The translations under genes were made by a program, and so were the position numbers. From NCBI GenBank assembly GCA_018816985.1, contig JAHIVA010000021.1, positions 1-52,991 of the forward strand: a stretch of 52,991 nt of DNA. The letters are read 5' to 3'. Numbering within the stretch: the first letter of the stretch is position 1; each line of letters starts with the position of its first letter. Positions 1 through 52,991 of this stretch are shown piece by piece. Source of the stretch: Patescibacteria group bacterium. Lineage in GTDB: Bacteria; Patescibacteriota; Minisyncoccia; Phycocordibacterales; UBA9973. The notes under the pieces were generated by a model, which did not search any database, was not told the origin of the DNA, and worked only from the letters and a program-made list of their open reading frames with translations.

Positions 1-519
1 AGTATATGTCTGCGTAGAAGGTCCGACACAATAAGCTCCACCATTAGCCGGAGCCGGATTGGTACAAGTACGAGTCTGAGTACCAGAAACTCCACATTGC
101 GTGCTCTGTGAACTCCAAGCACTCCAACCTCCGTTGACTATAGTAGGGGTTTGAGCACATGGAGAAGTTGTAAAATTATTAATATTTAAATTTACTGTGC
201 CAAAACGATCATTTCTTACTACAAGTCTGAAATAGTAAGTGGTATTTTCAGTGAGACCGAAAATAGCTTGTTGAATATCTCCATCTGTGTAGAAAGGTGG
301 TTGTACGGCGGTTGATATCCATTGTCCATTTGCTGTATTGTATTCAAAATGTGCATAAACTGGAGGATTAGTGCCTGTAGTAACGTATCCAGTTAGGGTA
401 GCACTATTACAGGAAGTAATAATATTTGCAGATGCTGGAGTAGGAACGACCAAAAAACCGAAGAGCGTAATAACACTCAACATTATTAATTCGACAGATA
501 ATTTTATTTTTTTATTCAT
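1..519 (-). CDS. secreted surface protein, N-terminal 173 codons only (runs off the window start): signal peptide, FN3-like domain, thrombospondin type-1 (TSP1)-like repeat
   Basis: Absent from the ORF track because it has no stop in the window. My reverse-complement translation from the ATG at 519..517 gives [31 protein letters not shown]...[14 protein letters not shown]...[44 protein letters not shown]. It is open for all 173 codons down to base 1. Confidence 0.75.
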
Positions 520-631
520 TATATTTTTATCAACTATTTTTAATCTTTTCTTAAAAAGTAAAAATTCGACATTTTACTTTCCGGAATTATCAATTTTAAT
601 AATAAATTTTGAATTAATAACTTTGGAAAGT

Positions 632-713
632 AGAGGAGGCTGTGCAATAAAACACATGAACCTCCTCTCTGATAATGGCGTTCCTCAAAAGGGGGAACCA
701 AAAGAGAAACGCC
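632..713 (-). terminator. two stem-loops just downstream of the island-1 operon stop: 677..686/704..713 (10 bp, 1 mismatch) and 632..639/661..668 (AGAGGAGG/CCTCCTCT)
   Basis: Inverted repeats read directly. There is no clear U-tract on the minus strand, so the terminator function is uncertain. Confidence 0.3.
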
Positions 714-723
714 AAGATTGAGA

Positions 724-1581
724 TTACCGACCTCGTTGGGCAACACCAGTGTTGCCACCATGTCCATTTCTTGCCGACCCAGTGTTTCCACCGGGGCTGA
801 TGCCGGTTGGTGGCTGATGTTGTCGTGGTGGCTGATGTTGTCGTGGTGGCTGATGTTGTCGTGGTGGCTGATGTTGTCGTGGTGGCCGATGTTGTCGTGG
901 CTGGCGGTAATTTCTTCCATCACGATGACCACCACCTCCGCGACCAGTGCGGTAACGGTTGCCGGTGCGAACTGCATCGTAGCCACCACCGTAACCATAA
1001 CCGTAACCGATGGGAATTTGAACATCGATCCCCACCCCAACCGGCAGAGATTGAGGGTAGTAGCCATAGTTGGCGGGGGTTGTGTAGTAATTTTCCTCAG
1101 GATAGCTTGCCACAGGAGAGGTTCCTCCTCCACAGTCGCAATTGCAACTCGCGTTGTTGTTACGACCATCGTAACCATCACGACCTGGAGAACCCGGAGG
1201 TCCTGGAATCCCCTGAAGACCTTGTGGCCCTGGTTTGCCGTCCTTGGCTTGGACGATGGGGCCAACGACGATATTACGGTTAACCTCGTCGTTGCCACAA
1301 GAAACTACCCACTGCAGGATTCCATCCTTCTGGGCCACTACGGTCGCAGAAGGCAACATACATTCTCCCACCTGCTCGGGGTGGGATGCCGTTGGCCTGA
1401 ATCTTAGGTTGACGACCAACGGTCTGTCCGTGACGGTTAGGGTTTCCCCCTCCGCCAACTGACGATGGGTGTTCATGGCGGTCGGACCGCCAAGAACGCA
1501 TGCGGGAACTGCCGCGTTTAGCGTGCAGGGCCCGAAAATCACCGCTGCCACGAGAGTCGTGGCCATTAACAGCTTTTTCAT
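724..1581 (-). CDS. secreted low-complexity protein with a collagen-like GXY run, a Gly/Tyr-rich segment and five PRQHQP-type hexapeptide repeats (GC-rich island 1)
   Basis: I start it at MKKLLMATTLVAAVIFG (ATG 1581..1579), which has GGAAGGAGG 8 nt upstream and an ATGA overlap with the upstream gene. GKPGPQGLQGIPGPPGSPGRDGYDG is encoded at 1165..1239. It also contains CNCDCGGG, IGYGYGYGGGYD and PRQHRPPRQHQPPRQHQPPRQHQPPRQHQP. The listed start at 1605 lacks an SD. Confidence 0.7.
   Translation of the reverse strand: MKKLLMATTLVAAVIFGPCTLNAAVPACVLGGPTAMNTHRQLAEGETLTVTDRPLVVNLRFRPTASHPEQVGECMLPSATVVAQKDGILQWVVSCGNDEVNRNIVVGPIVQAKDGKPGPQGLQGIPGPPGSPGRDGYDGRNNNASCNCDCGGGTSPVASYPEENYYTTPANYGYYPQSLPVGVGIDVQIPIGYGYGYGGGYDAVRTGNRYRTGRGGGGHRDGRNYRQPRQHRPPRQHQPPRQHQPPRQHQPPRQHQPPTGISPGGNTGSARNGHGGNTGVAQRGR
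808..897. repeat. 5 tandem 18-bp units TGGTGGCTGATGTTGTCG (the last has one substitution)
   Basis: Units at 808, 826, 844, 862 and 880, read directly. They are in frame with the minus-strand CDS and encode the hexapeptide repeats. Confidence 0.95.
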
Positions 1582-1886
1582 CGTTGACGACCTCCTTCCG
1601 GGCATCGTACTGGAACAAGGCGTTCGCCAACGATGTCCCGAACATACGTGTGACCATCCCAGCGTGGGTTCCCTAACACAGGAACCTTTTCAAAACATCG
1701 GGCAACCACAATAGGTTGTGGTTGCGGTTGGGCAGCTGCGGCTCCAAAGAGGAAGCCCAGCCCCGCAAAAACACAGGGAACGATTAAATTGGGTCCTCCA
1801 TGTCCACCACGAGCCTGCGCGCTCGCTGGCGCGCAGAAACCAACAACTGCGATCGCCACGAGGGCGACCAAAAACTTTTTTTTCAT
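1578..1886 (-). CDS. small secreted protein (102 aa), first gene of GC-rich island 1
   Basis: MKKKFLVALVAIAVVGFCAPASA signal peptide. AAAGGAGA lies 6 nt upstream of the ATG. There is a 4-nt overlap with the downstream gene. No family recognised. Confidence 0.65.
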   Translation of the reverse strand: MKKKFLVALVAIAVVGFCAPASAQARGGHGGPNLIVPCVFAGLGFLFGAAAAQPQPQPIVVARCFEKVPVLGNPRWDGHTYVRDIVGERLVPVRCPEGGRQR

Positions 1887-1966
1887 TTTTTTCTCCTTTC
1901 TTTCAAAGAATTTTAGGGGGATACCCCTTTTTTTGGAGCACTTTCCCCACCGTTTTTTCAGTTAGG

Positions 1967-1995
1967 ATTGTATCATACCTTAGTGGAAATGTCAA
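1967..1995 (-). promoter_or_regulatory. sigma70-type promoter for island 1: TTGACA-N17-TACAAT (minus strand)
   Basis: The reverse complement reads TTGACAtttccactaaggtatgaTACAAT. The leader to the ATG at 1886 is about 75 nt. It shares the 11-mer TATGATACAAT with the island-2 promoter. Confidence 0.55.
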
Positions 1996-2026
1996 ATCAA
2001 AAATAGTTCTTATTTGTCTCTTTTTT

Positions 2027-2035
2027 TGCTAAAAT
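2027..2035 (+). promoter_or_regulatory. extended -10 TGCTAAAAT, 6 nt before the pyrD ATG (leaderless arrangement)
   Basis: TGCTAAAAT agcagt ATG, with no SD. Confidence 0.45.
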
Positions 2036-2041
2036 AGCAGT

Positions 2042-3136
2042 ATGCTTTTGACTCCATTTTATGATCCGGAAAAATCTTACGAGGAAAATTATAAAAAAGG
2101 TCCTTTTGGAGATTTTGCTAATGGAAAAGTTTTTAAAAATGAAGAAGAAGCGAAATATAATTTTCTAGGCTTTAAGGTAAATTCGCCTTTTGGTATTCCA
2201 GCTGGTCCACTTATCAATGGAAATTTTATGCAGGCAGCTTTTGAAAAAAGTTTTAATATTTGCGTTTACAAAACAGTGCGCACGCGCGAGAAAAAATGCA
2301 ATGATTGGCCGAATGTTTTACCGGTTAAGGTTGAGGGTGATCTAACGATGGAAAAAGCTCGACAAGGATTGATTACTAAAAAACAGTTTACCGAACCATT
2401 GGCTATTACTAATTCATTTGGTAATCCTTCTTATGACCCGAAAATTTGGCAAGCGGATATTGTTGAGCTTGTGAAATGGGTGAATAAGCGAAAGGGACAA
2501 GTGGTCTGTGGAATGATTGAAGGTACACGTTGGTCAGCTGATTTTACTGAACAAGATTTTTTAAATGACTGGGTTTTGGCTGCTCGCTTAATGAATGAAA
2601 CTAAAGTTCACGTAATTGAAGCTAATTTTAGTTGCCCCAATGAAGGTAATGAGGTTAAGCGACTTTTATGTTTTGATATTGAGCAATCTTTTCGTATTGT
2701 GGAAGCGATAAAAAAAGAAATTGGAAGAACACCTCTCATAATTAAAATTCCATATTTTGAAAACGAAATAGAATTACAGGAAATGGTTCAAAAACTGGGA
2801 AATGTCGTGGATGGTTTTTCCGCTATCAATACTATTCCTTCAACAATTCAAGATGAAAAAGGAAATCAGGCACTCCCAGGTGGAGAATGGCGACTGAGGT
2901 CTGGTGTCTGTGGTGCTCCGATTAAATGGGCTGGGCTGGAGATGGTTCGAAGATTAAAAAAATTACGGGAAGAATTTGGATATTCATATACTATTATTGG
3001 GGTCGGAGGAGTGACCACGTCGGAAGATTTTTTTGAATATCGAAAGGCCGGAGCTGATGTTGTAATGTCGGCTACAGGTGCAATGTGGAATCCGTATCTG
3101 GCGCAAGAAATTGCAGAGAGGCTGAAGAAGAGTTAA
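2042..3136 (+). CDS. pyrD: dihydroorotate dehydrogenase family protein (class-1-like)
   Basis: 364 aa. Motifs: FGIPAGP, the ANFSCPNEG Cys loop and GVGGVTTSEDFFEYRKAGADVVMSATG. It is the first gene of the pyr cluster, and no pyrK partner is seen. Confidence 0.7.
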   Translation: MLLTPFYDPEKSYEENYKKGPFGDFANGKVFKNEEEAKYNFLGFKVNSPFGIPAGPLINGNFMQAAFEKSFNICVYKTVRTREKKCNDWPNVLPVKVEGDLTMEKARQGLITKKQFTEPLAITNSFGNPSYDPKIWQADIVELVKWVNKRKGQVVCGMIEGTRWSADFTEQDFLNDWVLAARLMNETKVHVIEANFSCPNEGNEVKRLLCFDIEQSFRIVEAIKKEIGRTPLIIKIPYFENEIELQEMVQKLGNVVDGFSAINTIPSTIQDEKGNQALPGGEWRLRSGVCGAPIKWAGLEMVRRLKKLREEFGYSYTIIGVGGVTTSEDFFEYRKAGADVVMSATGAMWNPYLAQEIAERLKKS

Positions 3137-3145
3137 GATGGCTTT

Positions 3146-3808
3146 ATGAATAAAAAATTACAACAAATAGCCCTAGATTTCTACAGACTCAAAGCTATAA
3201 AATTTTCCAAAGAAGGATTTAAGTTTAATCTTCACGCGGAGCACCCAGAAGCGCCAGTAAGCCCAAATTATTTAAACTTACGAGATGTTTTTCGTAACCC
3301 AGAGGTTAGAAAAAAAATTGCTCAACAAATTGTGCCTATAGTGAAAAAATTAAAACCGGATATTTTAGTTGATTTGCCACAATCAATCTCTCCTATTACC
3401 ACGACCGTTTCGGATATGACCGGAATTCCAATGATTTCCGTACGGTCAGAAGCTCTCAAAGGGGTAAAAAAAGACCATGGGGTGAAACAAAATATAAATG
3501 GTACCTTTAAAAAAGGTCAAAAAGTTTTGATTATTGATGATGTGGTTTCCAGTTATGCTTTTACTAAAATTAAAGCCATAGAGGTTTTAATAGAAAGTGG
3601 CTTAAAAGTTATTCCTATAATCATCGTCGTGGCAGATAGGGAAGAGGGAGGAAGGGAAACTTTGAAAAAAATTAAATTTGATTTAGTTAGTGTTTTGGGT
3701 TTTAAAGATATTTTAAATTTTTACCTTGCTAAAAAATTAATAAATAAAGAAGATTATAAAAAATCTTTGGAATATAATAAATTTGCCAAAGATTATGTCA
3801 CAAAATAA
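3146..3808 (+). CDS. pyrE: orotate phosphoribosyltransferase-like PRTase
   Basis: 220 aa. The PRPP-loop VLIIDDVVSSYAFT is divergent. It lies between pyrD and pyrF. Confidence 0.6.
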   Translation: MNKKLQQIALDFYRLKAIKFSKEGFKFNLHAEHPEAPVSPNYLNLRDVFRNPEVRKKIAQQIVPIVKKLKPDILVDLPQSISPITTTVSDMTGIPMISVRSEALKGVKKDHGVKQNINGTFKKGQKVLIIDDVVSSYAFTKIKAIEVLIESGLKVIPIIIVVADREEGGRETLKKIKFDLVSVLGFKDILNFYLAKKLINKEDYKKSLEYNKFAKDYVTK

Positions 3809-4626
3809 TGATGAATATTATAGATAAATACAACAAAAGAGCTAAAAAGGTAGATTCATTATTGTGCGTTGGGTTGGATGCAGATTTTGCTAAAATTCCA
3901 AAAAGATTTTTGAAAAAGAAATTTCCACAATTTGAATTTAATAAATGGATTATTGAAGAGACGCACGAATACGCGGCTGCTTTTAAAATGAATAGTGCTT
4001 TTTATGAAGCACGAGGGGATAAGGGAATAAAAGAATTAAAAATGACGATGGATTATTTGAATAAAAATTATCCTGATATTTTTACAATTTTGGACGCGAA
4101 ACGCGCCGATATCGGCAATACTAATAACGGTTATGTAACAGCGATTTTTGATTGGTTAAATTTTGATGCAGTTACCTTACATCCCTATTTAGGGAAAGAG
4201 GCCTTGCAACCGTTTTTAGACAGGAAAGATAAAGGTTGCATTATTCTCTGCCGAACTTCCAATCCGGGCGCTGGTGAATTACAAGACTTGAATGTCAAAC
4301 ACCCGATGTTTGACACAAGAATGCCACTTTGGCAAATTGTGGCGGAAAAAGTTTCTCGAGACTGGAATAAAAATAAAAACTGCCTGCTTGTCGTCGGTGC
4401 GACTTATCCGAAAGAAATGAAAAAAATCAGACAAATTGTCGGGGAGATGACTTTTTTGGTGCCGGGGATAGGTGCTCAAGGCGGGGATTTGCAGGCTACC
4501 TTGAAAGCCGGATTAAACAGCAAGGGTTTAGGGCTTATCATTCATTCTGCCCGAGGGATTATTTTTTCCGGCAACCCAAAACTTGAAGCGCAAAAACTTC
4601 GGGACGAAATTAGGAAATATAAATGA
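3808..4626 (+). CDS. pyrF: orotidine 5'-phosphate decarboxylase (long type-2-like form)
   Basis: 272 aa. Motifs: LCVGLDAD and LDAKRADIGNT. TAATG overlap with pyrE. Confidence 0.8.
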   Translation: MMNIIDKYNKRAKKVDSLLCVGLDADFAKIPKRFLKKKFPQFEFNKWIIEETHEYAAAFKMNSAFYEARGDKGIKELKMTMDYLNKNYPDIFTILDAKRADIGNTNNGYVTAIFDWLNFDAVTLHPYLGKEALQPFLDRKDKGCIILCRTSNPGAGELQDLNVKHPMFDTRMPLWQIVAEKVSRDWNKNKNCLLVVGATYPKEMKKIRQIVGEMTFLVPGIGAQGGDLQATLKAGLNSKGLGLIIHSARGIIFSGNPKLEAQKLRDEIRKYK

Positions 4627-4648
4627 GACTTGATTTTATTTTTTAAAA

Positions 4649-4657
4649 TGTTAATAT
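4649..4657 (+). promoter_or_regulatory. candidate extended -10 TGTTAATAT, which would start a leader of about 108 nt for pyrC-carAB-pyrB
   Basis: Read in the 145-bp pyrF-pyrC spacer. Confidence 0.3.
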
Positions 4658-4736
4658 TTTACTTAATGTATCAGGCGAAGAAAAAGTTAAACACCTTTCG
4701 AACTCACAACTTTAATATTTCTGTTTCTATTATAAA

Positions 4737-4760
4737 AACCCCTATCGGGGTTATTTTTTT
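4737..4760 (+). terminator. intrinsic terminator or attenuator hairpin, AACCCC-tatc-GGGGTT followed by a T-tract
   Basis: 6-bp stem, 4-nt loop, then ATTTTTTT. It ends 11 nt before the pyrC ATG. Confidence 0.45.
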
Positions 4761-4771
4761 GTCCCAAATAT

Positions 4772-6007
4772 ATGCTTAGTATTGAAGGAATTATCGTAAA
4801 TAGTGAGGGGCAAAAAAGAGGTCGGATTGAAATCGACCAAAAGACCGGGTTAATTGTAAAAGTTACGGAACCATCCGGTGTGGCTGATGTCATTTTAAAA
4901 GATGAGTTAATCTTTCCTGGTTTTGTAGATTTACACGTGCACGCGAGAGAATGCGCAGACCACAGCCAGGACTACAAGGAGGATTTTAAAACCGCAGGGC
5001 AGGCGGCTATTAATGGCGGAGTAGTTGCTTTTATGGAAATGCCGAATAACCCTACTCCGCCGATAGATGATAAAAGTTATGCGGAGAAAAAAGAATTGAC
5101 ACAAAAATGCCCGATAGAGGTTGTGCTTTATGCTGGAATTGGAGAAAATACTCAACCGTTACAAAAATTGGCGTCCTATAAAGTTTTTATGGGACCTTCG
5201 GTTGGTGATTTATTTTTTCATTCGCTTTCGGAATTGGAAAAAGTTTTAGTGCAGTATCACGGACGTTCTGTAAGTTTTCATTGTGAGGATCCGAAAATTT
5301 TGGAAGATAATAAAGAGCGAGTTACTCACGGTGAACGTCGTCCTCCCGAAGCAGAAATTTCAGCGATTGATTTTGCCCTACAAATGATTAAAAAATATAA
5401 TTTACAGGGGAAAATTTGCCATTGTTCAACTAAAGAAGGTTTGGAAAAAATAAAAAATGCTAAAAAGCGCGGAATAAACGTTGTCGCGGAAGTTTCTCCA
5501 CATCATTTATATTTTGATTCTGAAATGCTGACAGAAAATAATCAGAAATTTATACAAATAAATCCACCTCTTCGCACTAGGGAAGACAGAAATTATTTAA
5601 TAAAAGCTTTACTTGAAGGGACGATAGATTTTATAGCCACTGACCACGCTCCGCATACCGAAGACGAAAAATTAAAAGGGACTTCTGGTACACCCCAACT
5701 CGATACTTATGGGCCTTTTGTTACTTGGCTGATAAAAGAACATAACTTTACTCCGGCGGACATTTTGCGTGTTTCTAGTTATAATCCTGGTAATTTTATT
5801 AATCAATTTACTGAAGGCAAGTATGGAAAAATAGAAGAGGGATATGTCGGGTCACTGACAATTCTTGATTTAAATAAACCAATTATGATTACTAAAGATG
5901 AACTTAAAACAAAATGTGGCTGGTCAGCGTTTGAGGGAATTACTTTTCCTGGCAGGGTGACAATGACGATAATAAAGGGCAAAGTTTATGCAAAACAAAA
6001 CGAGTAA
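4772..6007 (+). CDS. pyrC: dihydroorotase
   Basis: 411 aa. Motifs: FVDLHVHARE and IATDHAPH, which are amidohydrolase metal ligands. Confidence 0.85.
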   Translation: MLSIEGIIVNSEGQKRGRIEIDQKTGLIVKVTEPSGVADVILKDELIFPGFVDLHVHARECADHSQDYKEDFKTAGQAAINGGVVAFMEMPNNPTPPIDDKSYAEKKELTQKCPIEVVLYAGIGENTQPLQKLASYKVFMGPSVGDLFFHSLSELEKVLVQYHGRSVSFHCEDPKILEDNKERVTHGERRPPEAEISAIDFALQMIKKYNLQGKICHCSTKEGLEKIKNAKKRGINVVAEVSPHHLYFDSEMLTENNQKFIQINPPLRTREDRNYLIKALLEGTIDFIATDHAPHTEDEKLKGTSGTPQLDTYGPFVTWLIKEHNFTPADILRVSSYNPGNFINQFTEGKYGKIEEGYVGSLTILDLNKPIMITKDELKTKCGWSAFEGITFPGRVTMTIIKGKVYAKQNE

Positions 6008-7058
6008 AAAAGCTAAATTAATATTAAAGGATGGAAGTACTTTTGAGGGCGTGTCTTTTGGTGCGGAGAAATCTGTTTCTGGAGAAGTGGTTTTTGCTAC
6101 CGGAATGGCAGGATATCCAGAGGCTTTTACTGACCCTTCTTTTTGTGGACAAATTTTAGTAATGACTTACCCGCTTATTGGAAACTATGGAGTGCCGAAA
6201 AAAGAATTTTGGGAATCAGACAAAATTCAAATTTCTGGTTTAATAGTTTGTAACTATGTAGATACTCCCTCCCATCACGCTATGGAAAAGACACTTAGCG
6301 CTTGGCTTAAAAGTCGGGGTATTCCTGCTTTGGAAATTAAGGATACCAGAATGCTTACTCAAAAATTACGGGATGAAGGAGTAACTTTAGGTAAAATTAT
6401 TGCCGGCAATAATACCGTAAAATTTGAAGATCCAAATCTCAGGAATTTAGTGGCGGAAGTAAGCACTAAAAAAGTTTTATTTTTTGGTCAAGGCAAAAAA
6501 ACCATTGTGATTATAGATTGTGGTGAAAAAAGAAACATAATACGCAGACTATTGGCTCGCGGATTGAAAGTAGCGGTAGTGCCTTTTGATACAGATGTAG
6601 CTGAATTAAATTTCAATTTTGACGGAGTTTTAATTTCTAATGGTCCCGGAGATCCCAAGATGGTAAAAACCACAATAAAAAATGTAAAAAAAATTATCAA
6701 AAAAGGAATCCCCACACTTGGTATTTGTTTAGGGAATCAGATTCTTACTTTAGCTTTGGGTGGGGATACTTATAAATTAAAATTTGGACATCGCAGTCAA
6801 AATCAACCTGTGGTGGAAAAGAATACTAGAAAGTGTTATCTCACAACCCAAAATCACGGTTTTGCTGTTAATAAAATTCCTAAAAATTTCACTGAGTGGT
6901 TTTATAACGCTAACGACAATACAAATGAAGGGGTGATTCATAAAAGTTTACCGATAATGTCTGTGCAATTTCATCCCGAAAGTTCGCCTGGGCCACTTGA
7001 TACGGATTGGATTTTTGATTATTTTTTAGAAAGAGCGGGAATAAATTATGAAAAATAA
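5988..7058 (+). CDS. carA: carbamoyl-phosphate synthase small (glutaminase) subunit
   Basis: 356 aa. Motifs: GICLGNQIL nucleophile, NHGFAV and QFHPES. Confidence 0.9.
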   Translation: MQNKTSKKAKLILKDGSTFEGVSFGAEKSVSGEVVFATGMAGYPEAFTDPSFCGQILVMTYPLIGNYGVPKKEFWESDKIQISGLIVCNYVDTPSHHAMEKTLSAWLKSRGIPALEIKDTRMLTQKLRDEGVTLGKIIAGNNTVKFEDPNLRNLVAEVSTKKVLFFGQGKKTIVIIDCGEKRNIIRRLLARGLKVAVVPFDTDVAELNFNFDGVLISNGPGDPKMVKTTIKNVKKIIKKGIPTLGICLGNQILTLALGGDTYKLKFGHRSQNQPVVEKNTRKCYLTTQNHGFAVNKIPKNFTEWFYNANDNTNEGVIHKSLPIMSVQFHPESSPGPLDTDWIFDYFLERAGINYEK

Positions 7059-10000
7059 TAAATTAAAATTAATAAAAAAAATACTAGTGCTTGGAAGCGG
7101 CGCTCTCAAAATAGGAGAGGGAGGGGAATTTGATTATAGCGGAACCCAAGCCATTAAAGCACTGAAAGAAGAAAAAATTAAAGTGATTTTAGTTAATCCA
7201 AATATCGCTACTTTTCAGACATCGAAAGATTTGGCAGATGAAGTTTATTTTTTGCCAATAGACACTTTTTTTGTTGAAAAAGTCATAAAAAAAGAAAGGC
7301 CCGACGGAATAATGCTTTCTTTTGGCGGACAGACGGCGCTTAATTGCGGACTTCACCTAGAGGAAAAAGGAATTCTTAAAAAATATAATGTGCAGGTTTT
7401 AGGTAGCCCCGTATCATCTATAGAACTTACTGAAGATAGGGAAAAGTTTAAAGAACACTTAAAAAGTATCGATATCCCCGTACCTCCTTCTGGAAGTGCG
7501 ACAACTTTAGCAGAAGCAAGAAAAATTGCTCACAAAATTGGCTTTCCCCTTATGATACGTGCAGCTTTTGCCTTAGGGGGGCAAAAGTCCGGTGTGGTAA
7601 ATAATGAGAATGAACTTGAAGAAACAATAAAAGGGGCACTAGCTGTTTCTCCCCAGGTTTTGGTTGAAAAATATCTTCATCAATTTAAAGAAATTGAATA
7701 TGAGGTAGTGCGTGACTGCTACGACAATACTGTTACTGTGTGTAATATGGAAAATCTTGACCCGCTCGGTATTCACACTGGAGATTCTATTGTAATTGCC
7801 CCTAGTCAGACGCTTAATAATGAAGAATATCAGGGGCTTAGGGAAGCTAGTATTAAAATTGTACAAAGTTTAAAAATAGTAGGAGAGTGTAATGTTCAGT
7901 TTGCTCTTAACCCATCTCCCGTGGGTAAAGGGGTAGACTATTTTGTAATTGAGGTAAATGCCAGACTGTCTCGCTCAAGTGCGCTGGCTTCTAAGGCTAC
8001 CGGTTATCCACTTGCTTATGTGGCCGCCAAGCTCGCTCTTGGATATAATTTATCTGAAATAGAAAATAAAATTACAAAAGTGACTCAAAGTTTTTTTGAG
8101 CCGGCACTTGATTATGTGGTGGTAAAAATACCCCGCTGGGATTTGATAAAATTTACGGGCGCGATAGAGCAAATTGGCAGCGCAATGAAATCCGTAGGGG
8201 AGGTAATGGCAATTGGCCGAAGTTTTGAGGAGGCCTTGGGGAAAGCTATTCGGATGCAGTCTGGGAATGTTGAGGGTATTACTGATAATGGATTTAAAAA
8301 TAAAAAAGATTTAGAGAATTTATTAAATGTTCCGACTCCGAGAAGAATTTTTGCCATAGCGGAAAGTTTTAAAAAAGGAGTAAAGATAGAAAAGATTCAC
8401 AAAATCACTGGAATTGATTTGTGGTTTTTGTTTAGAATAGAAAATATTGTAAATTCCGAAAAGAATTTTTTAAAAAATAAAATTTTAAGCAAAGAAAATC
8501 TATTAATTTTAAAACAAATAGGCTTTTCGGATAAAAAGATTGGAGATTTGTGTGGAAAAACAGAATTGGAAATTCGAAAACTGCGAATTCATTTTGGAGT
8601 TATCCCATCAGTTTTTACTATTGATACGCTGGCTGGGGAAGTGCCGGCCAAAACTAATTATTTATATCTAACCTATTATGGAAATCACAATGATGTTTCT
8701 CCTCTTGGTAAAAATGCAATTATTGTTTTAGGTAGTGGTCCGTATCACATTGGTTCTTCGGTTGAATTTGACTGGTGTTCTCTTCATGCGGCACTTGCCC
8801 TTAAAAAACACAAAAAACAATCAATTATCATAAATTGTAATCCAGAAACAGTTTCTACCGACTATGATATGTCCGACCGTTTATATTTTGAAAATCTGTC
8901 TTTTGAAACAGTCGCGGATATTTTTGAATTTGAAACTGCGGGTGGTTTGATAGTTTCAGTTGGTGGACAAAGGCCAAACAACCTTGCTAAAAAACTTTCA
9001 GAAGCAAAATTTACTATTTTGGGCACCAAAGCGGAGGACATTGATCGGGCGGAAGATCGTAATGCCTTTTCAGCATTATTAGATAAGCTTGGAATTTTAC
9101 AACCCAAATGGCAGAGTTTTACTTCTAAAAAAGAAGCTGAAAAATTTACAGAAATCGAAGGTTTTCCAGTTTTGGTTCGTCCTTCCTATGTTCTTTCCGG
9201 GTCAGCAATGCGTGTTTGTTATAATAAAAAACAATTGCACAATTTTATAAGTAAAGCAGCAGTTTTATCTCCGCTTCATCCGGTAACTGTTTCTAAATAT
9301 ATAGAAAATGCTAAAGAGCTTGAGTTTGACGGAGTTGCGCAACAAGGAAGACTTATGCTTTATGGTATTTCTGAACACGTAGAAAATGCCGGAGTACACT
9401 CAGGAGATGCAACTATCGTTTACCCGACCCAAAGAGTTTATGCTTCAACAGAATTTCAATTACGCGATATTTCTAAAAAAATTGCGCGAGAACTTTCCAT
9501 TACCGGACCATTTAATATTCAATTTTTAGTAAAAGACAACCGTCCATTTGTAATTGAGGTAAATGTACGGGCCAGTCGTACTTTTCCCCTTTTATCAAAA
9601 GCAATGGATGTCAATTTCCCTGAAATGTCGGTGGATAGTTTCTTTGGAAAAGCCAAACACCATAATTTTGTATATCCGAAAGGAGTTATTGTAAAATCTC
9701 CACAATTTTCTTTTTCTAGATTACTTGGTGCGGATCCAGTGCTTAGAGTAGAAATGTCTTCAACCGGAGAAGCAGCTTGTTTCGGTCGGGATTACGATGA
9801 AGCGCTTTTGAAATCAGTTTTAAGTACCAATAAATTTGATTTCAAGAATAAAAACGTTCTTCTTTCCTTAGGAGGAGAGATAAATAAAGCTAAATTTTTA
9901 GAAACGGCTGGCCTCCTGCTTTCTTTAGGTTACACAATTTTTGCCACAGACACGACTGCTGAATTTTTTAAAAAACATAACATAAATTGCAAAGAAGTAC

Positions 10001-10266
10001 ACAAAGCGCACGAGCAATCCCCAAATGTTTTGAATATTATAGAGGGCAAAAAAGTATCTTTTGTGGTAAATTTAAGCAAGATGAGAGATAGCTTAGGGAG
10101 AGAAAAAGAGCATATTGTTACTGATGGTTTCCGGGTACGAAGGGCTACGGTAGATAATCAGATTCCTTTATTTACCGATTTGCAATTAGCACGTGCTTTC
10201 ATTAAGGCCTTGGGGCGTTACCCTTTGGAAGATTTAGAAATTAAGTCGTATAAAGAATATTTATAA
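7048..10266 (+). CDS. carB: carbamoyl-phosphate synthase large subunit
   Basis: 1072 aa. It has duplicated ATP-grasp halves. Motifs: GSGALKIGEGGEFDYSG and GSGPYHIGSSVEFDW. Confidence 0.95.
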   Translation: MKNNKLKLIKKILVLGSGALKIGEGGEFDYSGTQAIKALKEEKIKVILVNPNIATFQTSKDLADEVYFLPIDTFFVEKVIKKERPDGIMLSFGGQTALNCGLHLEEKGILKKYNVQVLGSPVSSIELTEDREKFKEHLKSIDIPVPPSGSATTLAEARKIAHKIGFPLMIRAAFALGGQKSGVVNNENELEETIKGALAVSPQVLVEKYLHQFKEIEYEVVRDCYDNTVTVCNMENLDPLGIHTGDSIVIAPSQTLNNEEYQGLREASIKIVQSLKIVGECNVQFALNPSPVGKGVDYFVIEVNARLSRSSALASKATGYPLAYVAAKLALGYNLSEIENKITKVTQSFFEPALDYVVVKIPRWDLIKFTGAIEQIGSAMKSVGEVMAIGRSFEEALGKAIRMQSGNVEGITDNGFKNKKDLENLLNVPTPRRIFAIAESFKKGVKIEKIHKITGIDLWFLFRIENIVNSEKNFLKNKILSKENLLILKQIGFSDKKIGDLCGKTELEIRKLRIHFGVIPSVFTIDTLAGEVPAKTNYLYLTYYGNHNDVSPLGKNAIIVLGSGPYHIGSSVEFDWCSLHAALALKKHKKQSIIINCNPETVSTDYDMSDRLYFENLSFETVADIFEFETAGGLIVSVGGQRPNNLAKKLSEAKFTILGTKAEDIDRAEDRNAFSALLDKLGILQPKWQSFTSKKEAEKFTEIEGFPVLVRPSYVLSGSAMRVCYNKKQLHNFISKAAVLSPLHPVTVSKYIENAKELEFDGVAQQGRLMLYGISEHVENAGVHSGDATIVYPTQRVYASTEFQLRDISKKIARELSITGPFNIQFLVKDNRPFVIEVNVRASRTFPLLSKAMDVNFPEMSVDSFFGKAKHHNFVYPKGVIVKSPQFSFSRLLGADPVLRVEMSSTGEAACFGRDYDEALLKSVLSTNKFDFKNKNVLLSLGGEINKAKFLETAGLLLSLGYTIFATDTTAEFFKKHNINCKEVHKAHEQSPNVLNIIEGKKVSFVVNLSKMRDSLGREKEHIVTDGFRVRRATVDNQIPLFTDLQLARAFIKALGRYPLEDLEIKSYKEYL

Positions 10267-10279
10267 ATAGTAAAAATTT

Positions 10280-11197
10280 ATGAAAAACATTATTTCTACC
10301 CATCAATTTAAAAAAAACGAAGTTAAAAAAATTTTAGCTCGTGCAGGAGCAATGGAGGAAAATGTTAAAAAGGGGAAGGTTAAGCAAATTCTTAAAGATA
10401 AAATAATTGCTTGTGTTTTTTTTGAACCTTCAACCAGAACAAGATTTTCTTTTGAAACAGCAGCCTTAAAATTGGGTGCGAAAATTATTTCCGCGGAAAA
10501 TGCGATGGAAAACACTTCTGCTCACAAAGGAGAAACCATTGAAGACACCACAAAGATACTTTGTTCCTACGCAGACCTTGTCATTATCCGTCATCCAAAA
10601 TCTTTTTCACTGGAAGCGGCTGCGAAAGTTGCTACTGTGCCGCTTATTAATGCGGGGGATGGTACAAACCAGCATCCAACGCAGGGATTTTTAGATTTAT
10701 ATACAATTAAAAAGGAGCATAAACGATTAATGAATTTAAATATTGGTTTCGGAGGAGATTTACTAAATAGTCGAACCTTAAAATCACTTGTTCCATTGCT
10801 TCGACTTTATACAGGCAATAAATTTTATTTCATTTCGCCTAAGGAACTACGATTACCAAGAGAATTTATTAAAGAATTAAAAGAAAATGAAGTGCAGTTT
10901 GAAGAATTAAAAAGTTTAGAAGAAGCCTTGCCTAATCTTGATGTGCTTTATATGACTCGAGTGCAAAAAGAACGTTTTGCGAATATCACAGATTATAATA
11001 AAGTGAAAGACCTATTTATCCTCAAGAAAAAACATTTAAAAAATATGAAAAAAGATGCAATTATTATGCATCCATTGCCGAAAATAAATGAAATTGAAAA
11101 GGAGGTAGATGAGGATCCTCGTGCTACCTACTTCCACCAAGCCCAAAATGGTGTCTATGTCCGTATGGCGCTACTTTGTTATGCATTAGGATTATAA
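10280..11197 (+). CDS. pyrB: aspartate carbamoyltransferase catalytic chain
   Basis: 305 aa. Motifs: FFEPSTRTRFSFE, NQHPTQ and HPLP. No pyrI follows. Confidence 0.9.
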   Translation: MKNIISTHQFKKNEVKKILARAGAMEENVKKGKVKQILKDKIIACVFFEPSTRTRFSFETAALKLGAKIISAENAMENTSAHKGETIEDTTKILCSYADLVIIRHPKSFSLEAAAKVATVPLINAGDGTNQHPTQGFLDLYTIKKEHKRLMNLNIGFGGDLLNSRTLKSLVPLLRLYTGNKFYFISPKELRLPREFIKELKENEVQFEELKSLEEALPNLDVLYMTRVQKERFANITDYNKVKDLFILKKKHLKNMKKDAIIMHPLPKINEIEKEVDEDPRATYFHQAQNGVYVRMALLCYALGL

Positions 11198-11198
11198 T

Positions 11199-12290
11199 TT
11201 ATTGACTCTCTAAAAACTGAAAGATTTTTTCGTTGACGAGGACGTTTTCTACGTGCATTCGGGCGCGTTCTGGGTCAGCTTCTTTATAGTGTTCCAGAAT
11301 TGATGCAACTTCTTTTGCAACTTCCGCTTCATTAGCAATTATTTTTTCTGTTTTTGCTATCTCGTTTAAAAGAAGGGCCAGCTTGGCTTTTTTTTCTGCA
11401 TCATTTCGGAATTCTTTTCTCAAGTCTTCTTTTGTTTTATTCAGATGTTTTAAATAATCTTCAAATTTTAATCCCATTTGGGCAATGTCAGACTCCATAC
11501 GATATAAAATTTTATCTAATTCTATCTCCACCAAGATTTCCGGCACCTCTAAGATACTTTCTTCTATAATTTTTTCAATTATTTTTAATCTGGTTTTTTC
11601 TTTTAATTCATTTTCTTTTTCTAACTTTATATTTTCTTTTAGTTTTATTTTAAAATCCGCTATATCTTTAAAGGGACCAAGAGCTTGCACAAAAGCATCA
11701 TTAAATTCAGGTAATTCTTCCTTTATTTCATCGGAGCTTTTGGTGGAGGCAGATTCTTCTCCATGTTTATGTTCTTCCCCTTCTTTGTGTATATGTTCAG
11801 CCACATGTTTTTTTGGAGCGCGAGATTTACGGATATCCATTATGGTATTTTCCAAATCTTCTTCTGATACGGTAATATTTTTTTCTTTATCGGTTATTTC
11901 GGAAATTATTTTCTGGGCTGCTTTTTTATAATCAGCTAGCTTGATTTCTGGTAATACCGCAGTCTTTATTTTAAATCCTAAAGGATTTTTTCTAGCTAGT
12001 TTTAAGATAGAAATTTCTGGGCGACTAATAGCATCTATCTTTTTCTCAGCGATTATCTTTGGGTAATGTTCTGAAAGTGCCATCTCTGCCATTTCTTCTA
12101 AAATATTAATTTCCGGTATTTTGGAAATTAAGACACTTTCGGGTACTTTTCCTTTTCTGAAACCGTCCAACTTTAAATTATCACCAAGTTTTTTCAAAGC
12201 TTTTGTGAAATAAGACTCGAAGATTTCAGAATCAATTTCTCCTTCTATTTCTATTTCGCTTTTTGGAAGTTTTTTAACGACTATTTTCAT
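11199..12290 (-). CDS. tig: trigger factor lacking the PPIase domain
   Basis: 363 aa. The GFRKGKVP ribosome-binding signature and a C-terminal arm-like region are present. A His/Glu-rich linker of about 36 aa sits where the FKBP domain should be. Confidence 0.8.
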   Translation of the reverse strand: MKIVVKKLPKSEIEIEGEIDSEIFESYFTKALKKLGDNLKLDGFRKGKVPESVLISKIPEINILEEMAEMALSEHYPKIIAEKKIDAISRPEISILKLARKNPLGFKIKTAVLPEIKLADYKKAAQKIISEITDKEKNITVSEEDLENTIMDIRKSRAPKKHVAEHIHKEGEEHKHGEESASTKSSDEIKEELPEFNDAFVQALGPFKDIADFKIKLKENIKLEKENELKEKTRLKIIEKIIEESILEVPEILVEIELDKILYRMESDIAQMGLKFEDYLKHLNKTKEDLRKEFRNDAEKKAKLALLLNEIAKTEKIIANEAEVAKEVASILEHYKEADPERARMHVENVLVNEKIFQFLESQ

Positions 12291-12300
12291 ATTCTAATTT

Positions 12301-14313
12301 TTATATCATTAAAATAACCAAAAGCAAAGCCATAATGTTCAGAATTTTTATCATTGGATTGATGGCTGGACCAGCGGTATCTTTATAAGGGTCTCCGACA
12401 GTATCTCCGGTTACTGCAGCCTTGTGAGCCTCACTACCCTTACCTCCGTGATTGCCTTGCTCGATATGTTTCTTGGCATTATCCCAAGCACCCCCACCGG
12501 AGGTCATAGAAATAGCCACAAAAAGTCCGGTAACAATAGACCCAACGAGTAGTCCTCCCAAAACCACTAAACCGTTTTCTTTTCCAAAAATTAAAATTAC
12601 CAAAATTGGTGCTAATACTGGGATGAGAGCAGGTAGAATCATTTGTTTAATGGCAGCACCAGTAATAATTGAGACAGCTTTGGCGTAATTCGGTTTTCCT
12701 GTGCCTTCCATAATTCCTTTTATTTCTCTGAATTGTCGGCGGATTTCTTCCACCACCTTGCCAGCAGTTTTTCCTACAGCTTCCATACACAATGCTCCGA
12801 AATAATAGGGAAGGAGTCCTCCCAGAAAGAGACCTACAATTACGTATGGATTACTTAAATCAAAAGTTATCTCTTTTCCTACCTTAACAATTTCCTCGGT
12901 ATAAGAGGCAAAAAGCACGAGGGCTGCCAAGCCAGCAGAGCCGATAGCGTAACCTTTGGTTACAGCTTTAGTGGTATTGCCTACAGCATCTAGGGGGTCG
13001 GTAACATTTCGAACAGATTCTGGAAGTTCAGCCATTTCGGCGATACCTCCGGCATTGTCTGTTATTGGACCATAAGCATCAATAGCCACAATAATTCCTG
13101 CCATTGAAAGCATAGACATTGCTGCCACTGCTATTCCGTAAAGTCCCGCATAGTGATAACTGATTAATATTCCTAAAACAATAGTGATTAAAGGCAGGGC
13201 AGTAGCTTTCATTGAAATAGCTAAACCCTGGATAACATTTGTTCCGTGTCCGGAAACCGAAGCGAGGGCAATAGATTTAACAGGATAGTATTTTGTAGAA
13301 GTGAAATATTCTGTAATAACAACCAGAGCTCCGGTTACCAGAAGACCAACAATGGAGCAAATAAATAAATCCATCACTGTGTATTTTCCATTTCCTGACA
13401 TTAATAAATTTGTTACAGGATAAAAAGCAATTGCTGCAATGACCCCAGAAGCGATCAAGCCTTTATACAGAGCACCCATGATATTTTTATTTTTACCTAA
13501 ACGTACAAACCAGGTGCCGATGATAGATGCAAAGATAGCTATTCCGCCGATTACCAAAGGATAAATAATTGCATTTTGAAATCCCACAAAAAGTAGTGAA
13601 CCAAGGAGCATTGTGGCAACTGAGGTAACGGCATAAGTTTCAAATAAATCTGCCGCCATACCTGCACAGTCACCGACATTATCACCGACATTGTCCGCAA
13701 TCACTCCCGGATTTCTTGGGTCGTCTTCTGGAATTTCCGCTTCTAGCTTACCGACAAGGTCTGCTCCCACATCTGCTGCTTTAGTGAAAATTCCTCCACC
13801 CAATCTGGCAAAAACAGAGATAAGTGAAGCACCGAAACCAAGACCGATAAGGGCAGGAATATCTTTAGTAATTGCATAAAAAGCAGTTACCCCAAGAAGA
13901 GCCAAGCCTACTACCAAAAGTCCAGTTACTGTTCCTCCCCGAAAAGCAATAGAAAGCGCTTCTTCTATTCCGTTTCTAGCGGCTTCTGTTGTTCGGACAT
14001 TTGCCCGAACAGAGACATTCATACCAATATATCCTGCCAAAGCGGAGAAAATGGCTCCAACTAAAAATCCAAAAGCCATAGTCCAGCCAAGCTTAGGAAT
14101 AAAACCGACGATTAAAAAAAGTGCTATGGCAATTAAGCCAATAGTTTTATATTGTTTATTTAAATAAGCACCAGCACCTTCTTGGATTGCCTTGGCGATT
14201 TCTTGCATCCGTTCATTACCAGGACTCTTTTTCAAGATTGACTTAGCTAAAAATAAACCGTAAATAATAGCAATTACCGAACTAACAAGTGCAAATAATA
14301 AAAATTGATTCAT
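12301..14313 (-). CDS. hppA: membrane-bound ion-translocating pyrophosphatase
   Basis: 670 aa, polytopic. Motifs: [27 protein letters not shown] and [18 protein letters not shown]. Confidence 0.93.
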
Positions 14314-14342
14314 GTTTTTTTTATTAACTAATAATAATTTCT

Positions 14343-14382
14343 ACAAGGCAAGACCTTGTACTAGTACAAGGTCTTGCCTTGT
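14343..14382. terminator. perfect 40-nt palindrome immediately after the nusA stop and 30 nt upstream of the hppA start
   Basis: ACAAGGCAAGACCTTGTACTAGTACAAGGTCTTGCCTTGT equals its own reverse complement. No flanking U-tract on the minus strand. Confidence 0.5.
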
Positions 14383-15540
14383 TTACTCCTCTTTTATTTC
14401 TACTTTTTCTCCATCTGTGCTAATTACTCCTTTTTCATCACCTTTTATATCTATTCTCCATCCAGTCAGTTTAGCTGCAAGACGTACGTTTTGTCCACCC
14501 TTGCCGATGGCGAGAGATAGTTGGTCATTGGCTACTTCCACGGTTGCCTTGTGTTCTTTCTCATCTATTTCAATGGAAATAACTTTGGCTGGGGAAAGTG
14601 AATTAGAAACAAATTGTATGGGATTTTCGGACCAAGGGATTATGTCAATTTTTTCTCCCGAAAGTTCGGTCGTAATGGTGTTTACTCGGGTACCTTTTTG
14701 GCCAACACAAGAACCGACTGGATCAATGTGTTCATCGTTTGAGTAAACTGCTATTTTAGAACGGGCGCCGGCTTCTCGGGCTACTCCTTTTATTTCTACG
14801 ACACCATTTTCTATTTCTGGCGCTTCCAGAGAAAAAAGTTTTTCTATAAATTTTGGATGGGTGCGGGAAAGACGCAAATTTATACCACGCGGGGTATCTT
14901 CCACACTGTAAAGGTAAGCCCGTACTCTTTGTCCTCGAGTCCAATATTCTCCTGGAATTTGTTCTTCTGCTGGTAAGATGCCGGTGGCTCTATTAAAATC
15001 AACATAGACATTTCCTCGTTCTACTTTTTGCACTATACCTGAAATGACTTCTCCCTCCTTGGTGCCATATTCTTCAATAATGGAAGTGCGTTCCGCTTCG
15101 CGGATTTTTTGAATAATGACTTGTTTGGCTGTTTGGGCAGCGATGCGTCCGTAATCTTCTTTTGCTTCTAAGGGAAAAATAATTTCATCGTTGAGTTTTG
15201 TCCCTTTTTTTATTTTTTTAGCGTCTTCCAACAGGATGTGGTGTTCGGCATTAAAATGTACACGTTCTTCTTCGGTGTCTTTTGTAGAATATTCACCTCC
15301 TTCTTTTTCGGTATCCATTATGGCAATACTTTCGTCTACTACGATTTTTACCTGAAAGAAATCTGTTTTACCAGTTTCCATATCAAACTTTGCTCGGATA
15401 ATTTGTCCTTTTTTACCGTAATCTTTTTTGTAAGCGGCAGCCATCGCTTGTTCTATGGCTTCCAAAATTTTTTCTTTAGGGATTTTTCTTTCTTCTTCCA
15501 ACTGTTCCAATGCCGATTTGAATGTTTTTATATCTAACAT
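14383..15540 (-). CDS. nusA: transcription termination/antitermination factor NusA (no C-terminal AR repeats)
   Basis: 385 aa. It has an N-terminal domain, an S1 domain (GEVISGIVQKVERGNVYVDF) and KH domains (IGKGGQNVRLA). Confidence 0.9.
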   Translation of the reverse strand: MLDIKTFKSALEQLEEERKIPKEKILEAIEQAMAAAYKKDYGKKGQIIRAKFDMETGKTDFFQVKIVVDESIAIMDTEKEGGEYSTKDTEEERVHFNAEHHILLEDAKKIKKGTKLNDEIIFPLEAKEDYGRIAAQTAKQVIIQKIREAERTSIIEEYGTKEGEVISGIVQKVERGNVYVDFNRATGILPAEEQIPGEYWTRGQRVRAYLYSVEDTPRGINLRLSRTHPKFIEKLFSLEAPEIENGVVEIKGVAREAGARSKIAVYSNDEHIDPVGSCVGQKGTRVNTITTELSGEKIDIIPWSENPIQFVSNSLSPAKVISIEIDEKEHKATVEVANDQLSLAIGKGGQNVRLAAKLTGWRIDIKGDEKGVISTDGEKVEIKEE

Positions 15541-15546
15541 AAAGTT

Positions 15547-15552
15547 ATTTTA
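15547..15552 (-). promoter_or_regulatory. -10 TAAAAT, 6 nt before the nusA ATG (leaderless arrangement, no TG extension)
   Basis: The reverse complement reads TAAAAT aacttt ATG. Confidence 0.35.
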
Positions 15553-15564
15553 TTAAGTTTTATT

Positions 15565-15589
15565 AAAAAAAGCCCTGTAGATACAGGAC
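15565..15589 (-). terminator. intrinsic terminator on the minus strand (7-bp stem with one G-U pair, 4-nt loop, U7), with no gene directly upstream of it
   Basis: The minus strand reads GTCCTGT-atct-ACAGGGC-TTTTTTT. The nearest upstream minus-strand gene is lnt, about 1.05 kb away across island 2. Confidence 0.5.
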
Positions 15590-15712
15590 TCATATAAAAA
15601 AATAATATCATAAGCGTCATTTTATTGCAACTCTCAAGGAATGCTGGTTTTTTGTATGCAAATTTTGCTTTTTTCCACCTACCCTTGACAAATCTCAATA
15701 TAAGCTGTGAGA

Positions 15713-15741
15713 TTGACTTTTTCATAAATATATGATACAAT
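15713..15741 (+). promoter_or_regulatory. sigma70-type promoter for island 2: TTGACT-N17-TACAAT
   Basis: TTGACTttttcataaatatatgaTACAAT. The leader to the ATG at 15825 is about 80 nt, with AAAGGAG 6 nt before the ATG. Confidence 0.55.
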
Positions 15742-15824
15742 TAAAAATAGGAATAAGGGTGGCTCTTTTATATCTCAACTAGAGCTGAAATTAAAATAAC
15801 CTCAAAAAAAGAAAGGAGAACGTT

Positions 15825-16541
15825 ATGAAGAAACTAGTGTTGGTAGTACTCATCGCGTTTATCCTTTTTGGATGCGCGACAACGACTACAAGGGTGGACA
15901 ATGTTATGTTGTCCAACGATTCTCCCGTGATGATTATTGTAGCGGGGAAGGACCCGGAAAACGGTTGGGACAAATTGTTGCTAAACGTTTTCCCAAGGGC
16001 GATAATGGTAACTCCCGAAGTGTCTTCTTCTCTCGAAGATGGGGCCGAAGATCTTATTCGGCAAGTTAGAGAAGCGGGGGTTATCAGCAACTCCTGGAGA
16101 GTAATAGCTCATTCGTGGGGAGCAAAACTCACGGAACAGGTAGTTGCTGGGTATCCAGGGTTAATCAGCAAGGCCGTCTTGATTGCTCGGCCTGGGTTCG
16201 AAGAGTTTCGTTGGATGCCTTCCTTTGTTTCGGCGCTGTTGCGTCCGGACGAAGATCGGAGTGGTTTGACGAAATATTTTGTCATTGCCGGGATTGATCC
16301 AAAAGCTCCTGCAAGGTGGTGGATGATGCCGAACGAGAACGGTGTTGTCCAATCCGACGGGGTAGTTTCCGTCAAGGAAGCAACCACTCTAACGGGTGGA
16401 CGCAAAGCAGAAGAAATTCTCGTAATTACAGGGGAGGAGGGTGAGCACACCCGAATCCTGTCCTCCGAAATCGTTCTTAGTCAGGCGAAAGCCTGGCTGG
16501 AAACGGAAACCCTGGTCGCAACAGTTGTGACCAGGGACTAG
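15825..16541 (+). CDS. lipoprotein with an alpha/beta-hydrolase-like nucleophile elbow (GC-rich island 2)
   Basis: 238 aa. MKKLVLVVLIAFILFGC is a lipobox-like signal. The AHSWG pentapeptide matches GxSxG-type elbows. 33/60 G+C at 16141..16200. Confidence 0.65.
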   Translation: MKKLVLVVLIAFILFGCATTTTRVDNVMLSNDSPVMIIVAGKDPENGWDKLLLNVFPRAIMVTPEVSSSLEDGAEDLIRQVREAGVISNSWRVIAHSWGAKLTEQVVAGYPGLISKAVLIARPGFEEFRWMPSFVSALLRPDEDRSGLTKYFVIAGIDPKAPARWWMMPNENGVVQSDGVVSVKEATTLTGGRKAEEILVITGEEGEHTRILSSEIVLSQAKAWLETETLVATVVTRD

Positions 16542-16579
16542 GAAAAAAGAGGAGAGGTGGAATGATTTCAGATGAGATC

Positions 16580-16615
16580 AGTGCCCAGTCGAGCTTTTAT
16601 AGACGACTGGGCACT
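16580..16615 (+). terminator. 12-bp GC-rich stem-loop, AGTGCCCAGTCG-N12-CGACTGGGCACT
   Basis: Perfect inverted repeat 39 nt after the island-2 stop. It shares the TGCCCAG/CTGGGCA core with the island-3 hairpins. Confidence 0.55.
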
Positions 16616-16642
16616 TTAACGTTCATCTTGTTTATTTTTAAT

Positions 16643-18028
16643 TTAATATTTTATTTTTCCAAAAAATATTACATAATTTTTATTATTTTTTTCTCCATTT
16701 TCATAATTCACCAATTGTGCTTCTCCGTTAGGTAAAATAATTCCGGCAAAATCTTTTACGCCACTGGAAACAATCGGCAACTTGAGCCAGACTGCTTCTA
16801 TTTTCTTTAAATTACTGGTCAGATATGAAAAATGATATGAACCAAGACCAATCCAGCGATTACTTGTCGGGTTGATAATAAATTGCGCTCCTTTATTCAG
16901 ATATTCTTTTAAGTCGCTCGGATAATGAATTTCTAAGCAAATAGGAGTTGCAAAAAATGCCATATTTTTTTGAAATGTTATCGAGAGAAGATTTCTTTCT
17001 CCTGGAATATCTGCATTTTGTGGATTGAAAATTGCATAATCGCTAATTTCCGGATTTTTCTCTCTAAGCCATTTATATATTGATGGTTGCCAATTACCAA
17101 AAGGCCAATATTCGCCGATAAAGGTAAGACGGTTTTTATTATGCATATTCGTAATATTTCCCTCAGGGTCAAAGAGGATTGAGGAATTATATTTATTTTC
17201 GTTTTGGAAGGTATCGTACGAAGTAAGAACATAGGTATTTAATTCTCTGGCTGTGTTTTGAAATATGAGGTCAGAATTTTGTTGTTGGTCGAAAATATTT
17301 TCGGGGAATATGATTAAATCAACTTTTTGTTTTGAAAGCTCTTTAATAAGTTCATTAGATGAATCTATCGTGAAGGTGTTGTCGGTAGAAACAGAAATAA
17401 TTGTAAATGAATTCGGCAGAGCATTGTAGGCAAGGGAATTTTTATATAAATTAAACCTGGACATACCCCAACTAAAAAAAAGAATAATAAAAATTAAGGC
17501 AACAGAAAGAATATTATTTTTTGAATTTTTTCGTTGCAGAATAGCGGCAGAAATTAATATGTTTATAAAAGCAACAAAAAAAGTAAGGATTAAAAATCCG
17601 CCTATATTAGCCAGCCCGACAAAAGGAGATGAACCGAGCGCATTGCCAGCAGTTATAATATAAGTTGGAATTAGAGCAAAATGTGCCTGCAATAGGTCGA
17701 AAAAAGTCCAAGCAAATGGCAAGAAAATCAACATTGGCAAGGCAGAGGTTGTTTTGTTTGTAAATTTTTTGAATAAAAAAACAGAAAAAGGCAGACCGAG
17801 AAAAATAAGGATGACCTCGGTCCACAATATCGGCTCCAAGGTAAAGTAGACCGTGCCGAAGAGAAAAATTATACGAAATAAAGCAGTACCTAAGACAAGC
17901 CGCCAGAGCTTTTCTTCGCGCAAGAAAAAAAGAAAAAGAGGGATAAGAAAAATAAAAGCTAGGGGGTAAAAATTAAACGGCAAGAAAGCGACAATACCTA
18001 AAACTGCAGCTAGAAGTGGCAAAATCAT
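16643..18028 (-). CDS. lnt: apolipoprotein N-acyltransferase
   Basis: 461 aa. A polytopic N-terminal half is followed by a CN-hydrolase half with IIFPENIF (Glu), KNRLTFIGEYWPFG (Lys) and PICLEIHY (Cys). Confidence 0.8.
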   Translation of the reverse strand: MILPLLAAVLGIVAFLPFNFYPLAFIFLIPLFLFFLREEKLWRLVLGTALFRIIFLFGTVYFTLEPILWTEVILIFLGLPFSVFLFKKFTNKTTSALPMLIFLPFAWTFFDLLQAHFALIPTYIITAGNALGSSPFVGLANIGGFLILTFFVAFINILISAAILQRKNSKNNILSVALIFIILFFSWGMSRFNLYKNSLAYNALPNSFTIISVSTDNTFTIDSSNELIKELSKQKVDLIIFPENIFDQQQNSDLIFQNTARELNTYVLTSYDTFQNENKYNSSILFDPEGNITNMHNKNRLTFIGEYWPFGNWQPSIYKWLREKNPEISDYAIFNPQNADIPGERNLLSITFQKNMAFFATPICLEIHYPSDLKEYLNKGAQFIINPTSNRWIGLGSYHFSYLTSNLKKIEAVWLKLPIVSSGVKDFAGIILPNGEAQLVNYENGEKNNKNYVIFFGKIKY

Positions 18029-18034
18029 AAGTTG

Positions 18035-18043
18035 ATTATAGCA
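18035..18043 (-). promoter_or_regulatory. extended -10 TGCTATAAT, 6 nt before the lnt ATG (leaderless arrangement)
   Basis: The reverse complement reads TGCTATAAT caactt ATG. Confidence 0.45.
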
Positions 18044-18124
18044 AACAGTTTTAGGCTTAACAAATTTATATTTTTATCGTAAATATTATATTTTATTGTA
18101 GATTAAGTAATCAACTCCACCCTA

Positions 18125-18153
18125 TTGACATATTCGATAAAGTAGGATATACT
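18125..18153 (+). promoter_or_regulatory. sigma70-type promoter for island 3: TTGACA-N17-TATACT
   Basis: TTGACAtattcgataaagtaggaTATACT. The leader to the ATG at 18215 is about 55 nt, with AGGAGG 7 nt before the ATG. Confidence 0.55.
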
Positions 18154-18214
18154 AAATATTGAATATTCGTTCACTGAAAAGAAGTATAAACAACATAAGA
18201 AAGGAGGACTTGAG

Positions 18215-18607
18215 ATGAGGAAGAATCTGTTGGTTGTTTTTGCGGTGGCAATGTTTTTTGTGGTGGCGCTGCCGATGGCGGCGATCGCCAAGAACACGAT
18301 TCGCGAGGGCGAGCGCCCGACATTGGTCAACATGACCATCGTTGGCGAGCCGCTTAGTCTCGTGGACGAGACGGAGGACTCTTTGTCTTGGTTTCTCTCG
18401 ATCCGAGGAATCGGATCAAGCCCCTGGATAAAGGACAGGAAAGTCGTCCTGACGATCTCCGGCGATATCGCGGAAGTCGTCATTGGAGATGCACCCGTCG
18501 CGAGGTTCTCGCTGGGCGACATGGACGGTGCCATGGAGCGAGTTGCGGACTATATTGTCGCGACTCTGCGGGCTCGGGGCGAGCTTCGGCTTGTTGGGGT
18601 CAGATAA
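18215..18607 (+). CDS. secreted protein (130 aa), GC-rich island 3
   Basis: MRKNLLVVFAVAMFFVVALPMAAIA signal peptide. 35/60 G+C at 18241..18300. No family recognised. Confidence 0.65.
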   Translation: MRKNLLVVFAVAMFFVVALPMAAIAKNTIREGERPTLVNMTIVGEPLSLVDETEDSLSWFLSIRGIGSSPWIKDRKVVLTISGDIAEVVIGDAPVARFSLGDMDGAMERVADYIVATLRARGELRLVGVR

Positions 18608-18609
18608 AC

Positions 18610-18645
18610 AAAATGCCCAGCTGCCTTCGGGCGGCTGGGCATTTT
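18610..18645 (+). terminator. 16-bp stem with a TTCG loop: AAAATGCCCAGCTGCC-ttcg-GGCGGCTGGGCATTTT
   Basis: Starts 3 nt after the stop. One G-U pair. The T-run forms part of the stem base. Confidence 0.65.
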
Positions 18646-18665
18646 CTCTACGAAAGGAGAAAAAG

Positions 18666-19232
18666 ATGAAAAAAAGTTTTTGCTACTCGTTCTTTTTGTC
18701 GTTCTTTTTGGTTTTTTTTGCGGGGTGCGCTCATATGCTGGCACCCCAGCAGGGACTCGAAAAGGGGGAAAGGTTGTCGCTCGCCATAGCGAGCGTAACC
18801 TTCCATTCGGCGCTTGTCGAAGCGCCGAATGGGAACAGGGTTGAGGTTGATGTGTCCTCTCCCATTCGTAGCGACAAGTACGCGGCGGTCTTCGTCGCGG
18901 CCACAAAAAAAACCCTACTTGAAGGGTTTCGCGTCAGGGGAGTTATCATAGACCCTGATGCGATAACAAGGTTAGAAGTTGTTATCGCCGAGAGCTATCG
19001 CTCTCTCGCGGTCGTGCGGCTGATGGTGGGTCGCATTACGCGAGATGGAGAGACGGTCGAGGCACGAACGTCTCGGTGGACACCTGATCCTGCGCGTAAC
19101 GCCTTTGATATGGATGGGTGGCGCAATCTATCCGCGGCGAAGACCGCCGCGTGGTTTATGGGAGAGGATCTCATAAATGAGATCTTAAATTCCCTTCGTA
19201 AGAAGGGAGAGATGAGGAGGAAGGAGAAATAG
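18666..19232 (+). CDS. lipoprotein (188 aa), GC-rich island 3
   Basis: I start it at MKKSFCYSFFLSFFLVFFAGC (lipobox FAGC), with AAGGAG 6 nt upstream. The listed start at 18483 would read through the preceding terminator. Confidence 0.65.
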   Translation: MKKSFCYSFFLSFFLVFFAGCAHMLAPQQGLEKGERLSLAIASVTFHSALVEAPNGNRVEVDVSSPIRSDKYAAVFVAATKKTLLEGFRVRGVIIDPDAITRLEVVIAESYRSLAVVRLMVGRITRDGETVEARTSRWTPDPARNAFDMDGWRNLSAAKTAAWFMGEDLINEILNSLRKKGEMRRKEK

Positions 19233-19247
19233 CATATGGAAATTTCC

Positions 19248-19284
19248 AAATGCCCAGCCGAGCCTTAGCTCGGCTGGGCATTTT
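19248..19284 (+). terminator. 16-bp stem, 4-nt loop and T-rich tail: AAATGCCCAGCCGAGC-ctta-GCTCGGCTGGGCATTT
   Basis: Read directly. The stem base is identical to that of hairpin 18610..18645 (AAATGCCCAGC / GCTGGGCATTT). Confidence 0.7.
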
Positions 19285-19364
19285 ATTTTTATCTATTTTT
19301 ATTATAAATATTGAGAAAAGTTATCCACAGTTTTTGTTTGAATAATATCTCGCCTGGTTTTTTG

Positions 19365-19373
19365 TGATATAAT
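19365..19373 (+). promoter_or_regulatory. extended -10 TGATATAAT upstream of the surface-protein module, here with a leader of about 40 nt
   Basis: TGATATAAT lies 45 nt before the ATG at 19419. Confidence 0.4.
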
Positions 19374-19418
19374 TTAGATTGTCGAAAACTTAAAATAATT
19401 AAAATAAGTACATAAATA

Positions 19419-19676
19419 ATGGAACAAAATATTTCAAACGATAATTTTAAATTATGGACAAAATGGTTTTGGATTGGCATTGTAATCGCAATTCTTAGTA
19501 TGGTTTCTGGTATTGTGTATGGTATTGCACTTTCTCTAGAGAAAGACTATCGGAAAGAAGGAATTATCATTATTGTTGTTGCCATCGCGTGGTTTTTATT
19601 TGCTATGTTTATTCTTGGTCCATGGCTCAAGAGCGTAGGAGTGTTGCCGAATTATCAGTTGTTACAGATACGCTAA
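19419..19676 (+). CDS. small membrane protein (2 predicted TM helices)
   Basis: 85 aa. Hydrophobic segments: WFWIGIVIAILSMVSGIVYGIAL and GIIIIVVAIAWFLFAMFILGPW. Confidence 0.55.
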   Translation: MEQNISNDNFKLWTKWFWIGIVIAILSMVSGIVYGIALSLEKDYRKEGIIIIVVAIAWFLFAMFILGPWLKSVGVLPNYQLLQIR

Positions 19677-19683
19677 TAATTTT

Positions 19684-21858
19684 ATGAGGAATTTTTTTAA
19701 AAATAAAATAATAATTTTGTTTCTTATTTTTTCTATAATATTTTTTGTACCGACGCAGACTGCACAGGCTGGTGACGCACTTGGAACTGTTCTTTCAGTA
19801 TTGACGACTGTGGTTGCTGTTGCCGCAGTAATTATTCAACCGGAGCTTGCTTTGACGATGGGAGCCTTTCTTATAGCTGATGGAAGCGTCATTGGTTTAA
19901 CGGGTGTTATCACGACCATCGCGCTAACAGGGAGTGTTTCAACAGGGATCATTGCGTGTGTTACCGGTTTAGTTTGTCCAGACGGACAGAATGGTGGAGT
20001 GATATTATTACCGACAACAACAGAACTTGCAACAAGTTGTAATTTTCAGATTCCAGTCACTTTTTATATTCCACGCTTGAACGAACAAGTTGATGAATCT
20101 GATAGACAGGTAGCTATATATCGATTCACGCAGCCAACGAGCGTTACTCAAGCTGTGCTCAATGATTGGTTTATAAATCAAATTCCGGCATCGGTTGGTG
20201 ATGGATGGATGGACGCTTGTACGTATAATTATTATACAGGTGGTGAATATAGTGAGACTCTTTGTTCAACTGAGGGTAGTTACAAAATCTCTTCGGAATC
20301 TACTCGACTAGTTACTTTAAATTATTCTGACTTTTGCTTAGGCAATGTTTGCGAATTTACAGATGCGACTGTACCCGAAAATTCCTATGTAGCTTACGTG
20401 GCAAAAATTTTAGGTAACTATAGTTATAGTGCTCAAACAATAATTGGTGGCATTTCGGAAGGATATATCGCCGATTCTGTTGATACTCGTCCAAACAAAT
20501 TTTTAAACAACGACGATAACCCTTCGTATGCATATTTTCCTCCCTATAACAATACAATTGGTAACGCAATCGTGGGGCCCTACCAAGTAGGAACGCCAGA
20601 CTGCCCTGTGTGTGATAATGGTGCGAATAATTATCCAGATTGTAATACTTGCACTACTCCATTGAAATGGAGTGTATTGTCATCGTCTTGTGTTGATACC
20701 ACCGGAAAGTGTACGAACGATGTATGCAATAACGGTGCAAATAATTGTCCTGATTGTACGACCTGCACTCCACCATACACTATGGTAAACAACGTGTGTG
20801 CGACACCTACGAAAATAGATGGAGTCTGCTCTTCTCCAGCTGTTCATTTTACTTGTGCCTTTGGTACAAGCATTAACAATGCCGGAGGGGCAACAGCCTA
20901 TACATGGTCCTGTGCTGGTGTAAATGGTGGCGCTACCGATTCGTGTTCCGAACCCAAAAGTCAATATTCTTGCACCAATTTACCTTCAAATGCAAACAAT
21001 TTTGCCGCACCGGATAATACCGACCTAACATCCAATACCTCTTACACCTATTCAGCAGTTGGTGATACTCCAACGAAATGCGAATTTAACTGTAATATTG
21101 GTTATATGTGGAATGGAGCTAGTTGTGTCGCAACCACCTGTCCTAATGGTGCCAACAATCCTCCTACTTGTACATTTTCTGCACCATCTACCACCTCCGC
21201 AACTTGTACAGTTTCGCCCACTACTCTCAATTGGGAAAATACAGGCACTACTCGTTATTACTTAGTAACAAAAGTTGATGGTGTGGAAACTCCACACTGG
21301 GTTCTTAATGCAAATTCCTATTCTCTTACCACTTCCCCAGGGAAAACGTATCAATTTTGGGTGCATTCTTGCACTGCTCAAGATGTTTGTACTTGGAATG
21401 AGGTTTCTCCTGTAACAACATTTACTTGTCCTACTTTAAATACACTCACAATCACCAAAGCCGGTACAGGGGGTGGTACAGTTACTAGCAGTCCTGCGGG
21501 GATTAATTGTGGTTCGTCTTGTTCGATTCCATATGCTTCTGGAATTCCTGTTTCTCTAACTGCTACGCCGAATGGTTCGTCTCAATTTACCAGTTGGTCT
21601 GGTGACACTGACTGTAATGATGGGAGTGTAACAATGAATTCTAGTAAAACTTGTATTGCAACCTTTAATCTAACGCCTGCTAATCCTACGCAAGCTGACC
21701 TCACGGTTCAAAACCTCTCTGTTTCTGGTAATTTAACTGCTGGCAATTCTCTTTCTTTTTCTGCTACCATTAGAAATCAGGGAGCCGGTTTATCTGAAAA
21801 CTTCACTAAGCCTTTTGCAAATGTGTTGGCTTTATTAGTTAAAGAATTAAATAAATAA
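19684..21858 (+). CDS. giant Cys-rich secreted/surface protein
   Basis: 724 aa with a signal peptide ending TQTAQA. It contains a hydrophobic G/A/V/T-rich segment, three C-x-NGANN-x-P-x-C motifs and a GVC...H..C...W.C.G.NGG...C module. It also has one copy of the Cys-framed domain shared with 22227..24947, an Ig-like TLTITKAGTGGGTVTSSPAGINCGSSCS... repeat and a cut-off CARDB-like end. Confidence 0.75.
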   Translation: MRNFFKNKIIILFLIFSIIFFVPTQTAQAGDALGTVLSVLTTVVAVAAVIIQPELALTMGAFLIADGSVIGLTGVITTIALTGSVSTGIIACVTGLVCPDGQNGGVILLPTTTELATSCNFQIPVTFYIPRLNEQVDESDRQVAIYRFTQPTSVTQAVLNDWFINQIPASVGDGWMDACTYNYYTGGEYSETLCSTEGSYKISSESTRLVTLNYSDFCLGNVCEFTDATVPENSYVAYVAKILGNYSYSAQTIIGGISEGYIADSVDTRPNKFLNNDDNPSYAYFPPYNNTIGNAIVGPYQVGTPDCPVCDNGANNYPDCNTCTTPLKWSVLSSSCVDTTGKCTNDVCNNGANNCPDCTTCTPPYTMVNNVCATPTKIDGVCSSPAVHFTCAFGTSINNAGGATAYTWSCAGVNGGATDSCSEPKSQYSCTNLPSNANNFAAPDNTDLTSNTSYTYSAVGDTPTKCEFNCNIGYMWNGASCVATTCPNGANNPPTCTFSAPSTTSATCTVSPTTLNWENTGTTRYYLVTKVDGVETPHWVLNANSYSLTTSPGKTYQFWVHSCTAQDVCTWNEVSPVTTFTCPTLNTLTITKAGTGGGTVTSSPAGINCGSSCSIPYASGIPVSLTATPNGSSQFTSWSGDTDCNDGSVTMNSSKTCIATFNLTPANPTQADLTVQNLSVSGNLTAGNSLSFSATIRNQGAGLSENFTKPFANVLALLVKELNK

Positions 21859-21859
21859 T

Positions 21860-22222
21860 ATGGAACAAAAAACAAAATTTTCTATTTTAGCAGTGTTGGT
21901 TATCATTATTATAGTAAGTGGAGCATATTTGTTTAAAGGAGAAGAGTCAGCGAATCAGCCATCTTTTCCTTCAGAAAACAGTCAAGCATTGCAAAAGATT
22001 GATCGTGAGATTAATGGGAAAATTCGTTCAATTAATGAAAAAGCTGTGTATGTTGAACTTGAAGATGGTAATGGTTTTGCTATTGGTATAAGTTCAAGTA
22101 CCTTTGTTGTCACTCAAGGTATTTCCGACCTAGGCACACTCGCTGATTTAAAAGAAGGACAGAGTATTACAGCTAGCGTGGATGTTGCTGATAATGCAAT
22201 TCAGATTTTAATAAAGAAATAA
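21860..22222 (+). CDS. small N-terminally anchored protein
   Basis: 120 aa. One TM segment (FSILAVLVIIIIVSGAYLF). It is separated by 1 nt from the upstream gene and 4 nt from the downstream gene. Confidence 0.55.
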   Translation: MEQKTKFSILAVLVIIIIVSGAYLFKGEESANQPSFPSENSQALQKIDREINGKIRSINEKAVYVELEDGNGFAIGISSSTFVVTQGISDLGTLADLKEGQSITASVDVADNAIQILIKK

Positions 22223-22226
22223 AATT

Positions 22227-24947
22227 ATGAAAAAAATATTTTTTATATGTCTCGTTGTAGTAGCTAGCGCAATGTTGTATACCAACACTGTCTATGCTAC
22301 TACTGTGGGTTCTGGAAGTTGCACACCGCGAGACCACAACCTATCAAACTATGATCCATTTTATCCAAACGACTGGTGGTGCGACAGCTGGTCTTTTAGT
22401 GGAGCTGCTGCTGGTGGGCCAAGTTGTAGTATCGGTTATGTTGGAGGACAAACGTATTTTTACAAAACAGGTGGTCTGATTGGGTTTAGTTGTTATGCAA
22501 ATGATAACAATTGTGCCGCCAGTACGTGTATTGGATCATCTTGTTGGAATAGTTATCAATGGGTAAGCGGAACCAAAACCTGTAACGTAGATAATGGTTG
22601 TGCCGCGAATACTTGTTCAACTTCATCTTGTTGGAATAGTTATCAATGGGTAAGCGGAACCAAAACCTGTAATGTAGACAATGGTTGTGCCGCAAATACT
22701 TGTGTTGGGTCAACTTGTTGGAATAGCTATCAATGGAGGAGTGGCACCAAGACTTGCAACGTAGATAATGGTTGCGCCGCGAGTACTTGTAGTTACAATA
22801 CTTGTTATAATAGCTATCAATGGGTTCAAGGAACGAATATAAATGCCTGTCCAGTGCCAAGTCTTTCGTCTGCTTCTTGCCCGTCGCCTGGCACTACAGC
22901 ATCATTAAGTTGGTCTAATACTGGTGCGCCACGCTATTATTTAGTAACAAGGAATGTGACTGATGGTAGCGGGGACTCGCCACAGTGGGTGTATACGAAT
23001 TCAGGGTCCATCTCTACGACTCCTGGGAAGACTTATTGGTTTTGGGCGCATTCTTGTACTTCCGGTGGTACTTGCAATTGGAATTCATCCAGTCCTCAAT
23101 ATAAAAGTTTTACCTGTACTGCCCCAGCAGTCCCAACCATCACTTTCACCGCTTCTCCGTCCGTGGCATACAATGGTCGCGCAACCTTAACATGGAGTTC
23201 TCAAAATGCTACCAGCTGTGTTTCCACCGGCCCTTGGTCAGCCCTACCTATTAGTGGAGGTAGTGGTCTTACTGATCCTTTAACTTCTAACACAACCTTC
23301 ACTTTCCGTTGCACAGGTCCCGGAGGAACTACAGCAACAATATCAAGGACGGTGACGGTTGGCATAATTCCTGCCCCAAATTCATTATCAGCAACCTGTT
23401 CTGTTTCTTCTGCGTCTCTTAGTTGGCAGAACACTGGCGCATCCCTTTATTATTTAGTTACCAGAAATGTAACTGATGGTGGTGCCGATGTCGCAAAGTG
23501 GGTATATACAAATTATAGTTCTGTTCCGACGGTTCCAGGTAAGACGTACCAGTTTTGGGTTCATTCCTGTACTGCTCAAGACGTTTGCAACTGGGTAGAG
23601 CATTCTCCGGTGACAACACTTACGTGTCAAAACGCGCCGACCGGTCTTACCGCTTCCTGTCCGTTGCCTGGAAATAATGCGATACTTTCTTGGAACGCTT
23701 CTAATGGAGCCAGTTATTATGCTGTTCGTATTGACGACACGACGAAAGGCATAAATGACGATACCTGCAGCGGTGCCACTGGCGATTCTTGTCCTTGGCC
23801 GACCACTAATTCGTATTCTTTTATTCCGATTCCTGGTGATTCATATCGTTTTTGGGTTCACGCTTGTAGTGCTATTAATGTGTGTAATTGGGAAGATTCA
23901 AGTCCTCAAGAAGTAGTATTTACTTGCGTGGCACCGATGACCCAAGCTAGTTTGGAAATAGATTTAAACAATAATGGAAGCTATGACGTTACCTTGCCAA
24001 GTGTATCTGTAAAAGCTTTGGGTGCTGGTGGCGCGGAAACAGTTAATTGGACAGGAGCAAATGCATGGACCGCAGTTGCTGGAACTCACAAGTTCAGAAT
24101 TTGCGCTGATGCCTTAAATTCATCATCAGAGTCAAATGAAAGTAACAATTGCTCTACTGGTATTTTTACTGTGGAAGAATCTGAGATTGAGATGACTGGT
24201 TCACTCTCTATTCCGTCTTGTACTATTAGTAATGGAGGAAGTACTTGTACGACATTAGCGTCATGGTCTACAGAAAATCCAGAAGCAACATCTGCGATTA
24301 CCAAAGATGGGGTAAATGGAAATTATAAAACAGGGAATAATAAAACAGATGAACCGTTTACCCTTCCTTATGGTTCTTCAACCTTTAGGCTTTATAATCA
24401 TTCCAAATTACTTGATACTGTTGTTGTGACTGCGGGTTGTAGTACGTCACCAGTTTATACTGTTTGGAATACAGACAATGAAAGATGTGAAACTATTCTT
24501 GCTACTCTTTCTGCTTCACTTGAAGCTAGTCCTTCAAGTGGGGTAGTGCCTTTGTCTAGCACTCTCACGGCTACGCGTACTGGCGGTACTGCTTCGGGAG
24601 CTATCAGTTATAGATTTAAATGTAAAACTAGTAATTCTTGGAGTTCTTCTCAGTCCTCTAATTCTTATTCTTGTAATTATCCATTAGCCAATACCTACAC
24701 AGCTTCTGCTGAAGTTACACAACAAGGAGTGACAGCAATTCCTACCACAACAATTACGGTTAATCCTCCTGCAGTTGATGGATCCTGTCTTTCTCCGGCT
24801 ATTCATTATAATTGTCCTGCCGGCAGTACAAGCCTTGAGGAATTAAGTAGTCCAAGCCGTTGGACATGGAGATGTACAGGCTTAAATGGAGGAGATCCTA
24901 GCCCTCAATGTTTTGAGAGAAAAAGTCCTGGATTTATAGAGAATTAA
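22227..24947 (+). CDS. giant Cys-rich secreted/surface protein
   Basis: 906 aa with a signal peptide. It contains four 29-aa Cys repeats, three copies of the shared Cys-framed domain, Ig-like modules and a C-terminal GSC...H..C...W.C.G.NGG...C module. Confidence 0.8.
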   Translation: MKKIFFICLVVVASAMLYTNTVYATTVGSGSCTPRDHNLSNYDPFYPNDWWCDSWSFSGAAAGGPSCSIGYVGGQTYFYKTGGLIGFSCYANDNNCAASTCIGSSCWNSYQWVSGTKTCNVDNGCAANTCSTSSCWNSYQWVSGTKTCNVDNGCAANTCVGSTCWNSYQWRSGTKTCNVDNGCAASTCSYNTCYNSYQWVQGTNINACPVPSLSSASCPSPGTTASLSWSNTGAPRYYLVTRNVTDGSGDSPQWVYTNSGSISTTPGKTYWFWAHSCTSGGTCNWNSSSPQYKSFTCTAPAVPTITFTASPSVAYNGRATLTWSSQNATSCVSTGPWSALPISGGSGLTDPLTSNTTFTFRCTGPGGTTATISRTVTVGIIPAPNSLSATCSVSSASLSWQNTGASLYYLVTRNVTDGGADVAKWVYTNYSSVPTVPGKTYQFWVHSCTAQDVCNWVEHSPVTTLTCQNAPTGLTASCPLPGNNAILSWNASNGASYYAVRIDDTTKGINDDTCSGATGDSCPWPTTNSYSFIPIPGDSYRFWVHACSAINVCNWEDSSPQEVVFTCVAPMTQASLEIDLNNNGSYDVTLPSVSVKALGAGGAETVNWTGANAWTAVAGTHKFRICADALNSSSESNESNNCSTGIFTVEESEIEMTGSLSIPSCTISNGGSTCTTLASWSTENPEATSAITKDGVNGNYKTGNNKTDEPFTLPYGSSTFRLYNHSKLLDTVVVTAGCSTSPVYTVWNTDNERCETILATLSASLEASPSSGVVPLSSTLTATRTGGTASGAISYRFKCKTSNSWSSSQSSNSYSCNYPLANTYTASAEVTQQGVTAIPTTTITVNPPAVDGSCLSPAIHYNCPAGSTSLEELSSPSRWTWRCTGLNGGDPSPQCFERKSPGFIEN
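22503..22850 (+). repeat. 4 tandem 87-bp coding repeats (29 aa: DNGCAANTC-x-TSSCWNSYQWVSGTKTCNV)
   Basis: Units start at 22503, 22590, 22677 and 22764. Units 1 to 3 are nearly identical at the DNA level. Confidence 0.9.
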
Positions 24948-24956
24948 AAAATTAAC

Positions 24957-24995
24957 AAAAAATCTACCCAAAACAAACATTTGAGTAGATTTTTT
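24957..24995 (+). terminator. AT-rich stem-loop AAAAAATCTAC-N17-GTAGATTTTTT after the 906-aa gene
   Basis: 11-bp inverted repeat that is mostly A-T. It overlaps the pilB -10 region. Confidence 0.3.
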
Positions 24996-25003
24996 GTTAT
25001 ACT
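24995..25003 (+). promoter_or_regulatory. extended -10 TGTTATACT, 7 nt before the pilB ATG (leaderless arrangement)
   Basis: TGTTATACT ataagag ATG. Confidence 0.45.
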
Positions 25004-25010
25004 ATAAGAG

Positions 25011-26765
25011 ATGCAAATTAATGAAGAACAGTTAAAAAAATTTATTTTAGACGGAGGGCTTGTGTCAAAGGCAGACCTAGAAGAAGCATTTAAAAAAGCC
25101 GAAATTAAAAAACAAAAAATTGGTGACATTTTACTTTCGGACGGTAAAATATCTGAAACAGATTTAAAGCGAATGGAAGCTTTTGTTTTAGGTATACCTT
25201 TTGTTAACTTAAATAATCAAAAAATAGATTTTTCCGTACTTTCTCTTATTCCTGAACCAATTGCGCGCAATTATAATATTGTGGCTTATAAAAAAAACGA
25301 AGATAGTTTAGAAATAGCAATGCTGGATGTGGATGATTTGCCGATGATTGATTTTATAAAAAAACGTTCCGGATTAAAAATTTTACCTCGGCTGACTGAT
25401 ACTATTTCTATTAGATCTGTTTTAGTTCAGTATCGGCAAAGTCTTAAATCTGAATTTCGAGACATTATTCAAAAAGAGAGTACGAAATTAAATCTTTCAG
25501 GAGAAGAAGAAAAAAACACCGAAAAATCTGACTTAGAACTAAAAGAAATAGCAGAAGGTTTGCCAGTAATAAAGATAGTTGATTCTTTGATTTTTCATGC
25601 AATTTTACAAAATGCCTCTGATATTCATATTGAACCTGGGGAAAAGGAACTTACGGTTCGTTATCGAATAGATGGTATTCTGCACGACGCGATGGTTTTG
25701 GATAAAAATGCCGGTTCCGGAATAACGGCACGTATCAAAGTATTGTCCAATTTAAAACTAGATGAAAAACGCTTACCTCAAGACGGCAGGTTTAAAATAG
25801 AACAAAATGGAGAAAAAATTTCTTTTCGTGTTTCTACTCTGCCTACCTTTTTTGGAGAAAAGACAGTAATTAGAATATTGAAAGAGAATGCTCACGGTTT
25901 TTCTTTAGAAATATTGGGTTTTCATGTTGAAGGGTTGGAAAGAATTCATAATTCATTAAAACAAAAAACTGGAATGGTCCTTGCGACTGGTCCAACAGGT
26001 AGTGGTAAAACGACAACTCTTTATACTATGTTAGATATTTTAAATAGACCGGAAGTTAATATTTCAACAGTTGAAGATCCTATTGAATACCAGATGCTGA
26101 GAGTTAACCAGACTCAAGTTAAACCGGAAATTGGGTTGTCTTTTGCTAATGGCTTACGTTCATTATTACGTCAAGATCCAGATATAATCATGGTGGGAGA
26201 AATTCGTGATGGTGAAACAGCCGGATTAGCTGTCAACGCATCCCTGACGGGTCATTTGGTTCTTTCTACTATCCACACCAATTCGGCAGCAGGGGCTATT
26301 CCGAGGCTGATGGATATGGGAGTAGAGCCTTTTTTGATTACTGCCACTGTGAAGACAATTATTGCGCAAAGGTTGGTGCGTAAACTTACATCCAATAAAG
26401 AAAAATATTTTTTAAATTCTGCTGAAATAAAAAATCTGGCGAAAGTTGTCGATTTAGAGAGAATTTTAGATTTTTTAAAAACTGAAAATGTTATAGGTCC
26501 GAAAGATACTTGGGATAAAGTTCCTTTTTTTAGGCCGGTAAAGAGCACTGAATTTGAGGATGGGTATTCCAGCCGTACTGGTATGCATGAAGTGTTGAAG
26601 GTTACCCCTACGATCAAAGAAATGATTATCAAAGGTAGTTCTCAGGACGACATTGAAGCCCAAGCAAAAAAAGAGGGGATGATGACTATGATTGAAGATG
26701 GAGTTTTTCAGGCAGTCTTGGGTGTAACCACCCTAGAGGAAGTATTTCGGGTTGTTTCGGAATAA
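25011..26765 (+). CDS. pilB: type IV pilus / type II secretion assembly ATPase
   Basis: 584 aa. It has a T2SSE_N-like N-terminus and a GPTGSGKTTTL Walker A motif. Other motifs: RQDPDIIMVGEIRD and HLVLSTIHTN. Confidence 0.9.
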   Translation: MQINEEQLKKFILDGGLVSKADLEEAFKKAEIKKQKIGDILLSDGKISETDLKRMEAFVLGIPFVNLNNQKIDFSVLSLIPEPIARNYNIVAYKKNEDSLEIAMLDVDDLPMIDFIKKRSGLKILPRLTDTISIRSVLVQYRQSLKSEFRDIIQKESTKLNLSGEEEKNTEKSDLELKEIAEGLPVIKIVDSLIFHAILQNASDIHIEPGEKELTVRYRIDGILHDAMVLDKNAGSGITARIKVLSNLKLDEKRLPQDGRFKIEQNGEKISFRVSTLPTFFGEKTVIRILKENAHGFSLEILGFHVEGLERIHNSLKQKTGMVLATGPTGSGKTTTLYTMLDILNRPEVNISTVEDPIEYQMLRVNQTQVKPEIGLSFANGLRSLLRQDPDIIMVGEIRDGETAGLAVNASLTGHLVLSTIHTNSAAGAIPRLMDMGVEPFLITATVKTIIAQRLVRKLTSNKEKYFLNSAEIKNLAKVVDLERILDFLKTENVIGPKDTWDKVPFFRPVKSTEFEDGYSSRTGMHEVLKVTPTIKEMIIKGSSQDDIEAQAKKEGMMTMIEDGVFQAVLGVTTLEEVFRVVSE

Positions 26766-26795
26766 TTTTTAATTTTAAAGTTTAATTAAATTAAT

Positions 26796-28013
26796 ATGCT
26801 TTTTTCATACAGCGCAAAATCGAAAACAGGAGAAATTTTTGAAAGCATTTTAGAGGCAACTGACCGCTATGCTCTTTCTCATGATTTACGTTCTCGCGGG
26901 TATATTCCTTTATCAATTACAGAAAAAAAGAAGGGTCTAGAGGAAAAGTTTTCAAATTTTTCCAATCTTTTTTTGAAAGTGAAAATTACAGAGCAGATTA
27001 TTTTTACTAAAAATTTGAGCGGAATGGTTAAAGCGGGGCTTTCTCTTTCTAGGGCTTTGTCGGTTTTAAAAAAACAGACAAAAAATCCCAAACTTAGTAA
27101 AATTTTAACTTCTGCTGTTAATGATATAAATGCTGGGGAAACTTTTTCTTCCGCGCTTTCTAAATTTCCCGATGTTTTTTCAAAACTTTTTATTTCTATG
27201 GTTCGCGCAGGAGAAGAGTCCGGTAATCTGGCCGGAGCACTTTCAGATATTGGATTAAATCTAGAAAAAACTAGTTCTTTGAATAAAAAAATAAAAGGTG
27301 CGCTTATTTATCCCGGGGTGATTATGTCGGCAATGGTGGTCATTGGTGTTTTGATGTTTGCTTTTGTGGTGCCGACACTAGCGAGCACATTTAAGGAACT
27401 TGGTGTTGTATTACCTTTTTCTACTCGGCTACTGATTTTTTTTGGTAATTTTTTTTCCAATAATCTAATTTTAACCTTTCTTCTTATTATTAGCGTGGCT
27501 TTTGGTTTATTTTCGCTTTTCCGCGCCAAGTTTATGGCGCCATATATTGATTTTATGATGCTAAAAATTCCGGTTATTAATGAATTGACTAGAGAATTAA
27601 ACAGCGCTCGCACTGCCCGTACCATCTCATCGTTATTACTTTCAGGTGTTTCTCTCACTCGGGCACTGGAAATAACCGAAGATGTGGTTCAAAATATTTA
27701 TTATAAAAAAATTTTAAACGAAGCAAAACTAGGGATAGAAAAAGGGGAACCTTTTTCACGGGTATTCATAGCTAATGTTAACTTGTATCCAGTGATGATG
27801 TCGGAGATGGTTCAAGTTGGGGAAGAAACTGGAAAATTATCTGATATGTTATTGCAAATTGCCTTGTTTTACGAAGGGGAAATTGAAAATAAGACAAAAA
27901 ATCTTTCTACAATTATTGAACCCCTTCTGATGGTTGTTATTGGTGTAGCAGTTGGTTTTTTCGCTATCTCGATGATTTCCCCGCTCTATTCAATTTTGGG
28001 TAGTATAAATTAA
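26796..28013 (+). CDS. pilC: type IV pilus platform protein
   Basis: 405 aa. It has a duplicated GspF-type domain (MVRAGEESGNL and MVQVGEETGKL) and 3 TM segments. Confidence 0.88.
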   Translation: MLFSYSAKSKTGEIFESILEATDRYALSHDLRSRGYIPLSITEKKKGLEEKFSNFSNLFLKVKITEQIIFTKNLSGMVKAGLSLSRALSVLKKQTKNPKLSKILTSAVNDINAGETFSSALSKFPDVFSKLFISMVRAGEESGNLAGALSDIGLNLEKTSSLNKKIKGALIYPGVIMSAMVVIGVLMFAFVVPTLASTFKELGVVLPFSTRLLIFFGNFFSNNLILTFLLIISVAFGLFSLFRAKFMAPYIDFMMLKIPVINELTRELNSARTARTISSLLLSGVSLTRALEITEDVVQNIYYKKILNEAKLGIEKGEPFSRVFIANVNLYPVMMSEMVQVGEETGKLSDMLLQIALFYEGEIENKTKNLSTIIEPLLMVVIGVAVGFFAISMISPLYSILGSIN

Positions 28014-28018
28014 TTTAC

Positions 28019-29452
28019 TTAATTTTTAACTTCTTGCCACGAAAGTATATTATATTGATTTCCAGTCAAGGGGAAGTCGGGTGGTGGAGCATAGAGTAAA
28101 TTTGCGTCGTAGGTTATATTTCGTATAGCATAACCAGTATCATCCGTATAAGCAAAACCATATCTTGCATAGGAAGCAATCATTCCATAAAGAGAAATAA
28201 CTTCTCGGTTTTTATAAGCACAACCTCCTCCGCTATAATAAAATCTTCCTACTCTGTCATTTTGAGCTATAAGTGCCGCATCTATCTTTAGATTATCTTC
28301 ACTTTTCATTCCAACCATTACCCCGGCTTGTCCAATAAGTCCTATAGAATCAGATCCATCATAAGAAGTATAAAGAAGGTCATTATTTACTATTATATTT
28401 TTAAAATTAGTTGGGTTTGATGGTACCGGTAAGTCAGCCGCAGCAATAGTGAGCCGGGCTCCATTTATCTGTCCATCAACTACAATATTGTCTTCTAGAA
28501 AAATTATTCCATTAGTTGGAAAATTAAAATTGCCCTGTAGGGTTTGAGTGCCAACACTGAAGCTGTATGTCGAGCCGGAACAATTTCCTAAACTAGCCCA
28601 ACTATTTATTTTATAAAGATCAAAAGTGTTGTTTGTTTTTAAGACAATATGATATCCAACGTATTTGCTTCCTGCTTTGTTTTGATAAAACCCTTCTGAT
28701 ATTGCATTGGCTTGTAGCATGGCCAAGTCGGTTGTAAATCCAGAGAAATCAATGGTCGGCTGACTAATCAATCGTCCGGCTTCAAAAACATCTGAACGAG
28801 ATGGGAGTGTGGCGGGATATGTTGGATCAGCCGGAGATAAGCAAGTATGTACGCCATAAGAATTGCTGGTGGTGCAAGCATCGCTGTCCGTATCGGTGTA
28901 AGTTGTGGTTCCGCTAGTAACAATATTATGGGCTAGGCCATCAAAACGAATTCCGCCATTAATATGAACTGGTCCGAAAATTTCTGTTCCGGTGCCGAAG
29001 CGCATAGCATTATTTCCTGCCACCGAATATTTCGCGATAGATGGTTTAACTACCTCTGTTTCTATTTTTCTTAGATATGACGGATCAAGCACAGAAGAGC
29101 CAGTCGAGTTTATTTTTACTAAAGTTGAGCCGGGAGCCGGGGGAGTTATATTTAAAGAAAACTGTCCCACTGTATTATTATTTTTATCTTTTAAAAAATG
29201 AATATATGGGCCTGAAGTTCCTGTTCCGTCTTGGTAGTCAGTGGGGGCGTGGGCTAAATGCCAGCGGTAATAATCTATTCCGGCTTCCGATGACTGAAAG
29301 GCTTGCTCTCGATTAAAAGCTATTCGTCCTGTTTTAACTGTTGTCGCTGCCCATCCCGCCAGGGCTCCAATAATCATAATAGATACTGTGGCAAATATCA
29401 TTGTTTGCACTATAATCATACCTCCATCTTTTTTCATTTTTTTATTTATCAT
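28019..29452 (-). CDS. large PilX-like minor pilin / pilus-associated protein
   Basis: 477 aa. The N-terminal segment GGMIIVQTMIFATVSIMIIGALAGWA is hydrophobic and lacks Glu5. It has a 4-nt overlap with the upstream pseudopilin gene. Confidence 0.55.
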   Translation of the reverse strand: MINKKMKKDGGMIIVQTMIFATVSIMIIGALAGWAATTVKTGRIAFNREQAFQSSEAGIDYYRWHLAHAPTDYQDGTGTSGPYIHFLKDKNNNTVGQFSLNITPPAPGSTLVKINSTGSSVLDPSYLRKIETEVVKPSIAKYSVAGNNAMRFGTGTEIFGPVHINGGIRFDGLAHNIVTSGTTTYTDTDSDACTTSNSYGVHTCLSPADPTYPATLPSRSDVFEAGRLISQPTIDFSGFTTDLAMLQANAISEGFYQNKAGSKYVGYHIVLKTNNTFDLYKINSWASLGNCSGSTYSFSVGTQTLQGNFNFPTNGIIFLEDNIVVDGQINGARLTIAAADLPVPSNPTNFKNIIVNNDLLYTSYDGSDSIGLIGQAGVMVGMKSEDNLKIDAALIAQNDRVGRFYYSGGGCAYKNREVISLYGMIASYARYGFAYTDDTGYAIRNITYDANLLYAPPPDFPLTGNQYNILSWQEVKN

Positions 29453-30069
29453 AAATTATCTTTTAAATTTCTTATTGAAACCTGGGTTGAAAAAGTCATT
29501 GGGGTAGGTGATCGATTTGGATCTTTATCTAATACAATAGTTACTTTTACTAAACGAATATCTGGTATATTCACAGGAGAAGATAAGGGTGCCGTGTTTC
29601 CGTCATAGTTTCTGTCGTAATATTCAAAAAGTACAGAATTAGCTAATTTATCTATGAGAGTTGAAATTGTTTCATTGGCAGGATTATAGGTTAGTGGACT
29701 TCCCGTGGGTTTTGTTGTCCCCTTCTGAAGGGAAGTTTCCGATAAAAAATATCTTACTTTTTCCTTCAATCCATCGTTGTCTATATCAGAATAAAAAGTG
29801 AAAGCGGTAGCTGTTGCCAGACTAATTGTATAAGCTCCAGTATTAGCTGTCGAGGCAGTGCGTATTTCGGATGTTAAAGTTTTTAAAACCTGTCTTCCGG
29901 CATTAGTGTCAGCTAACCCTCCGGCGACAAAAGAATTATAGATCCAAACATTTCTTGAAAAAAGAGTCAGTAAAATAACTATCAAAATAAAAATTGATAT
30001 TCCAAAAAGAGTTTCGATTAGAGTAAAGCCTGACGCTAATTTTATTTTATTTTTTATTTTTTTTTGCAT
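29449..30069 (-). CDS. prepilin-type N-terminal cleavage/methylation domain protein (pseudopilin)
   Basis: 206 aa. It contains the KLASG/FTLIETLFGISIFILIV class III signal. Confidence 0.8.
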   Translation of the reverse strand: MQKKIKNKIKLASGFTLIETLFGISIFILIVILLTLFSRNVWIYNSFVAGGLADTNAGRQVLKTLTSEIRTASTANTGAYTISLATATAFTFYSDIDNDGLKEKVRYFLSETSLQKGTTKPTGSPLTYNPANETISTLIDKLANSVLFEYYDRNYDGNTAPLSSPVNIPDIRLVKVTIVLDKDPNRSPTPMTFSTQVSIRNLKDNL

Positions 30070-30070
30070 A

Positions 30071-31393
30071 TTAAGGCATAAGGGTTATAATTTTATTTTG
30101 CCAAGAAGACATTGAAAAAGAAGAAACATTGTTTTGGTATCCGACCTTAGAAACGGTCAGGGTGTAAGTACCACTTCCAAGCCCATTCCAAAAAACTTGA
30201 CCAGGAGTAGCACAAGAACCGGAATTTGTGGTTTTGGTTTGATTAAATCCGCTTTTTTGCAGATGAACAGTCGCGCCATCAATGGCGACACCATCAGAAG
30301 TTTTGACGGAAACCAACAAGGCTCTGTTTATATGGGGCGTTACCACTAATTGTAAATTTTTTATCTCATTTGGATTTATGTTGAAAATTGCTAAAGGAGT
30401 TGTACCAGCTAAATCATAGGAGGCGGAAGTAAGTAAGGCTGAATAAGTGTCCCATTCAATAATAGGAATCGTATAACTTCCATTAGTATTGGTTGTGAAA
30501 TTTTGTGTTGGATATTTTAAAACTGAAGGTGTTCCAATCAGTTTCGTTCCAGTTAAAGAAAAGCCAATAGAAGGTAAAGAGACACAAGCTGAGTCTACTG
30601 TTTCAATTATAAGAGAACTTGTTCTGTCTATTGAAAAATTAGTTAGGGTAACTTGTTGTTGAACCACTGTTGCATCGGGCTTAACTGGATTTGCTCCCGC
30701 TGCCCCATCCGGGGGGTATGTTTGATCCTGAGTAAATCCTGATTTAGTGGCAATTATGTTATATGCATTTATTCCGATTGGTGCGTCTACTATTTTCATC
30801 CATCCGGCATTGTCCGTTGTTTCGTCGATAATAGTATCTGGATTTGTTTGTGTATTGACTAAATGAATCGAGGCGTTTGGAATTGCAATGCCACTTGCGT
30901 CAAAAACTCGAATAAAAAGTGCTCCATTGGTGGAGGCGGTTTCAAGCGCATGGGGAGCAACCAAGGTGGTGAAACTAAGCGGTGTTAATGTTTTACAATT
31001 AGAACAAATTAGATCCAAATCTATTAATTTATAATCTGCTGGCGAAGTATCTGGTGGGTTTCCTTCAATTATTCCATCAAAAGGGTCGTCCACACTTCTG
31101 ATTGTTGTTTGTATATCAAAAGAATAATTATCTCGTATTATTGTTTCATTTCTTTGGATTTTTCCTACCGGTAACCCTGCCACGATACCTACATCCGTGT
31201 AAGGTAAGTTACGTATTATTTCTAACTTCTCATTAGCTAAAGTTGTTCCAGCTAGTTTTGCTTGTGAAATGGTTACTGCGTCCATCAACACACCGAAGGC
31301 TTTATAAGCGGAAAGTGCTACTAGTAAAAAAACAACACTACCAACCAATGTTTCAATTAAGGTAAATCCTCTTTGTCTAGTGTAAAAATTCAT
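30071..31393 (-). CDS. oversized pseudopilin with carboxypeptidase-regulatory-like beta-sandwich repeats
   Basis: 440 aa. It contains the QRG/FTLIETLVGSVVFLLVAL class III signal. Later segments include IRVFDASGIAIPNASIHLVN and VKTSDGVAIDGATVHLQ. Confidence 0.75.
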   Translation of the reverse strand: MNFYTRQRGFTLIETLVGSVVFLLVALSAYKAFGVLMDAVTISQAKLAGTTLANEKLEIIRNLPYTDVGIVAGLPVGKIQRNETIIRDNYSFDIQTTIRSVDDPFDGIIEGNPPDTSPADYKLIDLDLICSNCKTLTPLSFTTLVAPHALETASTNGALFIRVFDASGIAIPNASIHLVNTQTNPDTIIDETTDNAGWMKIVDAPIGINAYNIIATKSGFTQDQTYPPDGAAGANPVKPDATVVQQQVTLTNFSIDRTSSLIIETVDSACVSLPSIGFSLTGTKLIGTPSVLKYPTQNFTTNTNGSYTIPIIEWDTYSALLTSASYDLAGTTPLAIFNINPNEIKNLQLVVTPHINRALLVSVKTSDGVAIDGATVHLQKSGFNQTKTTNSGSCATPGQVFWNGLGSGTYTLTVSKVGYQNNVSSFSMSSWQNKIITLMP

Positions 31394-31418
31394 AAGTTAT
31401 TTATATTTTAACGCATTA

Positions 31419-31427
31419 TGATATAAT
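31419..31427 (+). promoter_or_regulatory. extended -10 TGATATAAT, 7 nt before the tpiA ATG (leaderless arrangement)
   Basis: TGATATAAT ttgccat ATG. Confidence 0.45.
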
Positions 31428-31434
31428 TTGCCAT

Positions 31435-32199
31435 ATGTCTAAAAAAATAATTATTGGCAATTGGAAAATGAACCCACTTACTTTAAAAGAAGCGGAAAAA
31501 TTATTTTCTGGTATTGCTAAAGAAATATCTTCCATCAAAAAAACAGAAGTGGTAATTTGTCCGTCGTTTTTATACTTAGAAAAATTAAAAAAAATTAGAA
31601 CTAGTAAAATAAAACTTGGTGCACAAAATGCTTTTTGGGGTGAGGTTGGTGCTTTTACTGGAGAAGTGTCGGGAGAAATGCTCTATAATATTGGTGTTCA
31701 ATATGTGATTTTAGGTCACTCAGAAAGACGGGCCCTCGGAGAGAGTAGTAATGATGTAAATAAAAAAATAAAAGCTTCACTTGAAGCGGGTTTGATTCCA
31801 ATTTTATGTGTGGGGGAAAATATTCGTGACGAAAGTCATAATTATTTTAATTTTGTTAAAACAGAAATAGAAGAATGTTTAATGGGAGTTTCCAAAAACT
31901 CGATTTCAAAAATTATTATTGCTTATGAACCAATTTGGGCGATTTCTAGTACTCCCAATCGAAAAGATGCCACTCCAGCTGACTGCTTGGAAATGGTTAT
32001 TTTTATTCGAAAAATTATTTCTGATAAATTTAGAAAAGAAGCGTATCGTACTAAAATTATTTATGGTGGTTCGGTCAATGAAAAAGATGCTAAAGAGTTT
32101 TTAAAAAACGGTGGTGTGGATGGCTTACTTCCTGGTCGCGCTAGTCTGGATGTAAAAAAGTTTATAGAAATTATAAAAATATGCGAAGTCTTAAATTAG
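31435..32199 (+). CDS. tpiA: triosephosphate isomerase
   Basis: 254 aa. Motifs: IIGNWKMN, LGHSERR, AYEPIWAI and YGGSV. Confidence 0.92.
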   Translation: MSKKIIIGNWKMNPLTLKEAEKLFSGIAKEISSIKKTEVVICPSFLYLEKLKKIRTSKIKLGAQNAFWGEVGAFTGEVSGEMLYNIGVQYVILGHSERRALGESSNDVNKKIKASLEAGLIPILCVGENIRDESHNYFNFVKTEIEECLMGVSKNSISKIIIAYEPIWAISSTPNRKDATPADCLEMVIFIRKIISDKFRKEAYRTKIIYGGSVNEKDAKEFLKNGGVDGLLPGRASLDVKKFIEIIKICEVLN

Positions 32200-33200
32200 C
32201 AAAAAACTTAAGAGATAAAACTGTATTACTAAGAGTGGATTTTAATGTGCCTGTTAAAAACAGAAAAGTTTTAGATGATTTTCGTATTATTAAAGCTTTA
32301 CCCACTATTAGATTTTTACTCGAAAAAGGGGCAAAAATAATTTTAATTACCCACCTTGGTAAGGATGGTACAGTCAGTCTTGATCCAATAAAGAAGCATT
32401 TCTTTGCAATTTCAAAATTATCAAAAAATAAAATCACCTTTTTTGATAATATTAGAAAATTTTCTGGCGAAACAAAAAATGATGAAGTTTTTGCCAAAAA
32501 GCTTTCTCTCTTTGGAGACATTTATGTCAATGATGCTTTCTCGGTTTCTCATAGAGAACATGCTTCGATAGTAAAACTTCCTAAGTATCTTCCAAGTTTT
32601 GCCGGTTTTCAGTTTGAAGAAGAAGTGGAGAATTTATCGCATGTCTTTAAAAAAACGAAACATCCGTTCTTGTTTATTCTAGGGGGTGTCAAATTTTCTA
32701 CAAAAATGCCTTTAATAAAAAAATATTTAAAGTTAGCAGACCAAGTTTTTATAGGAGGAGCGCTAGCAAATGATTTTTTAAAGGCCAAGGGTTACGATGT
32801 AGGGAAATCTTTGGTTAGTGATAATAATTATGGAATTAGAGAATTATTAAAAAATAAAAAATTGATTTTACCCATAGATTTTATAAAAAAAGATAAAATC
32901 ATTTTAGATATTGGCAGTGAATCAGTAATAAAATTAGCTTCTTTAATAAAAAAATCAAAACTTATTCTTTGGAATGGACCATTAGGCAAATACGAAGCTG
33001 GTGGAGCAGAAGCTACAAAAAAAGTATTGAAATTGATTGCAATCTCAAAAGCGGAAAGTATTATCGGCGGGGGAGATACTATTGCTTTAATATCGGCAAT
33101 GAAGATGGAAAATAAATTTTCTTTCATTTCTACTGGCGGAGGAGCCACCCTTGATTACCTGGCCAATGGAACATTGCCAGGGATTAAAGCGCTCGAGTAA
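32181..33200 (+). CDS. pgk: phosphoglycerate kinase (compact, 339 aa)
   Basis: Motifs: LLRVDFNVP, NDAFSVSHR and ISTGGGATLDYL. It overlaps the end of tpiA by 19 nt. Confidence 0.85.
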   Translation: MRSLKLAKNLRDKTVLLRVDFNVPVKNRKVLDDFRIIKALPTIRFLLEKGAKIILITHLGKDGTVSLDPIKKHFFAISKLSKNKITFFDNIRKFSGETKNDEVFAKKLSLFGDIYVNDAFSVSHREHASIVKLPKYLPSFAGFQFEEEVENLSHVFKKTKHPFLFILGGVKFSTKMPLIKKYLKLADQVFIGGALANDFLKAKGYDVGKSLVSDNNYGIRELLKNKKLILPIDFIKKDKIILDIGSESVIKLASLIKKSKLILWNGPLGKYEAGGAEATKKVLKLIAISKAESIIGGGDTIALISAMKMENKFSFISTGGGATLDYLANGTLPGIKALE

Positions 33201-33642
33201 TTTGTTGAGCCAATCTTTTCAACTTTTTATCATCTGCTCTTTCGTAATCGTGAGATGAAATATATCCCTCATATTTTTTGAAGTATTTTTTTACGTTAGA
33301 ATTTACCGGTTTCCATTTTTTGTTTTTTGTACCATGCATAGGAAAAAGTTTTGCATGTACGTGATCTATTCCGAAGCCCTCAAAAATCATTCCTGTTCTG
33401 CCAACATTCTTAAGTTTTTCATCTAAAAGTTTTGCCACTTTTTTTGTAGCAATAATTAATTTTTTTAAAATATTGTCTGATAAGTTAAAAGCATAACTGG
33501 AATAATGTTTCTTGGTTATGACAACACTAAATCCTTCGGTATTTGGGAAAATAGATAAAAAAGCTAGATGGCTTTTATCTTCCCATATTTTATAGGATGG
33601 CACTTCTCCTTTCACTATTTTGCAAAAAATACAGTTTTTCAT
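33184..33642 (-). CDS. HIT-family protein with a degenerate histidine triad
   Basis: I start it at MKNCIFCKIVKGEVPSYKIWED, the typical HIT N-terminus. The triad region reads DHVHAKLFP (H-x-H-x-K). The listed start at 33687 would overlap recJ. Confidence 0.7.
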   Translation of the reverse strand: MKNCIFCKIVKGEVPSYKIWEDKSHLAFLSIFPNTEGFSVVITKKHYSSYAFNLSDNILKKLIIATKKVAKLLDEKLKNVGRTGMIFEGFGIDHVHAKLFPMHGTKNKKWKPVNSNVKKYFKKYEGYISSHDYERADDKKLKRLAQQITRAL

Positions 33643-33665
33643 ATTTATATATTCTATACTATCTA

Positions 33666-33674
33666 TGCTAAAAT
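33666..33674 (+). promoter_or_regulatory. extended -10 TGCTAAAAT, 7 nt before the recJ ATG (leaderless arrangement)
   Basis: TGCTAAAAT tcaattt ATG. Confidence 0.45.
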
Positions 33675-33681
33675 TCAATTT

Positions 33682-35334
33682 ATGCAAAAATATGGAGAAT
33701 TATTACGAATACTCTTGGCGAAGAGAGGAATTATTAATGAAAACCAAGCTTCAGTTTTTCTTAACCCAGACTATGAGCGAGATTTTTACGATCCATTTTT
33801 AATGAGAGATATGGAGAAAGCTTGTGTGCGATTATTTGAAGCAATAGAGAATAAAGAAAAAATAATAATTTATGCAGATTACGATTGTGATGGTATTCCA
33901 GGGGCAGTAATTTTAAGTGATTTATTTAAAAAAATAGGATATAAAAATTATGGAATTTATATTCCACAAAGAAATTCTGAGGGATATGGTCTTAATATTG
34001 ATGCGGTAAGGCAATTTGCTTTATCTAAAGTAAAATTATTAGTGGTCATTGACCTTGGCATTACGGCTGTTGCTGAAGTGGCGCAGGCAAAAGTAGATGG
34101 TATTGATGTGATAATTATTGATCATCATATCCCTCAGAAAGATTTACCTTGCGCTTGTGCGATTTTAAATCCTAAAATAGATAATTATCCAGAAAAAATG
34201 CTTTGTGGGGCTGGAGTAATGTTTAAATTTATGCAGGGTTTTATAAAAAAATATGGCGAGTTTTATAAAATAAATAAAGGTTTTGAAAAATGGATGCTTG
34301 ATATGGCTGGATTAGCCACGCTTTCTGATATGATTCCCCTTATAGGGGAGAGTAGGGCCATGGCGTATTTTGGAATGAAGGTTTTAAGAAAATCTCCTCG
34401 TTCGGGTTTGCAAAAACTTTTGGCAAAAATGAACATCGACCAAAAATATCTTACTGAAGATGATATTGGTTTTATGGTTACGCCACGTCTCAATGCAGCC
34501 TCACGCATGGATAATCCAATGCGAGCTTATGAAATTCTTTCAACATTAGACGAGGTAGAGGCATCCACATTGGCGAATCATTTGTCAAAAATAAATGACG
34601 AAAGAAAAAATCTTGTAAAGAGTACTATGCGTGAAGTTAATAAAAAACTAGAAACATACGAACATAAAGAAGTTATGGTTATTGGGAATCCAAAATGGCG
34701 AGTCGGGATTCTTGGTCTGGTGGCTGGAAAAATTTCTGATAAATATAAAAAACCAGTTTTTGTTTGGGGGAAAGATGAAAATGATTGTATTAAGGGATCT
34801 TGTAGAAGCGATGGCTCAGTATCAGTGGTAGAACTTATGACAAATACCCACGAATCATTTATAGACTTTGGTGGACATGAGCTAGCTGGGGGATTTACTG
34901 TTTTTAGTGAGAAAATTCATTTTTTAGAAGAAGCTTTGTCTTTTACTTTTAAAAAAGTTAAATATAAAAAAAAAGAAGCAAAGATAGCTTATGATATTCA
35001 GACTGATTTAAGTATAGTGAATATGAAAAACTGGCGTGAAATAGAAAAGCTGGCCCCCTTCGGACTTGGAAATCCAAAACCAGTTTTCCTTTTTAAAGGG
35101 GTAAATATCGCAAAAATTAAAAAATTTGGGAAAAATGGCTCGGAAGAACATTTGGAAATTACCTTTTCTGATTCTAGTCCGAACAAAGCTAAAGCCATTT
35201 CTTTTTTTTCTGATATTAATTCTTTTGAGAATACTTTAAAAGAAGGCTTGAGCGTAAATTTACTTGCCACTTTTGATTTATCTAGATTTAGAGGTAGAGA
35301 GGAGTTAAGATTAAGAATAGAAGATATAATATAA
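33682..35334 (+). CDS. recJ: single-stranded-DNA-specific exonuclease RecJ
   Basis: I start it at MQKYGELLRILLAKRGI. Motifs: IYADYDCDGIPG, VIIIDHH and a DHHA1-like GGHELAGG. Confidence 0.88.
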   Translation: MQKYGELLRILLAKRGIINENQASVFLNPDYERDFYDPFLMRDMEKACVRLFEAIENKEKIIIYADYDCDGIPGAVILSDLFKKIGYKNYGIYIPQRNSEGYGLNIDAVRQFALSKVKLLVVIDLGITAVAEVAQAKVDGIDVIIIDHHIPQKDLPCACAILNPKIDNYPEKMLCGAGVMFKFMQGFIKKYGEFYKINKGFEKWMLDMAGLATLSDMIPLIGESRAMAYFGMKVLRKSPRSGLQKLLAKMNIDQKYLTEDDIGFMVTPRLNAASRMDNPMRAYEILSTLDEVEASTLANHLSKINDERKNLVKSTMREVNKKLETYEHKEVMVIGNPKWRVGILGLVAGKISDKYKKPVFVWGKDENDCIKGSCRSDGSVSVVELMTNTHESFIDFGGHELAGGFTVFSEKIHFLEEALSFTFKKVKYKKKEAKIAYDIQTDLSIVNMKNWREIEKLAPFGLGNPKPVFLFKGVNIAKIKKFGKNGSEEHLEITFSDSSPNKAKAISFFSDINSFENTLKEGLSVNLLATFDLSRFRGREELRLRIEDII

Positions 35335-35336
35335 AA

Positions 35337-35810
35337 ATGAAAGAAAAAAATAATATAAAAATCTACACAGACGGGGCGGCGAAGGGGAATCCAGGACGGG
35401 CTGGTTGGGGAGTAATTTTTGTTATGGGGGAAAAAATTTTTGAAATTGGTGGTGGGGTGGAGCATGCGACGAACAACCAAATGGAATTAATGGCGCCCAT
35501 AGAGGCATTGAAACATATAAAATTACATTTCAGCGATAGCGTAAATGTGGAAATCGTTTCTGATTCAAAATATGTAATTTTGGGAATTACTGAATGGATT
35601 TTTAATTGGCAGAAAAATAATTGGCGCAATGCAGCTAAAAAGCCGGTTTTAAACCGCGAACTTTGGGAAGAACTCTATAAACTTGCACAAGAATTTAAAA
35701 TCAAATGGACTTATGTTAAAGGGCATAACGGACATAAATATAACGAAAGGGCGGACATTATAGCCACCAGCTTCGCTGAAGGTGAACCAGTAGAATTAAT
35801 TACCCCATAG
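35337..35810 (+). CDS. rnhA: ribonuclease HI
   Basis: 157 aa. Motifs: IYTDGAAKGNPGRAGWG, NNQMEL, SDSKYV and HNGHKYNERAD. Its last codons and stop lie inside the left hairpin of the RAYT unit. Confidence 0.9.
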   Translation: MKEKNNIKIYTDGAAKGNPGRAGWGVIFVMGEKIFEIGGGVEHATNNQMELMAPIEALKHIKLHFSDSVNVEIVSDSKYVILGITEWIFNWQKNNWRNAAKKPVLNRELWEELYKLAQEFKIKWTYVKGHNGHKYNERADIIATSFAEGEPVELITP

Positions 35811-35825
35811 GAAATTCCTATGGGG
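35803..35825. repeat. REP-like hairpin CCCCATAGG-aaatt-CCTATGGGG (left copy)
   Basis: 9-bp perfect stem with a 5-nt loop. It contains the rnhA stop TAG. Confidence 0.9.
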
Positions 35826-35827
35826 TA

Positions 35828-35836
35828 TGTTACTAT
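35828..35836 (+). promoter_or_regulatory. extended -10 TGTTACTAT, 6 nt before the transposase ATG (leaderless arrangement)
   Basis: TGTTACTAT tgatat ATG. Confidence 0.4.
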
Positions 35837-35842
35837 TGATAT

Positions 35843-36475
35843 ATGGCTGAACGTAAGCAAGTATTTGCAATAAACGAATATTATCATCTCTATAATAGGG
35901 GAGTGGAAAAGAGACTTATTTTCCAAGATAAACAAGATCGAGAACGTTTTCTTTTTTTAATGTATATATGCAATACGACGAGAAGTATAGCTTTACGAGA
36001 CATAGGAAAAAATTTTGACAGGAAAGAAACTATTGTAAACATAGGAGCGTATTGTCTTATGCCTAATCATTTTCATATTCTTGTTCGTGAAAAAACGGAT
36101 AGTGGCATTTCCACATATATGCGTAAGCTTATGACTGCGTATTCAATGTATTTTAATAAAAAATATAAACGTACAGGTAAATTATATGAAAATGTTTTTA
36201 AAGCTGTTCATTGCGACAATGATAACTATTTAAAATATTTATATTCATATATACACTTAAATCCGGCAAAATTAATTGACAAACATTGGAAAGAAAATAA
36301 AAATAGAGACGTAAGTTGTCTTTTGGAATATATTTTTTCTTTTCGTTATTCAAGCTTACATGAATATTTAGATTTTCAATATAAAATTATTAATCCAAAT
36401 TCATTTCCTGTATATTTCAAGAAACCCAATGAGCACAAAATGGAATTATTTAAATGGCTTGCTCTAACCCCATAG
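35843..36475 (+). CDS. REP-associated tyrosine transposase (RAYT) / IS200-like Y1 HUH transposase
   Basis: 210 aa. Motifs: YHLYNRG, CLMPNHFHILV (HUH) and YLYSYIHLNP (catalytic Tyr motif). Confidence 0.8.
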   Translation: MAERKQVFAINEYYHLYNRGVEKRLIFQDKQDRERFLFLMYICNTTRSIALRDIGKNFDRKETIVNIGAYCLMPNHFHILVREKTDSGISTYMRKLMTAYSMYFNKKYKRTGKLYENVFKAVHCDNDNYLKYLYSYIHLNPAKLIDKHWKENKNRDVSCLLEYIFSFRYSSLHEYLDFQYKIINPNSFPVYFKKPNEHKMELFKWLALTP

Positions 36476-36490
36476 GAAATTCCTATGGGG
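36468..36490. repeat. REP-like hairpin CCCCATAGG-aaatt-CCTATGGGG (right copy)
   Basis: Identical to 35803..35825. It contains the transposase stop TAG. Confidence 0.9.
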
Positions 36491-36512
36491 AGTATGTCTT
36501 GCGTGTATTTTT

Positions 36513-36521
36513 TGATAGAAT
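36513..36521 (+). promoter_or_regulatory. extended -10 TGATAGAAT, 6 nt before the GNAT ATG (leaderless arrangement)
   Basis: TGATAGAAT aaaatt ATG. Confidence 0.4.
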
Positions 36522-36527
36522 AAAATT

Positions 36528-37109
36528 ATGAATGAAGATATCTTTAAAAATCAAGAAAAATTGAATGTAAAAATAAGAATGGCTAAACCAGAAGACTGGA
36601 AAGAACTCAGAGATTTTAGATTGGAGATCATAAATAATGATGGAAAAAAAATGGGAGTGCAAGATGATGAAATCCCAGAAATAAAAAATAGAACCGATCA
36701 AGATTGGAAAAATATTTTTTTGGAAAAAGAAAATCAGTTTACTGTGGTGCTAGTGTCGACTGATTCTAAAATAATAGGAATAGGTCGCGCGGATCGTTGG
36801 GAGAAGGCTTGGTATTTGGGATATCTTTTTGTTAGGAAGGAATTTAGGGGGATAGGTTTGAGTTCAAAAATAACTGCTGCCCGTTTAAATGAAATACGAT
36901 CTCGTGGAGGCAAAGAAGTGTGGACTTTTATAAAAGAAGGAAATACAGAATCATTGAGAAATGCTCGATCGTTTGGTTTTGAAAAAGACAATACCTTTCT
37001 TCCAGAAGAATCTCAAGGTCTCGATAAAGATATTTGTAAAATGATACTAATAAACGTGAATGATCCAAAAGTGGTTAAAAAAATCGACGAAGTTTTAAAT
37101 GAAAGATAG
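36528..37109 (+). CDS. GNAT-family N-acetyltransferase
   Basis: 193 aa. LGYLFVRKEFRGIGLSSKI is an acetyl-CoA-binding motif A-like segment. Confidence 0.7.
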   Translation: MNEDIFKNQEKLNVKIRMAKPEDWKELRDFRLEIINNDGKKMGVQDDEIPEIKNRTDQDWKNIFLEKENQFTVVLVSTDSKIIGIGRADRWEKAWYLGYLFVRKEFRGIGLSSKITAARLNEIRSRGGKEVWTFIKEGNTESLRNARSFGFEKDNTFLPEESQGLDKDICKMILINVNDPKVVKKIDEVLNER

Positions 37110-38577
37110 AGTTTTTTATACAATTTGTTTTGGGTTTTTGTTGGGAGTGCTGTTGCGCTCTTTTGTTTTGGTGGATTTATATTTGGTTATTTTACTTGTA
37201 GTAATTACTGTTGCTTTATTTTTATTTTTTACGTTAATTTCAAAAAATAATTGGGGAATTTTAATTTCTATTTTTATTTTTACATTCTGTCTTGGAATTT
37301 TTAGGTTTAATATGGTGGATGTTCCGAATCCTGAGATTTTTGAGTCGCAAATAAGTCAAAAAGTAGTTATCTCGGGAGTTATTATGGATGAGCCGAGTCT
37401 TAAAGAAAATAATCAGCAACTAACAGTGGAGGTGGCTCTCCAAGGACTCGCCACAAAAATTTTATTATCTACCGATTTAGACGCGGATTATAAATATGGT
37501 GATGAAATAAATTTTGAGGGAATTTTAAAAAAGCCGGAGAATTTTATTACTGACCAAGGAAAAGAATTTGATTATGTAAATTATTTGCGCAAGGATGGAA
37601 TTTTATATGTGATGAGTTATCCAAAAATTAAAGTTATTTCGCAAGAAAATGGTAATTTGGTTCAAAATATCTTATTTTCTGTTAAAGAAAAATTTTTAGA
37701 AAAAATTAATTTTGCCATTACCGGCTCAGAAAGTTTATTAATGGGTGGACTTATTTTAGGAGAAAAATCATCCTTTGACCAAACTCTTCGTCAAAGCTTT
37801 ATAAATACAGGCACAATTCACATTGTGGCTCTTTCCGGATATAACATAACCATTGTAGCTGAATGGCTCATGAAATTATTTGCTCAAATATCAATTGCGT
37901 CAAAAAATTTTGGTATTGGTATGGGGATTTTTGCGATTATTTTGTTTATTTTAATGACTGGTGGTGGTTCTACTGCTATTCGTGCGGGGATAATGGCGAC
38001 TCTTGCTCTTGTCGCTCGGGCGACTGGACGAAATTACGATGTCGCTCGGGCGCTTATTCTTGCTGGTATATTTATGATTCTACTAAATCCATTTTTGCTT
38101 GTTTACGATGTTTCTTTCCAGCTTTCTTTTCTTGCCACGTTTGCTGTGATTTTTCTGGCGCCTAGAATTGAAAAATATTTTTTATGGGTACCAGATTATT
38201 TTAAACTTCGAGATATCATATCGGTTACTTGTGCCGCCTATATTTTTGTTTTCCCTTTTATCCTTTATAAGATGGGTAATTTTTCGCTGGTGGCTTTGCC
38301 GGCTAATGTTTTGATTTTACCTTTTATTCCTTTTACTATGATGCTTGGATTTTTGACTGGTTTTGTTAGTTTTTTTTGGCAGATATTGGCTATTCCCATA
38401 GGGTATATTTCATATTTATTTTTACATTATGAACTGGGAGTAATAAGTTTTTTTTCTCAACTTCCTTTTTCCTCATTCACTTTCCCTAATTTTTCACTTT
38501 TGCTGACGATTGCAATCTATGTTTATTTTATTTATAAACTTTTTGGCAAAATTATAAGAGAATTTTTCACATTGTAG
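37099..38577 (+). CDS. comEC: ComEC/Rec2 DNA-uptake channel: OB-like plus competence domains only
   Basis: 492 aa, polytopic. It contains TGTIHIVALSGYNITIV, the competence-domain signature. There is no beta-lactamase domain in this ORF. Confidence 0.8.
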   Translation: MKDRVFYTICFGFLLGVLLRSFVLVDLYLVILLVVITVALFLFFTLISKNNWGILISIFIFTFCLGIFRFNMVDVPNPEIFESQISQKVVISGVIMDEPSLKENNQQLTVEVALQGLATKILLSTDLDADYKYGDEINFEGILKKPENFITDQGKEFDYVNYLRKDGILYVMSYPKIKVISQENGNLVQNILFSVKEKFLEKINFAITGSESLLMGGLILGEKSSFDQTLRQSFINTGTIHIVALSGYNITIVAEWLMKLFAQISIASKNFGIGMGIFAIILFILMTGGGSTAIRAGIMATLALVARATGRNYDVARALILAGIFMILLNPFLLVYDVSFQLSFLATFAVIFLAPRIEKYFLWVPDYFKLRDIISVTCAAYIFVFPFILYKMGNFSLVALPANVLILPFIPFTMMLGFLTGFVSFFWQILAIPIGYISYLFLHYELGVISFFSQLPFSSFTFPNFSLLLTIAIYVYFIYKLFGKIIREFFTL

Positions 38578-38581
38578 TTAT

Positions 38582-39463
38582 ATGTTTGAACAACATAAAA
38601 AATTTACTAAAAAATACGGACTATTTATTTTCACTTTATTGCTTTTAGTAATAAATATTTTTCTTTTTCGCTTAGATTGGCAAAATTCTCACCGAGGGCT
38701 TACTTTTGCCATACTGGATGTTGGTCAAGGTGACGGGCTTTTTATTGAGTCGCCAGTTGGAACACAGATTATGTTTGATGGTGGGCCTCCGCGTAAGGTT
38801 TTAGGCCCACTTGCACAGGTAATGTCTCCATTTGATAAAAGCATTGATGCTTTAATTATTACCAATCCTGACGTAGACCATATTGGTGGATTTTTAGATA
38901 TTTTAAAAAAGTACAAAGTAGGCCTTGTCCTTGAATCGGGAGCCTTGACCGATTCTAAAACTTACCAGAGTCTTAGAGAAGAAATGAAAAAACAAAATAT
39001 TCCGGATATTTTAGCGAGAAGAGGAATGCGGTTAGATATGGGCGGGGGAGTAGTCATTGATATTTTATTTCCTGATCGGGATGTTTCCTCTTGGGCGACC
39101 AACGAAGGGTCTGTGGTGGCTCGTTTGTCTTATGGCAATACGTCCATTATGTTAACCGGTGACGCCACTTTAAAAACTGAGAAAATAATTCTTTCGGAAA
39201 ATTCAAAAGACCAACTTAAAAGCACTATTTTAAAAGTGGGACATCATGGATCACGAACCTCTTCATCGGGAGAATTTTTAAAAGCAATTGCACCAGCGTA
39301 TGCGATTATCTCAGATGGCAAAAAAAATAATTTTGGCCATCCTCACCAAGAAACCCTGGATGCACTAGCTCAAATTAGTGCCCAGATTTTTCGTACTGAC
39401 TTATTGGGTAATATAGTTATGAAATCTGACGGAAAAAATATGGTATTTTCATTTAAAAAATAA
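38582..39463 (+). CDS. ComEC-type metallo-beta-lactamase domain protein with its own N-terminal TM helix
   Basis: 293 aa. Motifs: ILDVGQGDGLFIESP, NPDVDHIGG, LTGDA and VGHHGS. It starts 4 nt after the comEC stop. Confidence 0.8.
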   Translation: MFEQHKKFTKKYGLFIFTLLLLVINIFLFRLDWQNSHRGLTFAILDVGQGDGLFIESPVGTQIMFDGGPPRKVLGPLAQVMSPFDKSIDALIITNPDVDHIGGFLDILKKYKVGLVLESGALTDSKTYQSLREEMKKQNIPDILARRGMRLDMGGGVVIDILFPDRDVSSWATNEGSVVARLSYGNTSIMLTGDATLKTEKIILSENSKDQLKSTILKVGHHGSRTSSSGEFLKAIAPAYAIISDGKKNNFGHPHQETLDALAQISAQIFRTDLLGNIVMKSDGKNMVFSFKK

Positions 39464-39489
39464 CCTCACCTTTTTGTTTTTTTTGTTAA

Positions 39490-39509
39490 GGAGAGGGGTT
39501 GGGGAGAGG
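39490..39509. repeat. homopurine mirror repeat GGAGAGGGG-tt-GGGGAGAGG
   Basis: Read directly. It is G-rich in an AT-rich spacer and overlaps the -35 position (TTGGGG, 17 nt from TATAGT) of the glyA promoter. Confidence 0.8.
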
Positions 39510-39518
39510 TCGAGTCTA

Positions 39519-39527
39519 TGATATAGT
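39519..39527 (+). promoter_or_regulatory. extended -10 TGATATAGT, 6 nt before the glyA ATG (leaderless arrangement)
   Basis: TGATATAGT gtcttt ATG. Confidence 0.45.
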
Positions 39528-39533
39528 GTCTTT

Positions 39534-40778
39534 ATGAAAGATAAACTAATAGAAAAATTAATAAAAGCAGAGGAAAAGAGACAAGCGGAGGGATTAGAAC
39601 TTATTCCTTCTGAGAATTATGTTTCGGAGGATGTTTTAAAAGCAAATGGTTCTGTTTTTACAAACAAATATTCTGAAGGTTATCCTGGCAAGAGATATTA
39701 CGGTGGGCAAGAGAATACCGATGCTGTGGAACGTTTGGCTATTGAACGTGCCTGTAAATTATTCAACTGTAAATTTGCCAATGTTCAGCCACTTTCTGGC
39801 GCTCCAGCCAATGTTGCTACCTATTTTGCTTTAATGGAACCCGGGGATACGATTATGGGGATGGATTTGTCCCATGGGGGGCATTTAACTCACGGGAGTC
39901 CGGTTACTTACATTAGTAAAATTTTTAAATTTATTCGTTATAAAATGAAGAATATAGAAACAGGTGAAATTGATTATGACGATATGCTTAAAGTTGCAAT
40001 GAAAGAAAAACCAAAAATAATTCTTGCTGGGTTTTCCGCTTATTCTCGGGAACTGGATTATAAAAAATTTATAAAAATTGCTCATAAGGTTGGAGCGATA
40101 ACTATGGCAGATATGGCACACATTGCTGGTCTTATTGCTGGAAAAGCTGTGCGAAATCCTTTTACTGATGGCTTTGATATCATTACTACTACTACACACA
40201 AAACTCTTCGTGGTCCGCGTGGGGGAATGATTTTGATTCGAGATAATGAGGAAATAGCGAAAAAAATTGATAAATCCATTTTCCCTGGTCTGCAAGGTGG
40301 TCCACACATGAACAACATTGCCGCTAAAGCAGTGGCCTTTGGAGAGGCATTGACTCCAGCATTTAAAAAGTATACGAAACAAATTTTAAAAAATGCGAAA
40401 GTTATGGCTGAGGTTTTTCGTAAAAACAAAATCCGTATGATTGGTGGAGGAACGGATAATCACCTTATTCTGGCTGATGTTTATGGGTCCTTAGGAGTGA
40501 CTGGTAAAGAAGCCCAAGATGTTCTTGATGAAGTTGGTATTACGTTGAATAAAAATATGATTGCTGAAGACCCAAGAAAACCAATGGATCCATCAGGTAT
40601 TCGTTTTGGTACACCAGCGATTACGACACGTGGTTTTAAAGAGAAAGAATGTAGGCGAGTAGCAGAGTTGATGATTTTGGTTTTAAAAAATAAAAATAAC
40701 AAGAAAATAAAAGAATCAGCTCATAAAAAAATAAAAGCTTTAGCAAAAAAGTTTCCAATACCAAAAAAGTTTGTGTAG
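39534..40778 (+). CDS. glyA: serine hydroxymethyltransferase
   Basis: 414 aa. Motifs: LIPSENY, GYPGKRYYGG and TTTTHKTLRGPRGG (PLP lysine). Confidence 0.95.
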   Translation: MKDKLIEKLIKAEEKRQAEGLELIPSENYVSEDVLKANGSVFTNKYSEGYPGKRYYGGQENTDAVERLAIERACKLFNCKFANVQPLSGAPANVATYFALMEPGDTIMGMDLSHGGHLTHGSPVTYISKIFKFIRYKMKNIETGEIDYDDMLKVAMKEKPKIILAGFSAYSRELDYKKFIKIAHKVGAITMADMAHIAGLIAGKAVRNPFTDGFDIITTTTHKTLRGPRGGMILIRDNEEIAKKIDKSIFPGLQGGPHMNNIAAKAVAFGEALTPAFKKYTKQILKNAKVMAEVFRKNKIRMIGGGTDNHLILADVYGSLGVTGKEAQDVLDEVGITLNKNMIAEDPRKPMDPSGIRFGTPAITTRGFKEKECRRVAELMILVLKNKNNKKIKESAHKKIKALAKKFPIPKKFV

Positions 40779-40804
40779 AAATTATAAATTTAATAAAAAA
40801 ATTT

Positions 40805-41539
40805 ATGTTAAAAGGTAAAAATATTTTAATCACAGGTTCTTCAAAGGGGATAGGGGCAGCGACTGCTAGGTTAGCCAAAGAAAATGGCGCCAATGTTATT
40901 GTCCATGGAAGCAAGGACTCTCCTGAGCTTGAGGCTATTACTCAAGAGCTTGGGGCGGAAAAGATAATTTGTGATGTTAAAGATAGAATTGCTGTATTTC
41001 GCGAAATTAATAAACTTTTGGAAAAGAAAATTCAAATTCATTGTTTAGCCAATATTGCTGGGGCTGCGAATCATAAACCTTTTTTAGAAACGACCGAAGA
41101 AGACTGGATATTTGCTTATAAAACAAATGTATTGGGGACTGTGTATATGTGTCAGGCCTTAATTCCGTCTATGCAATCGTATAAATACGGACGTATTGTT
41201 AATGTTGGCTCAATTAGGGCTCGTCCGCAAGGGGCCCTAGCGGGCAATTTACCGTACGCTGTTTCTAAGGCAGCGATTTTAAACATAACAGCTGCTCTTG
41301 CTAGGGAATATGCCAAAGATGGCATTAGTGTGAATTCTATTTCCCCTGGGGGAGTAGAAACGGATTTAGCTAAGGCTTGGAACGAGGAGACCAGAAGAAG
41401 AAATTCTGATGTTTTGTTGGGCCGCGTAGCTGACCCCAAAGAAATTGCCGAAGCGATATGCTTTTTCTTGAGCGATAAAGCGAGTTATGCCACTGGACAA
41501 GATTTTCTCATTGACGGTGGGTATATCATAGGTAAATAA
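40805..41539 (+). CDS. short-chain dehydrogenase/reductase (FabG-like)
   Basis: 244 aa. Motifs: ITGSSKGIGAATA, NIAG and YAVSKAA. Confidence 0.8.
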   Translation: MLKGKNILITGSSKGIGAATARLAKENGANVIVHGSKDSPELEAITQELGAEKIICDVKDRIAVFREINKLLEKKIQIHCLANIAGAANHKPFLETTEEDWIFAYKTNVLGTVYMCQALIPSMQSYKYGRIVNVGSIRARPQGALAGNLPYAVSKAAILNITAALAREYAKDGISVNSISPGGVETDLAKAWNEETRRRNSDVLLGRVADPKEIAEAICFFLSDKASYATGQDFLIDGGYIIGK

Positions 41540-41584
41540 AAGAAAATCCTGTTTTGATATTTATTTTCAATTTAAGCCTTTTTC

Positions 41585-41593
41585 TGTTATATT
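41585..41593 (+). promoter_or_regulatory. extended -10 TGTTATATT, 6 nt before the tmk ATG (leaderless arrangement)
   Basis: TGTTATATT ttatag ATG. Confidence 0.45.
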
Positions 41594-41599
41594 TTATAG

Positions 41600-42304
41600 A
41601 TGGCGAAAAAGGGTAAACTGATAGTAATAGATGGCACGGACGGGTCTGGTAAGGCAACACAGGTCAAGCTTTTAGCGAAGACCCTGAGGAATAAAGGGTT
41701 TAAATTAAAGATTGTTGATTTTCCGGAATATTATAAAAATTTTTTTGGGAAATTTATCGGACATTGCCTATCTGAACAATATTATAATTTTGTGAAAGTA
41801 CATCCGAAGATTGCTTCGGTGCTTTATGCGGCGGATCGTTTTGAATCAAAGGAAAAAATTAAAAAATGGCTTGTTGAAGGCAATATAATTATTGCCAATA
41901 GATATGCCAGTGCCAACCAGATTCATCAAGGCGGAAAAATTGCCAATACAAAGAAAAGGGAAAGTTTTCTCAAGTGGTTGGCGCAGATGGAGTATGAAGT
42001 TTTCAAAATTCCGAAGCCGGATGCTGTGTTTTATTTGAGCGTGCCAATTCCCACAGTTTTAAAATTAATTAAAGAAAGAAATGGCAATAACCATAGAAAA
42101 TATTTAGGCAAGCAAAAAGCAAAAAAAGAAGATGTTCATGAAAAAGATATAAAATTTTTAGAAAATTCCTGCCAAAGCGCGCTTTGGCTTGCTAAAACTC
42201 AAAAAGGCTGGATTAAAATTGAATGTGAAAAAAATGGAGTTTTAGATAATCGTGAAAATATTCATCAAAAAATTTATGAAAAGATTAAAAAGATTATCAA
42301 ATAA
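41600..42304 (+). CDS. tmk: thymidylate kinase family protein
   Basis: 234 aa. Motifs: IVIDGTDGSGKATQ P-loop and AADRFE. Confidence 0.75.
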   Translation: MAKKGKLIVIDGTDGSGKATQVKLLAKTLRNKGFKLKIVDFPEYYKNFFGKFIGHCLSEQYYNFVKVHPKIASVLYAADRFESKEKIKKWLVEGNIIIANRYASANQIHQGGKIANTKKRESFLKWLAQMEYEVFKIPKPDAVFYLSVPIPTVLKLIKERNGNNHRKYLGKQKAKKEDVHEKDIKFLENSCQSALWLAKTQKGWIKIECEKNGVLDNRENIHQKIYEKIKKIIK

Positions 42305-42312
42305 AAAAAGAA

Positions 42313-42735
42313 ATGCAAATTAAAATTAAAAAATTAAAAGCGAACGCAAAATTGCCAAAGTGTCATCATCCCGGGGATGTGGGGATGGATTTGTATTCAA
42401 TGGAAACAGTTACGGTAAAGCCCGGGGAGCACCATTATTTTTGGCATGGTTTTGCACTTGAATTTCCGGAAGGGTATGGGGCAATCATTATGGATAAGGG
42501 GAGTATTTCTAAAGCAGGTTTTGTTCATATGGGAGGAGTATATGATGCGGGCTACCGAGGCGAATATAATACACTTTTAGTAAATTTATCCGACAAGAGT
42601 TATACTTTTAAAGAAGGGGATAAGGTTTCCCAGCTTGTGATTATGCCGGTGGTTATTGCTAAATTAAAAGAAGTTAAAAAATTAAGTGAATCCGCCCGGG
42701 GAGAAGGGAGGTTTGGAAGCACGGGTAAAAAATAA
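42313..42735 (+). CDS. dut: dUTP diphosphatase
   Basis: 140 aa. Motifs: GDVGMDL, GVYDAGYRGE and RGEGRFGSTGK. Confidence 0.88.
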   Translation: MQIKIKKLKANAKLPKCHHPGDVGMDLYSMETVTVKPGEHHYFWHGFALEFPEGYGAIIMDKGSISKAGFVHMGGVYDAGYRGEYNTLLVNLSDKSYTFKEGDKVSQLVIMPVVIAKLKEVKKLSESARGEGRFGSTGKK

Positions 42736-42737
42736 TT

Positions 42738-44480
42738 ATGCAACAAGAAATAAAAAATTTAATAAAAGATGTTCTGAAAAATCTGGATATAGAAGTTAGC
42801 AATATTGCGTTGGAACATCCTGAAGATTTAATAAATGGAGATTATTCTACCAATGTGGCCTTAGCTATTGCTAAAAGTATTGAGAGGAATCCAAAAGAAT
42901 TAGCCGAAAAAATAGTTGTTGAAATCAACAGATTAAACGTAGATAAAAATATTGAAAAAGTTGAAATTGCCGGCAATGGCTTTATAAATTTCTATTTGTC
43001 TAGAAAATTTTTTACTAAAAGTACCGAAGAAATTTTAAATAAAGTAGAAAATTTTGGGAAAAACGATCTTTTTAAATCTAAAAAAATAATGGTTGAGTAT
43101 ACGGATCCGAATCCCTTTAAACCTTTTCATATTGGACATTTAATGACAAATGCCATTGGAGAATCAGTTGCGAGAATTTTGGAACACTCTGGAGCTATTG
43201 TTTCTAGAGCAAATTATCAGGGGGATGTTGGGCTTCATGTGGCAAAAGCTATTTACGGGCTTTTAGATAATGAAAAACTGCAAAGCAAGAAAGGGTCACA
43301 TAACTTACAGGCGGAAAATATAGGGAAAGCTTATGCGCGCGGAGCTGAACTTTATGAGATTGACGAAAAAGTAAAAAAAGAGATTGAAGAAATAAACAAA
43401 AAAATCTACGAAAGAAACGACGAGAAGATAAATAAAATATATGAATGGGGCTTTAAGGTAACGATGGACGCTTTTGAAGATTTATATAAAATACTCGGTA
43501 CTAAATTTGATTTTTATTTTCTGGAAAGCAAGATGTCTAATATCGGAAAGGGAATCGTTAAAGATAATATGGACAAAGTTATAGATCCTGAGGGGAGTCG
43601 AATGATTTTTGAAGAGTCCGATGGGGCTATCGTCTTTAAAGCTGAGAAATATGATCCAAAACTTCATACTAGAGTTTTTATCACTTCGGCTGGTTTGCCC
43701 ACTTATGAGGCAAAAGATTTGGCATTAACGGAAGAAAAATTCAAAACTGACCCCAATTTAGACTTGTCTATCATGGTTACTGCCAATGAGCAAGTGGACT
43801 ATATGAGGGTTGTGGTGAAGGCTATTTCGCTATTACATCCGGGTATTGAAAATAAGATGAAACACATTACTCACGGTATGATGCGTTTTGCTTCTGGTAA
43901 AATGGGTTCCCGAAAAGGGAATATAATTACTGGAGAGGCTTTTTTAAGAGATGTTCGAGATAGTGTTTTAGAAAGGATGACTGACAGAAGTTTTCCCCCG
44001 GATGAAGAAGAGAGAATTGCTTCCAATGTTGGCGTGGCAGCGATAAAATATTCTATTTTAAAGCAAGGAATCGGCGGAAACATTATTTATGATTTTGAAA
44101 AATCAATTTCTTTTGAAGGGGATTCCGGACCATATCTTCAATATTCTTACGCTCGGGCGAATTCTGTTTTAGAAAAAGCGCAAAAAGAAAATATTCTGCC
44201 AGATTTTGAATTTACGCCTTCCGAAATTTTGGAAGTAGAAAAATTGTTGTATAGATTTCCAGAAGTTGTTTTCCGTTCCGCTGACGAACACGAACCGCAC
44301 TATATTGCAAACTACTTGATAGAAGTGGCCCGTTCTTTTAATAGCTTTTATGGCAATACGGTTATCGTCAACAAAGAAGACAAAACTTCTTCCTACAAAG
44401 TCGCCCTGACTTATGCCTTTTCTTTTGTCATGAAAACTGGCTTGCATCTCCTCGGTATCGAAGCGCCAAAAAAGATGTAA
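42738..44480 (+). CDS. argS: arginine--tRNA ligase
   Basis: 580 aa. It has an Arg_tRNA_synt_N-like start, the PNPFKPFHIGHL HIGH motif and a DALR-type C-terminus. Confidence 0.9.
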   Translation: MQQEIKNLIKDVLKNLDIEVSNIALEHPEDLINGDYSTNVALAIAKSIERNPKELAEKIVVEINRLNVDKNIEKVEIAGNGFINFYLSRKFFTKSTEEILNKVENFGKNDLFKSKKIMVEYTDPNPFKPFHIGHLMTNAIGESVARILEHSGAIVSRANYQGDVGLHVAKAIYGLLDNEKLQSKKGSHNLQAENIGKAYARGAELYEIDEKVKKEIEEINKKIYERNDEKINKIYEWGFKVTMDAFEDLYKILGTKFDFYFLESKMSNIGKGIVKDNMDKVIDPEGSRMIFEESDGAIVFKAEKYDPKLHTRVFITSAGLPTYEAKDLALTEEKFKTDPNLDLSIMVTANEQVDYMRVVVKAISLLHPGIENKMKHITHGMMRFASGKMGSRKGNIITGEAFLRDVRDSVLERMTDRSFPPDEEERIASNVGVAAIKYSILKQGIGGNIIYDFEKSISFEGDSGPYLQYSYARANSVLEKAQKENILPDFEFTPSEILEVEKLLYRFPEVVFRSADEHEPHYIANYLIEVARSFNSFYGNTVIVNKEDKTSSYKVALTYAFSFVMKTGLHLLGIEAPKKM

Positions 44481-44494
44481 AAATAAAGATTTTA

Positions 44495-44503
44495 TGTTAA
44501 AAT
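44495..44503 (+). promoter_or_regulatory. extended -10 TGTTAAAAT, 9 nt before the ileS ATG (near-leaderless)
   Basis: TGTTAAAAT catccgata ATG. Confidence 0.4.
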
Positions 44504-44512
44504 CATCCGATA

Positions 44513-47500
44513 ATGTCCGAAGAAACAAAAAATACAAAAAGTGAGACGGCTTTGCGGGAAGAGAAAATTTTGGAGTTCTGGAAAGAAAATAAAATTTTTT
44601 CGAAGACTCTGAGTGCGACGAAGGGGAAAAAAGAATTCATATTTTATGAAGGTCCGCCGACTGCCAATGGTCAGCCAGGAATTCATCATCTGGAAGCACG
44701 AGCGTTTAAAGATGCCATTCCCAGATATAAAACAATGCAAGGCTTCCACGTTCGCCGAAAAGGAGGTTGGGATACCCATGGGTTGCCAGTGGAGCTTCAG
44801 GTGGAAAAAAAGCTTGGATTAAATTCTAAAAAAGCGATAGAAGAGTACGGCATTGCGAAGTTTAATCAAGAATGTAAGGAATCTGTTTGGGAATATCTGG
44901 ATGTGTGGAATAAATTTACTAAACGTATCGGTTATTGGGTGGACCAGGAAAACCCATATGTCACTTATTACAATAATTATATTGAATCTGTTTGGAATAT
45001 TATTAAAAAAATAAATCAACAAAATTTGCTTTATAAAGATTATAAAGTTGTGCCTTGGTGTCCGAGATGTGGAACAGCCCTATCTTCCCACGAGCTCGCT
45101 CAGGGCTATGAAGATGTGAAAGATTTGTCGGTTTATGTGAAATTTAAAGTTATTAGTCCTTCGCAGGGCTCAGGACAAGCAAATATGAATACATATTTGC
45201 TTGCTTGGACAACGACGCCGTGGACTTTGCCGGGAAATGTGGCTTTGGCGGTGGGTGAAAATATTGATTATGTAAAAATAAAAGTTGCAAATAATACAAG
45301 TAAAATTTATATTCTTGCCAAAGAGAGACTTTCAATTCTAACTGAATTGTATGAGGTTATAGAAGAAATAAAAGGCAAAGATTTAATTGGCTTAGAATAT
45401 GAACCATTGTATTCGTTTCTTGCAGATACTATTTCTGAAAATGAAAAACTAAAATTAGAAAAAGCTTTTAAGGTTTACGGAGCGGATTTTGTCACTATTG
45501 AAGATGGCACAGGCGTAGTACATACTGCGGTGATGTACGGACAGGATGATTTTGAACTTGGTACGAAGATTGGTTTACCCAAGCATCACTTGGTGGGCTT
45601 AGATGGAAAATTCTTACTGGGTACTGGAATATTTGCTGGTCGCTTTGTTCGGGACGAGGAAGTGGCGGTAGATATTATTAAAGATTTAGCTCATCGCGGG
45701 CTTCTTCTAAAAAAAGAAAAATTTGAACACTCTTATCCACATTGCTGGAGATGTAAAACAGCGCTTATTTATTATGCTCGTGATTCTTGGTATATCAAAG
45801 TTTCTGATTCAAAAATAAAGGCTCAGATGATTGCCGAAAATAAAGAAATAAATTGGGAACCGGCGCATACTCGGGATGGGCGTTTTGGGGAATGGTTGAG
45901 GGAAATCAAAGACTGGGCGGTTTCCAGAGAGCGATATTGGGGCACGCCCTTACCGGTTTGGGTTTGCGAAACTTGTCAAAAGATTGAAGTGCTGGGAAGC
46001 GTAGAAGAAATAAAAGAAAAAATAAAAAAGTCTGGGAATAAATATTTTGTGATGCGGCACGGAGAAGCGAAAAACAACACTGCTGTCGGTATTCATTATT
46101 ATAAAAATACAGAACATAGTGCTCCTCTGACAGAAAAAGGAAAAGAGCAAGTTTTAGAAAGTTCGAAAAATTTCAAGGAAAAGATTGATTTGATTATTTG
46201 CTCACCATTTGAGAGAGCTAAGGAAACTGCTGAAATAGTTTGTGGACAGATTAATTTTCCGCCAGAGAAAATTATTTATGACAAACGAATTAAAGAATGG
46301 GAAGTTAGTTCTTTTTTTGAAGGGAAAGATAGAGCGGTTTTTAAAAAATATTACGATGCAGGTTATTTAGACAATCCGAAAGAAGTTTTACCGGACGGAG
46401 AAAGTTTTGCTGAAGTAGTTAAACGAGTCGGTGGTTTTATTTGTGATGTAGAAGAAAAATATTTCGATAAAAATATTCTTATTGTCGGGCACAGTGGATC
46501 AATGCGAGCTTTAGATTTTATAGTGAAAGAATTGTCTTTTGATGACCTGTCAACTAGGAATAATCCCTTAACTCTTCTTCAAAATGCTGAGATAAGAAAA
46601 CTTAATTTTGTTCCTCTTCCACATAACACAGATTGCGAACTTGATTTACATAGGCCGTATATTGATGAAATTAATCTAGTTTGTACCCATTCGGCAAGCT
46701 CAGGGCAAGCTTGTGGGGGTAAATTAGTGCGTACTAAAGAAGTGATGGATGTCTGGCTTGATTCTGGTTGTATGCCTTTCGCACAAAACCATTATCCTTT
46801 TGAAAACAAAAAATGGGTGGACGGGACGGGTTATCCGGCTGATTTTATTTCTGAAGCAATTGATCAGACTCGGGGATGGTTTTATACCCTGCATGCTATT
46901 GGTGTATTGATGGGGAGAGGAAAAGCTTATAAAAATGTTATTTGTCTCGGACATTTATTGGATGCAAAAGGAAAAAAGATGTCTAAATCTCTCGGCAATA
47001 TTGTTGACCCATGGGAAGCAATGGATAAATATGGCGTGGATATATTACGTCTTTGGATGTACTCGGTTAATCAACCAGGTGAGTCTAAAAATTTTGATGA
47101 AAAAACAGTGGCCCTGTTGCATCAGCAAGTTTTTGGTTTGCTTTATAATGTGCTTGCTTTTTACGAACTTTATCGGGATAAAAATTTAGAAAAAAACAAT
47201 CACTCAAGATCAAAAAATATTTTAGATATTTGGATTTTAGCTAGACTGGATGAATTAATAGTCCTGACAACTAAGCATCTCGATGATTATAAATTACTCG
47301 AGCCGACTAGGGCCATTCGGGATTTTATTGGAGACCTTTCTACTTGGTACTTGCGTCGCTCTCGAGAAAGAATAAAAGAGGGAGACACAGAAGCAAAAGT
47401 AACTTTGTATTTTGTAATAAAAACATTAACTAAGGTCATGGCTCCATTCGCCCCCTTGGCTTCAGAAGATATTTGGCTTAAACTGAAAACCAAAGACGAT

Positions 47501-48535
47501 AAAGAAAGCGTACATTTGACTGAATGGCCACGGAAATCTTTTAGAATTTTTTCTTTTGGAGAAAATAAATTTTTACGGGATATGGAAGTAGCAAGAAATA
47601 TAGTCACTCTTGGTCTTGAAGCTCGGCAAAGGGCTGGGATCAAAGTTCGTCAACCATTAAATAAGCTGGAGATTATCTCTAGAAAATTATCCGAAGAATA
47701 TCTAAATATTATAAAAAAAGAGTTAAATATTAAAAATATTGATTATGTTTTAAAAATAAAAATAGGTATTCAAAAAGTAAATTTGGACACAACCATTACT
47801 CCTGAATTAAAAGCGGAAGGAGATTATCGTGAATTTATGCGAGAGCTACAAGATGAAAGAAAAAAAATGGGGCTTGCCCCGGGTGATCAAATGCCACTTA
47901 GTATTGAGAAGATATATAAAAAGTATAAAATCATGCCAAGTTTGCAGGAACATATGCTCCGAACAGCAGCTGTGGCGTTTTTAATTTGTGATAATTTTGA
48001 TGAACCTTTGCCGAAAGAAGAAATTGTTACCGCTTGTTTGCTTCATGATATGGGGAATATTATTAAGTTTAAATTAGATTACTTTCCGGAGTTGAATGAA
48101 CCAGAAGGAATAGAATATTGGCAGAATGTGCAAAAAGAATATATTAGAAAATACGGTAAGAAAGAATCTGTTGCTCATACTAAAATTGCCCAAGAAATTG
48201 GTGCGAATGAGAGAATGTTGGAATTAATTAATGCGATTAGTTTTTTAGGTGCTCCCGTTAACCTCTTAGACACAGATTTTAGCAAAAAGGTTGTTGAATA
48301 TTGCGATGAACGTGTGGGTATTTTGGGTATAGTAAACATAGAACAAAGGCTTATGGATTTAAGAAAACGTTATGCGCATCACGAAGGCCACACTCCTGAA
48401 CGCGATGTATTTGAAAATGCTGTAAGACAAATTGAAAAACAAATTTTTGCCAAATGTAAAATAAAACCGGAAGACATAAATGAGGCAACCGTAGCCCCTG
48501 TAATTTCAGAGTTAAGAAATTTCGTGATACGCTAA
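44513..48535 (+). CDS. ileS: isoleucine--tRNA ligase with an internal histidine-phosphatase domain and a C-terminal HD-domain fusion
   Basis: 1340 aa in one uninterrupted frame. IleRS motifs: PPTANGQPGIHHLEAR, WTTTPWTLPGN and KMSKSLGN. The insertion at 46031..46640 contains MRHGEA, SPFERAKETA and VGHSGSMRAL. The tail at 47933..48532 contains EHMLRTAAVAF, LLHDMGN and CDERVG. Confidence 0.88.
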   Translation: MSEETKNTKSETALREEKILEFWKENKIFSKTLSATKGKKEFIFYEGPPTANGQPGIHHLEARAFKDAIPRYKTMQGFHVRRKGGWDTHGLPVELQVEKKLGLNSKKAIEEYGIAKFNQECKESVWEYLDVWNKFTKRIGYWVDQENPYVTYYNNYIESVWNIIKKINQQNLLYKDYKVVPWCPRCGTALSSHELAQGYEDVKDLSVYVKFKVISPSQGSGQANMNTYLLAWTTTPWTLPGNVALAVGENIDYVKIKVANNTSKIYILAKERLSILTELYEVIEEIKGKDLIGLEYEPLYSFLADTISENEKLKLEKAFKVYGADFVTIEDGTGVVHTAVMYGQDDFELGTKIGLPKHHLVGLDGKFLLGTGIFAGRFVRDEEVAVDIIKDLAHRGLLLKKEKFEHSYPHCWRCKTALIYYARDSWYIKVSDSKIKAQMIAENKEINWEPAHTRDGRFGEWLREIKDWAVSRERYWGTPLPVWVCETCQKIEVLGSVEEIKEKIKKSGNKYFVMRHGEAKNNTAVGIHYYKNTEHSAPLTEKGKEQVLESSKNFKEKIDLIICSPFERAKETAEIVCGQINFPPEKIIYDKRIKEWEVSSFFEGKDRAVFKKYYDAGYLDNPKEVLPDGESFAEVVKRVGGFICDVEEKYFDKNILIVGHSGSMRALDFIVKELSFDDLSTRNNPLTLLQNAEIRKLNFVPLPHNTDCELDLHRPYIDEINLVCTHSASSGQACGGKLVRTKEVMDVWLDSGCMPFAQNHYPFENKKWVDGTGYPADFISEAIDQTRGWFYTLHAIGVLMGRGKAYKNVICLGHLLDAKGKKMSKSLGNIVDPWEAMDKYGVDILRLWMYSVNQPGESKNFDEKTVALLHQQVFGLLYNVLAFYELYRDKNLEKNNHSRSKNILDIWILARLDELIVLTTKHLDDYKLLEPTRAIRDFIGDLSTWYLRRSRERIKEGDTEAKVTLYFVIKTLTKVMAPFAPLASEDIWLKLKTKDDKESVHLTEWPRKSFRIFSFGENKFLRDMEVARNIVTLGLEARQRAGIKVRQPLNKLEIISRKLSEEYLNIIKKELNIKNIDYVLKIKIGIQKVNLDTTITPELKAEGDYREFMRELQDERKKMGLAPGDQMPLSIEKIYKKYKIMPSLQEHMLRTAAVAFLICDNFDEPLPKEEIVTACLLHDMGNIIKFKLDYFPELNEPEGIEYWQNVQKEYIRKYGKKESVAHTKIAQEIGANERMLELINAISFLGAPVNLLDTDFSKKVVEYCDERVGILGIVNIEQRLMDLRKRYAHHEGHTPERDVFENAVRQIEKQIFAKCKIKPEDINEATVAPVISELRNFVIR

Positions 48536-48569
48536 GATAGAAAAAATAGTAAAAGAAAAAAATCTGACC

Positions 48570-48603
48570 ATAACACACTTTCGTGATCGCGATGGCATGT
48601 TAT
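48570..48603. repeat. 34-nt quasi-palindrome ATAACAC-N-GATCGCGAT-N-ATGTTAT (upstream copy, overlaps the promoter)
   Basis: ATAACACACTTTCGTGATCGCGATGGCATGTTAT. It matches the downstream copy at 26/34 positions directly and 27/34 inverted, by my alignment. Confidence 0.8.
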
Positions 48604-48606
48604 AAT
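48598..48606 (+). promoter_or_regulatory. extended -10 TGTTATAAT, 6 nt before the ATG at 48613 (leaderless arrangement), embedded in the palindrome
   Basis: TGTTATAAT agattt ATG. Confidence 0.45.
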
Positions 48607-48612
48607 AGATTT

Positions 48613-49098
48613 ATGGAGAACACAGCCCTTGATCACTTAATAGCGTTTTTGCTTTCTGCCCGTTCAACAAGAATATACAGAAAAATATTGTGGGTTAGAA
48701 TGCAGGCTAGGCAAAAATCCATGAACGCCGGATCTTTTAATCAACACATTTATCGTTTGCATAAAAAGGGAATTATTGAGTCTAGAGACGGCAAAATTCA
48801 TATCCATAGAGAAAATCTTTTAAAATTTTCGGCGAAAAATAATTCAATGAAAAATTCAGTGATGAAAAGCATTTTTCCAACTAAAACCGAAAAAATCTTG
48901 ATATCTTTCGACATACCGGAGAAAAAGAAAAAAACCAGGGATTGGCTTAGAAATCAAATAAAATATTGGGATTTTGAAATGATTCACAAAAGCTTATGGC
49001 TTGGGTATGGTCCTTTACCTAAAGAATTTAATGATAGGTTAAAACAACTTGGTATTGAAAAAAATGTCAGAATATTTAAAATTAAAAAAGTGACATAA
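48613..49098 (+). CDS. PaaX-like regulator: winged-helix N-terminus plus a Cas2-like/PaaX C-terminal-type ferredoxin-fold segment
   Basis: I start it at MENTALDHLIAFLL, because the listed GTG at 48583 lies inside the operator-like palindrome. ILISFDIPEKKKKTRDWLRNQIKYWDFEMIHKSLWLGYGPLP fits the PaaX/Cas2 beta-alpha-beta pattern. Confidence 0.55.
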   Translation: MENTALDHLIAFLLSARSTRIYRKILWVRMQARQKSMNAGSFNQHIYRLHKKGIIESRDGKIHIHRENLLKFSAKNNSMKNSVMKSIFPTKTEKILISFDIPEKKKKTRDWLRNQIKYWDFEMIHKSLWLGYGPLPKEFNDRLKQLGIEKNVRIFKIKKVT

Positions 49099-49128
49099 CA
49101 TTCTATCGCGATCGCGAAGAGGTGTTAT
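49095..49128. repeat. 34-nt quasi-palindrome ATAACAT-N-TCGCGATCGCGA-N-GTGTTAT (downstream copy, overlaps the stop codon)
   Basis: ATAACATTCTATCGCGATCGCGAAGAGGTGTTAT. It contains the perfect 12-nt palindrome TCGCGATCGCGA. Confidence 0.8.
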
Positions 49129-49150
49129 AGTAGTGGGTGGGGAAAGAATG

Positions 49151-49159
49151 TGATAAAAT
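49151..49159 (+). promoter_or_regulatory. extended -10 TGATAAAAT, 6 nt before the ATG at 49166 (leaderless arrangement)
   Basis: TGATAAAAT gaaaag ATG. Confidence 0.45.
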
Positions 49160-49165
49160 GAAAAG

Positions 49166-49579
49166 ATGAAAACTATTTTAGTTGATGCGATATACGGCTT
49201 TGTTCAAGTTATAAATAATAAATTAACGGGCAAAGATGAATATTTGATTTTTCAAAAAATGTACGAACTTCTTGAAAAATATCCAAATAAAAAAATAATT
49301 TTAACTGGGGCATATGATGAACAGATGGTTAAATTTGGGTTAAATAATATGCCTTATCCTGTTTTTACTCTAAAACATAATCCAGAAAAAACGAATCCAG
49401 AATACTATAATGTAATGCTAAAAAATTTTAATTTAAATAAAAATGAGGTAATTTATTTTGAACATGATATTGACGCAATAAGAAGCGCTGAATCTGTTGG
49501 GATTAATACTTATTATTACGACAAGGATAAAAAAGATTTAGAAAGTTTAAAAGAGTTTCTTGATGAAAATTTAAAATAA
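49166..49579 (+). CDS. small HAD-like protein with a degenerate motif I
   Basis: 137 aa. ILVDAIYG has only the first Asp of DxD. Other segments: IILTGA and YFEHDIDAIRSAESVG. Confidence 0.4.
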   Translation: MKTILVDAIYGFVQVINNKLTGKDEYLIFQKMYELLEKYPNKKIILTGAYDEQMVKFGLNNMPYPVFTLKHNPEKTNPEYYNVMLKNFNLNKNEVIYFEHDIDAIRSAESVGINTYYYDKDKKDLESLKEFLDENLK

Positions 49580-49580
49580 A

Positions 49581-50162
49581 ATGCACCACATTTATCACAC
49601 CGAAGGGTTAATACTAGGTAGTAAGAATTTTGGGGAAGCGGGAAAGTATTATTATATTTTTACCCGTGACTTAGGGATGGTTTATGCCTCGGCTCAGGGT
49701 GTACGTAAAATGTCTTCTAAATTACGTTTTGTTCTACAAGATTTTTCCTATATTAAGTTGGATTTAGTTCAAGGTAAAGATTTCTGGAGAATTACCAGTG
49801 CCGGGAAGACAAATAAACTAGAGCGATTGACTAAAAATCACGGAACTTTTGCAGTTTTTTTTAATATTGCAAAATTATTAAAAAGGCTATTGGTAGGAAT
49901 TGAATGCAATGAGATTTTATTTATTGAATTAATTAATAGTTTATCTGTTTTGGAAAAAACTGAGGCCAGAGAAGATTTGCAAAATCTTGAAGCAATTATT
50001 GTCTTAAGAATCCTTAACAATTTAGGATATATCGGTGGGAATGAGATATTGCAAAATCTTATTAAATCTCCATTTGAAGAGAATTTAATATTTGAATTTT
50101 CAAAGGCCAGGTCTCAAGTGTTGCGGCAAATTAATCAGGCTCTTAAGGAAACACATTTGTAA
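49581..50162 (+). CDS. recO: DNA repair protein RecO (short form)
   Basis: 193 aa. The N-terminal OB-fold pattern is TEGLILGSKNFGEAGKYYYIFTRDLGMVYASAQGVRKMSSKLR. No C-terminal zinc-finger Cys motif is seen. Confidence 0.65.
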   Translation: MHHIYHTEGLILGSKNFGEAGKYYYIFTRDLGMVYASAQGVRKMSSKLRFVLQDFSYIKLDLVQGKDFWRITSAGKTNKLERLTKNHGTFAVFFNIAKLLKRLLVGIECNEILFIELINSLSVLEKTEAREDLQNLEAIIVLRILNNLGYIGGNEILQNLIKSPFEENLIFEFSKARSQVLRQINQALKETHL

Positions 50163-50214
50163 AAATATCTTTACTTGTTTGGGGAAAGATAGATTTTTAA
50201 AATTTTCCCTGAGA

Positions 50215-50223
50215 TGCTACAAT
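50215..50223 (+). promoter_or_regulatory. extended -10 TGCTACAAT, 7 nt before the ATG at 50231 (leaderless arrangement)
   Basis: TGCTACAAT tacatat ATG. Confidence 0.45.
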
Positions 50224-50230
50224 TACATAT

Positions 50231-52168
50231 ATGTCCTTGGATGACATGAATAAGCTTAATAGGCTTGAGGAATTAAAAAATAAACTTTTTAGTAAAAATT
50301 ATCAGACTCAGATAGAGCATCGGGATGTTTTTTCTTCTTTACCTGGGAAGGCAAATAAAATAGCGGATTCTTGGAAAGCGGGAGAAAAAGCAGGATTCAA
50401 CGCGGAAGAAAAATTTTTTATGAAAACATCTAAATTTAAGAAATTTTTTATTTTTTCAGTAATTTTTTTTGTTTTAGCTTTAGGTTATGCGGCTTATGTT
50501 TTTTTTGCTGGAGGAAACACTGTTTCTAATGACAATATAGATATTTCTATTCTTGGAAATAATTTTACGGCCGGGGGCGAAGAGCTTCCTCTAATTATTG
50601 GAATTGTTAATAGAAATAATTCGGCGCTTGATTTAGTTGATCTGGTTATGGAATATCCTAAAGGTGGAGTGACTAATCTGTCCTCAGACACCGAACATTT
50701 TCGTATGTCTATAGGGACAATTCCGGCTGGAGCGGTCCGAAATGAAAATCTAAAAGTAATGCTCTTTGGAGAACAAGGAAGTGTTCGTCCGATAAAGATA
50801 ACTATTGAATATCGGGTAACGGGTTCAAATGCTATTTTTGTAAAAGAAAAAATTTATGAAATAACCATTACTTCTACTCCAATTAATCTTACAGTAGATG
50901 CTCCTACGGAAATAAGCCCTAATCAGAATATTACTCTGAATATAAAAGCATCCCTAAATGCTACCAAGGCGATTCCTAAAATACTGGTTAAAATTGATTA
51001 TCCACCTGGGTTTACTTTTATAAAATCTGTCCCTGGGCCTTCTTTTGGCAATAATGTTTGGAATTTGGGTGATATCGCTCCCGGAGCAGAACAGGCTATT
51101 TCTATCTCTGGAAAAATGGTTGATGTTTTTGATGGAGAAGAAAAAACTTTTAATATTTCAAGCGGATCGCAATCAAATATAGATAAATCTATGATTGATG
51201 TTATTTTTAATTCTGTTAAGAGTGTGGTTGCGATTAAAAAACCCTTTATTGAAGCAAATCTATCCATTAATGGTATATCTCAAAGAGAATATGCAGTAGA
51301 CTCTAAAACACCCATTCGGGCAGAAATTCTTTATGTAAATAATTTAGACACTAAAGTAGATAATTTACAAATAAGAGTAAATATTTCTGGGAATGCTTTT
51401 AATCGCAAAACAATAATTGCTCAACAAGGTTTTTATGATTCTTCAAAAGATACAATTACTTGGGACAAGAATTCCCAAAGTCAATTAAAAGAAATAAATC
51501 CCGGGGATTTTGGTTCCGTGGTGTTTTCTATTTCTCCACTTTCATTGTTTTCTCCTTCTGGTGGAATGTTAACGAATCCTTCTATTAATATAGAAATAAG
51601 TATCTCTGGTCAACAGGCCGTTGAAGGTTCTGTTGTTGACGAACTTAACAATTCAACTGGAGCGGTTGTTCGTATTATTTCAGACATCGGTTTTTCTGGG
51701 AAAGCGCTTTACAATTCAGGACCCTTTATTAATACTGGTCCAATTCCTCCAAAAGCTGAAAAATTAACAACCTATACTATCGTTTGGACTCTTTCTAATA
51801 CTGCCAATAATATTTCAAAAGCACAAATAAATTCCACCTTACCTTCTTGGGTGACTTTTGTCGGGCCAATTTCCCCTGAGGAAGAAAATTTGATTTACAA
51901 TTCTTTAACTAAAGAAATAATCTGGAAAGTGGATAAGATACCAAAAGGTTCAGGGATTACCGGTCCTGCTCGTAGTGTTTCTTTTCAAATTTCTTTTAAA
52001 CCTTCGCTTTCTCAAGTTGGCACAATGCCGATTATTATAAATGATGCAATTTTGACTGGACATGATGATTTTGCTAATGTGGATGTGACGGTAAGGAAAA
52101 TATGGCTTAATACAAATCTTGAAAATGATTTAGCCTTTCCTGCTGGTGGAGGTGTGGTGGTGAATTAA
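50231..52168 (+). CDS. membrane-anchored extracellular protein with several Ig/DUF11-like repeats
   Basis: 645 aa. It has one TM segment (FFIFSVIFFVLALGYAAYVFFAG). There are recurring beta-sandwich-like segments such as NVWNLGDIAPGAEQAISISGKM and INPGDFGSVVFSISP. Confidence 0.6.
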   Translation: MSLDDMNKLNRLEELKNKLFSKNYQTQIEHRDVFSSLPGKANKIADSWKAGEKAGFNAEEKFFMKTSKFKKFFIFSVIFFVLALGYAAYVFFAGGNTVSNDNIDISILGNNFTAGGEELPLIIGIVNRNNSALDLVDLVMEYPKGGVTNLSSDTEHFRMSIGTIPAGAVRNENLKVMLFGEQGSVRPIKITIEYRVTGSNAIFVKEKIYEITITSTPINLTVDAPTEISPNQNITLNIKASLNATKAIPKILVKIDYPPGFTFIKSVPGPSFGNNVWNLGDIAPGAEQAISISGKMVDVFDGEEKTFNISSGSQSNIDKSMIDVIFNSVKSVVAIKKPFIEANLSINGISQREYAVDSKTPIRAEILYVNNLDTKVDNLQIRVNISGNAFNRKTIIAQQGFYDSSKDTITWDKNSQSQLKEINPGDFGSVVFSISPLSLFSPSGGMLTNPSINIEISISGQQAVEGSVVDELNNSTGAVVRIISDIGFSGKALYNSGPFINTGPIPPKAEKLTTYTIVWTLSNTANNISKAQINSTLPSWVTFVGPISPEEENLIYNSLTKEIIWKVDKIPKGSGITGPARSVSFQISFKPSLSQVGTMPIIINDAILTGHDDFANVDVTVRKIWLNTNLENDLAFPAGGGVVVN

Positions 52169-52185
52169 TTGAATGAATTTATAAT

Positions 52186-52991
52186 ATGAAAGAAGAAAAA
52201 AATAAAAAAGAAAATAAAGAGTTGGGCTTGATGGAAAAAATAGTTTCCCTTTGTAAAAGGCGTGGCTTTGTTTTTCAAGGTTCAGAAATATATGGAGGAT
52301 TGGCTGGGACTTACGATTGGGGGCATTTCGGAGTTGCCTTGAAAAATAATATAAAACAAAGTTGGTGGAAAAAATTTGTGGATGGCCGAAAAGATATGTA
52401 CGGTGTTGATGCGGCGATTTTAATGAGGCAGGAAGTTTGGCAAGCAACCGGACATGTGGCTAATTTTGCGGACCCGTTTGATGGAAAGCAATTTAATACA
52501 ATGCTAAAGACGCAAGTTGGTGCAGGGGAAGAAGCGACTACTTCATATTTGCGTCCCGAAACTGCCCAGGGTATGTTTGTAAATTTTAAAAACATAATAG
52601 ATTTTTTTCATCCGAAACTTCCTTTTGGTATGGCGCAAATTGGTAAAGCCTTTAGAAACGAAATTGCTCCGCGAGATTTTCTTTTCCGTCAACGCGAATT
52701 TGAACAAATGGAAATAGAATACTTTGTTCGTTCGGATGACTGGGAGAAATATTTTAAATATTGGAAAGGTGAGATGCTTGATTGGATGGAAGAAGTAGGT
52801 ATTGACATGGGGAAAGTATATGAACTTGAGGTTGAAGATGCTGATCGAGCTCATTACTCAAAAAGAACAATTGATTTTCAATTTGATTTTCCCTTTGGGC
52901 GAAATGAACTTTTTGGGTTAGCTTATAGGACTGATTTTGATTTAAAGACCCATAAACTTGAATATATTGATGAGGAAAAAGGAGAAAAGAT
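52186..52991 (+). CDS. glyQS: glycine--tRNA ligase (dimeric GlyQS type), 5' part, runs off the window end
   Basis: Not in the ORF track because it has no stop. My translation is MKEEKNKKENKELGLMEKIVSLCKRRGFVFQGSEIYGGLAGTYDWGHFG...LRPETAQGMFVNFKN...GKAFRNEIAPRDFLFRQREFEQMEIEYF. Confidence 0.88.
   Translation, partial: MKEEKNKKENKELGLMEKIVSLCKRRGFVFQGSEIYGGLAGTYDWGHFGVALKNNIKQSWWKKFVDGRKDMYGVDAAILMRQEVWQATGHVANFADPFDGKQFNTMLKTQVGAGEEATTSYLRPETAQGMFVNFKNIIDFFHPKLPFGMAQIGKAFRNEIAPRDFLFRQREFEQMEIEYFVRSDDWEKYFKYWKGEMLDWMEEVGIDMGKVYELEVEDADRAHYSKRTIDFQFDFPFGRNELFGLAYRTDFDLKTHKLEYIDEEKGEK

What the first reader, a model, noticed from the sequence alone, without database searches (positions are those of the whole stretch)
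19419..24947. Duplicated module of small membrane protein plus giant Cys-rich secreted protein, directly upstream of the pilus genes
Four tightly packed plus-strand genes have gaps of 7, 1 and 4 nt and form two similar pairs:
- An 85-aa protein with 2 TM helices, followed by a 724-aa protein.
- A 120-aa protein with 1 TM helix, followed by a 906-aa protein.

Both large proteins have signal peptides, dozens of cysteines in regular patterns and several shared module types, and neither has a recognisable catalytic domain. Both small proteins begin MEQ.

The cluster ends 63 bp before pilB-pilC, and three oversized pseudopilin genes converge from the other side. The whole block 19419..31393 could therefore encode a pilus-linked adhesion or host-attachment apparatus whose main components belong to no family I can name.
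Basis: partly seen in the sequence, partly recalled or inferred. Interest (0 to 1): 0.66.

Follow-up and report, generated by a model that had tools for sequence, protein, structure and literature searches.

The report
Strain-variable surface adhesin operon beside pilus
A four-gene operon of an ultrasmall (CPR/Paceibacterota-type) bacterium encodes two cysteine-rich surface proteins, each with its own small membrane partner; one piece of it is swapped as a cassette between otherwise identical strains, which marks it as a likely attachment-specificity locus next to the pilus genes.

Summary
The four genes exist exactly as described: gaps of 7, 1 and 4 nt, and 63 nt to pilB. B and D hold 5.0% and 5.4% Cys, against 0.71% in the other 39 genes.

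They are not a duplicated module. The small proteins A and C are unrelated (E=2.4), and B and D share only mobile domains. They are two different conserved pairings.
- A (85 aa, 2 TM) sits directly beside a secreted protein ending in a short C-terminal tail (ΦxE[VI]xP or ΦxE[FN]) in at least 16 non-redundant loci. That neighbour is often a B-family protein. B's N-terminal 210-aa domain models at pLDDT 88 and matches no PDB or viral fold.
- C pairs with D-like proteins in three lineages.
- D has no full-length homologue.

The main new result is a polymorphism. A MAG identical to the window on both flanks carries a deeply diverged allele (pS 0.64-0.80) of window 19482-20531, which covers A residues 22-85 and B residues 1-283. 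Three assemblies break at the edges of this segment.

Pilus linkage is partial: type IV pilus genes lie near A in 10 of 20 loci of at least 7 kb, in several gene orders, but near none of 5 B- or D-like loci that lack A. Best reading: a strain-variable adhesin-like surface operon, probably working with the pilus. No function was tested.

The parts
19248..19283 (+). Strong terminator-like hairpin (16-bp stem, 10 G-C pairs, T tail) after the upstream lipoprotein gene. Marks the likely 5' boundary of the A-B-C-D transcription unit.
   Evidence: sequence read
19419..19676 (+). Gene A: an 85-aa protein with two hydrophobic helices, a Trp-rich N-terminal motif (KWFWIG) and a conserved EKDxRKEG loop. 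It belongs to a small CPR-only family.
   Evidence: No curated family reaches threshold.
19482..20531 (+). Allelic cassette covering A residues 22-85 and B residues 1-283. Flanks are 100% (5') and 95-100% (3') identical to MAG GCA_043812335.1. Inside, identity is about 20-75% per 60-nt block, with indels.
19684..21858 (+). Gene B: a 724-aa exported Cys-rich protein. It consists of a family-specific N-terminal module, then shuffled modules, and ends in a conserved non-tail C-terminus.
19684..19977 (+). B leader (residues 1-29, ending AQA|G) and the hydrophobic Gly/Ala/Val-rich segment (residues 30-98). Both lie in front of the conserved domain.
   Evidence: Of 42 family members, 33 have a segment with KD19 >= 1.6.
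19978..20607 (+). B N-terminal conserved domain (residues 99-308), with 4 invariant Cys. The AlphaFold2 model has pLDDT 88.3 and pTM 0.85. No fold match was found.
   Evidence: Family size.
21181..21429 (+). B Cys-containing FN3-like domain (residues 500-582). It is 59% identical in protein, and 74% in DNA over 123 nt, to D residues 383-467.
21448..21807 (+). B Flg_new_2 (InlB B-repeat-like) domain, followed by the first 39 positions of a CARDB domain. The ending ...LALLVKELNK is conserved in L070 at 60% identity.
21860..22222 (+). Gene C: a 120-aa protein with one N-terminal TM helix and a small β-rich domain. Homologues lie next to D-like proteins in L070 and L071.
22227..24947 (+). Gene D: a 906-aa exported Cys-rich modular protein with no full-length homologue. 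It ends in the tail ...PGFIEN.
22512..22859 (+). Four tandem 87-nt (29-aa, 4-Cys) repeats in D. Two 37-nt cores are 100% identical.
   Evidence: protein sequence
22857..23927 (+). D array of FN3-like/Cys domain, Ig-like domain, then two more FN3-like/Cys domains (residues 211-567). The Ig-like unit (about residues 300-380) is the most widely shared module.
23940..24158 (+). D match to the C-terminal part of CARDB (22.0 bits, just under the 22.7 cut-off).
24765..24944 (+). D C-terminal Cys module (CxSPxxHYxC...WxWxCxGxNGG...C), followed by the extreme C-terminal tail PGFIEN.
24953..24999 (.). A 20-bp AT-rich hairpin between D and pilB. It is a possible transcription boundary.
25011..28013 (+). 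pilB (T2SSE plus MshEN domains) and pilC (T2SSF).
28019..31393 (-). Three pilin-like genes. The 477-aa protein is called PilX-like only by eye: Pfam gave no PilX_N match for it. The 206-aa and 440-aa proteins carry GFTLIE prepilin motifs.
16643..18028 (-). lnt (apolipoprotein N-acyltransferase). It is a recurrent neighbour of A and B homologues.

Best explanation
A-B-C-D is one operon of a Paceibacterota-type CPR bacterium. It makes a strain-variable, disulfide-stabilised set of cell-surface, adhesin-like proteins.

**Two unrelated small/large pairings**
- A is a 2-TM protein. Across its family it is encoded directly beside a Sec-exported protein that ends in a short tail (ΦxE[VI]xP or ΦxE[FN]).
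- Here A's neighbour is B. B carries a conserved leader, a hydrophobic or amphipathic segment, and a 210-aa β-rich domain with no fold match, followed by shuffled β-sandwich and Cys-knot modules. B itself lacks the tail and has a different, conserved ending.
- C is an N-terminally anchored small protein that pairs with D-type proteins. D is a mosaic of FN3-like, Ig-like, CARDB and Cys-repeat modules ending in the tail.

**Proposed mechanism (inferred, not shown)**
- Both large proteins are exported by Sec.
- They are oxidised by the MdbA/VKOR-type system typical of CPR.
- They are held at the envelope through the small membrane partners and/or the tail.
- They present binding modules to host cells or particles.

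**Shown**
- A residues 22-85 plus B residues 1-283 exist as at least two anciently diverged alleles in an otherwise identical genome.
- That segment therefore behaves as an exchangeable unit. I take it to be a specificity module (inferred).

**Relation to the pilus**
- Type IV pilus genes recur around A in several gene orders.
- I infer that the system works alongside the pilus in attachment. None of the four proteins is a pilin.
For: **Operon structure**
- Gaps are 7, 1 and 4 nt, with a terminator upstream and a hairpin downstream.

**Exported, Cys-rich, no enzyme domain**
-.
- CPR-enriched MdbA-like oxidoreductase plus VKOR are described in 10.1101/335083.
- Large Cys-rich extracellular proteins with strain variation are a known CPR theme (PMC4736985).
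- Type IV pili and several adhesins are essential for epibiotic growth in Saccharibacteria (PMC10633639).

**B family**
- 81 clusters at E <= 1e-3 among 1.84 billion representatives; the domain is N-terminal in the listed full-length members.
- 7 loci in 185,579 species genomes.
- Model pLDDT 88.3. Best Foldseek E is 0.08 in PDB and 0.24 in BFVD.

**A pairing**
- A lies directly upstream of B in the window, L013, L001, L003, L004, L019, L032 and L036.
- A tail-bearing exported protein lies 0-123 nt from A, on the same strand, in at least 16 non-redundant loci.
- The tail occurs in 42 of 59 B-family proteins of at least 400 aa.
- It also occurs in 24 of 234 distinct ORFs of at least 200 aa, and all 24 have signal-peptide-like N-termini.

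**C-D pairing**
- L070 has the C homologue (45% identity, E=6e-27) between a B-like end (60% identity) and a D-like protein.
- L071 has the C homologue (E=3e-24) after a D-like protein.

**D as a mosaic**
- Best coverage by any other protein is 43%.
- Module depth along D is mapped, and the tandem repeats.

**Cassette**
-.

**Pilus linkage**
- 10 of 20 A loci of at least 7 kb.
- PilM/PilN, the PilD peptidase and N_methyl pilins were confirmed by Pfam.
Against: - No binding, localisation or expression data exist.
- Signal peptides and topology are judged from sequence only.
- The anchoring roles of A, C and the tail are inferred from adjacency alone.
- B in this window lacks the tail.
- In about a fifth of family members B's post-leader segment is amphipathic rather than TM-grade (9 of 42). 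A universal membrane anchor is therefore doubtful.
- If B were N-terminally anchored, its most variable part would lie closest to the membrane, which is odd for a specificity module.
- A is also often next to lnt (12 of 20 loci) and to PilX-like genes, so its real partner is not settled.
- Synteny counts come from related lineages and are not independent.
Confidence: 0.5

Rival explanations
1. Pilus-presented adhesins, working like PilY1/PilC. B and/or D, or tail-bearing proteins in general, are loaded onto the type IV pilus together with the PilX-like and other minor pilins. A acts as the membrane factor that hands them to the priming complex.
For: - The triad 'tail-bearing protein, A, PilX-like gene' recurs in L031, L033, L041-43, L061, L064 and L059.
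- In L031, B and A sit between PilD plus pilins and a PilX-like gene.
- In L026, B lies next to PilM, PilN and PilB.
- In the window and L003 the unit abuts pilB.
- Like PilY1, B and D are large non-pilin proteins with ordinary signal peptides.
Against: - There is no PilY1/Neisseria_PilC domain and no prepilin signal.
- Five B- or D-like loci without A have no pilus genes within 8-10 kb, and L001 and L004 have none either.
- A hairpin separates D from pilB.
- The PilX_N match is weak (E=0.0018, below cut-off).
- No physical evidence exists.
Confidence: 0.2
2. A general envelope or S-layer-like structural coat. B and D would be abundant wall or coat proteins, whose variation reflects phage or grazer pressure rather than host attachment.
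For: - Both are β-sandwich arrays with many disulfides and no binding domain of known specificity.
- The neighbourhood holds lnt and several lipoprotein genes, that is, envelope biogenesis.
- The C-terminal tail is shared by many exported proteins, as a wall-retention signal would be.
Against: - The B family is rare: 81 clusters, and 7 of 185,579 species genomes. D has no orthologue even in L003, a relative with 91% identical PilB.
- A core envelope component should be more conserved and more widespread.
- No SLH or other known wall-binding domain was found.
Confidence: 0.12
3. A membrane-active effector with a cognate protector. B's mature N-terminus (a Gly-initiated hydrophobic or amphipathic peptide plus a β-rich domain with very long strands) inserts into a target membrane. 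A protects or chaperones it in the producer, which is why A and the B N-module are swapped together.
For: - A residues 22-85 and B residues 1-283 are replaced as one unit between otherwise identical genomes.
- The post-leader segments look like amphipathic or fusion-peptide-like helices, for example GGVVDFFSSVINAVITV.
- The only recurrent, though non-significant, Foldseek theme is aerolysin-like proteins: 5zu4, 3zxg, 6lhz and 6rb9.
Against: - Those Foldseek hits have E >= 0.08, probability <= 0.07 and TM about 0.1, so they are noise level.
- No toxin or pore-forming family matches.
- Joint replacement of A and the B N-module may simply reflect adjacency within one recombination tract.
- A also occurs without any B-type neighbour.
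Confidence: 0.08
4. A remnant of a phage or mobile element, with B and D as tail-fibre or receptor-binding proteins carried on an island.
For: - The locus is hypervariable and mosaic.
- L001 carries a Peptidase_S74 (tail-spike chaperone) protein inside the equivalent cluster.
- B and D have a higher GC content (0.41-0.43) than their neighbours (0.35).
Against: - There are no phage structural, integrase or replication genes in or beside the unit.
- BFVD has no fold match.
- The unit sits in conserved housekeeping synteny (nusA, lnt, pilB) in several genomes.
- Both large proteins have Sec-type leaders.
Confidence: 0.03

Closest known systems
PilY1 / PilC tip-associated adhesins of type IV pili (Pseudomonas, Neisseria, Myxococcus)
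   Same: They are large non-pilin proteins with ordinary signal peptides, encoded among pilus and minor-pilin genes, and they determine attachment. In relatives, B- or tail-bearing proteins sit beside PilX-like, PilD and pilin genes. A small gene of unknown role accompanies them (from my own knowledge, pilY2 beside pilY1).
   Different: There is no PilY1/Neisseria_PilC β-propeller. The proteins are Cys-rich β-sandwich arrays. Linkage to pilus genes is only partial. No evidence places them at a pilus tip.
Large cysteine-rich extracellular proteins of CPR bacteria (Peribacteria genomes, PMC4736985)
   Same: They come from the same kind of organism. They have signal peptides, very high Cys content and no functional annotation, are proposed to act in attachment, and are noted as a source of strain variation.
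   Different: That paper describes a class, not these families. Not described there: the A partner, the B N-domain, the C partner, the C-terminal tail, and the cassette-type polymorphism.
Gram-positive wall-anchored adhesins (MSCRAMM / LPXTG-sortase substrates)
   Same: They have a Sec leader, tandem Ig-like or FN3-like stalk domains, a variable ligand-binding N-terminal region and a short C-terminal sorting element.
   Different: The tail here sits at the very C-terminus, with no following hydrophobic helix or basic anchor, and there is no LPXTG motif. The proteins are stabilised by disulfides. The proposed partners are small membrane proteins, not sortase.
Recombinational surface variation: allelic replacement of surface-protein segments, as in Neisseria pilE/pilS or mosaic adhesin genes (from my own knowledge)
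   Same: A short segment of a surface-protein locus is replaced by a deeply diverged homologous segment, with crossovers in conserved flanking motifs.
   Different: No silent donor copy is present in the 53-kb window. The replaced unit spans two genes. The frequency and mechanism are unknown.

Membership tests
PilY1 / Neisseria PilC pilus-tip adhesins | C-terminal PilY1/PilC β-propeller domain (Pfam Neisseria_PilC) | tested here: not met
   Pfam scan of B and D at E <= 0.1 lists only Flg_new_2, CARDB and GEVED.
PilY1 / Neisseria PilC pilus-tip adhesins | Encoded within a minor-pilin or pilus operon | tested here: inconclusive
   Met in the window, L003, L026 and L031/33. Not met in L001, L004, L007, L011, L012 or L070.
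PilY1 / Neisseria PilC pilus-tip adhesins | Physical location at the pilus tip | not testable with these tools
   Needs microscopy or biochemistry.
Type IV pilins / pseudopilins | Class III signal: short leader, G|F(T/S)LxE, N-methylation motif | tested here: not met
   N_methyl/TIGR02532 matches only the 440-aa protein. GFTLIE is present only in the 206-aa and 440-aa proteins. A-D have none.
Generic CARDB / FN3 / Ig-like cell-surface repeat proteins | The protein is explained by tandem known β-sandwich domains | tested here: inconclusive
   B: Flg_new_2 at 30.5 bits and a CARDB fragment at 23.5 bits. D: CARDB at 22.0 bits, below the cut-off. Curated models cover about 8-16% of each protein. 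The C-terminal halves are clearly shuffled modules, but B residues 1-308 are family-specific.
Sortase (LPXTG) or exosortase-type C-terminal sorting signals | A motif followed by a hydrophobic helix and a basic tail | tested here: not met
   The tails PGFIEN, FQEF and WREVIPR end the protein, and no helix follows.
Diversity-generating retroelement targets | A reverse transcriptase and a template/variable repeat pair with adenine-specific changes | tested here: not met
   No RT domain among the window genes scanned by Pfam. No TR/VR-like repeat in 18-32 kb. Allele divergence is saturated at synonymous sites and includes an indel of about 83 aa.
Polymorphic toxin / immunity cassettes (CDI, Rhs type) | A variable C-terminal toxin domain followed by a small immunity gene | tested here: not met
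   The variable part is N-terminal and the small gene lies upstream. There is no toxin domain.
Silent-cassette antigenic variation (pilE/pilS type) | Promoterless donor copies elsewhere in the genome | not testable with these tools
   Only 53 kb is available. No second copy lies in 18-32 kb. The rest of the genome was not seen.

The most novel reading that the evidence does not exclude
A previously undescribed display system of CPR bacteria.
- The 85-aa protein A would be the membrane receptor or loader for exported proteins that end in ΦxE[VI]xP or ΦxE[FN].
- It would hand them to the type IV pilus (PilX-like minor pilins) or fix them at the host-contact site.
- B's N-module (a Gly-initiated amphipathic peptide plus a β-rich domain with no fold match) would be the part that engages the host envelope.
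- Swapping alleles of that module would set which host a strain can attach to.
Probability: 0.15. Interest if true: 0.8.

Novelty: new variant of a known kind. Interest (0 to 1): 0.6.

Why it matters
How uncultivated CPR bacteria recognise and hold on to their hosts is an open question. Outside Saccharibacteria there are almost no candidate specificity genes.

This locus offers three concrete, testable handles.
- A two-gene segment differs sharply between genomes that are otherwise identical. Such a polymorphic surface-protein segment is a candidate host-range or phage-receptor determinant.
- A domain of about 210 aa models confidently but matches no known fold.
- A short C-terminal tail and a tiny membrane protein travel together, often within pilus clusters. 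This could define a lineage-specific way of retaining or presenting surface proteins.

There is also a practical point. Assemblies break at this locus, so MAG-based surveys will tend to miss or truncate these genes.

Tried and rejected
- **B as a truncated pseudogene.** Its CARDB domain stops at profile position 39 of 101. Rejected: L070 has the same ending at 60% identity, followed by a C homologue. The other frames show no continuation.
- **DGR-type hypermutation.** Rejected.
- **The GC-rich block 18103-19232 as contamination or a chimera.** Rejected: it is identical in an independent MAG and in an ENA contig. An X188 homologue lies upstream of B in L012.
- **'Pilus linkage is absent'.** This was my early reading from the four distinct contexts in loci L001-L005. 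I revised it after 56 A-family loci.
- **Exact-DNA scan of JGI metagenomes** with the upstream terminator sequence found nothing.
- **PDB sequence searches** of B and D found nothing.
- **First structure model** with the full N-terminus was poor (pLDDT 61.6) and its fold search was uninformative. I redid it on the core domain with a deeper alignment.
- **Aerolysin-like fold.** Only noise-level hits.
- **C as DUF1344/DUF5666-like.** Only a weak Pfam hit (E=0.057), and none for its homologues.
- **NCBIfam** has nothing for A, C, B-family or tail-bearing proteins.
- **Rfam and tRNA scans** of the window were empty.


Full report
**1. The observation**

- A: 19419-19676 (85 aa).
- B: 19684-21858 (724 aa).
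- C: 21860-22222 (120 aa).
- D: 22227-24947 (906 aa).
- Gaps are 7, 1 and 4 nt. D ends 63 nt before a pilB gene, which is followed by pilC. Three pilin-like genes converge on the minus strand.
- A has two hydrophobic helices and C has one. B and D start with signal-peptide-like leaders.
- B has 36 Cys (5.0%) and D has 49 (5.4%). The other 39 genes of the window average 0.71%.
- After the leaders the Cys counts are even (36 and 48). That fits full disulfide pairing.
- Curated libraries explain little:
  - B has Flg_new_2 and the first 39 positions of CARDB.
  - D has a sub-threshold CARDB match.
  - NCBIfam and PDB sequence searches give nothing.

The claim of 'two similar pairs' does not hold as homology.
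- A and C are unrelated (E=2.4).
- B and D share only mobile modules:
  - a Cys-containing FN3-like domain, 59% identical in protein and 74% in DNA over 123 nt;
  - a ~50-aa Cys module;
  - CARDB pieces.

**2. Context**

The window is a low-GC genome of CPR type.
- Its genes include pyrimidine synthesis, trigger factor, H+-PPase, nusA, lnt, pilB/pilC, tpi, pgk, recJ and comEC.
- Relatives are labelled Paceibacterota, Azambacteria or 'Patescibacteria group'.
- A strong terminator lies upstream of A (19248-19283).
- A 20-bp AT-rich hairpin lies between D and pilB.
- A-D therefore most likely form their own transcription unit. This is inferred.

**3. B**

B-family proteins share an N-terminal module, followed by unrelated C-terminal modules. 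The N-terminal module consists of:
- a conserved leader (M..F.K.KF..LFL.L ... AxA|G);
- a hydrophobic or amphipathic segment, mostly 35-170 aa, which is TM-grade in 33 of 42 members;
- a domain of about 210 aa with four invariant Cys.

The family is small.
- A profile search of 1.84 billion representatives finds 81 clusters (65 at E <= 1e-10). The domain is N-terminal in the listed full-length members.
- Only 7 of 185,579 species genomes hold it.

With a 25-sequence alignment the core domain models at pLDDT 88.3 and pTM 0.85. Foldseek finds nothing significant in PDB (best E 0.08, TM <= 0.25) or BFVD (best E 0.24).

B's odd C-terminus is a truncated CARDB followed by ...LALLVKELNK. It is not decay, because L070 has the same ending at 60% identity.

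**4. A and the C-terminal tail**

A belongs to a small family.
- There are 11 clusters by word search.
- There are 56 metagenome loci, 45 of them non-redundant.
- Mean column identity across the family alignment is 66%.

Close A homologues lie directly upstream of a B-family gene in the window, L013, L001, L003, L004, L019, L032 and L036.

A wider regularity appeared. Most B-family proteins, and many proteins that share modules with D, end in one of two short tails at the very C-terminus: ΦxE[FN] (such as FQEF or PGFIEN) or ΦxE[VI]xP(R/Q) (such as WREVIPR).
- 42 of 59 B-family proteins of at least 400 aa have a tail.
- 24 of 234 distinct ORFs of at least 200 aa in all fetched loci have one.
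- All 24 of those have signal-peptide-like N-termini.
- A tail-bearing exported protein lies on the same strand, 0-123 nt from A, upstream or downstream, in at least 16 non-redundant loci. Among loci of at least 4 kb, 13 of 23 have one within 3 kb.
- In the window only D carries the tail.
- No helix follows the tail, so it is not a sortase- or exosortase-type signal.

**5. C and D**

D has no full-length relative.
- The best coverage by any other protein is 43%, and typical coverage is about 10%.
- It is a mosaic whose most widely shared units are an Ig-like domain (residues ~300-380) and four tandem 29-aa Cys repeats. The repeats include two 100%-identical 37-nt cores.

C is conserved and travels with D-type proteins.
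- In L070 the order is: a B-like C-terminus, a C homologue (45% identity, E=6e-27), then a D-like protein ending PAFQEF. The L31, RF1, S2 and EF-Ts genes follow, and there are no pilus genes.
- In L071 a C homologue (E=3e-24) follows a D-like protein.

**6. The cassette polymorphism**

This is the strongest new result. Contig JBDRMH010000009.1 of MAG GCA_043812335.1 compares with the window as follows.
- It is 100% identical from about window position 9418 to 19346. Lnt and both upstream lipoprotein-like genes are 100% identical in protein.
- From 19482 to 20531, identity falls to about 20-75% per 60-nt block, with indels. This stretch covers A residues 22-85 and B residues 1-283.
- From 20532 to the contig end, identity returns to 95-100%.

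The next contig of the same MAG starts at window position 20560.
- It overlaps the previous contig by exactly 141 nt, a k=141 graph branch.
- It then differs from the window at 1 of 7388 positions.

Other assemblies agree.
- An ENA contig carries the window's allele, with 1 mismatch in 8721 nt.
- A Logan contig stops about 90 nt past the upstream gene, just before the variable stretch.
- Allele 2 also occurs in a JGI sample (L014).

The alleles are old.
- Synonymous differences are saturated inside the cassette (pS 0.64-0.80). Non-synonymous differences are lower (pN 0.27-0.53).
- A codons 1-21 show no change at all.
- Allele 2 has an extra loop of about 83 aa.
- Allele 2's A is closer to a protein from another sample (72%) than to allele 1 (67%).

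This is replacement by recombination, not local hypermutation. No RT and no TR/VR repeat is present.

**7. Pilus linkage**

Among the 20 non-redundant A loci of at least 7 kb:
- 10 hold PilB, PilC, prepilin or PilX-like genes;
- 12 hold lnt;
- 8 hold a B-core gene.

The gene orders differ between loci.
- L026: A converging on lnt, then B, PilM, PilN, PilO and PilB.
- L031/33/41-43: PilD and pilins, then B, A and a PilX-like gene.
- L052/59/60/66: PilB, PilT, PilC and pilins, then A.

Against the linkage:
- Five loci reached through B or D-like proteins, and lacking A, have no pilus genes.
- L001 and L004 have none within 10 kb.

My rough expectation for a random 16-kb window in a ~1-Mb CPR genome is under 10%. 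That is an estimate, not a computed value, and the loci are phylogenetically related. The link looks real mainly for A, is weaker for B, and is not seen for C and D outside this lineage and L003.

**8. Mechanism**

My best reading (confidence 0.5) is an operon for strain-variable, disulfide-rich, adhesin-like surface proteins.

Shown here:
- the gene structure;
- the conserved pairings;
- the shared C-terminal tail;
- the cassette polymorphism;
- the partial pilus synteny.

Inferred:
- Sec export;
- oxidative folding by the CPR MdbA/VKOR system (10.1101/335083);
- retention through A, C and/or the tail;
- binding to hosts;
- the A + B N-module as the specificity-determining unit.

Background from the literature:
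- Large Cys-rich extracellular proteins that vary between strains are a known CPR theme (PMC4736985).
- Pili and several adhesins are essential for epibiotic growth in Saccharibacteria (PMC10633639).

Rivals:

| Rival reading | Confidence |
|---|---|
| Pilus-presented adhesin, working like PilY1 | 0.2 |
| Structural coat | 0.12 |
| Membrane-active N-module with A as protector | 0.08 |
| Phage remnant | 0.03 |

**9. Limits**

- All functional statements rest on sequence, synteny and one predicted structure.
- Signal peptides and topology were judged from hydropathy and motifs, not from a dedicated predictor.
- The regex-based pilin calls may miss or over-call genes.
- The role of the lnt neighbourhood is unexplained.

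Noticed in passing
window 15825-16541, 18215-18607, 18666-19232: Three small exported or lipoprotein-like genes flanking lnt have GC 0.50-0.57, against about 0.35 for the genome. They are 100% identical in MAG GCA_043812335.1. An X188 homologue lies upstream of B in L012, and a similar GC-rich lipoprotein island lies between lnt and B in L010 (8086-9867). The cause of the composition shift is unknown.
   Followed up: partly
window 1-2000 (ORFs 724-1605 and 1578-1886, minus strand): A second GC-rich block (0.48) encodes secreted-looking proteins. One has collagen-like G-x-y runs and five tandem PPRQHQ repeats. There is no Pfam match.
   Followed up: no
many loci (e.g. L004 12472, L007 6525, L026 11299, L070 3552) and window 24927-24944: Extreme C-terminal tails, ΦxE[FN] or ΦxE[VI]xP(R/Q), occur on signal-peptide proteins of these CPR lineages: 24 of 234 ORFs of at least 200 aa, all with leaders. 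This looks like an undescribed retention or sorting signal. No NCBIfam or Pfam model matches.
   Followed up: partly
window ~19325-19346 and 20560-20700: Three independent assemblies (an NCBI MAG, and ENA and Logan contigs) break at the edges of the variable cassette. MAG surveys will therefore tend to truncate these genes.
   Followed up: yes
window 44513-48535: The isoleucyl-tRNA synthetase-like gene (1340 aa) has a histidine-phosphatase (His_Phos_1) domain inserted at residues 512-679 and an HD-domain match near the C-terminus.
   Followed up: no
window 37099-38577 and 38582-39463: ComEC appears split into two adjacent ORFs: DUF4131 plus Competence, then the metallo-β-lactamase domain.
   Followed up: no
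window 35843-36475; L003 2954-3607: An IS200-like (Y1_Tnp) transposase gene is present in the window, and another in the related locus L003.
   Followed up: no
L003 19127-20482: In the close relative, pilB and pilC are separated by a 243-aa gene and a Gp49/HTH (toxin-antitoxin-like) pair.
   Followed up: no
L001 11627-13693: The equivalent cluster in L001 contains a 688-aa protein with a Peptidase_S74 (endosialidase/tail-spike chaperone) domain, lying between the B homologue and the next small/large pair.
   Followed up: no
L007 12730-14130, L011 6912-8381, L012 1581-2942 and 11902-13281: B homologues that lack an A neighbour are flanked by Cys-rich proteins of about 450-490 aa that share the motif ...IWHSLFG.PKI... 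These were not identified further.
   Followed up: no
A-family loci (12 of 20 of at least 7 kb), e.g. L010 6057-7733, L026 7809-9631, L067 2380-4162: A is very often directly beside lnt, either converging on it or diverging from it. Whether this reflects function or only inherited gene order is unexplained.
   Followed up: partly

What the first reader, a model, noticed from the sequence alone, without database searches (positions are those of the whole stretch)
46031..46640. Complete histidine-phosphatase (PGAM-type) domain nested inside the IleRS catalytic core
The 1340-aa ORF at 44513..48535 is a recognisable type-2-like IleRS (PPTANGQPGIHHLEAR, WTTTPWTLPGN, KMSKSLGN). About 200 codons lie between [29 protein letters not shown] and DLHRPYIDEINLVC. 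IleRS sequences I know have only a short connector at that point.

The inserted codons carry every hallmark of histidine-phosphatase superfamily branch 1:
- FVMRHGEA (the RHG motif)
- PLTEKGKEQ
- CSPFERAKETAEIV
- ILIVGHSGSMRAL

The frame is continuous, so the product would be a single polypeptide. I do not know of a phosphatase nested in an aminoacyl-tRNA synthetase Rossmann fold. Possible substrates, such as phosphorylated nucleotides, Ap4A-type side products or tRNA 2'/3'-phosphate ends, are pure speculation.
Basis: partly seen in the sequence, partly recalled or inferred. Interest (0 to 1): 0.72.

Follow-up and report, generated by a model that had tools for sequence, protein, structure and literature searches.

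The report
Phosphatase domain nested inside IleRS
The isoleucyl-tRNA synthetase of this ultra-small (CPR/Patescibacteria) bacterium has a complete, apparently active histidine phosphatase built into a zinc-knuckle loop of its catalytic core; the design recurs in over a hundred species but has not been described, and its substrate is unknown.

Summary
ORF 44513-48535 is a full type-2 IleRS (TIGR00392, 868 bits). About 202 residues (aa 502-703, nt 46016-46621) replace a 4-residue connector of solved IleRS2. They form a His_Phos_1 domain (88 bits, cut-off 21.7; AF2 pLDDT 92.9).

It is not an artefact. At least 118 species-level Patescibacteria genomes carry the same junction, 110 of them in one uninterrupted alignment. 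The catalytic residues R515, H516, R568 and H660 are invariant in 121 homologues; N522 and E595 are nearly so.

New context:
- Sister lineages (Nealsonbacteria and other Parcubacteria) encode the phosphatase as a separate gene directly upstream of an insert-less ileS, in the same argS-ileS-recO synteny. The nested and operonic forms were never seen together.
- Other CPR IleRS carry two copies, some in other catalytic-domain loops.
- Gracilibacteria/Peregrinibacteria ValRS carry 1-3 copies (a fragment has 4), mostly in the homologous loop.

I read it as an accessory phosphomonoesterase dedicated to the synthetase. The substrate is unknown. My leading guess, at about 25%, is a phosphorylated tRNA 3' end. 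I found no paper describing this architecture. A conserved HD-type domain also sits at the C-terminus.

The parts
42738..44480 (+). argS (ArgRS, 580 aa), 32 nt upstream of ileS. It is the conserved upstream neighbour in the argS-(phosphatase)-ileS-recO synteny.
   Evidence: Pfam tRNA-synt_1d, DALR_1 and Arg_tRNA_synt_N. Same gene order in L214, L217, L219 and L221.
44513..48535 (+). ileS: type-2 IleRS of 1340 aa carrying the nested phosphatase and a C-terminal HD-type domain.
   Evidence: TIGR00392 868 bits. Best solved relatives are IleRS2 8c8w and 1ile.
44678..44689 (+). Class I signature motif in the non-canonical form G56-I-H-H59 (G/AXHH).
   Evidence: The motif class is described in PMC10485003.
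45965..45976 (+). Proximal half of the zinc knuckle, C485-E-T-C488, just before the insert.
   Evidence: By the alignment offset these correspond to Cys461/464 of T. thermophilus IleRS. All four Cys are kept in 111 of 121 homologues.
46016..46621 (+). The nested histidine phosphatase module (aa 502-703) with its conserved linkers KKSGNKY and F-x-PLP.
   Evidence: Insert boundaries from the alignment to 8c8w and to insert-less CPR IleRS. Pfam His_Phos_1 covers aa 512-679. AF2 pLDDT 92.9. Foldseek matches PspA, PhoE, Rv2419c and CobC.
46055..46063 (+). R515-H516-G517: the RHG motif with the predicted phospho-accepting histidine.
   Evidence: Invariant in 121 of 121. R and H are kept in every complete inserted copy of the multi-copy variants; G is Ala in two copies.
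46214..46216 (+). R568, second arginine of the phosphate pocket (SPxxR motif).
   Evidence: Invariant in 121 of 121.
46295..46297 (+). E595, predicted general acid/base.
   Evidence: Kept in 120 of 121.
46490..46492 (+). H660, second histidine of the phosphate pocket.
   Evidence: Invariant in 121 of 121.
46682..46714 (+). Distal half of the zinc knuckle, C724 and C734, here with 8 extra residues between the two Cys.
46976..46990 (+). KMSKS loop (aa 822-826), intact.
   Evidence: Kept in 121 of 121.
47918..48532 (+). C-terminal HD-type domain (aa 1136-1340) with H1147, H1178-D1179 and D1265. It is a second accessory hydrolase-like module, present in about a third of close homologues.
   Evidence: Pfam HD 26.7 bits against a gathering score of 22. 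H..HD..D is invariant in 39 sequences. AF2 pLDDT 93.5. Foldseek matches to HD proteins are weak, best 2ogi at E 1e-2.

Best explanation
The insert is an autonomous, catalytically competent branch-1 histidine phosphatase. It sits in the loop of the second zinc knuckle of the housekeeping type-2 IleRS of a Paceibacteria-type CPR bacterium.

Chemistry, inferred from the family: His516 attacks a phosphomonoester and forms a phospho-histidine intermediate. Arg515, Arg568 and His660 hold the phosphate, and Glu595 acts as the acid/base.

Biology, inferred from comparative genomics: it is an accessory hydrolase dedicated to the synthetase. It is the cis version of a phosphatase that sister lineages encode as a separate gene immediately upstream of ileS. 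Nesting it in a catalytic-domain loop keeps it beside whatever IleRS binds.

Substrate, a guess: most likely a phosphorylated 2'/3' position on the terminal A76 ribose of tRNA(Ile), which would otherwise block aminoacylation. The synthetase would then clear its own tRNA before charging it.

My probabilities:
- The domain is real and catalytically intact: about 0.9.
- It works with or for the synthetase: about 0.6-0.65.
- The substrate is the tRNA 3' end: about 0.25.
For: Shown:
- Strong His_Phos_1 match and a confident fold.
- R515, H516, G517, R568 and H660 are invariant in 121 homologues, N522 in 119 and E595 in 120. The rest of the insert is only about 50% identical to the query, against 73-79% for the IleRS core. 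This points to selection on catalysis.
- HIGH-type motif, KMSKS, the editing motif and the anticodon domain are intact, and the gene sits in housekeeping argS-ileS-recO synteny.
- At least 118 species-level genomes share the junction.

Coupling to the synthetase:
- Four of the six free-standing relatives I looked up lie directly between argS and an insert-less ileS.
- In a GTDB scan, 24 of 38 CPR loci have ileS starting within about 90 nt downstream. All 25 downstream ileS genes that could be evaluated have only 5-16 residues at the insert site.
- None of the non-CPR relatives is next to ileS.
- Other IleRS carry two intact copies, some in different loops: after WxDSG and after KMSKS.
- ValRS of Gracilibacteria/Peregrinibacteria carry 1-3 copies, mostly in the homologous WG...WFSS loop.
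- Among the 150 closest representative clusters, IleRS and ValRS are the only identified multidomain hosts, and no terminal fusion was seen in full-length proteins.

Precedent for the substrate guess: toxSAS enzymes pyrophosphorylate the tRNA 3' CCA end and block aminoacylation, and HD-type hydrolases reverse this (10.1101/2021.04.30.441581). This IleRS also carries an HD-type domain.
Against: - No biochemical data exist, and I could not obtain the 3-D position of the phosphatase pocket relative to the synthetic and editing sites.
- The domain scores below the curated cut-offs of every characterised subfamily (CobC, PspA, dPGM, SixA, GpmB), so homology gives no substrate.
- Its closest structural relatives are small-molecule phosphatases.
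- The nested domain is mildly acidic (pI about 6.3), which gives no sign of RNA binding of its own.
- Known toxSAS targets are not tRNA(Ile) or tRNA(Val) specifically (PMC11559606, abstract).
- A histidine phosphatase is a monoesterase and is not an obvious pyrophosphate remover.
- Gene adjacency and fusion show association, not mechanism.
Confidence: 0.55

Rival explanations
1. Hitch-hiking metabolic phosphatase. The domain is an ordinary small-molecule phosphatase (for example of the phosphoserine, sugar-phosphate or nucleotide type). It has no mechanistic link to aminoacylation. Genome-reduced CPR bacteria embedded it in, or placed it next to, an essential and constitutively expressed gene to secure its expression.
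For: The nearest structures and models are small-molecule phosphatases: PspA, PhoE, Rv2419c, HFP and CobC. The domain folds autonomously. CPR class Ia synthetases appear permissive to foreign domains in general, with Y1_Tnp, GNAT, DUF559 and HU hits. Two of the six free-standing relatives I looked up are not next to ileS.
Against: Simple co-expression would favour terminal fusions or loose operons. Instead the domain is repeatedly nested in catalytic-domain loops of only IleRS and ValRS, in 1-4 copies and at several sites. The nested and operonic forms are mutually exclusive. Relatives outside CPR are never next to ileS.
Confidence: 0.25
2. Self-protecting synthetase. The phosphatase acts on the synthetase itself, or on a partner protein. 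It would remove inhibitory phosphorylation placed on or near the KMSKS loop by kinase toxins, or act as a phospho-switch that regulates IleRS.
For: Some branch-1 members are protein phosphatases (SixA, PGAM5, Sts-1; own knowledge). HipA-type kinases inactivate class I synthetases by phosphorylating the KMSKS-region loop (GltX, TrpS; own knowledge). The alternative insertion sites flank KMSKS, after WxDSG and after KMSKS. KMSKS has two serines and is invariant.
Against: There is no evidence that these IleRS are phosphorylated. The SixA model scores below its cut-off (37 against 74.5 bits). The main site (site A) is not adjacent to KMSKS in sequence.
Confidence: 0.12
3. Non-catalytic structural module. 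The domain serves as a dimerisation or scaffolding element (many histidine phosphatases are dimers). Its chemistry would be irrelevant.
For: Tandem copies could form intramolecular pseudo-dimers. The linkers are more conserved than much of the domain interior.
Against: All catalytic residues are invariant or nearly so across 121 homologues and in every complete copy of the multi-copy variants. A purely structural role does not predict that.
Confidence: 0.05
4. Artefact. The architecture comes from a chimeric assembly, a frameshifted pseudogene, or a mis-joined contig.
For: None found.
Against: The ORF is uninterrupted. The same junctions occur in 118 of 120 species-level loci from many independent studies, 110 of them as a single HSP across both junctions. 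All of the 120 best database hits carry PF00300.
Confidence: 0.01

Closest known systems
Type-2 bacterial IleRS with the non-canonical G/AXHH signature motif (P. megaterium and T. thermophilus IleRS2 structures 8c8u/8c8w and 1ile; PMC10485003)
   Same: Same enzyme family and domain order: Rossmann fold, CP1 editing domain, zinc knuckles, KMSKS and the anticodon-binding domain. The GIHH motif belongs to the described G/AXHH class.
   Different: The solved enzymes have a 4-residue connector (8c8w) where this protein has a 202-residue phosphatase. This protein also replaces the distal C-terminal domain with an HD-type domain.
Small free-standing branch-1 histidine phosphatases (PspA 4ij5, PhoE/YhfR 1h2e, Rv2419c 4pz9, CobC 6nru, HFP 9mmh)
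   Same: Same fold (TM about 0.7), same catalytic residues, and a similar size of about 195 aa.
   Different: Sequence identity is only 18-25%. The domain scores below every curated subfamily cut-off. It is nested in, or operonic with, a tRNA synthetase, and its substrate is unknown.
CP1 editing domain and the LeuRS leucine-specific domain: modules nested in the class Ia Rossmann fold
   Same: There is precedent for a hydrolytic domain (CP1) and a KMSKS-positioning module (LSD, PMC3643597, abstract) inserted in catalytic-domain loops and acting on what the synthetase binds.
   Different: Those modules are specific to synthetases and ancient. Here a generic phosphatase fold has been recruited, in variable copy number and at variable sites, in a restricted set of CPR lineages.
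Free-standing versus fused trans-editing factors (AlaX, YbaK/ProX type; own knowledge)
   Same: The same evolutionary pattern, in which an accessory hydrolase exists either as a separate protein or as a domain of the synthetase it serves.
   Different: Those are aminoacyl-ester hydrolases with known substrates. This one is a phosphomonoesterase with no known role in aminoacylation.
Bifunctional RNase H / acid phosphatase (Rv2228c type, NCBIfam NF005567) and IleRS with a GNAT domain (NF040702)
   Same: Both are examples of a CobC-like histidine phosphatase fused to a nucleic-acid enzyme, and of an IleRS carrying an extra enzymatic domain. Both models give partial hits.
   Different: Scores are far below the cut-offs (58 against 326 bits; 346 against 1999 bits). 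Those are end-to-end fusions, not nested insertions.
HD-domain hydrolases that restore tRNA 3' ends (SAH enzymes reversing toxSAS pyrophosphorylation, 10.1101/2021.04.30.441581; HD domain of the E. coli CCA-adding enzyme, own knowledge)
   Same: They provide a conceptual precedent: a phosphate on the tRNA 3' end blocks charging and is removed by a dedicated hydrolase. This IleRS carries an HD-type domain as well.
   Different: No homology between the His_Phos insert and those enzymes has been shown. The HD tail matches known HD structures only weakly. Activity is untested.

Membership tests
Histidine phosphatase superfamily, branch 1 (Pfam PF00300) | Profile match above the curated gathering score | tested here: met
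   88 bits against 21.7, E 8.5e-25, aa 512-679.
Histidine phosphatase superfamily, branch 1 (Pfam PF00300) | RHG motif with the nucleophilic His, plus the second Arg and second His of the phosphate pocket and the acidic proton donor | tested here: met
   R515-H516-G517, R568 and H660 are invariant in 121 of 121. E595 is kept in 120 of 121 and N522 in 119 of 121.
Histidine phosphatase superfamily, branch 1 (Pfam PF00300) | Alpha/beta PGM-like fold | tested here: met
   AF2 pLDDT 92.9 and pTM 0.90. Foldseek gives 293 PDB matches with E<=1e-3, the best being PspA, Rv2419c and PhoE at TM 0.68-0.74.
Histidine phosphatase superfamily, branch 1 (Pfam PF00300) | Phosphatase or mutase activity through a phospho-histidine intermediate | not testable with these tools
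   Needs the recombinant enzyme.
Characterised subfamilies: CobC alpha-ribazole phosphatase, PspA, dPGM, GpmB, SixA | Score above the NCBIfam equivalog cut-off | tested here: not met
   For the insert alone: CobC 71 against 162.9; PspA 55.8 against 350; archaeal dPGM 57.5 against 225; pgm_1 33.9 against 81.7; SixA 37.4 against 74.5; GpmB 34.8 against 261.
Isoleucine--tRNA ligase (TIGR00392) | Equivalog model above cut-off | tested here: met
   868.3 bits against 621.4, matched in two stretches around the insert.
Isoleucine--tRNA ligase (TIGR00392) | Class I signature motifs (HIGH-type and KMSKS), CP1 editing motifs, anticodon-binding domain | tested here: met
   GIHH (G/AXHH variant), KMSKS in 121 of 121, WTTTPWTLPGN and GTGVVHTA...DD present, Anticodon_1 94.7 bits.
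Isoleucine--tRNA ligase (TIGR00392) | Only (housekeeping) IleRS of the genome | tested here: inconclusive
   It occupies the same argS-ileS-recO position as the insert-less ileS of relatives. A whole genome could not be searched for a second copy.
IleRS2 with non-canonical G/AXHH motif (PMC10485003) | Gly/Ala at position 1 and His at position 3 of the signature motif, in a type-2 backbone | tested here: met
   G56-I-H-H59. The best solved relatives are IleRS2. Mupirocin resistance itself is not testable here.
Mupirocin-resistance IleRS MupA/MupB (NF000257/NF000258) | Score above the curated cut-off | tested here: not met
   767 and 752 bits against 1900.
IleRS with GNAT domain (NF040702) | Score above cut-off, or presence of a GNAT domain | tested here: not met
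   346 bits against 1999, and no GNAT hit in the window protein. A relative, P0209, does carry GNAT.
HD-domain metal-dependent phosphohydrolases (PF01966), for the C-terminal tail | Profile above gathering score and the H..HD..D metal ligands | tested here: met
   26.7 bits against 22. H1147, H1178-D1179 and D1265 are invariant in 39 sequences. The fold match to solved HD proteins is only weak (TM 0.44).

The most novel reading that the evidence does not exclude
Class Ia synthetases of CPR bacteria (IleRS, ValRS) carry a built-in, or operon-encoded, phosphatase that checks and repairs the chemical state of the tRNA acceptor end. It would remove a 2'/3'-phosphate or pyrophosphate from A76 before charging. 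That would be a new kind of synthetase-linked quality control or anti-toxin defence, possibly assisted by the C-terminal HD domain.
Probability: 0.22. Interest if true: 0.92.

Novelty: new variant of a known kind. Interest (0 to 1): 0.74.

Why it matters
Aminoacyl-tRNA synthetases are among the best-studied enzymes. Their known nested modules are editing or tRNA-positioning domains. A generic phosphomonoesterase recruited repeatedly into the catalytic domains of IleRS and ValRS would point to a step in tRNA charging that is not in the textbooks. The recruitment is varied: different loops, 1-4 copies, and a complementary operonic form. Candidate steps are repair of phosphorylated tRNA ends, protection from kinase or pyrophosphokinase toxins, or nucleotide housekeeping at the active site.

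It also concerns a huge, mostly uncultured branch of bacteria whose biology is poorly understood. The hypothesis can be tested directly with recombinant protein. Even if the phosphatase proves unrelated to charging, the family is a clear natural example of stable domain insertion in a zinc-knuckle loop of an essential enzyme. It would also be a caution for annotation, because these records are named only 'class I tRNA ligase family protein'.

Tried and rejected
1. Charge as a sign of RNA binding. The nested domains are mildly acidic (pI about 6.3). Many free-standing operonic ones are very basic (pI up to 10.3). However, the IleRS of the same genomes is equally basic, so this reflects proteome composition and not function. 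Rejected as evidence.
2. Tree of the phosphatase domains. The NJ tree is star-like. It shows only that the ileS-adjacent free-standing forms group near the site-A inserts, and that the site B/C and ValRS copies lie apart. It gives no direction of transfer.
3. Tree of the IleRS core. Operonic and nested forms are interleaved, which suggests more than one switch. It is NJ without support values, so the number and direction of events are unresolved.
4. Taxonomy through cluster members gave almost no names. Organism names came from the GTDB genome scans instead. Many 'uncultured Saccharibacteria' labels on TPA bins are unverified.
5. A 20-sequence profile of free-standing phosphatases was too diverse to scan with. 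A 6-sequence profile worked.
6. A word-indexed homologue search with P0186 found only 8 proteins and no names.
7. HD tail. Sequence search of the PDB and Foldseek gave only weak HD matches, so no substrate inference is possible.
8. Pyrophosphatase idea. The window already encodes a membrane H+-PPase, so a PPi-removal role is not needed. Given low weight.
9. Subfamily assignment (CobC, PspA, dPGM, SixA). All score below cut-off.
10. Literature. No paper links IleRS or aaRS with a histidine phosphatase or phosphoglycerate mutase domain. The 2026 preprint on IleRS C-terminal remodelling mentions neither a phosphatase nor CPR.
11. Full-length structure geometry could not be obtained.
12. No tRNA genes and no Rfam hits in the window.
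Full report
**1.

- Pfam finds tRNA-synt_1 split in two, His_Phos_1 at aa 512-679 (88 bits against a gathering score of 21.7), Anticodon_1, part of DUF5915, and an HD domain.
- NCBIfam calls it IleRS (TIGR00392, 868 bits against 621).
- The best solved relatives are type-2 IleRS of P. megaterium and T. thermophilus. In 8c8w, residue 475 aligns with query 501 and residue 480 with query 704. So aa 502-703 (nt 46016-46621) replace a 4-residue connector.
- By the offset of the 1ile alignment (query 16-506 to chain 14-482), C485/C488 correspond to residues 461/464 of T. thermophilus IleRS. From memory, these are ligands of the second zinc together with Cys502/504. The partners here are C724 and C734.
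- The phosphatase therefore sits in the loop of a four-Cys zinc knuckle, which holds the two ends of the insert together. All four Cys are kept in 111 of 121 homologues and are lost together in about 9.

**2. The insert is a complete and apparently working enzyme**

- Modelled alone with a 61-sequence alignment, it gives pLDDT 92.9 and pTM 0.90.
- Foldseek matches small branch-1 histidine phosphatases (PspA, Rv2419c, PhoE, HFP, CobC) at TM about 0.7 and 18-25% identity.
- In an alignment of the query with 120 homologues, R515, H516, G517, R568 and H660 are invariant. N522 is kept in 119 and E595 in 120.
- The insert as a whole is only about 50% identical to the query, against 73-79% for the IleRS core. 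That pattern indicates selection on catalysis rather than mere tolerance of a passenger.
- The domain falls below the curated cut-offs of CobC, PspA, dPGM, GpmB and SixA. Homology therefore gives the chemistry but not the substrate.

**3. It is not an artefact and it is not rare**

- All of the 120 best hits in the 5.8-billion-protein collection carry PF00300. They come from Patescibacteria MAGs: Paceibacterota, Parcubacteria, Nomurabacteria and Minisyncoccia.
Labels included Zambryskibacteria, Yonathbacteria, Adlerbacteria and Vogelbacteria.
- Of those 120 loci, 118 encode the IleRS-plus-insert segment. In 110 a single uninterrupted tblastn alignment spans both junctions.
- The records are named only 'class I tRNA ligase family protein' or 'isoleucyl-tRNA synthetase'.
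- Four literature searches found no paper describing the architecture.

**4. The key new evidence: an operonic twin**

- An exhaustive HMMER search with the insert found 434 representative clusters at E<1e-10. Besides IleRS, the top 150 listed include free-standing proteins of about 190-200 aa.
- I looked up six of them. Four (P0164, P0171, P0186, P0168) lie directly between argS and an ileS of 931-955 aa that lacks the insert (truncated by the contig end for P0168), followed where the contig extends by recO. This is the same synteny as in the window, where argS ends 32 nt before ileS.
- A profile of these proteins was scanned over the GTDB genomes. It returned 38 CPR loci (Nealsonbacteria, Parcubacteria, Paceibacterota):
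  - 24 have ileS starting within about 90 nt downstream;
  - 2 more have it within about 800 nt;
  - 5 are truncated;
  - 7 are not adjacent.
- All 25 downstream ileS genes that could be evaluated have only 5-16 residues at the insert site.
- None of the more distant non-CPR hits is next to ileS.
- The nested and operonic forms were never seen together in one locus. That is the classical signature of two arrangements of one functional unit.
- A rough NJ tree of the IleRS core interleaves the two states, so more than one switch may have happened. The direction is unresolved.

**5. The theme is wider than this protein**

- Some IleRS carry two intact phosphatase domains in other places:
  - after WxDSG and after KMSKS (P0185, P0241);
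  - site A plus after KMSKS (P0187);
  - site A plus after WxDSG (P0165);
  - tandem in site A (P0238, P0268).
- The closest genomic relatives of P0185 are Peribacteria and Gracilibacteria.
- P0126 has a ValRS-like N-terminus followed by four copies.
- A search with P0126 found 69 of 119 further ValRS homologues, from Gracilibacteria and Peregrinibacteria, carrying 1-3 copies. Most lie between WGhxIP and DTWFSS, the loop homologous to site A. Some lie before the SRQ/WG motif.
- Every complete copy keeps the catalytic set; isolated substitutions are G517 to Ala in two copies, N522 to Ala in one and R638 to Gln in one.
- Among the 150 closest representative clusters, IleRS and ValRS are the only identified multidomain hosts. 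I saw no simple terminal fusion in full-length proteins.
- In Nomurabacteria and Peribacteria, the ValRS listed (P0386, P0400) lack the domain, while their IleRS relatives have it.

**6. How it most likely works**

- Shown: an intact phosphatase active site, an intact synthetase, and a tight and recurrent genomic association with IleRS and ValRS.
- Inferred from the family: His516 forms a phospho-enzyme intermediate on a phosphomonoester.
- Inferred from the comparative pattern: the phosphatase serves the synthetase. The supporting points are nesting in catalytic-domain loops rather than at the termini, several independent sites, variable copy number, and the operonic alternative. I put this at about 0.6-0.65.
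- The substrate is a guess. I favour a phosphate on the terminal ribose of tRNA(Ile), at about 0.25.
  - Such a modification is known to block charging. toxSAS enzymes pyrophosphorylate the CCA end, and HD-type hydrolases reverse it (10.1101/2021.04.30.441581).
  - This IleRS also carries a conserved HD-type domain.
- Alternatives within the coupled reading are removal of inhibitory phosphorylation from the KMSKS region (HipA-GltX precedent, own knowledge) and hydrolysis of a nucleotide monoester at the active site.
- The main rival (about 0.25) is an unrelated metabolic phosphatase that hitch-hikes on an essential gene. The closest structural relatives are small-molecule enzymes, and CPR class Ia synthetases seem to tolerate foreign domains in general (Y1_Tnp, GNAT, DUF559 and HU hits).
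- I could not measure where the phosphatase pocket points in the full-length protein. That is the most informative missing computation.

**7. Comparison with what is known**

- The core is a member of IleRS (equivalog met) and of the G/AXHH class of IleRS2 (PMC10485003).
- The insert is a member of Pfam His_Phos_1, with all defining features met except activity, which is untestable here. It is not a member of any characterised subfamily.
- The arrangement works like the CP1 editing domain or the LeuRS leucine-specific domain, in that it is a module nested in the Rossmann fold. Its cis/trans duality resembles AlaX/YbaK-type editing factors. The recruited fold and chemistry, however, are new for a synthetase.
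- I rate it a new variant of a known kind. It is undescribed in the literature I could search, although the sequences themselves are public.

**8. Verdict**

It is a family of CPR IleRS and ValRS with nested or operonic histidine phosphatases.
- Interest: 0.74.
- Most novel reading not excluded: synthetase-integrated repair of phosphorylated tRNA ends, probability about 0.22, interest if true about 0.9.

Noticed in passing
window 47918-48532 (aa 1136-1340 of ileS): A C-terminal HD-type domain replaces the distal part of the IleRS2 C-terminal domain. DUF5915 is matched only at profile positions 101-154 of 195. H1147, H1178-D1179 and D1265 are invariant in 39 tail-bearing homologues. AF2 gives pLDDT 93.5, but Foldseek matches to solved HD proteins are weak (best 2ogi, E 1e-2). 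The tail is present in about a third of close homologues.
   Followed up: partly
window 44678-44689 (aa 56-59): The class I signature motif is GIHH. This is the non-canonical G/AXHH form of IleRS2 that PMC10485003 links to mupirocin hyper-resistance. In 17 of 121 close homologues the region reads PVLHTM(V/L)PF, giving VLHT, so the fourth-position His is also lost.
   Followed up: partly
window 46682-46714 (aa 724-734): The distal half of the zinc knuckle has 8 extra residues (THSASSGQA) between the two cysteines. Most homologues have CxC there.
   Followed up: no
related protein P0209 (JGI, 1066 aa): This IleRS has an IS200-like Y1 transposase domain hit inside the editing region (aa 340-461), a His_Phos domain at site A, and a C-terminal GNAT domain. 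Some ValRS homologues also show DUF559 (PF04480) or HU (PF00216) hits. CPR class Ia synthetases look like hot spots for in-frame domain insertion.
   Followed up: no
related proteins P0126, P0284, P0315 (ValRS of Gracilibacteria/Peregrinibacteria): These ValRS carry two to four histidine phosphatase domains, mostly in tandem, and in the full-length members reach about 1480-1630 aa.
   Followed up: partly
window 12301-14313 (-) and 7048-10266 (+): The window encodes a membrane H+-translocating pyrophosphatase and a carbamoyl-phosphate synthase large subunit. Both are relevant to phosphate and nucleotide metabolism in this small-genome organism.
   Followed up: no
window 22227-24947 (+) and 28019-29452 (-): Two large ORFs (906 aa and 476 aa) have no Pfam match at E<=1e-5.
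   Followed up: no
window 48583-49098 (+): Immediately downstream of ileS is a 171-aa ORF with a PaaX central Cas2-like domain hit, followed by a small HAD-like ORF and recO. The insert-less relatives have other small ORFs, or none, in this position.
   Followed up: no
locus L213 (context of free-standing phosphatase P0170): One free-standing relative sits not by ileS but in a defence-like neighbourhood, with NERD, MazG-like, an SLFN-type helicase and DUF3800.
   Followed up: no

Follow-up and report, generated by a model that had tools for sequence, protein, structure and literature searches.

A predicted HD-type phosphohydrolase fused to the C-terminus of isoleucyl-tRNA synthetase in an ultra-small groundwater bacterium

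The isoleucyl-tRNA synthetase (IleRS) of an ultra-small groundwater bacterium was confirmed to end in an intact HD-type phosphohydrolase, as predicted from its sequence and a structural model. The gene is located on a contig of 52,991 nucleotides (JAHIVA010000021.1, assembly GCA_018816985.1, Patescibacteria group bacterium), the whole of which we call the window, and all features described below lie on its forward strand. We regard it as virtually certain that the HD unit is genuinely fused in frame to a type-2 IleRS, an architecture that our literature search did not find described.

Layout of the fused gene and its HD unit

According to the ORF list and its translation, positions 44513..48535 form one unbroken open reading frame of 1340 aa plus stop codon, whose product was classified as type-2 IleRS by the TIGR00392 ileS equivalog model with 868 bits against a cut-off of 621.4. 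The IleRS portion (aa 1–1126, 44513..47890), delimited by Foldseek and by the Pfam matches tRNA-synt_1, Anticodon_1 and DUF5915, ends within the C-terminal tRNA-binding domain, and the top Foldseek match for the model of the C-terminal half is IleRS2, PDB 8c8v (E = 5e-10). Nested in this portion is a His_Phos_1 insert (aa 512–679, 46046..46549; Pfam PF00300, 88 bits), in agreement with the internal His phosphatase named in a preliminary description of this DNA. The remaining residues 1127–1340 (47891..48532) constitute the HD phosphohydrolase unit of 214 aa, assigned by Pfam HD, stand-alone homologues, an AF2 model and Foldseek. Compared to Priestia megaterium IleRS2 (8c8v) and the yeast IleRS–tRNA complex (8wnd), the protein shares the catalytic core, the anticodon-binding domain and the first part of the C-terminal tRNA-binding domain, whereas it adds the nested His phosphatase and the HD enzyme and has its C-terminal domain truncated.

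The HD domain that had been proposed at the IleRS C-terminus is borne out by the Pfam HD model (PF01966), which gives the isolated tail 30.8 bits and the whole protein 26.7 bits, both above the gathering score of 22 (E-value 3.8e-7), with a match that covers only profile positions 3–52 of 116, i.e. the first half. The motifs EHMLR, LLHDMGN and CDERVG, likewise pointed out beforehand, are real and correspond to invariant metal-ligand positions: His1147 as first ligand (47951..47953), the HD dyad His1178-Asp1179 (48044..48049) and Asp1265-x-Arg1267 (48305..48313) comprising the last ligand and an invariant Arg. H1147, H1178-D1179 and D1265 are kept in 101/101 aligned relatives, and the same ligands are found in every one of the 160 units compared, of which 62 are fused and 98 stand-alone. 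Across these units H, HD, N, K, D and three R are invariant, N1182 and K1185 just past the HD dyad being likewise unchanged, and the fused HD units are conserved to the same degree as the split ones.

The AF2 model of the HD unit (pLDDT 95.5) displays 12 helices in an all-alpha HD fold. In a Foldseek search of the PDB its top matches were all HD proteins, with E values around 0.02 and TM scores of at most about 0.5, led by the YqeK Ap4A hydrolases 2ogi and 8wmy and followed by PhnZ, HDOD and YfbR. A single-sequence search of the PDB sequences with the tail returned nothing relevant, and the sole relevant result of a profile search was HDDC2 (4dmb, E = 0.003). Pfam HD_3 (PF13023) reaches 22.2 bits, just under its gathering score of 22.5, over profile positions 22–62 of 165, and some relatives carry a precomputed match to this model; the NCBIfam models contain no equivalog for the tail. 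A database search yielded more than 600 stand-alone homologues of the unit, the orthologues among them measuring 213–217 aa, and entries with names place the family in Patescibacteria. Residues 1127–1340 are thereby shown to be an intact member of a large HD-superfamily family of about 215 aa with an H...HD...D signature.

Junction and origin of the fusion

The fusion junction is placed by alignment immediately 5′ of Met1127, whose codon (ATG, 47891..47893) is the HD gene's own ancestral start, kept in the fusion. In one pair of fused and split loci, the fused DKMAKSIEDIY and the stand-alone MARKITDIY align residue for residue and Met on Met, and the DNA breakpoints are identical in 17 fused loci. 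The sequence spanning the junction is GLAPGDQMPLSIEK; a translated fusion would be expected to give the junction peptide MGLAPGDQMPLSIEK, and an internal start the N-terminal peptide MPLSIEK. The preliminary description had let the HD unit begin at Met1141 (47933), 14 codons downstream of the true start; this Met is neither the fusion point nor an ancestral start, being in relatives an internal, variable position occupied by M, I, S, F or Y.

Immediately upstream lies the last IleRS helix (aa 1101–1126, ending ...GLAPGDQ; 47813..47890), which was delimited by per-column fused-versus-split association and by the junctions of the 62 fused proteins. The usual C-terminal helix of IleRS, as described earlier, is thus indeed present, but the C-terminal domain to which it belongs is truncated: the DUF5915 match ends at profile position 135–154 of 195 here and at 194 of 195 in split orthologues, and the split IleRS proteins have about 60 additional C-terminal residues. 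Fusion corresponds to an in-frame deletion of about 190 nt and involves no point change. This comparison shows that the deletion took the ileS stop codon together with the last ~60 IleRS residues (DUF5915) while sparing the HD start codon, and that the fusion arose from a neighbouring-gene arrangement ileS-HD. Such an arrangement is exemplified by a split operon of Candidatus Nomurabacteria (GCA_001785985.1, MFVE01000005.1, locus L003), which resembles the fused locus in its His_Phos-bearing IleRS, its HD protein (52–79 % identical) and its flanking genes, but encodes two genes 4 nt apart and a complete IleRS C-terminal domain instead of one chain.

Per-column association also revealed a fused-class signature in the last IleRS helix consisting of A1101, F1108, M1109, E1111 and G1124, and the fused-specific residues around the junction include F1108, M1109, E1111, K1136 and K1137. 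A model of aa 892–1340 (pLDDT 89.8, pTM 0.78) has a pLDDT of at least 90 across the junction, and the HD unit is predicted from it to be rigidly docked, with no flexible linker, to the IleRS C-terminal helix that remains.

A contig from the source sequencing run covers the junction free of variants, and the source reads at this position show neither heterogeneity nor alternative joints. In the independent groundwater sample X2 identical fragments are present, none of them across the junction, and a metatranscriptome contig derives from a relative. An assembly or sequencing artefact, be it the loss of a stop codon or chimeric joining, for which the missing junction contig in X2 might speak, has a practically negligible chance in view of the clean source contig, of an identical junction across 62 proteins in the databases and 17 independently assembled loci, and of a deletion of some 190 nt in frame rather than a point change.

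Distribution and evolution of the fused locus

In the databases we found 55 clusters of fused proteins with lengths of 1280–1385 aa that are 44–70 % identical over the tail. Of the 401 family genomes sampled, a fused state, taken as a reading frame that stays open for 1175 aa or more through the HD match, occurs in 16 species-level genomes out of about 62 HD-bearing genomes of the window's genus, and in no other genus. The HD gene as such is present in 148 of the 401 genomes. It is absent from the other 63 %, all of which need IleRS, and is therefore not required for aminoacylation. Most relatives of the same genus possess a separate HD gene of about 215 codons starting 1–5 nt past the ileS stop codon, so the stand-alone orthologues that the preliminary description had proposed to look for next to ileS do exist directly downstream of it. 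The gene order argS-ileS-HD-PaaX_M-...-recO is common to fused and split loci. In other genera, 17 of 26 HD loci unlinked to ileS have ndk directly upstream or one gene away, and CYTH, NUDIX or Maf genes adjoin the HD gene. The HD gene would accordingly have moved from an ndk neighbourhood to a place behind ileS in the window's genus and later have been fused in a minority of species.

The fused copies are polyphyletic by both parts of the gene, as the IleRS tree requires 15 changes for 16 fused copies and the tree of the HD unit 12 changes for the fused state. A single fused clade was rejected in AU tests for the IleRS body (p = 1.7e-9) as well as for the HD unit (p = 7e-60). One junction is nevertheless common to all fused copies despite this polyphyly, and the ileS-HD locus is a recombination mosaic. 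In the junction region, the fused copies show a synonymous codon identity of 0.497 to one another, on a par with the background of 0.478, which means that synonymous sites are saturated. Owing to this saturation there is no support for a junction cassette having spread horizontally in recent times, and of the recent gene fusion put forward in the preliminary description the fusion holds, while its recency is not evident. A close pair of a fused and a split locus (L091 and L092) shares 75–92 % DNA identity, and the fused contig of this pair begins 70 nt upstream of the junction.

The nested His_Phos insert was detected within the IleRS ORF of 385 of the 401 family genomes. As it is near-universal and the HD gene patchy, co-occurrence of the two is uninformative, and their differing phyletic patterns argue against the earlier suggestion that the two phosphohydrolase modules form a coupled pair.

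Function of the HD unit

We consider the HD unit to be probably a real, catalytically competent and nucleotide-directed HD hydrolase that was captured from the downstream gene, judging from its conserved residues and gene context. As a metal-dependent phosphohydrolase it would take a nucleotide as its substrate, and neither protein nor lipid: in sister genera the HD gene usually follows ndk and has CYTH, NUDIX or Maf genes around it, which makes nucleotides its probable target. The gene context outside the window's genus thus points, circumstantially, to nucleotide metabolism rather than to the role in tRNA-end processing or signalling that had been suggested at first. Going one step further, we infer an Ap4A or nucleotide hydrolase role. 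The leading specific reading, tentative and more likely wrong than right, is that the HD unit would hydrolyse a compound that aminoacylation yields as product or by-product, beside the enzyme that makes it. Candidates for this compound are a dinucleoside polyphosphate such as Ap4A or an AMP/NMP-type nucleotide. In the former case a YqeK-like cleavage would yield NDPs to be recycled by Ndk, and in the latter an activity like that of YfbR or HDDC2 would be expected.

The 5′-(deoxy)nucleotidases YfbR, HDDC2 and YGK1 share the mononuclear H...HD...D signature and a profile similarity over the first ~65 residues with the HD unit, whereas their C-terminal half is unalignable, the fold match is poor (TM 0.28–0.33) and HD_3 stays below its gathering score. 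Substrate specificity of YfbR is determined by R18, W19 and D77. The best structural match to the HD unit is the symmetrical Ap4A hydrolase YqeK (COG1713; 8wmy, 2ogi, 2o08), likewise a single-domain HD protein of about 190–200 aa with similar H / HD / D spacing, yet this match is weak with TM scores of 0.45–0.51, an rmsd of 6–8 Å, 15–17 % identity and a Foldseek E of about 0.02. YqeK acts on a by-product of aminoacyl-tRNA synthetase (aaRS) chemistry (PMC8177086). The mononuclear H..HD..D signature has been contrasted with the dinuclear YqeK, whose di-iron site has the two additional His ligands H83 and H109 (PMC8177086); in the corresponding columns of the HD family, 82 % and 35 % of members have His, and the window copy has Ser1219 and Asn1250. 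The same review reports a conserved Arg three residues before the His of the HD motif (PMC8177086), a position at which the HD unit has no Arg. The YqeK model TIGR00488 matched neither the tail nor anything else in the genome, and a search of the genome for YqeK and ApaH homologues found neither.

A more speculative extension, which we hold to be rather unlikely, is that the HD unit, by itself or jointly with the nested His phosphatase, serves as an in-cis accessory site destroying Ap4A/Ap4N or a related adenylate-derived by-product at its source, the fused junction being a selected 'allele' that recombination of short tracts has carried from one species of the genus to another. Recombination of this kind would explain one junction on many backgrounds.

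An alternative that we judge unlikely is RNA or tRNA-end processing, with the HD unit healing the ends of tRNA(Ile) or other RNAs on IleRS as a 2′,3′-cyclic phosphodiesterase or phosphatase, possibly in partnership with the nested His phosphatase or a nearby HAD gene. Bacterial CCA-adding enzymes carry an HD domain of this kind, and the HD unit, predicted to be rigidly docked, takes the place of part of the IleRS C-terminal tRNA-binding domain. A HAD gene is lodged between ileS and HD in one relative, and the tRNA-processing enzymes 3wfq and 3wfr appear among the low-ranking fold matches. The matches to CCA-type enzymes, however, have a probability of only 0.14–0.23, the neighbourhood of the unlinked HD genes in other genera is one of free nucleotides, and the C-terminus of type-2 IleRS sits at the anticodon end of the tRNA, far from its 3′ end.

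Translation starting internally, at ATG 47891 or 47933, would supply the HD part as a protein of its own, either in addition to the fused form or as the main product, and the fusion would then functionally equal a split operon. The preliminary description had allowed for such a product from 47933; we consider internal initiation quite improbable. The ancestral ATG is kept in all fused copies and preceded by GGNGA in 9 of 17 fused loci, but 46 of 47 native HD starts of the lineage lack an SD-like motif; GGNGA, which simply represents Gly-Asp codons, is therefore no evidence of a ribosome-binding site. We found no sign of an internal ribosome-binding site; Met1141 varies among relatives, the junction is predicted to be ordered and without linker, and Met1127 may persist for structural reasons.

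The HD fold could also act as a non-catalytic tRNA-binding substitute for the deleted IleRS C-terminal end, a reading we find very unlikely even though part of the tRNA-binding domain was lost exactly at the HD attachment point. Precedent for the HD fold as a tRNA-binding module of an aaRS comes from the beta subunit of bacterial (alpha-beta)2 GlyRS, where, according to the available part of PMC9908026, an HD domain built in beside the anticodon-binding domain clamps the tRNA acceptor stem. There the domain is ancient and universal to the enzyme, and that part of the source describes no hydrolytic role for it, whereas the HD unit in the window is a lineage-restricted capture of a free-standing enzyme with its catalytic residues kept. 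The structural match to GlyRS beta (7eiv_C) ranks 7th and 44th in Foldseek and is too weak to count as similarity (TM 0.38, probability 0.69). Metal-ligand and phosphate-binding-type residues are moreover invariant in 62/62 fused copies, and in other genera the HD protein is free-standing and mostly unlinked to any aaRS.

Hydrolysis of (p)ppGpp/(p)ppApp or a cyclic-nucleotide phosphodiesterase activity tied to tRNA(Ile) charging appears highly improbable. RelH, a small alarmone hydrolase, and PDE domains are found among the fold matches at ranks 12–50, and Pfam HDOD matches weakly with 20–22 bits. PDE-type HD enzymes normally possess extra His ligands (PMC8177086), which are not invariant in the HD family. 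The RelH and PDE matches also rank below YqeK, PhnZ and YfbR with a probability of at most 0.4, and NCBIfam gave no RelA/SpoT-type signature. Among the results obtained there was no hint of a phage or defence function.

Domains appended to aaRS serve RNA binding, editing or regulation in almost every case, and an essential bacterial aaRS with two unrelated, apparently active phosphohydrolase domains is unusual. The step-wise series from a gene behind ndk via a gene beside ileS to one fused to ileS provides a Rosetta stone that links a widespread uncharacterised HD family of Patescibacteria to IleRS. The identical junction over incongruent IleRS and HD phylogenies represents a clean case for intragenic recombination in uncultured ultra-small bacteria, and the fusion, which costs IleRS part of its tRNA-binding domain, raises the question of tRNA(Ile) recognition. 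Clearance of Ap4A or another adenylate-derived nucleotide by the HD unit, if it occurs, would tie alarmone turnover directly to the enzyme class that makes the alarmone, a possible role set in minimal genomes devoid of YqeK and ApaH. Should the clearing take place in cis, this would be the first aaRS known with its own alarmone-clearing enzyme.

Anatomy of the fused protein and its junction

A single uninterrupted ORF of 1340 aa (44513..48535, + strand, as are all features within it) spans both IleRS and the HD unit. It scores 868 bits against the NCBIfam ileS model TIGR00392 (cut-off 621), and Pfam resolves it into tRNA-synt_1 interrupted by His_Phos_1 (aa 512-679), followed by Anticodon_1, a partial DUF5915 and HD (aa 1146-1193). 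The HD domain proposed for the IleRS C-terminus in the preliminary description is confirmed far above chance by its Pfam score and by the ligand residues of its relatives. Against a gathering score of 22, the tail alone reaches 30.8 bits and the full protein 26.7 bits, with the alignment covering the profile's first half only. The three motifs originally singled out, EHMLR, LLHDMGN and CDERVG, hold the metal-ligand positions H1147, H1178-D1179 and D1265, none of which varies among 101 aligned relatives or in the 62 fused and 98 stand-alone units examined. N1182, K1185, Y1214, R1267, R1279 and R1286 are likewise invariant across these fused and stand-alone units.

That the tail arose by gene fusion is borne out by the relatives, where on long contigs a stand-alone HD gene begins 1-5 nt past the stop codon of a His_Phos-bearing ileS; in one relative (locus L004), a full HAD gene of 203 aa separates the two. 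The window's flanks recur at split loci, where argS lies before the ileS-HD pair, and a PaaX_M gene, recO and a 643-aa gene lie after it. Split IleRS continues for ~60 residues beyond the 'ELKAEG...RKK.GL.P.D' helix and covers the DUF5915 profile to position 194 of 195, where the window's IleRS ends at ~135-154; the fusion has cost IleRS part of its tRNA-binding domain. In a fairly close fused/split pair, with 86% identity between HD units and 67% between IleRS bodies, the fused '...DKMAKSIEDIY' aligns residue by residue with the stand-alone 'MARKITDIY', which makes the Met in '...GD(K/Q)M...' the former HD start codon, retained here as Met1127 (ATG at 47891, + strand). Counted from this residue the HD unit has 214 aa, the same length as its free-standing relatives. 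Met1141 (47933), previously taken as the HD start, instead lies inside the first helix and is variable (M, I, S, F or Y in relatives). Across 17/17 fused loci, and across 62 fused proteins from the database, the breakpoints (...GAY followed by AAR ATG...) are identical.

The model for aa 892-1340, derived from 48 fused sequences (pLDDT 89.8, pTM 0.78), keeps pLDDT at or above 90 across the junction, which suggests that HD would be fixed to IleRS and not tethered. As its IleRS part matches P. megaterium IleRS2, with its fully resolved C-terminal tRNA-binding domain, and also the yeast IleRS-tRNA complex, the lost piece and the HD site both belong to the enzyme's tRNA-binding end.

Downstream, the fused gene is adjoined by a 171-aa PaaX_M/Cas2-like gene (48583-49098; PF20803, 44 bits), found in the same place in split relatives. 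A 137-aa ORF at 49166-49579 matches only the C-terminal third of HAD_2 (positions 110-175 of 178) at 22.3 bits, below gathering, and may represent a HAD in short or degenerate form. The fused relative L091 carries a second, unrelated HD-domain gene two genes past its fusion (L091:1364-1930; 188 aa, DUF4202 plus weak HD), between a metallo-beta-lactamase-fold gene and recO.

Distribution and mosaic history

The HD gene is present in 148, and the His_Phos insert inside IleRS in 385, of 401 sampled genomes of the window's family. These phyletic patterns differ, and the coupling of the two phosphohydrolase modules suggested in the preliminary description is therefore not borne out: the insert is old and fixed, whereas HD is accessory. 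The fused state, scored as an HD copy within an open frame of 1175 aa or more, was found in the window's genus only, in 16 genomes including the window's own; ~45 more genomes of this genus have the split form, and the HD gene is absent from many. HD was fused to ileS or followed it directly in the 60 loci fetched from the genus, with five exceptions: four had no ileS within 4.6 kb, and at the fifth the contig ends too early to tell. The window's genome holds a single HD unit. Its bin (1.02 Mb, 136 contigs, 8% contamination vs 0.5-0.9 Mb and ~1% in relatives) may be a mixture of strains; the window itself is one complete 53-kb contig.

All fused copies share one junction and, compared with split forms per column, a signature of ~37 residues on either side of and across it (A1101, F1108, M1109, E1111, G1124, K1136, K1137), with M1109 present in 16/16 fused copies where V is the commonest split residue. 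On the IleRS-body tree the fused state is scattered, requiring 15 changes for 16 fused copies and clustering no better than shuffled labels. A single fused clade was rejected on this tree (AU p = 1.7e-9) and likewise on the tree of HD units (12 changes; AU p = 7e-60). Pairwise identities of IleRS bodies and HD units are nearly uncorrelated (Spearman 0.16, 54 loci), showing the locus to be a recombination mosaic; the window's best HD match is 69% identical, the IleRS body of that locus only 47%. As the breakpoints are identical, we favour one origin and later spread by recombination, with recurrent identical deletions and subsequent convergent adaptation as the candidate alternative. Saturated synonymous sites speak against a recent spread of a junction cassette. 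The sole very close fused/split pair fetched is truncated by a contig end. On the IleRS-body tree (L009-L064), this one genus also falls into two deep clades of 12 and 42 loci, ~47% identical to each other and separated with 100% branch support, suggesting that some of its members had ileS replaced by a divergent copy.

Relatives and putative function of the HD unit

A large protein database holds 55 clusters of the fused layout (1280-1385 aa, tail identity 44-70%) and more than 600 stand-alone relatives (~213-217 aa, 45-79% identical), while an exhaustive profile search yielded ~670 clusters at the 50% identity level (E <= 1e-30), nearly all stand-alone at ~215 aa. Where named, the source organisms are Parcubacteria, Paceibacterota, Nomurabacteria or Yanofskybacteria, and fused relatives are recorded only as 'isoleucyl-tRNA synthetase', 'class I tRNA ligase family protein' or 'hypothetical protein'. 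The fold of the HD unit is predicted with very high confidence (pLDDT 95.5, pTM 0.92), and the leading PDB matches of the model are all HD-superfamily proteins, the YqeK-type Ap4A hydrolases 2ogi and 8wmy ahead of PhnZ, an HDOD protein and YfbR; as all are weak (E ~0.02, TM <= 0.5), the unit represents a distinct HD family. A contig from a groundwater metatranscriptome (run X4) matches the HD unit's 3' end (48410-48546) apart from 4 differences and diverges upstream; it is probably the transcript of a related organism and hints at expression of the HD gene in situ.

The invariant signature is of the mononuclear H...HD...D type, which a review of the superfamily assigns to most nucleotide phosphatases; in YqeK two further His serve a second metal (PMC8177086). 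At these two columns 82% and 35% of family members have His; in the window they are Ser1219, followed a turn later by His1222, and Asn1250. The most informative new evidence on function comes from gene context outside the ileS-linked group, where ndk lies directly upstream of HD or one gene removed in 17/26 loci and CYTH, NUDIX or Maf genes often stand beside it, all of these being nucleotide-pool enzymes. In the window's genome ndk is present away from the fused locus, and searches of this genome for YqeK and ApaH found neither. The family's ndk ORFs (196-218 aa) match Pfam NDK in two stretches, ~1-51 and 60-133 (for example on contig C23:18964-19491 (-) of the window's genome and in L056, L066 and L068), so an insertion seems to split the domain.

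Signature, profiles and context together point to a putative nucleotide-directed phosphohydrolase. The main alternative to an Ap4A-type activity is a nucleotidase. Sequence profiles reach HDDC2 of the YfbR/HDDC2 group at E = 0.003, and HD_3 scores 22.2 bits, under its gathering score of 22.5. RNA-end repair, to which the position of HD at the tRNA-binding end and the HAD neighbour in one relative could point, is weakened by the ndk context and appears improbable. Separate production of HD by internal initiation is less probable again, nothing having been found in its support: an SD-like motif was absent from 46 of 47 native HD starts of this lineage, and GGNGA (Gly-Asp codons) before the ATG is therefore not evidence for such a start. 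Slightly fainter still is the prospect of a purely structural tRNA-binding module, which would parallel the role of the HD domain in bacterial GlyRS-beta (PMC9908026), but the catalytic residues are invariant and free-standing relatives exist. An artefactual fusion is next to inconceivable given its presence in many independent assemblies and the clean source contig.

In the full-text literature searched, neither an HD nor a histidine-phosphatase domain is described for any IleRS. aaRSs with an appended domain are known in kind; new here are the exact fusion anatomy with the partial loss of the tRNA-binding domain, the confinement of the fusion, among the family genomes sampled, to one genus, its mosaic, polyphyletic pattern, the linkage of HD with ndk, and the uncoupled occurrence of HD and the His_Phos insert. 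aaRSs make Ap4A and Ndk recycles NDPs, and for the putative nucleotide-directed phosphohydrolase a role as Ap4A/Ap4N hydrolase would thus fit both partners.
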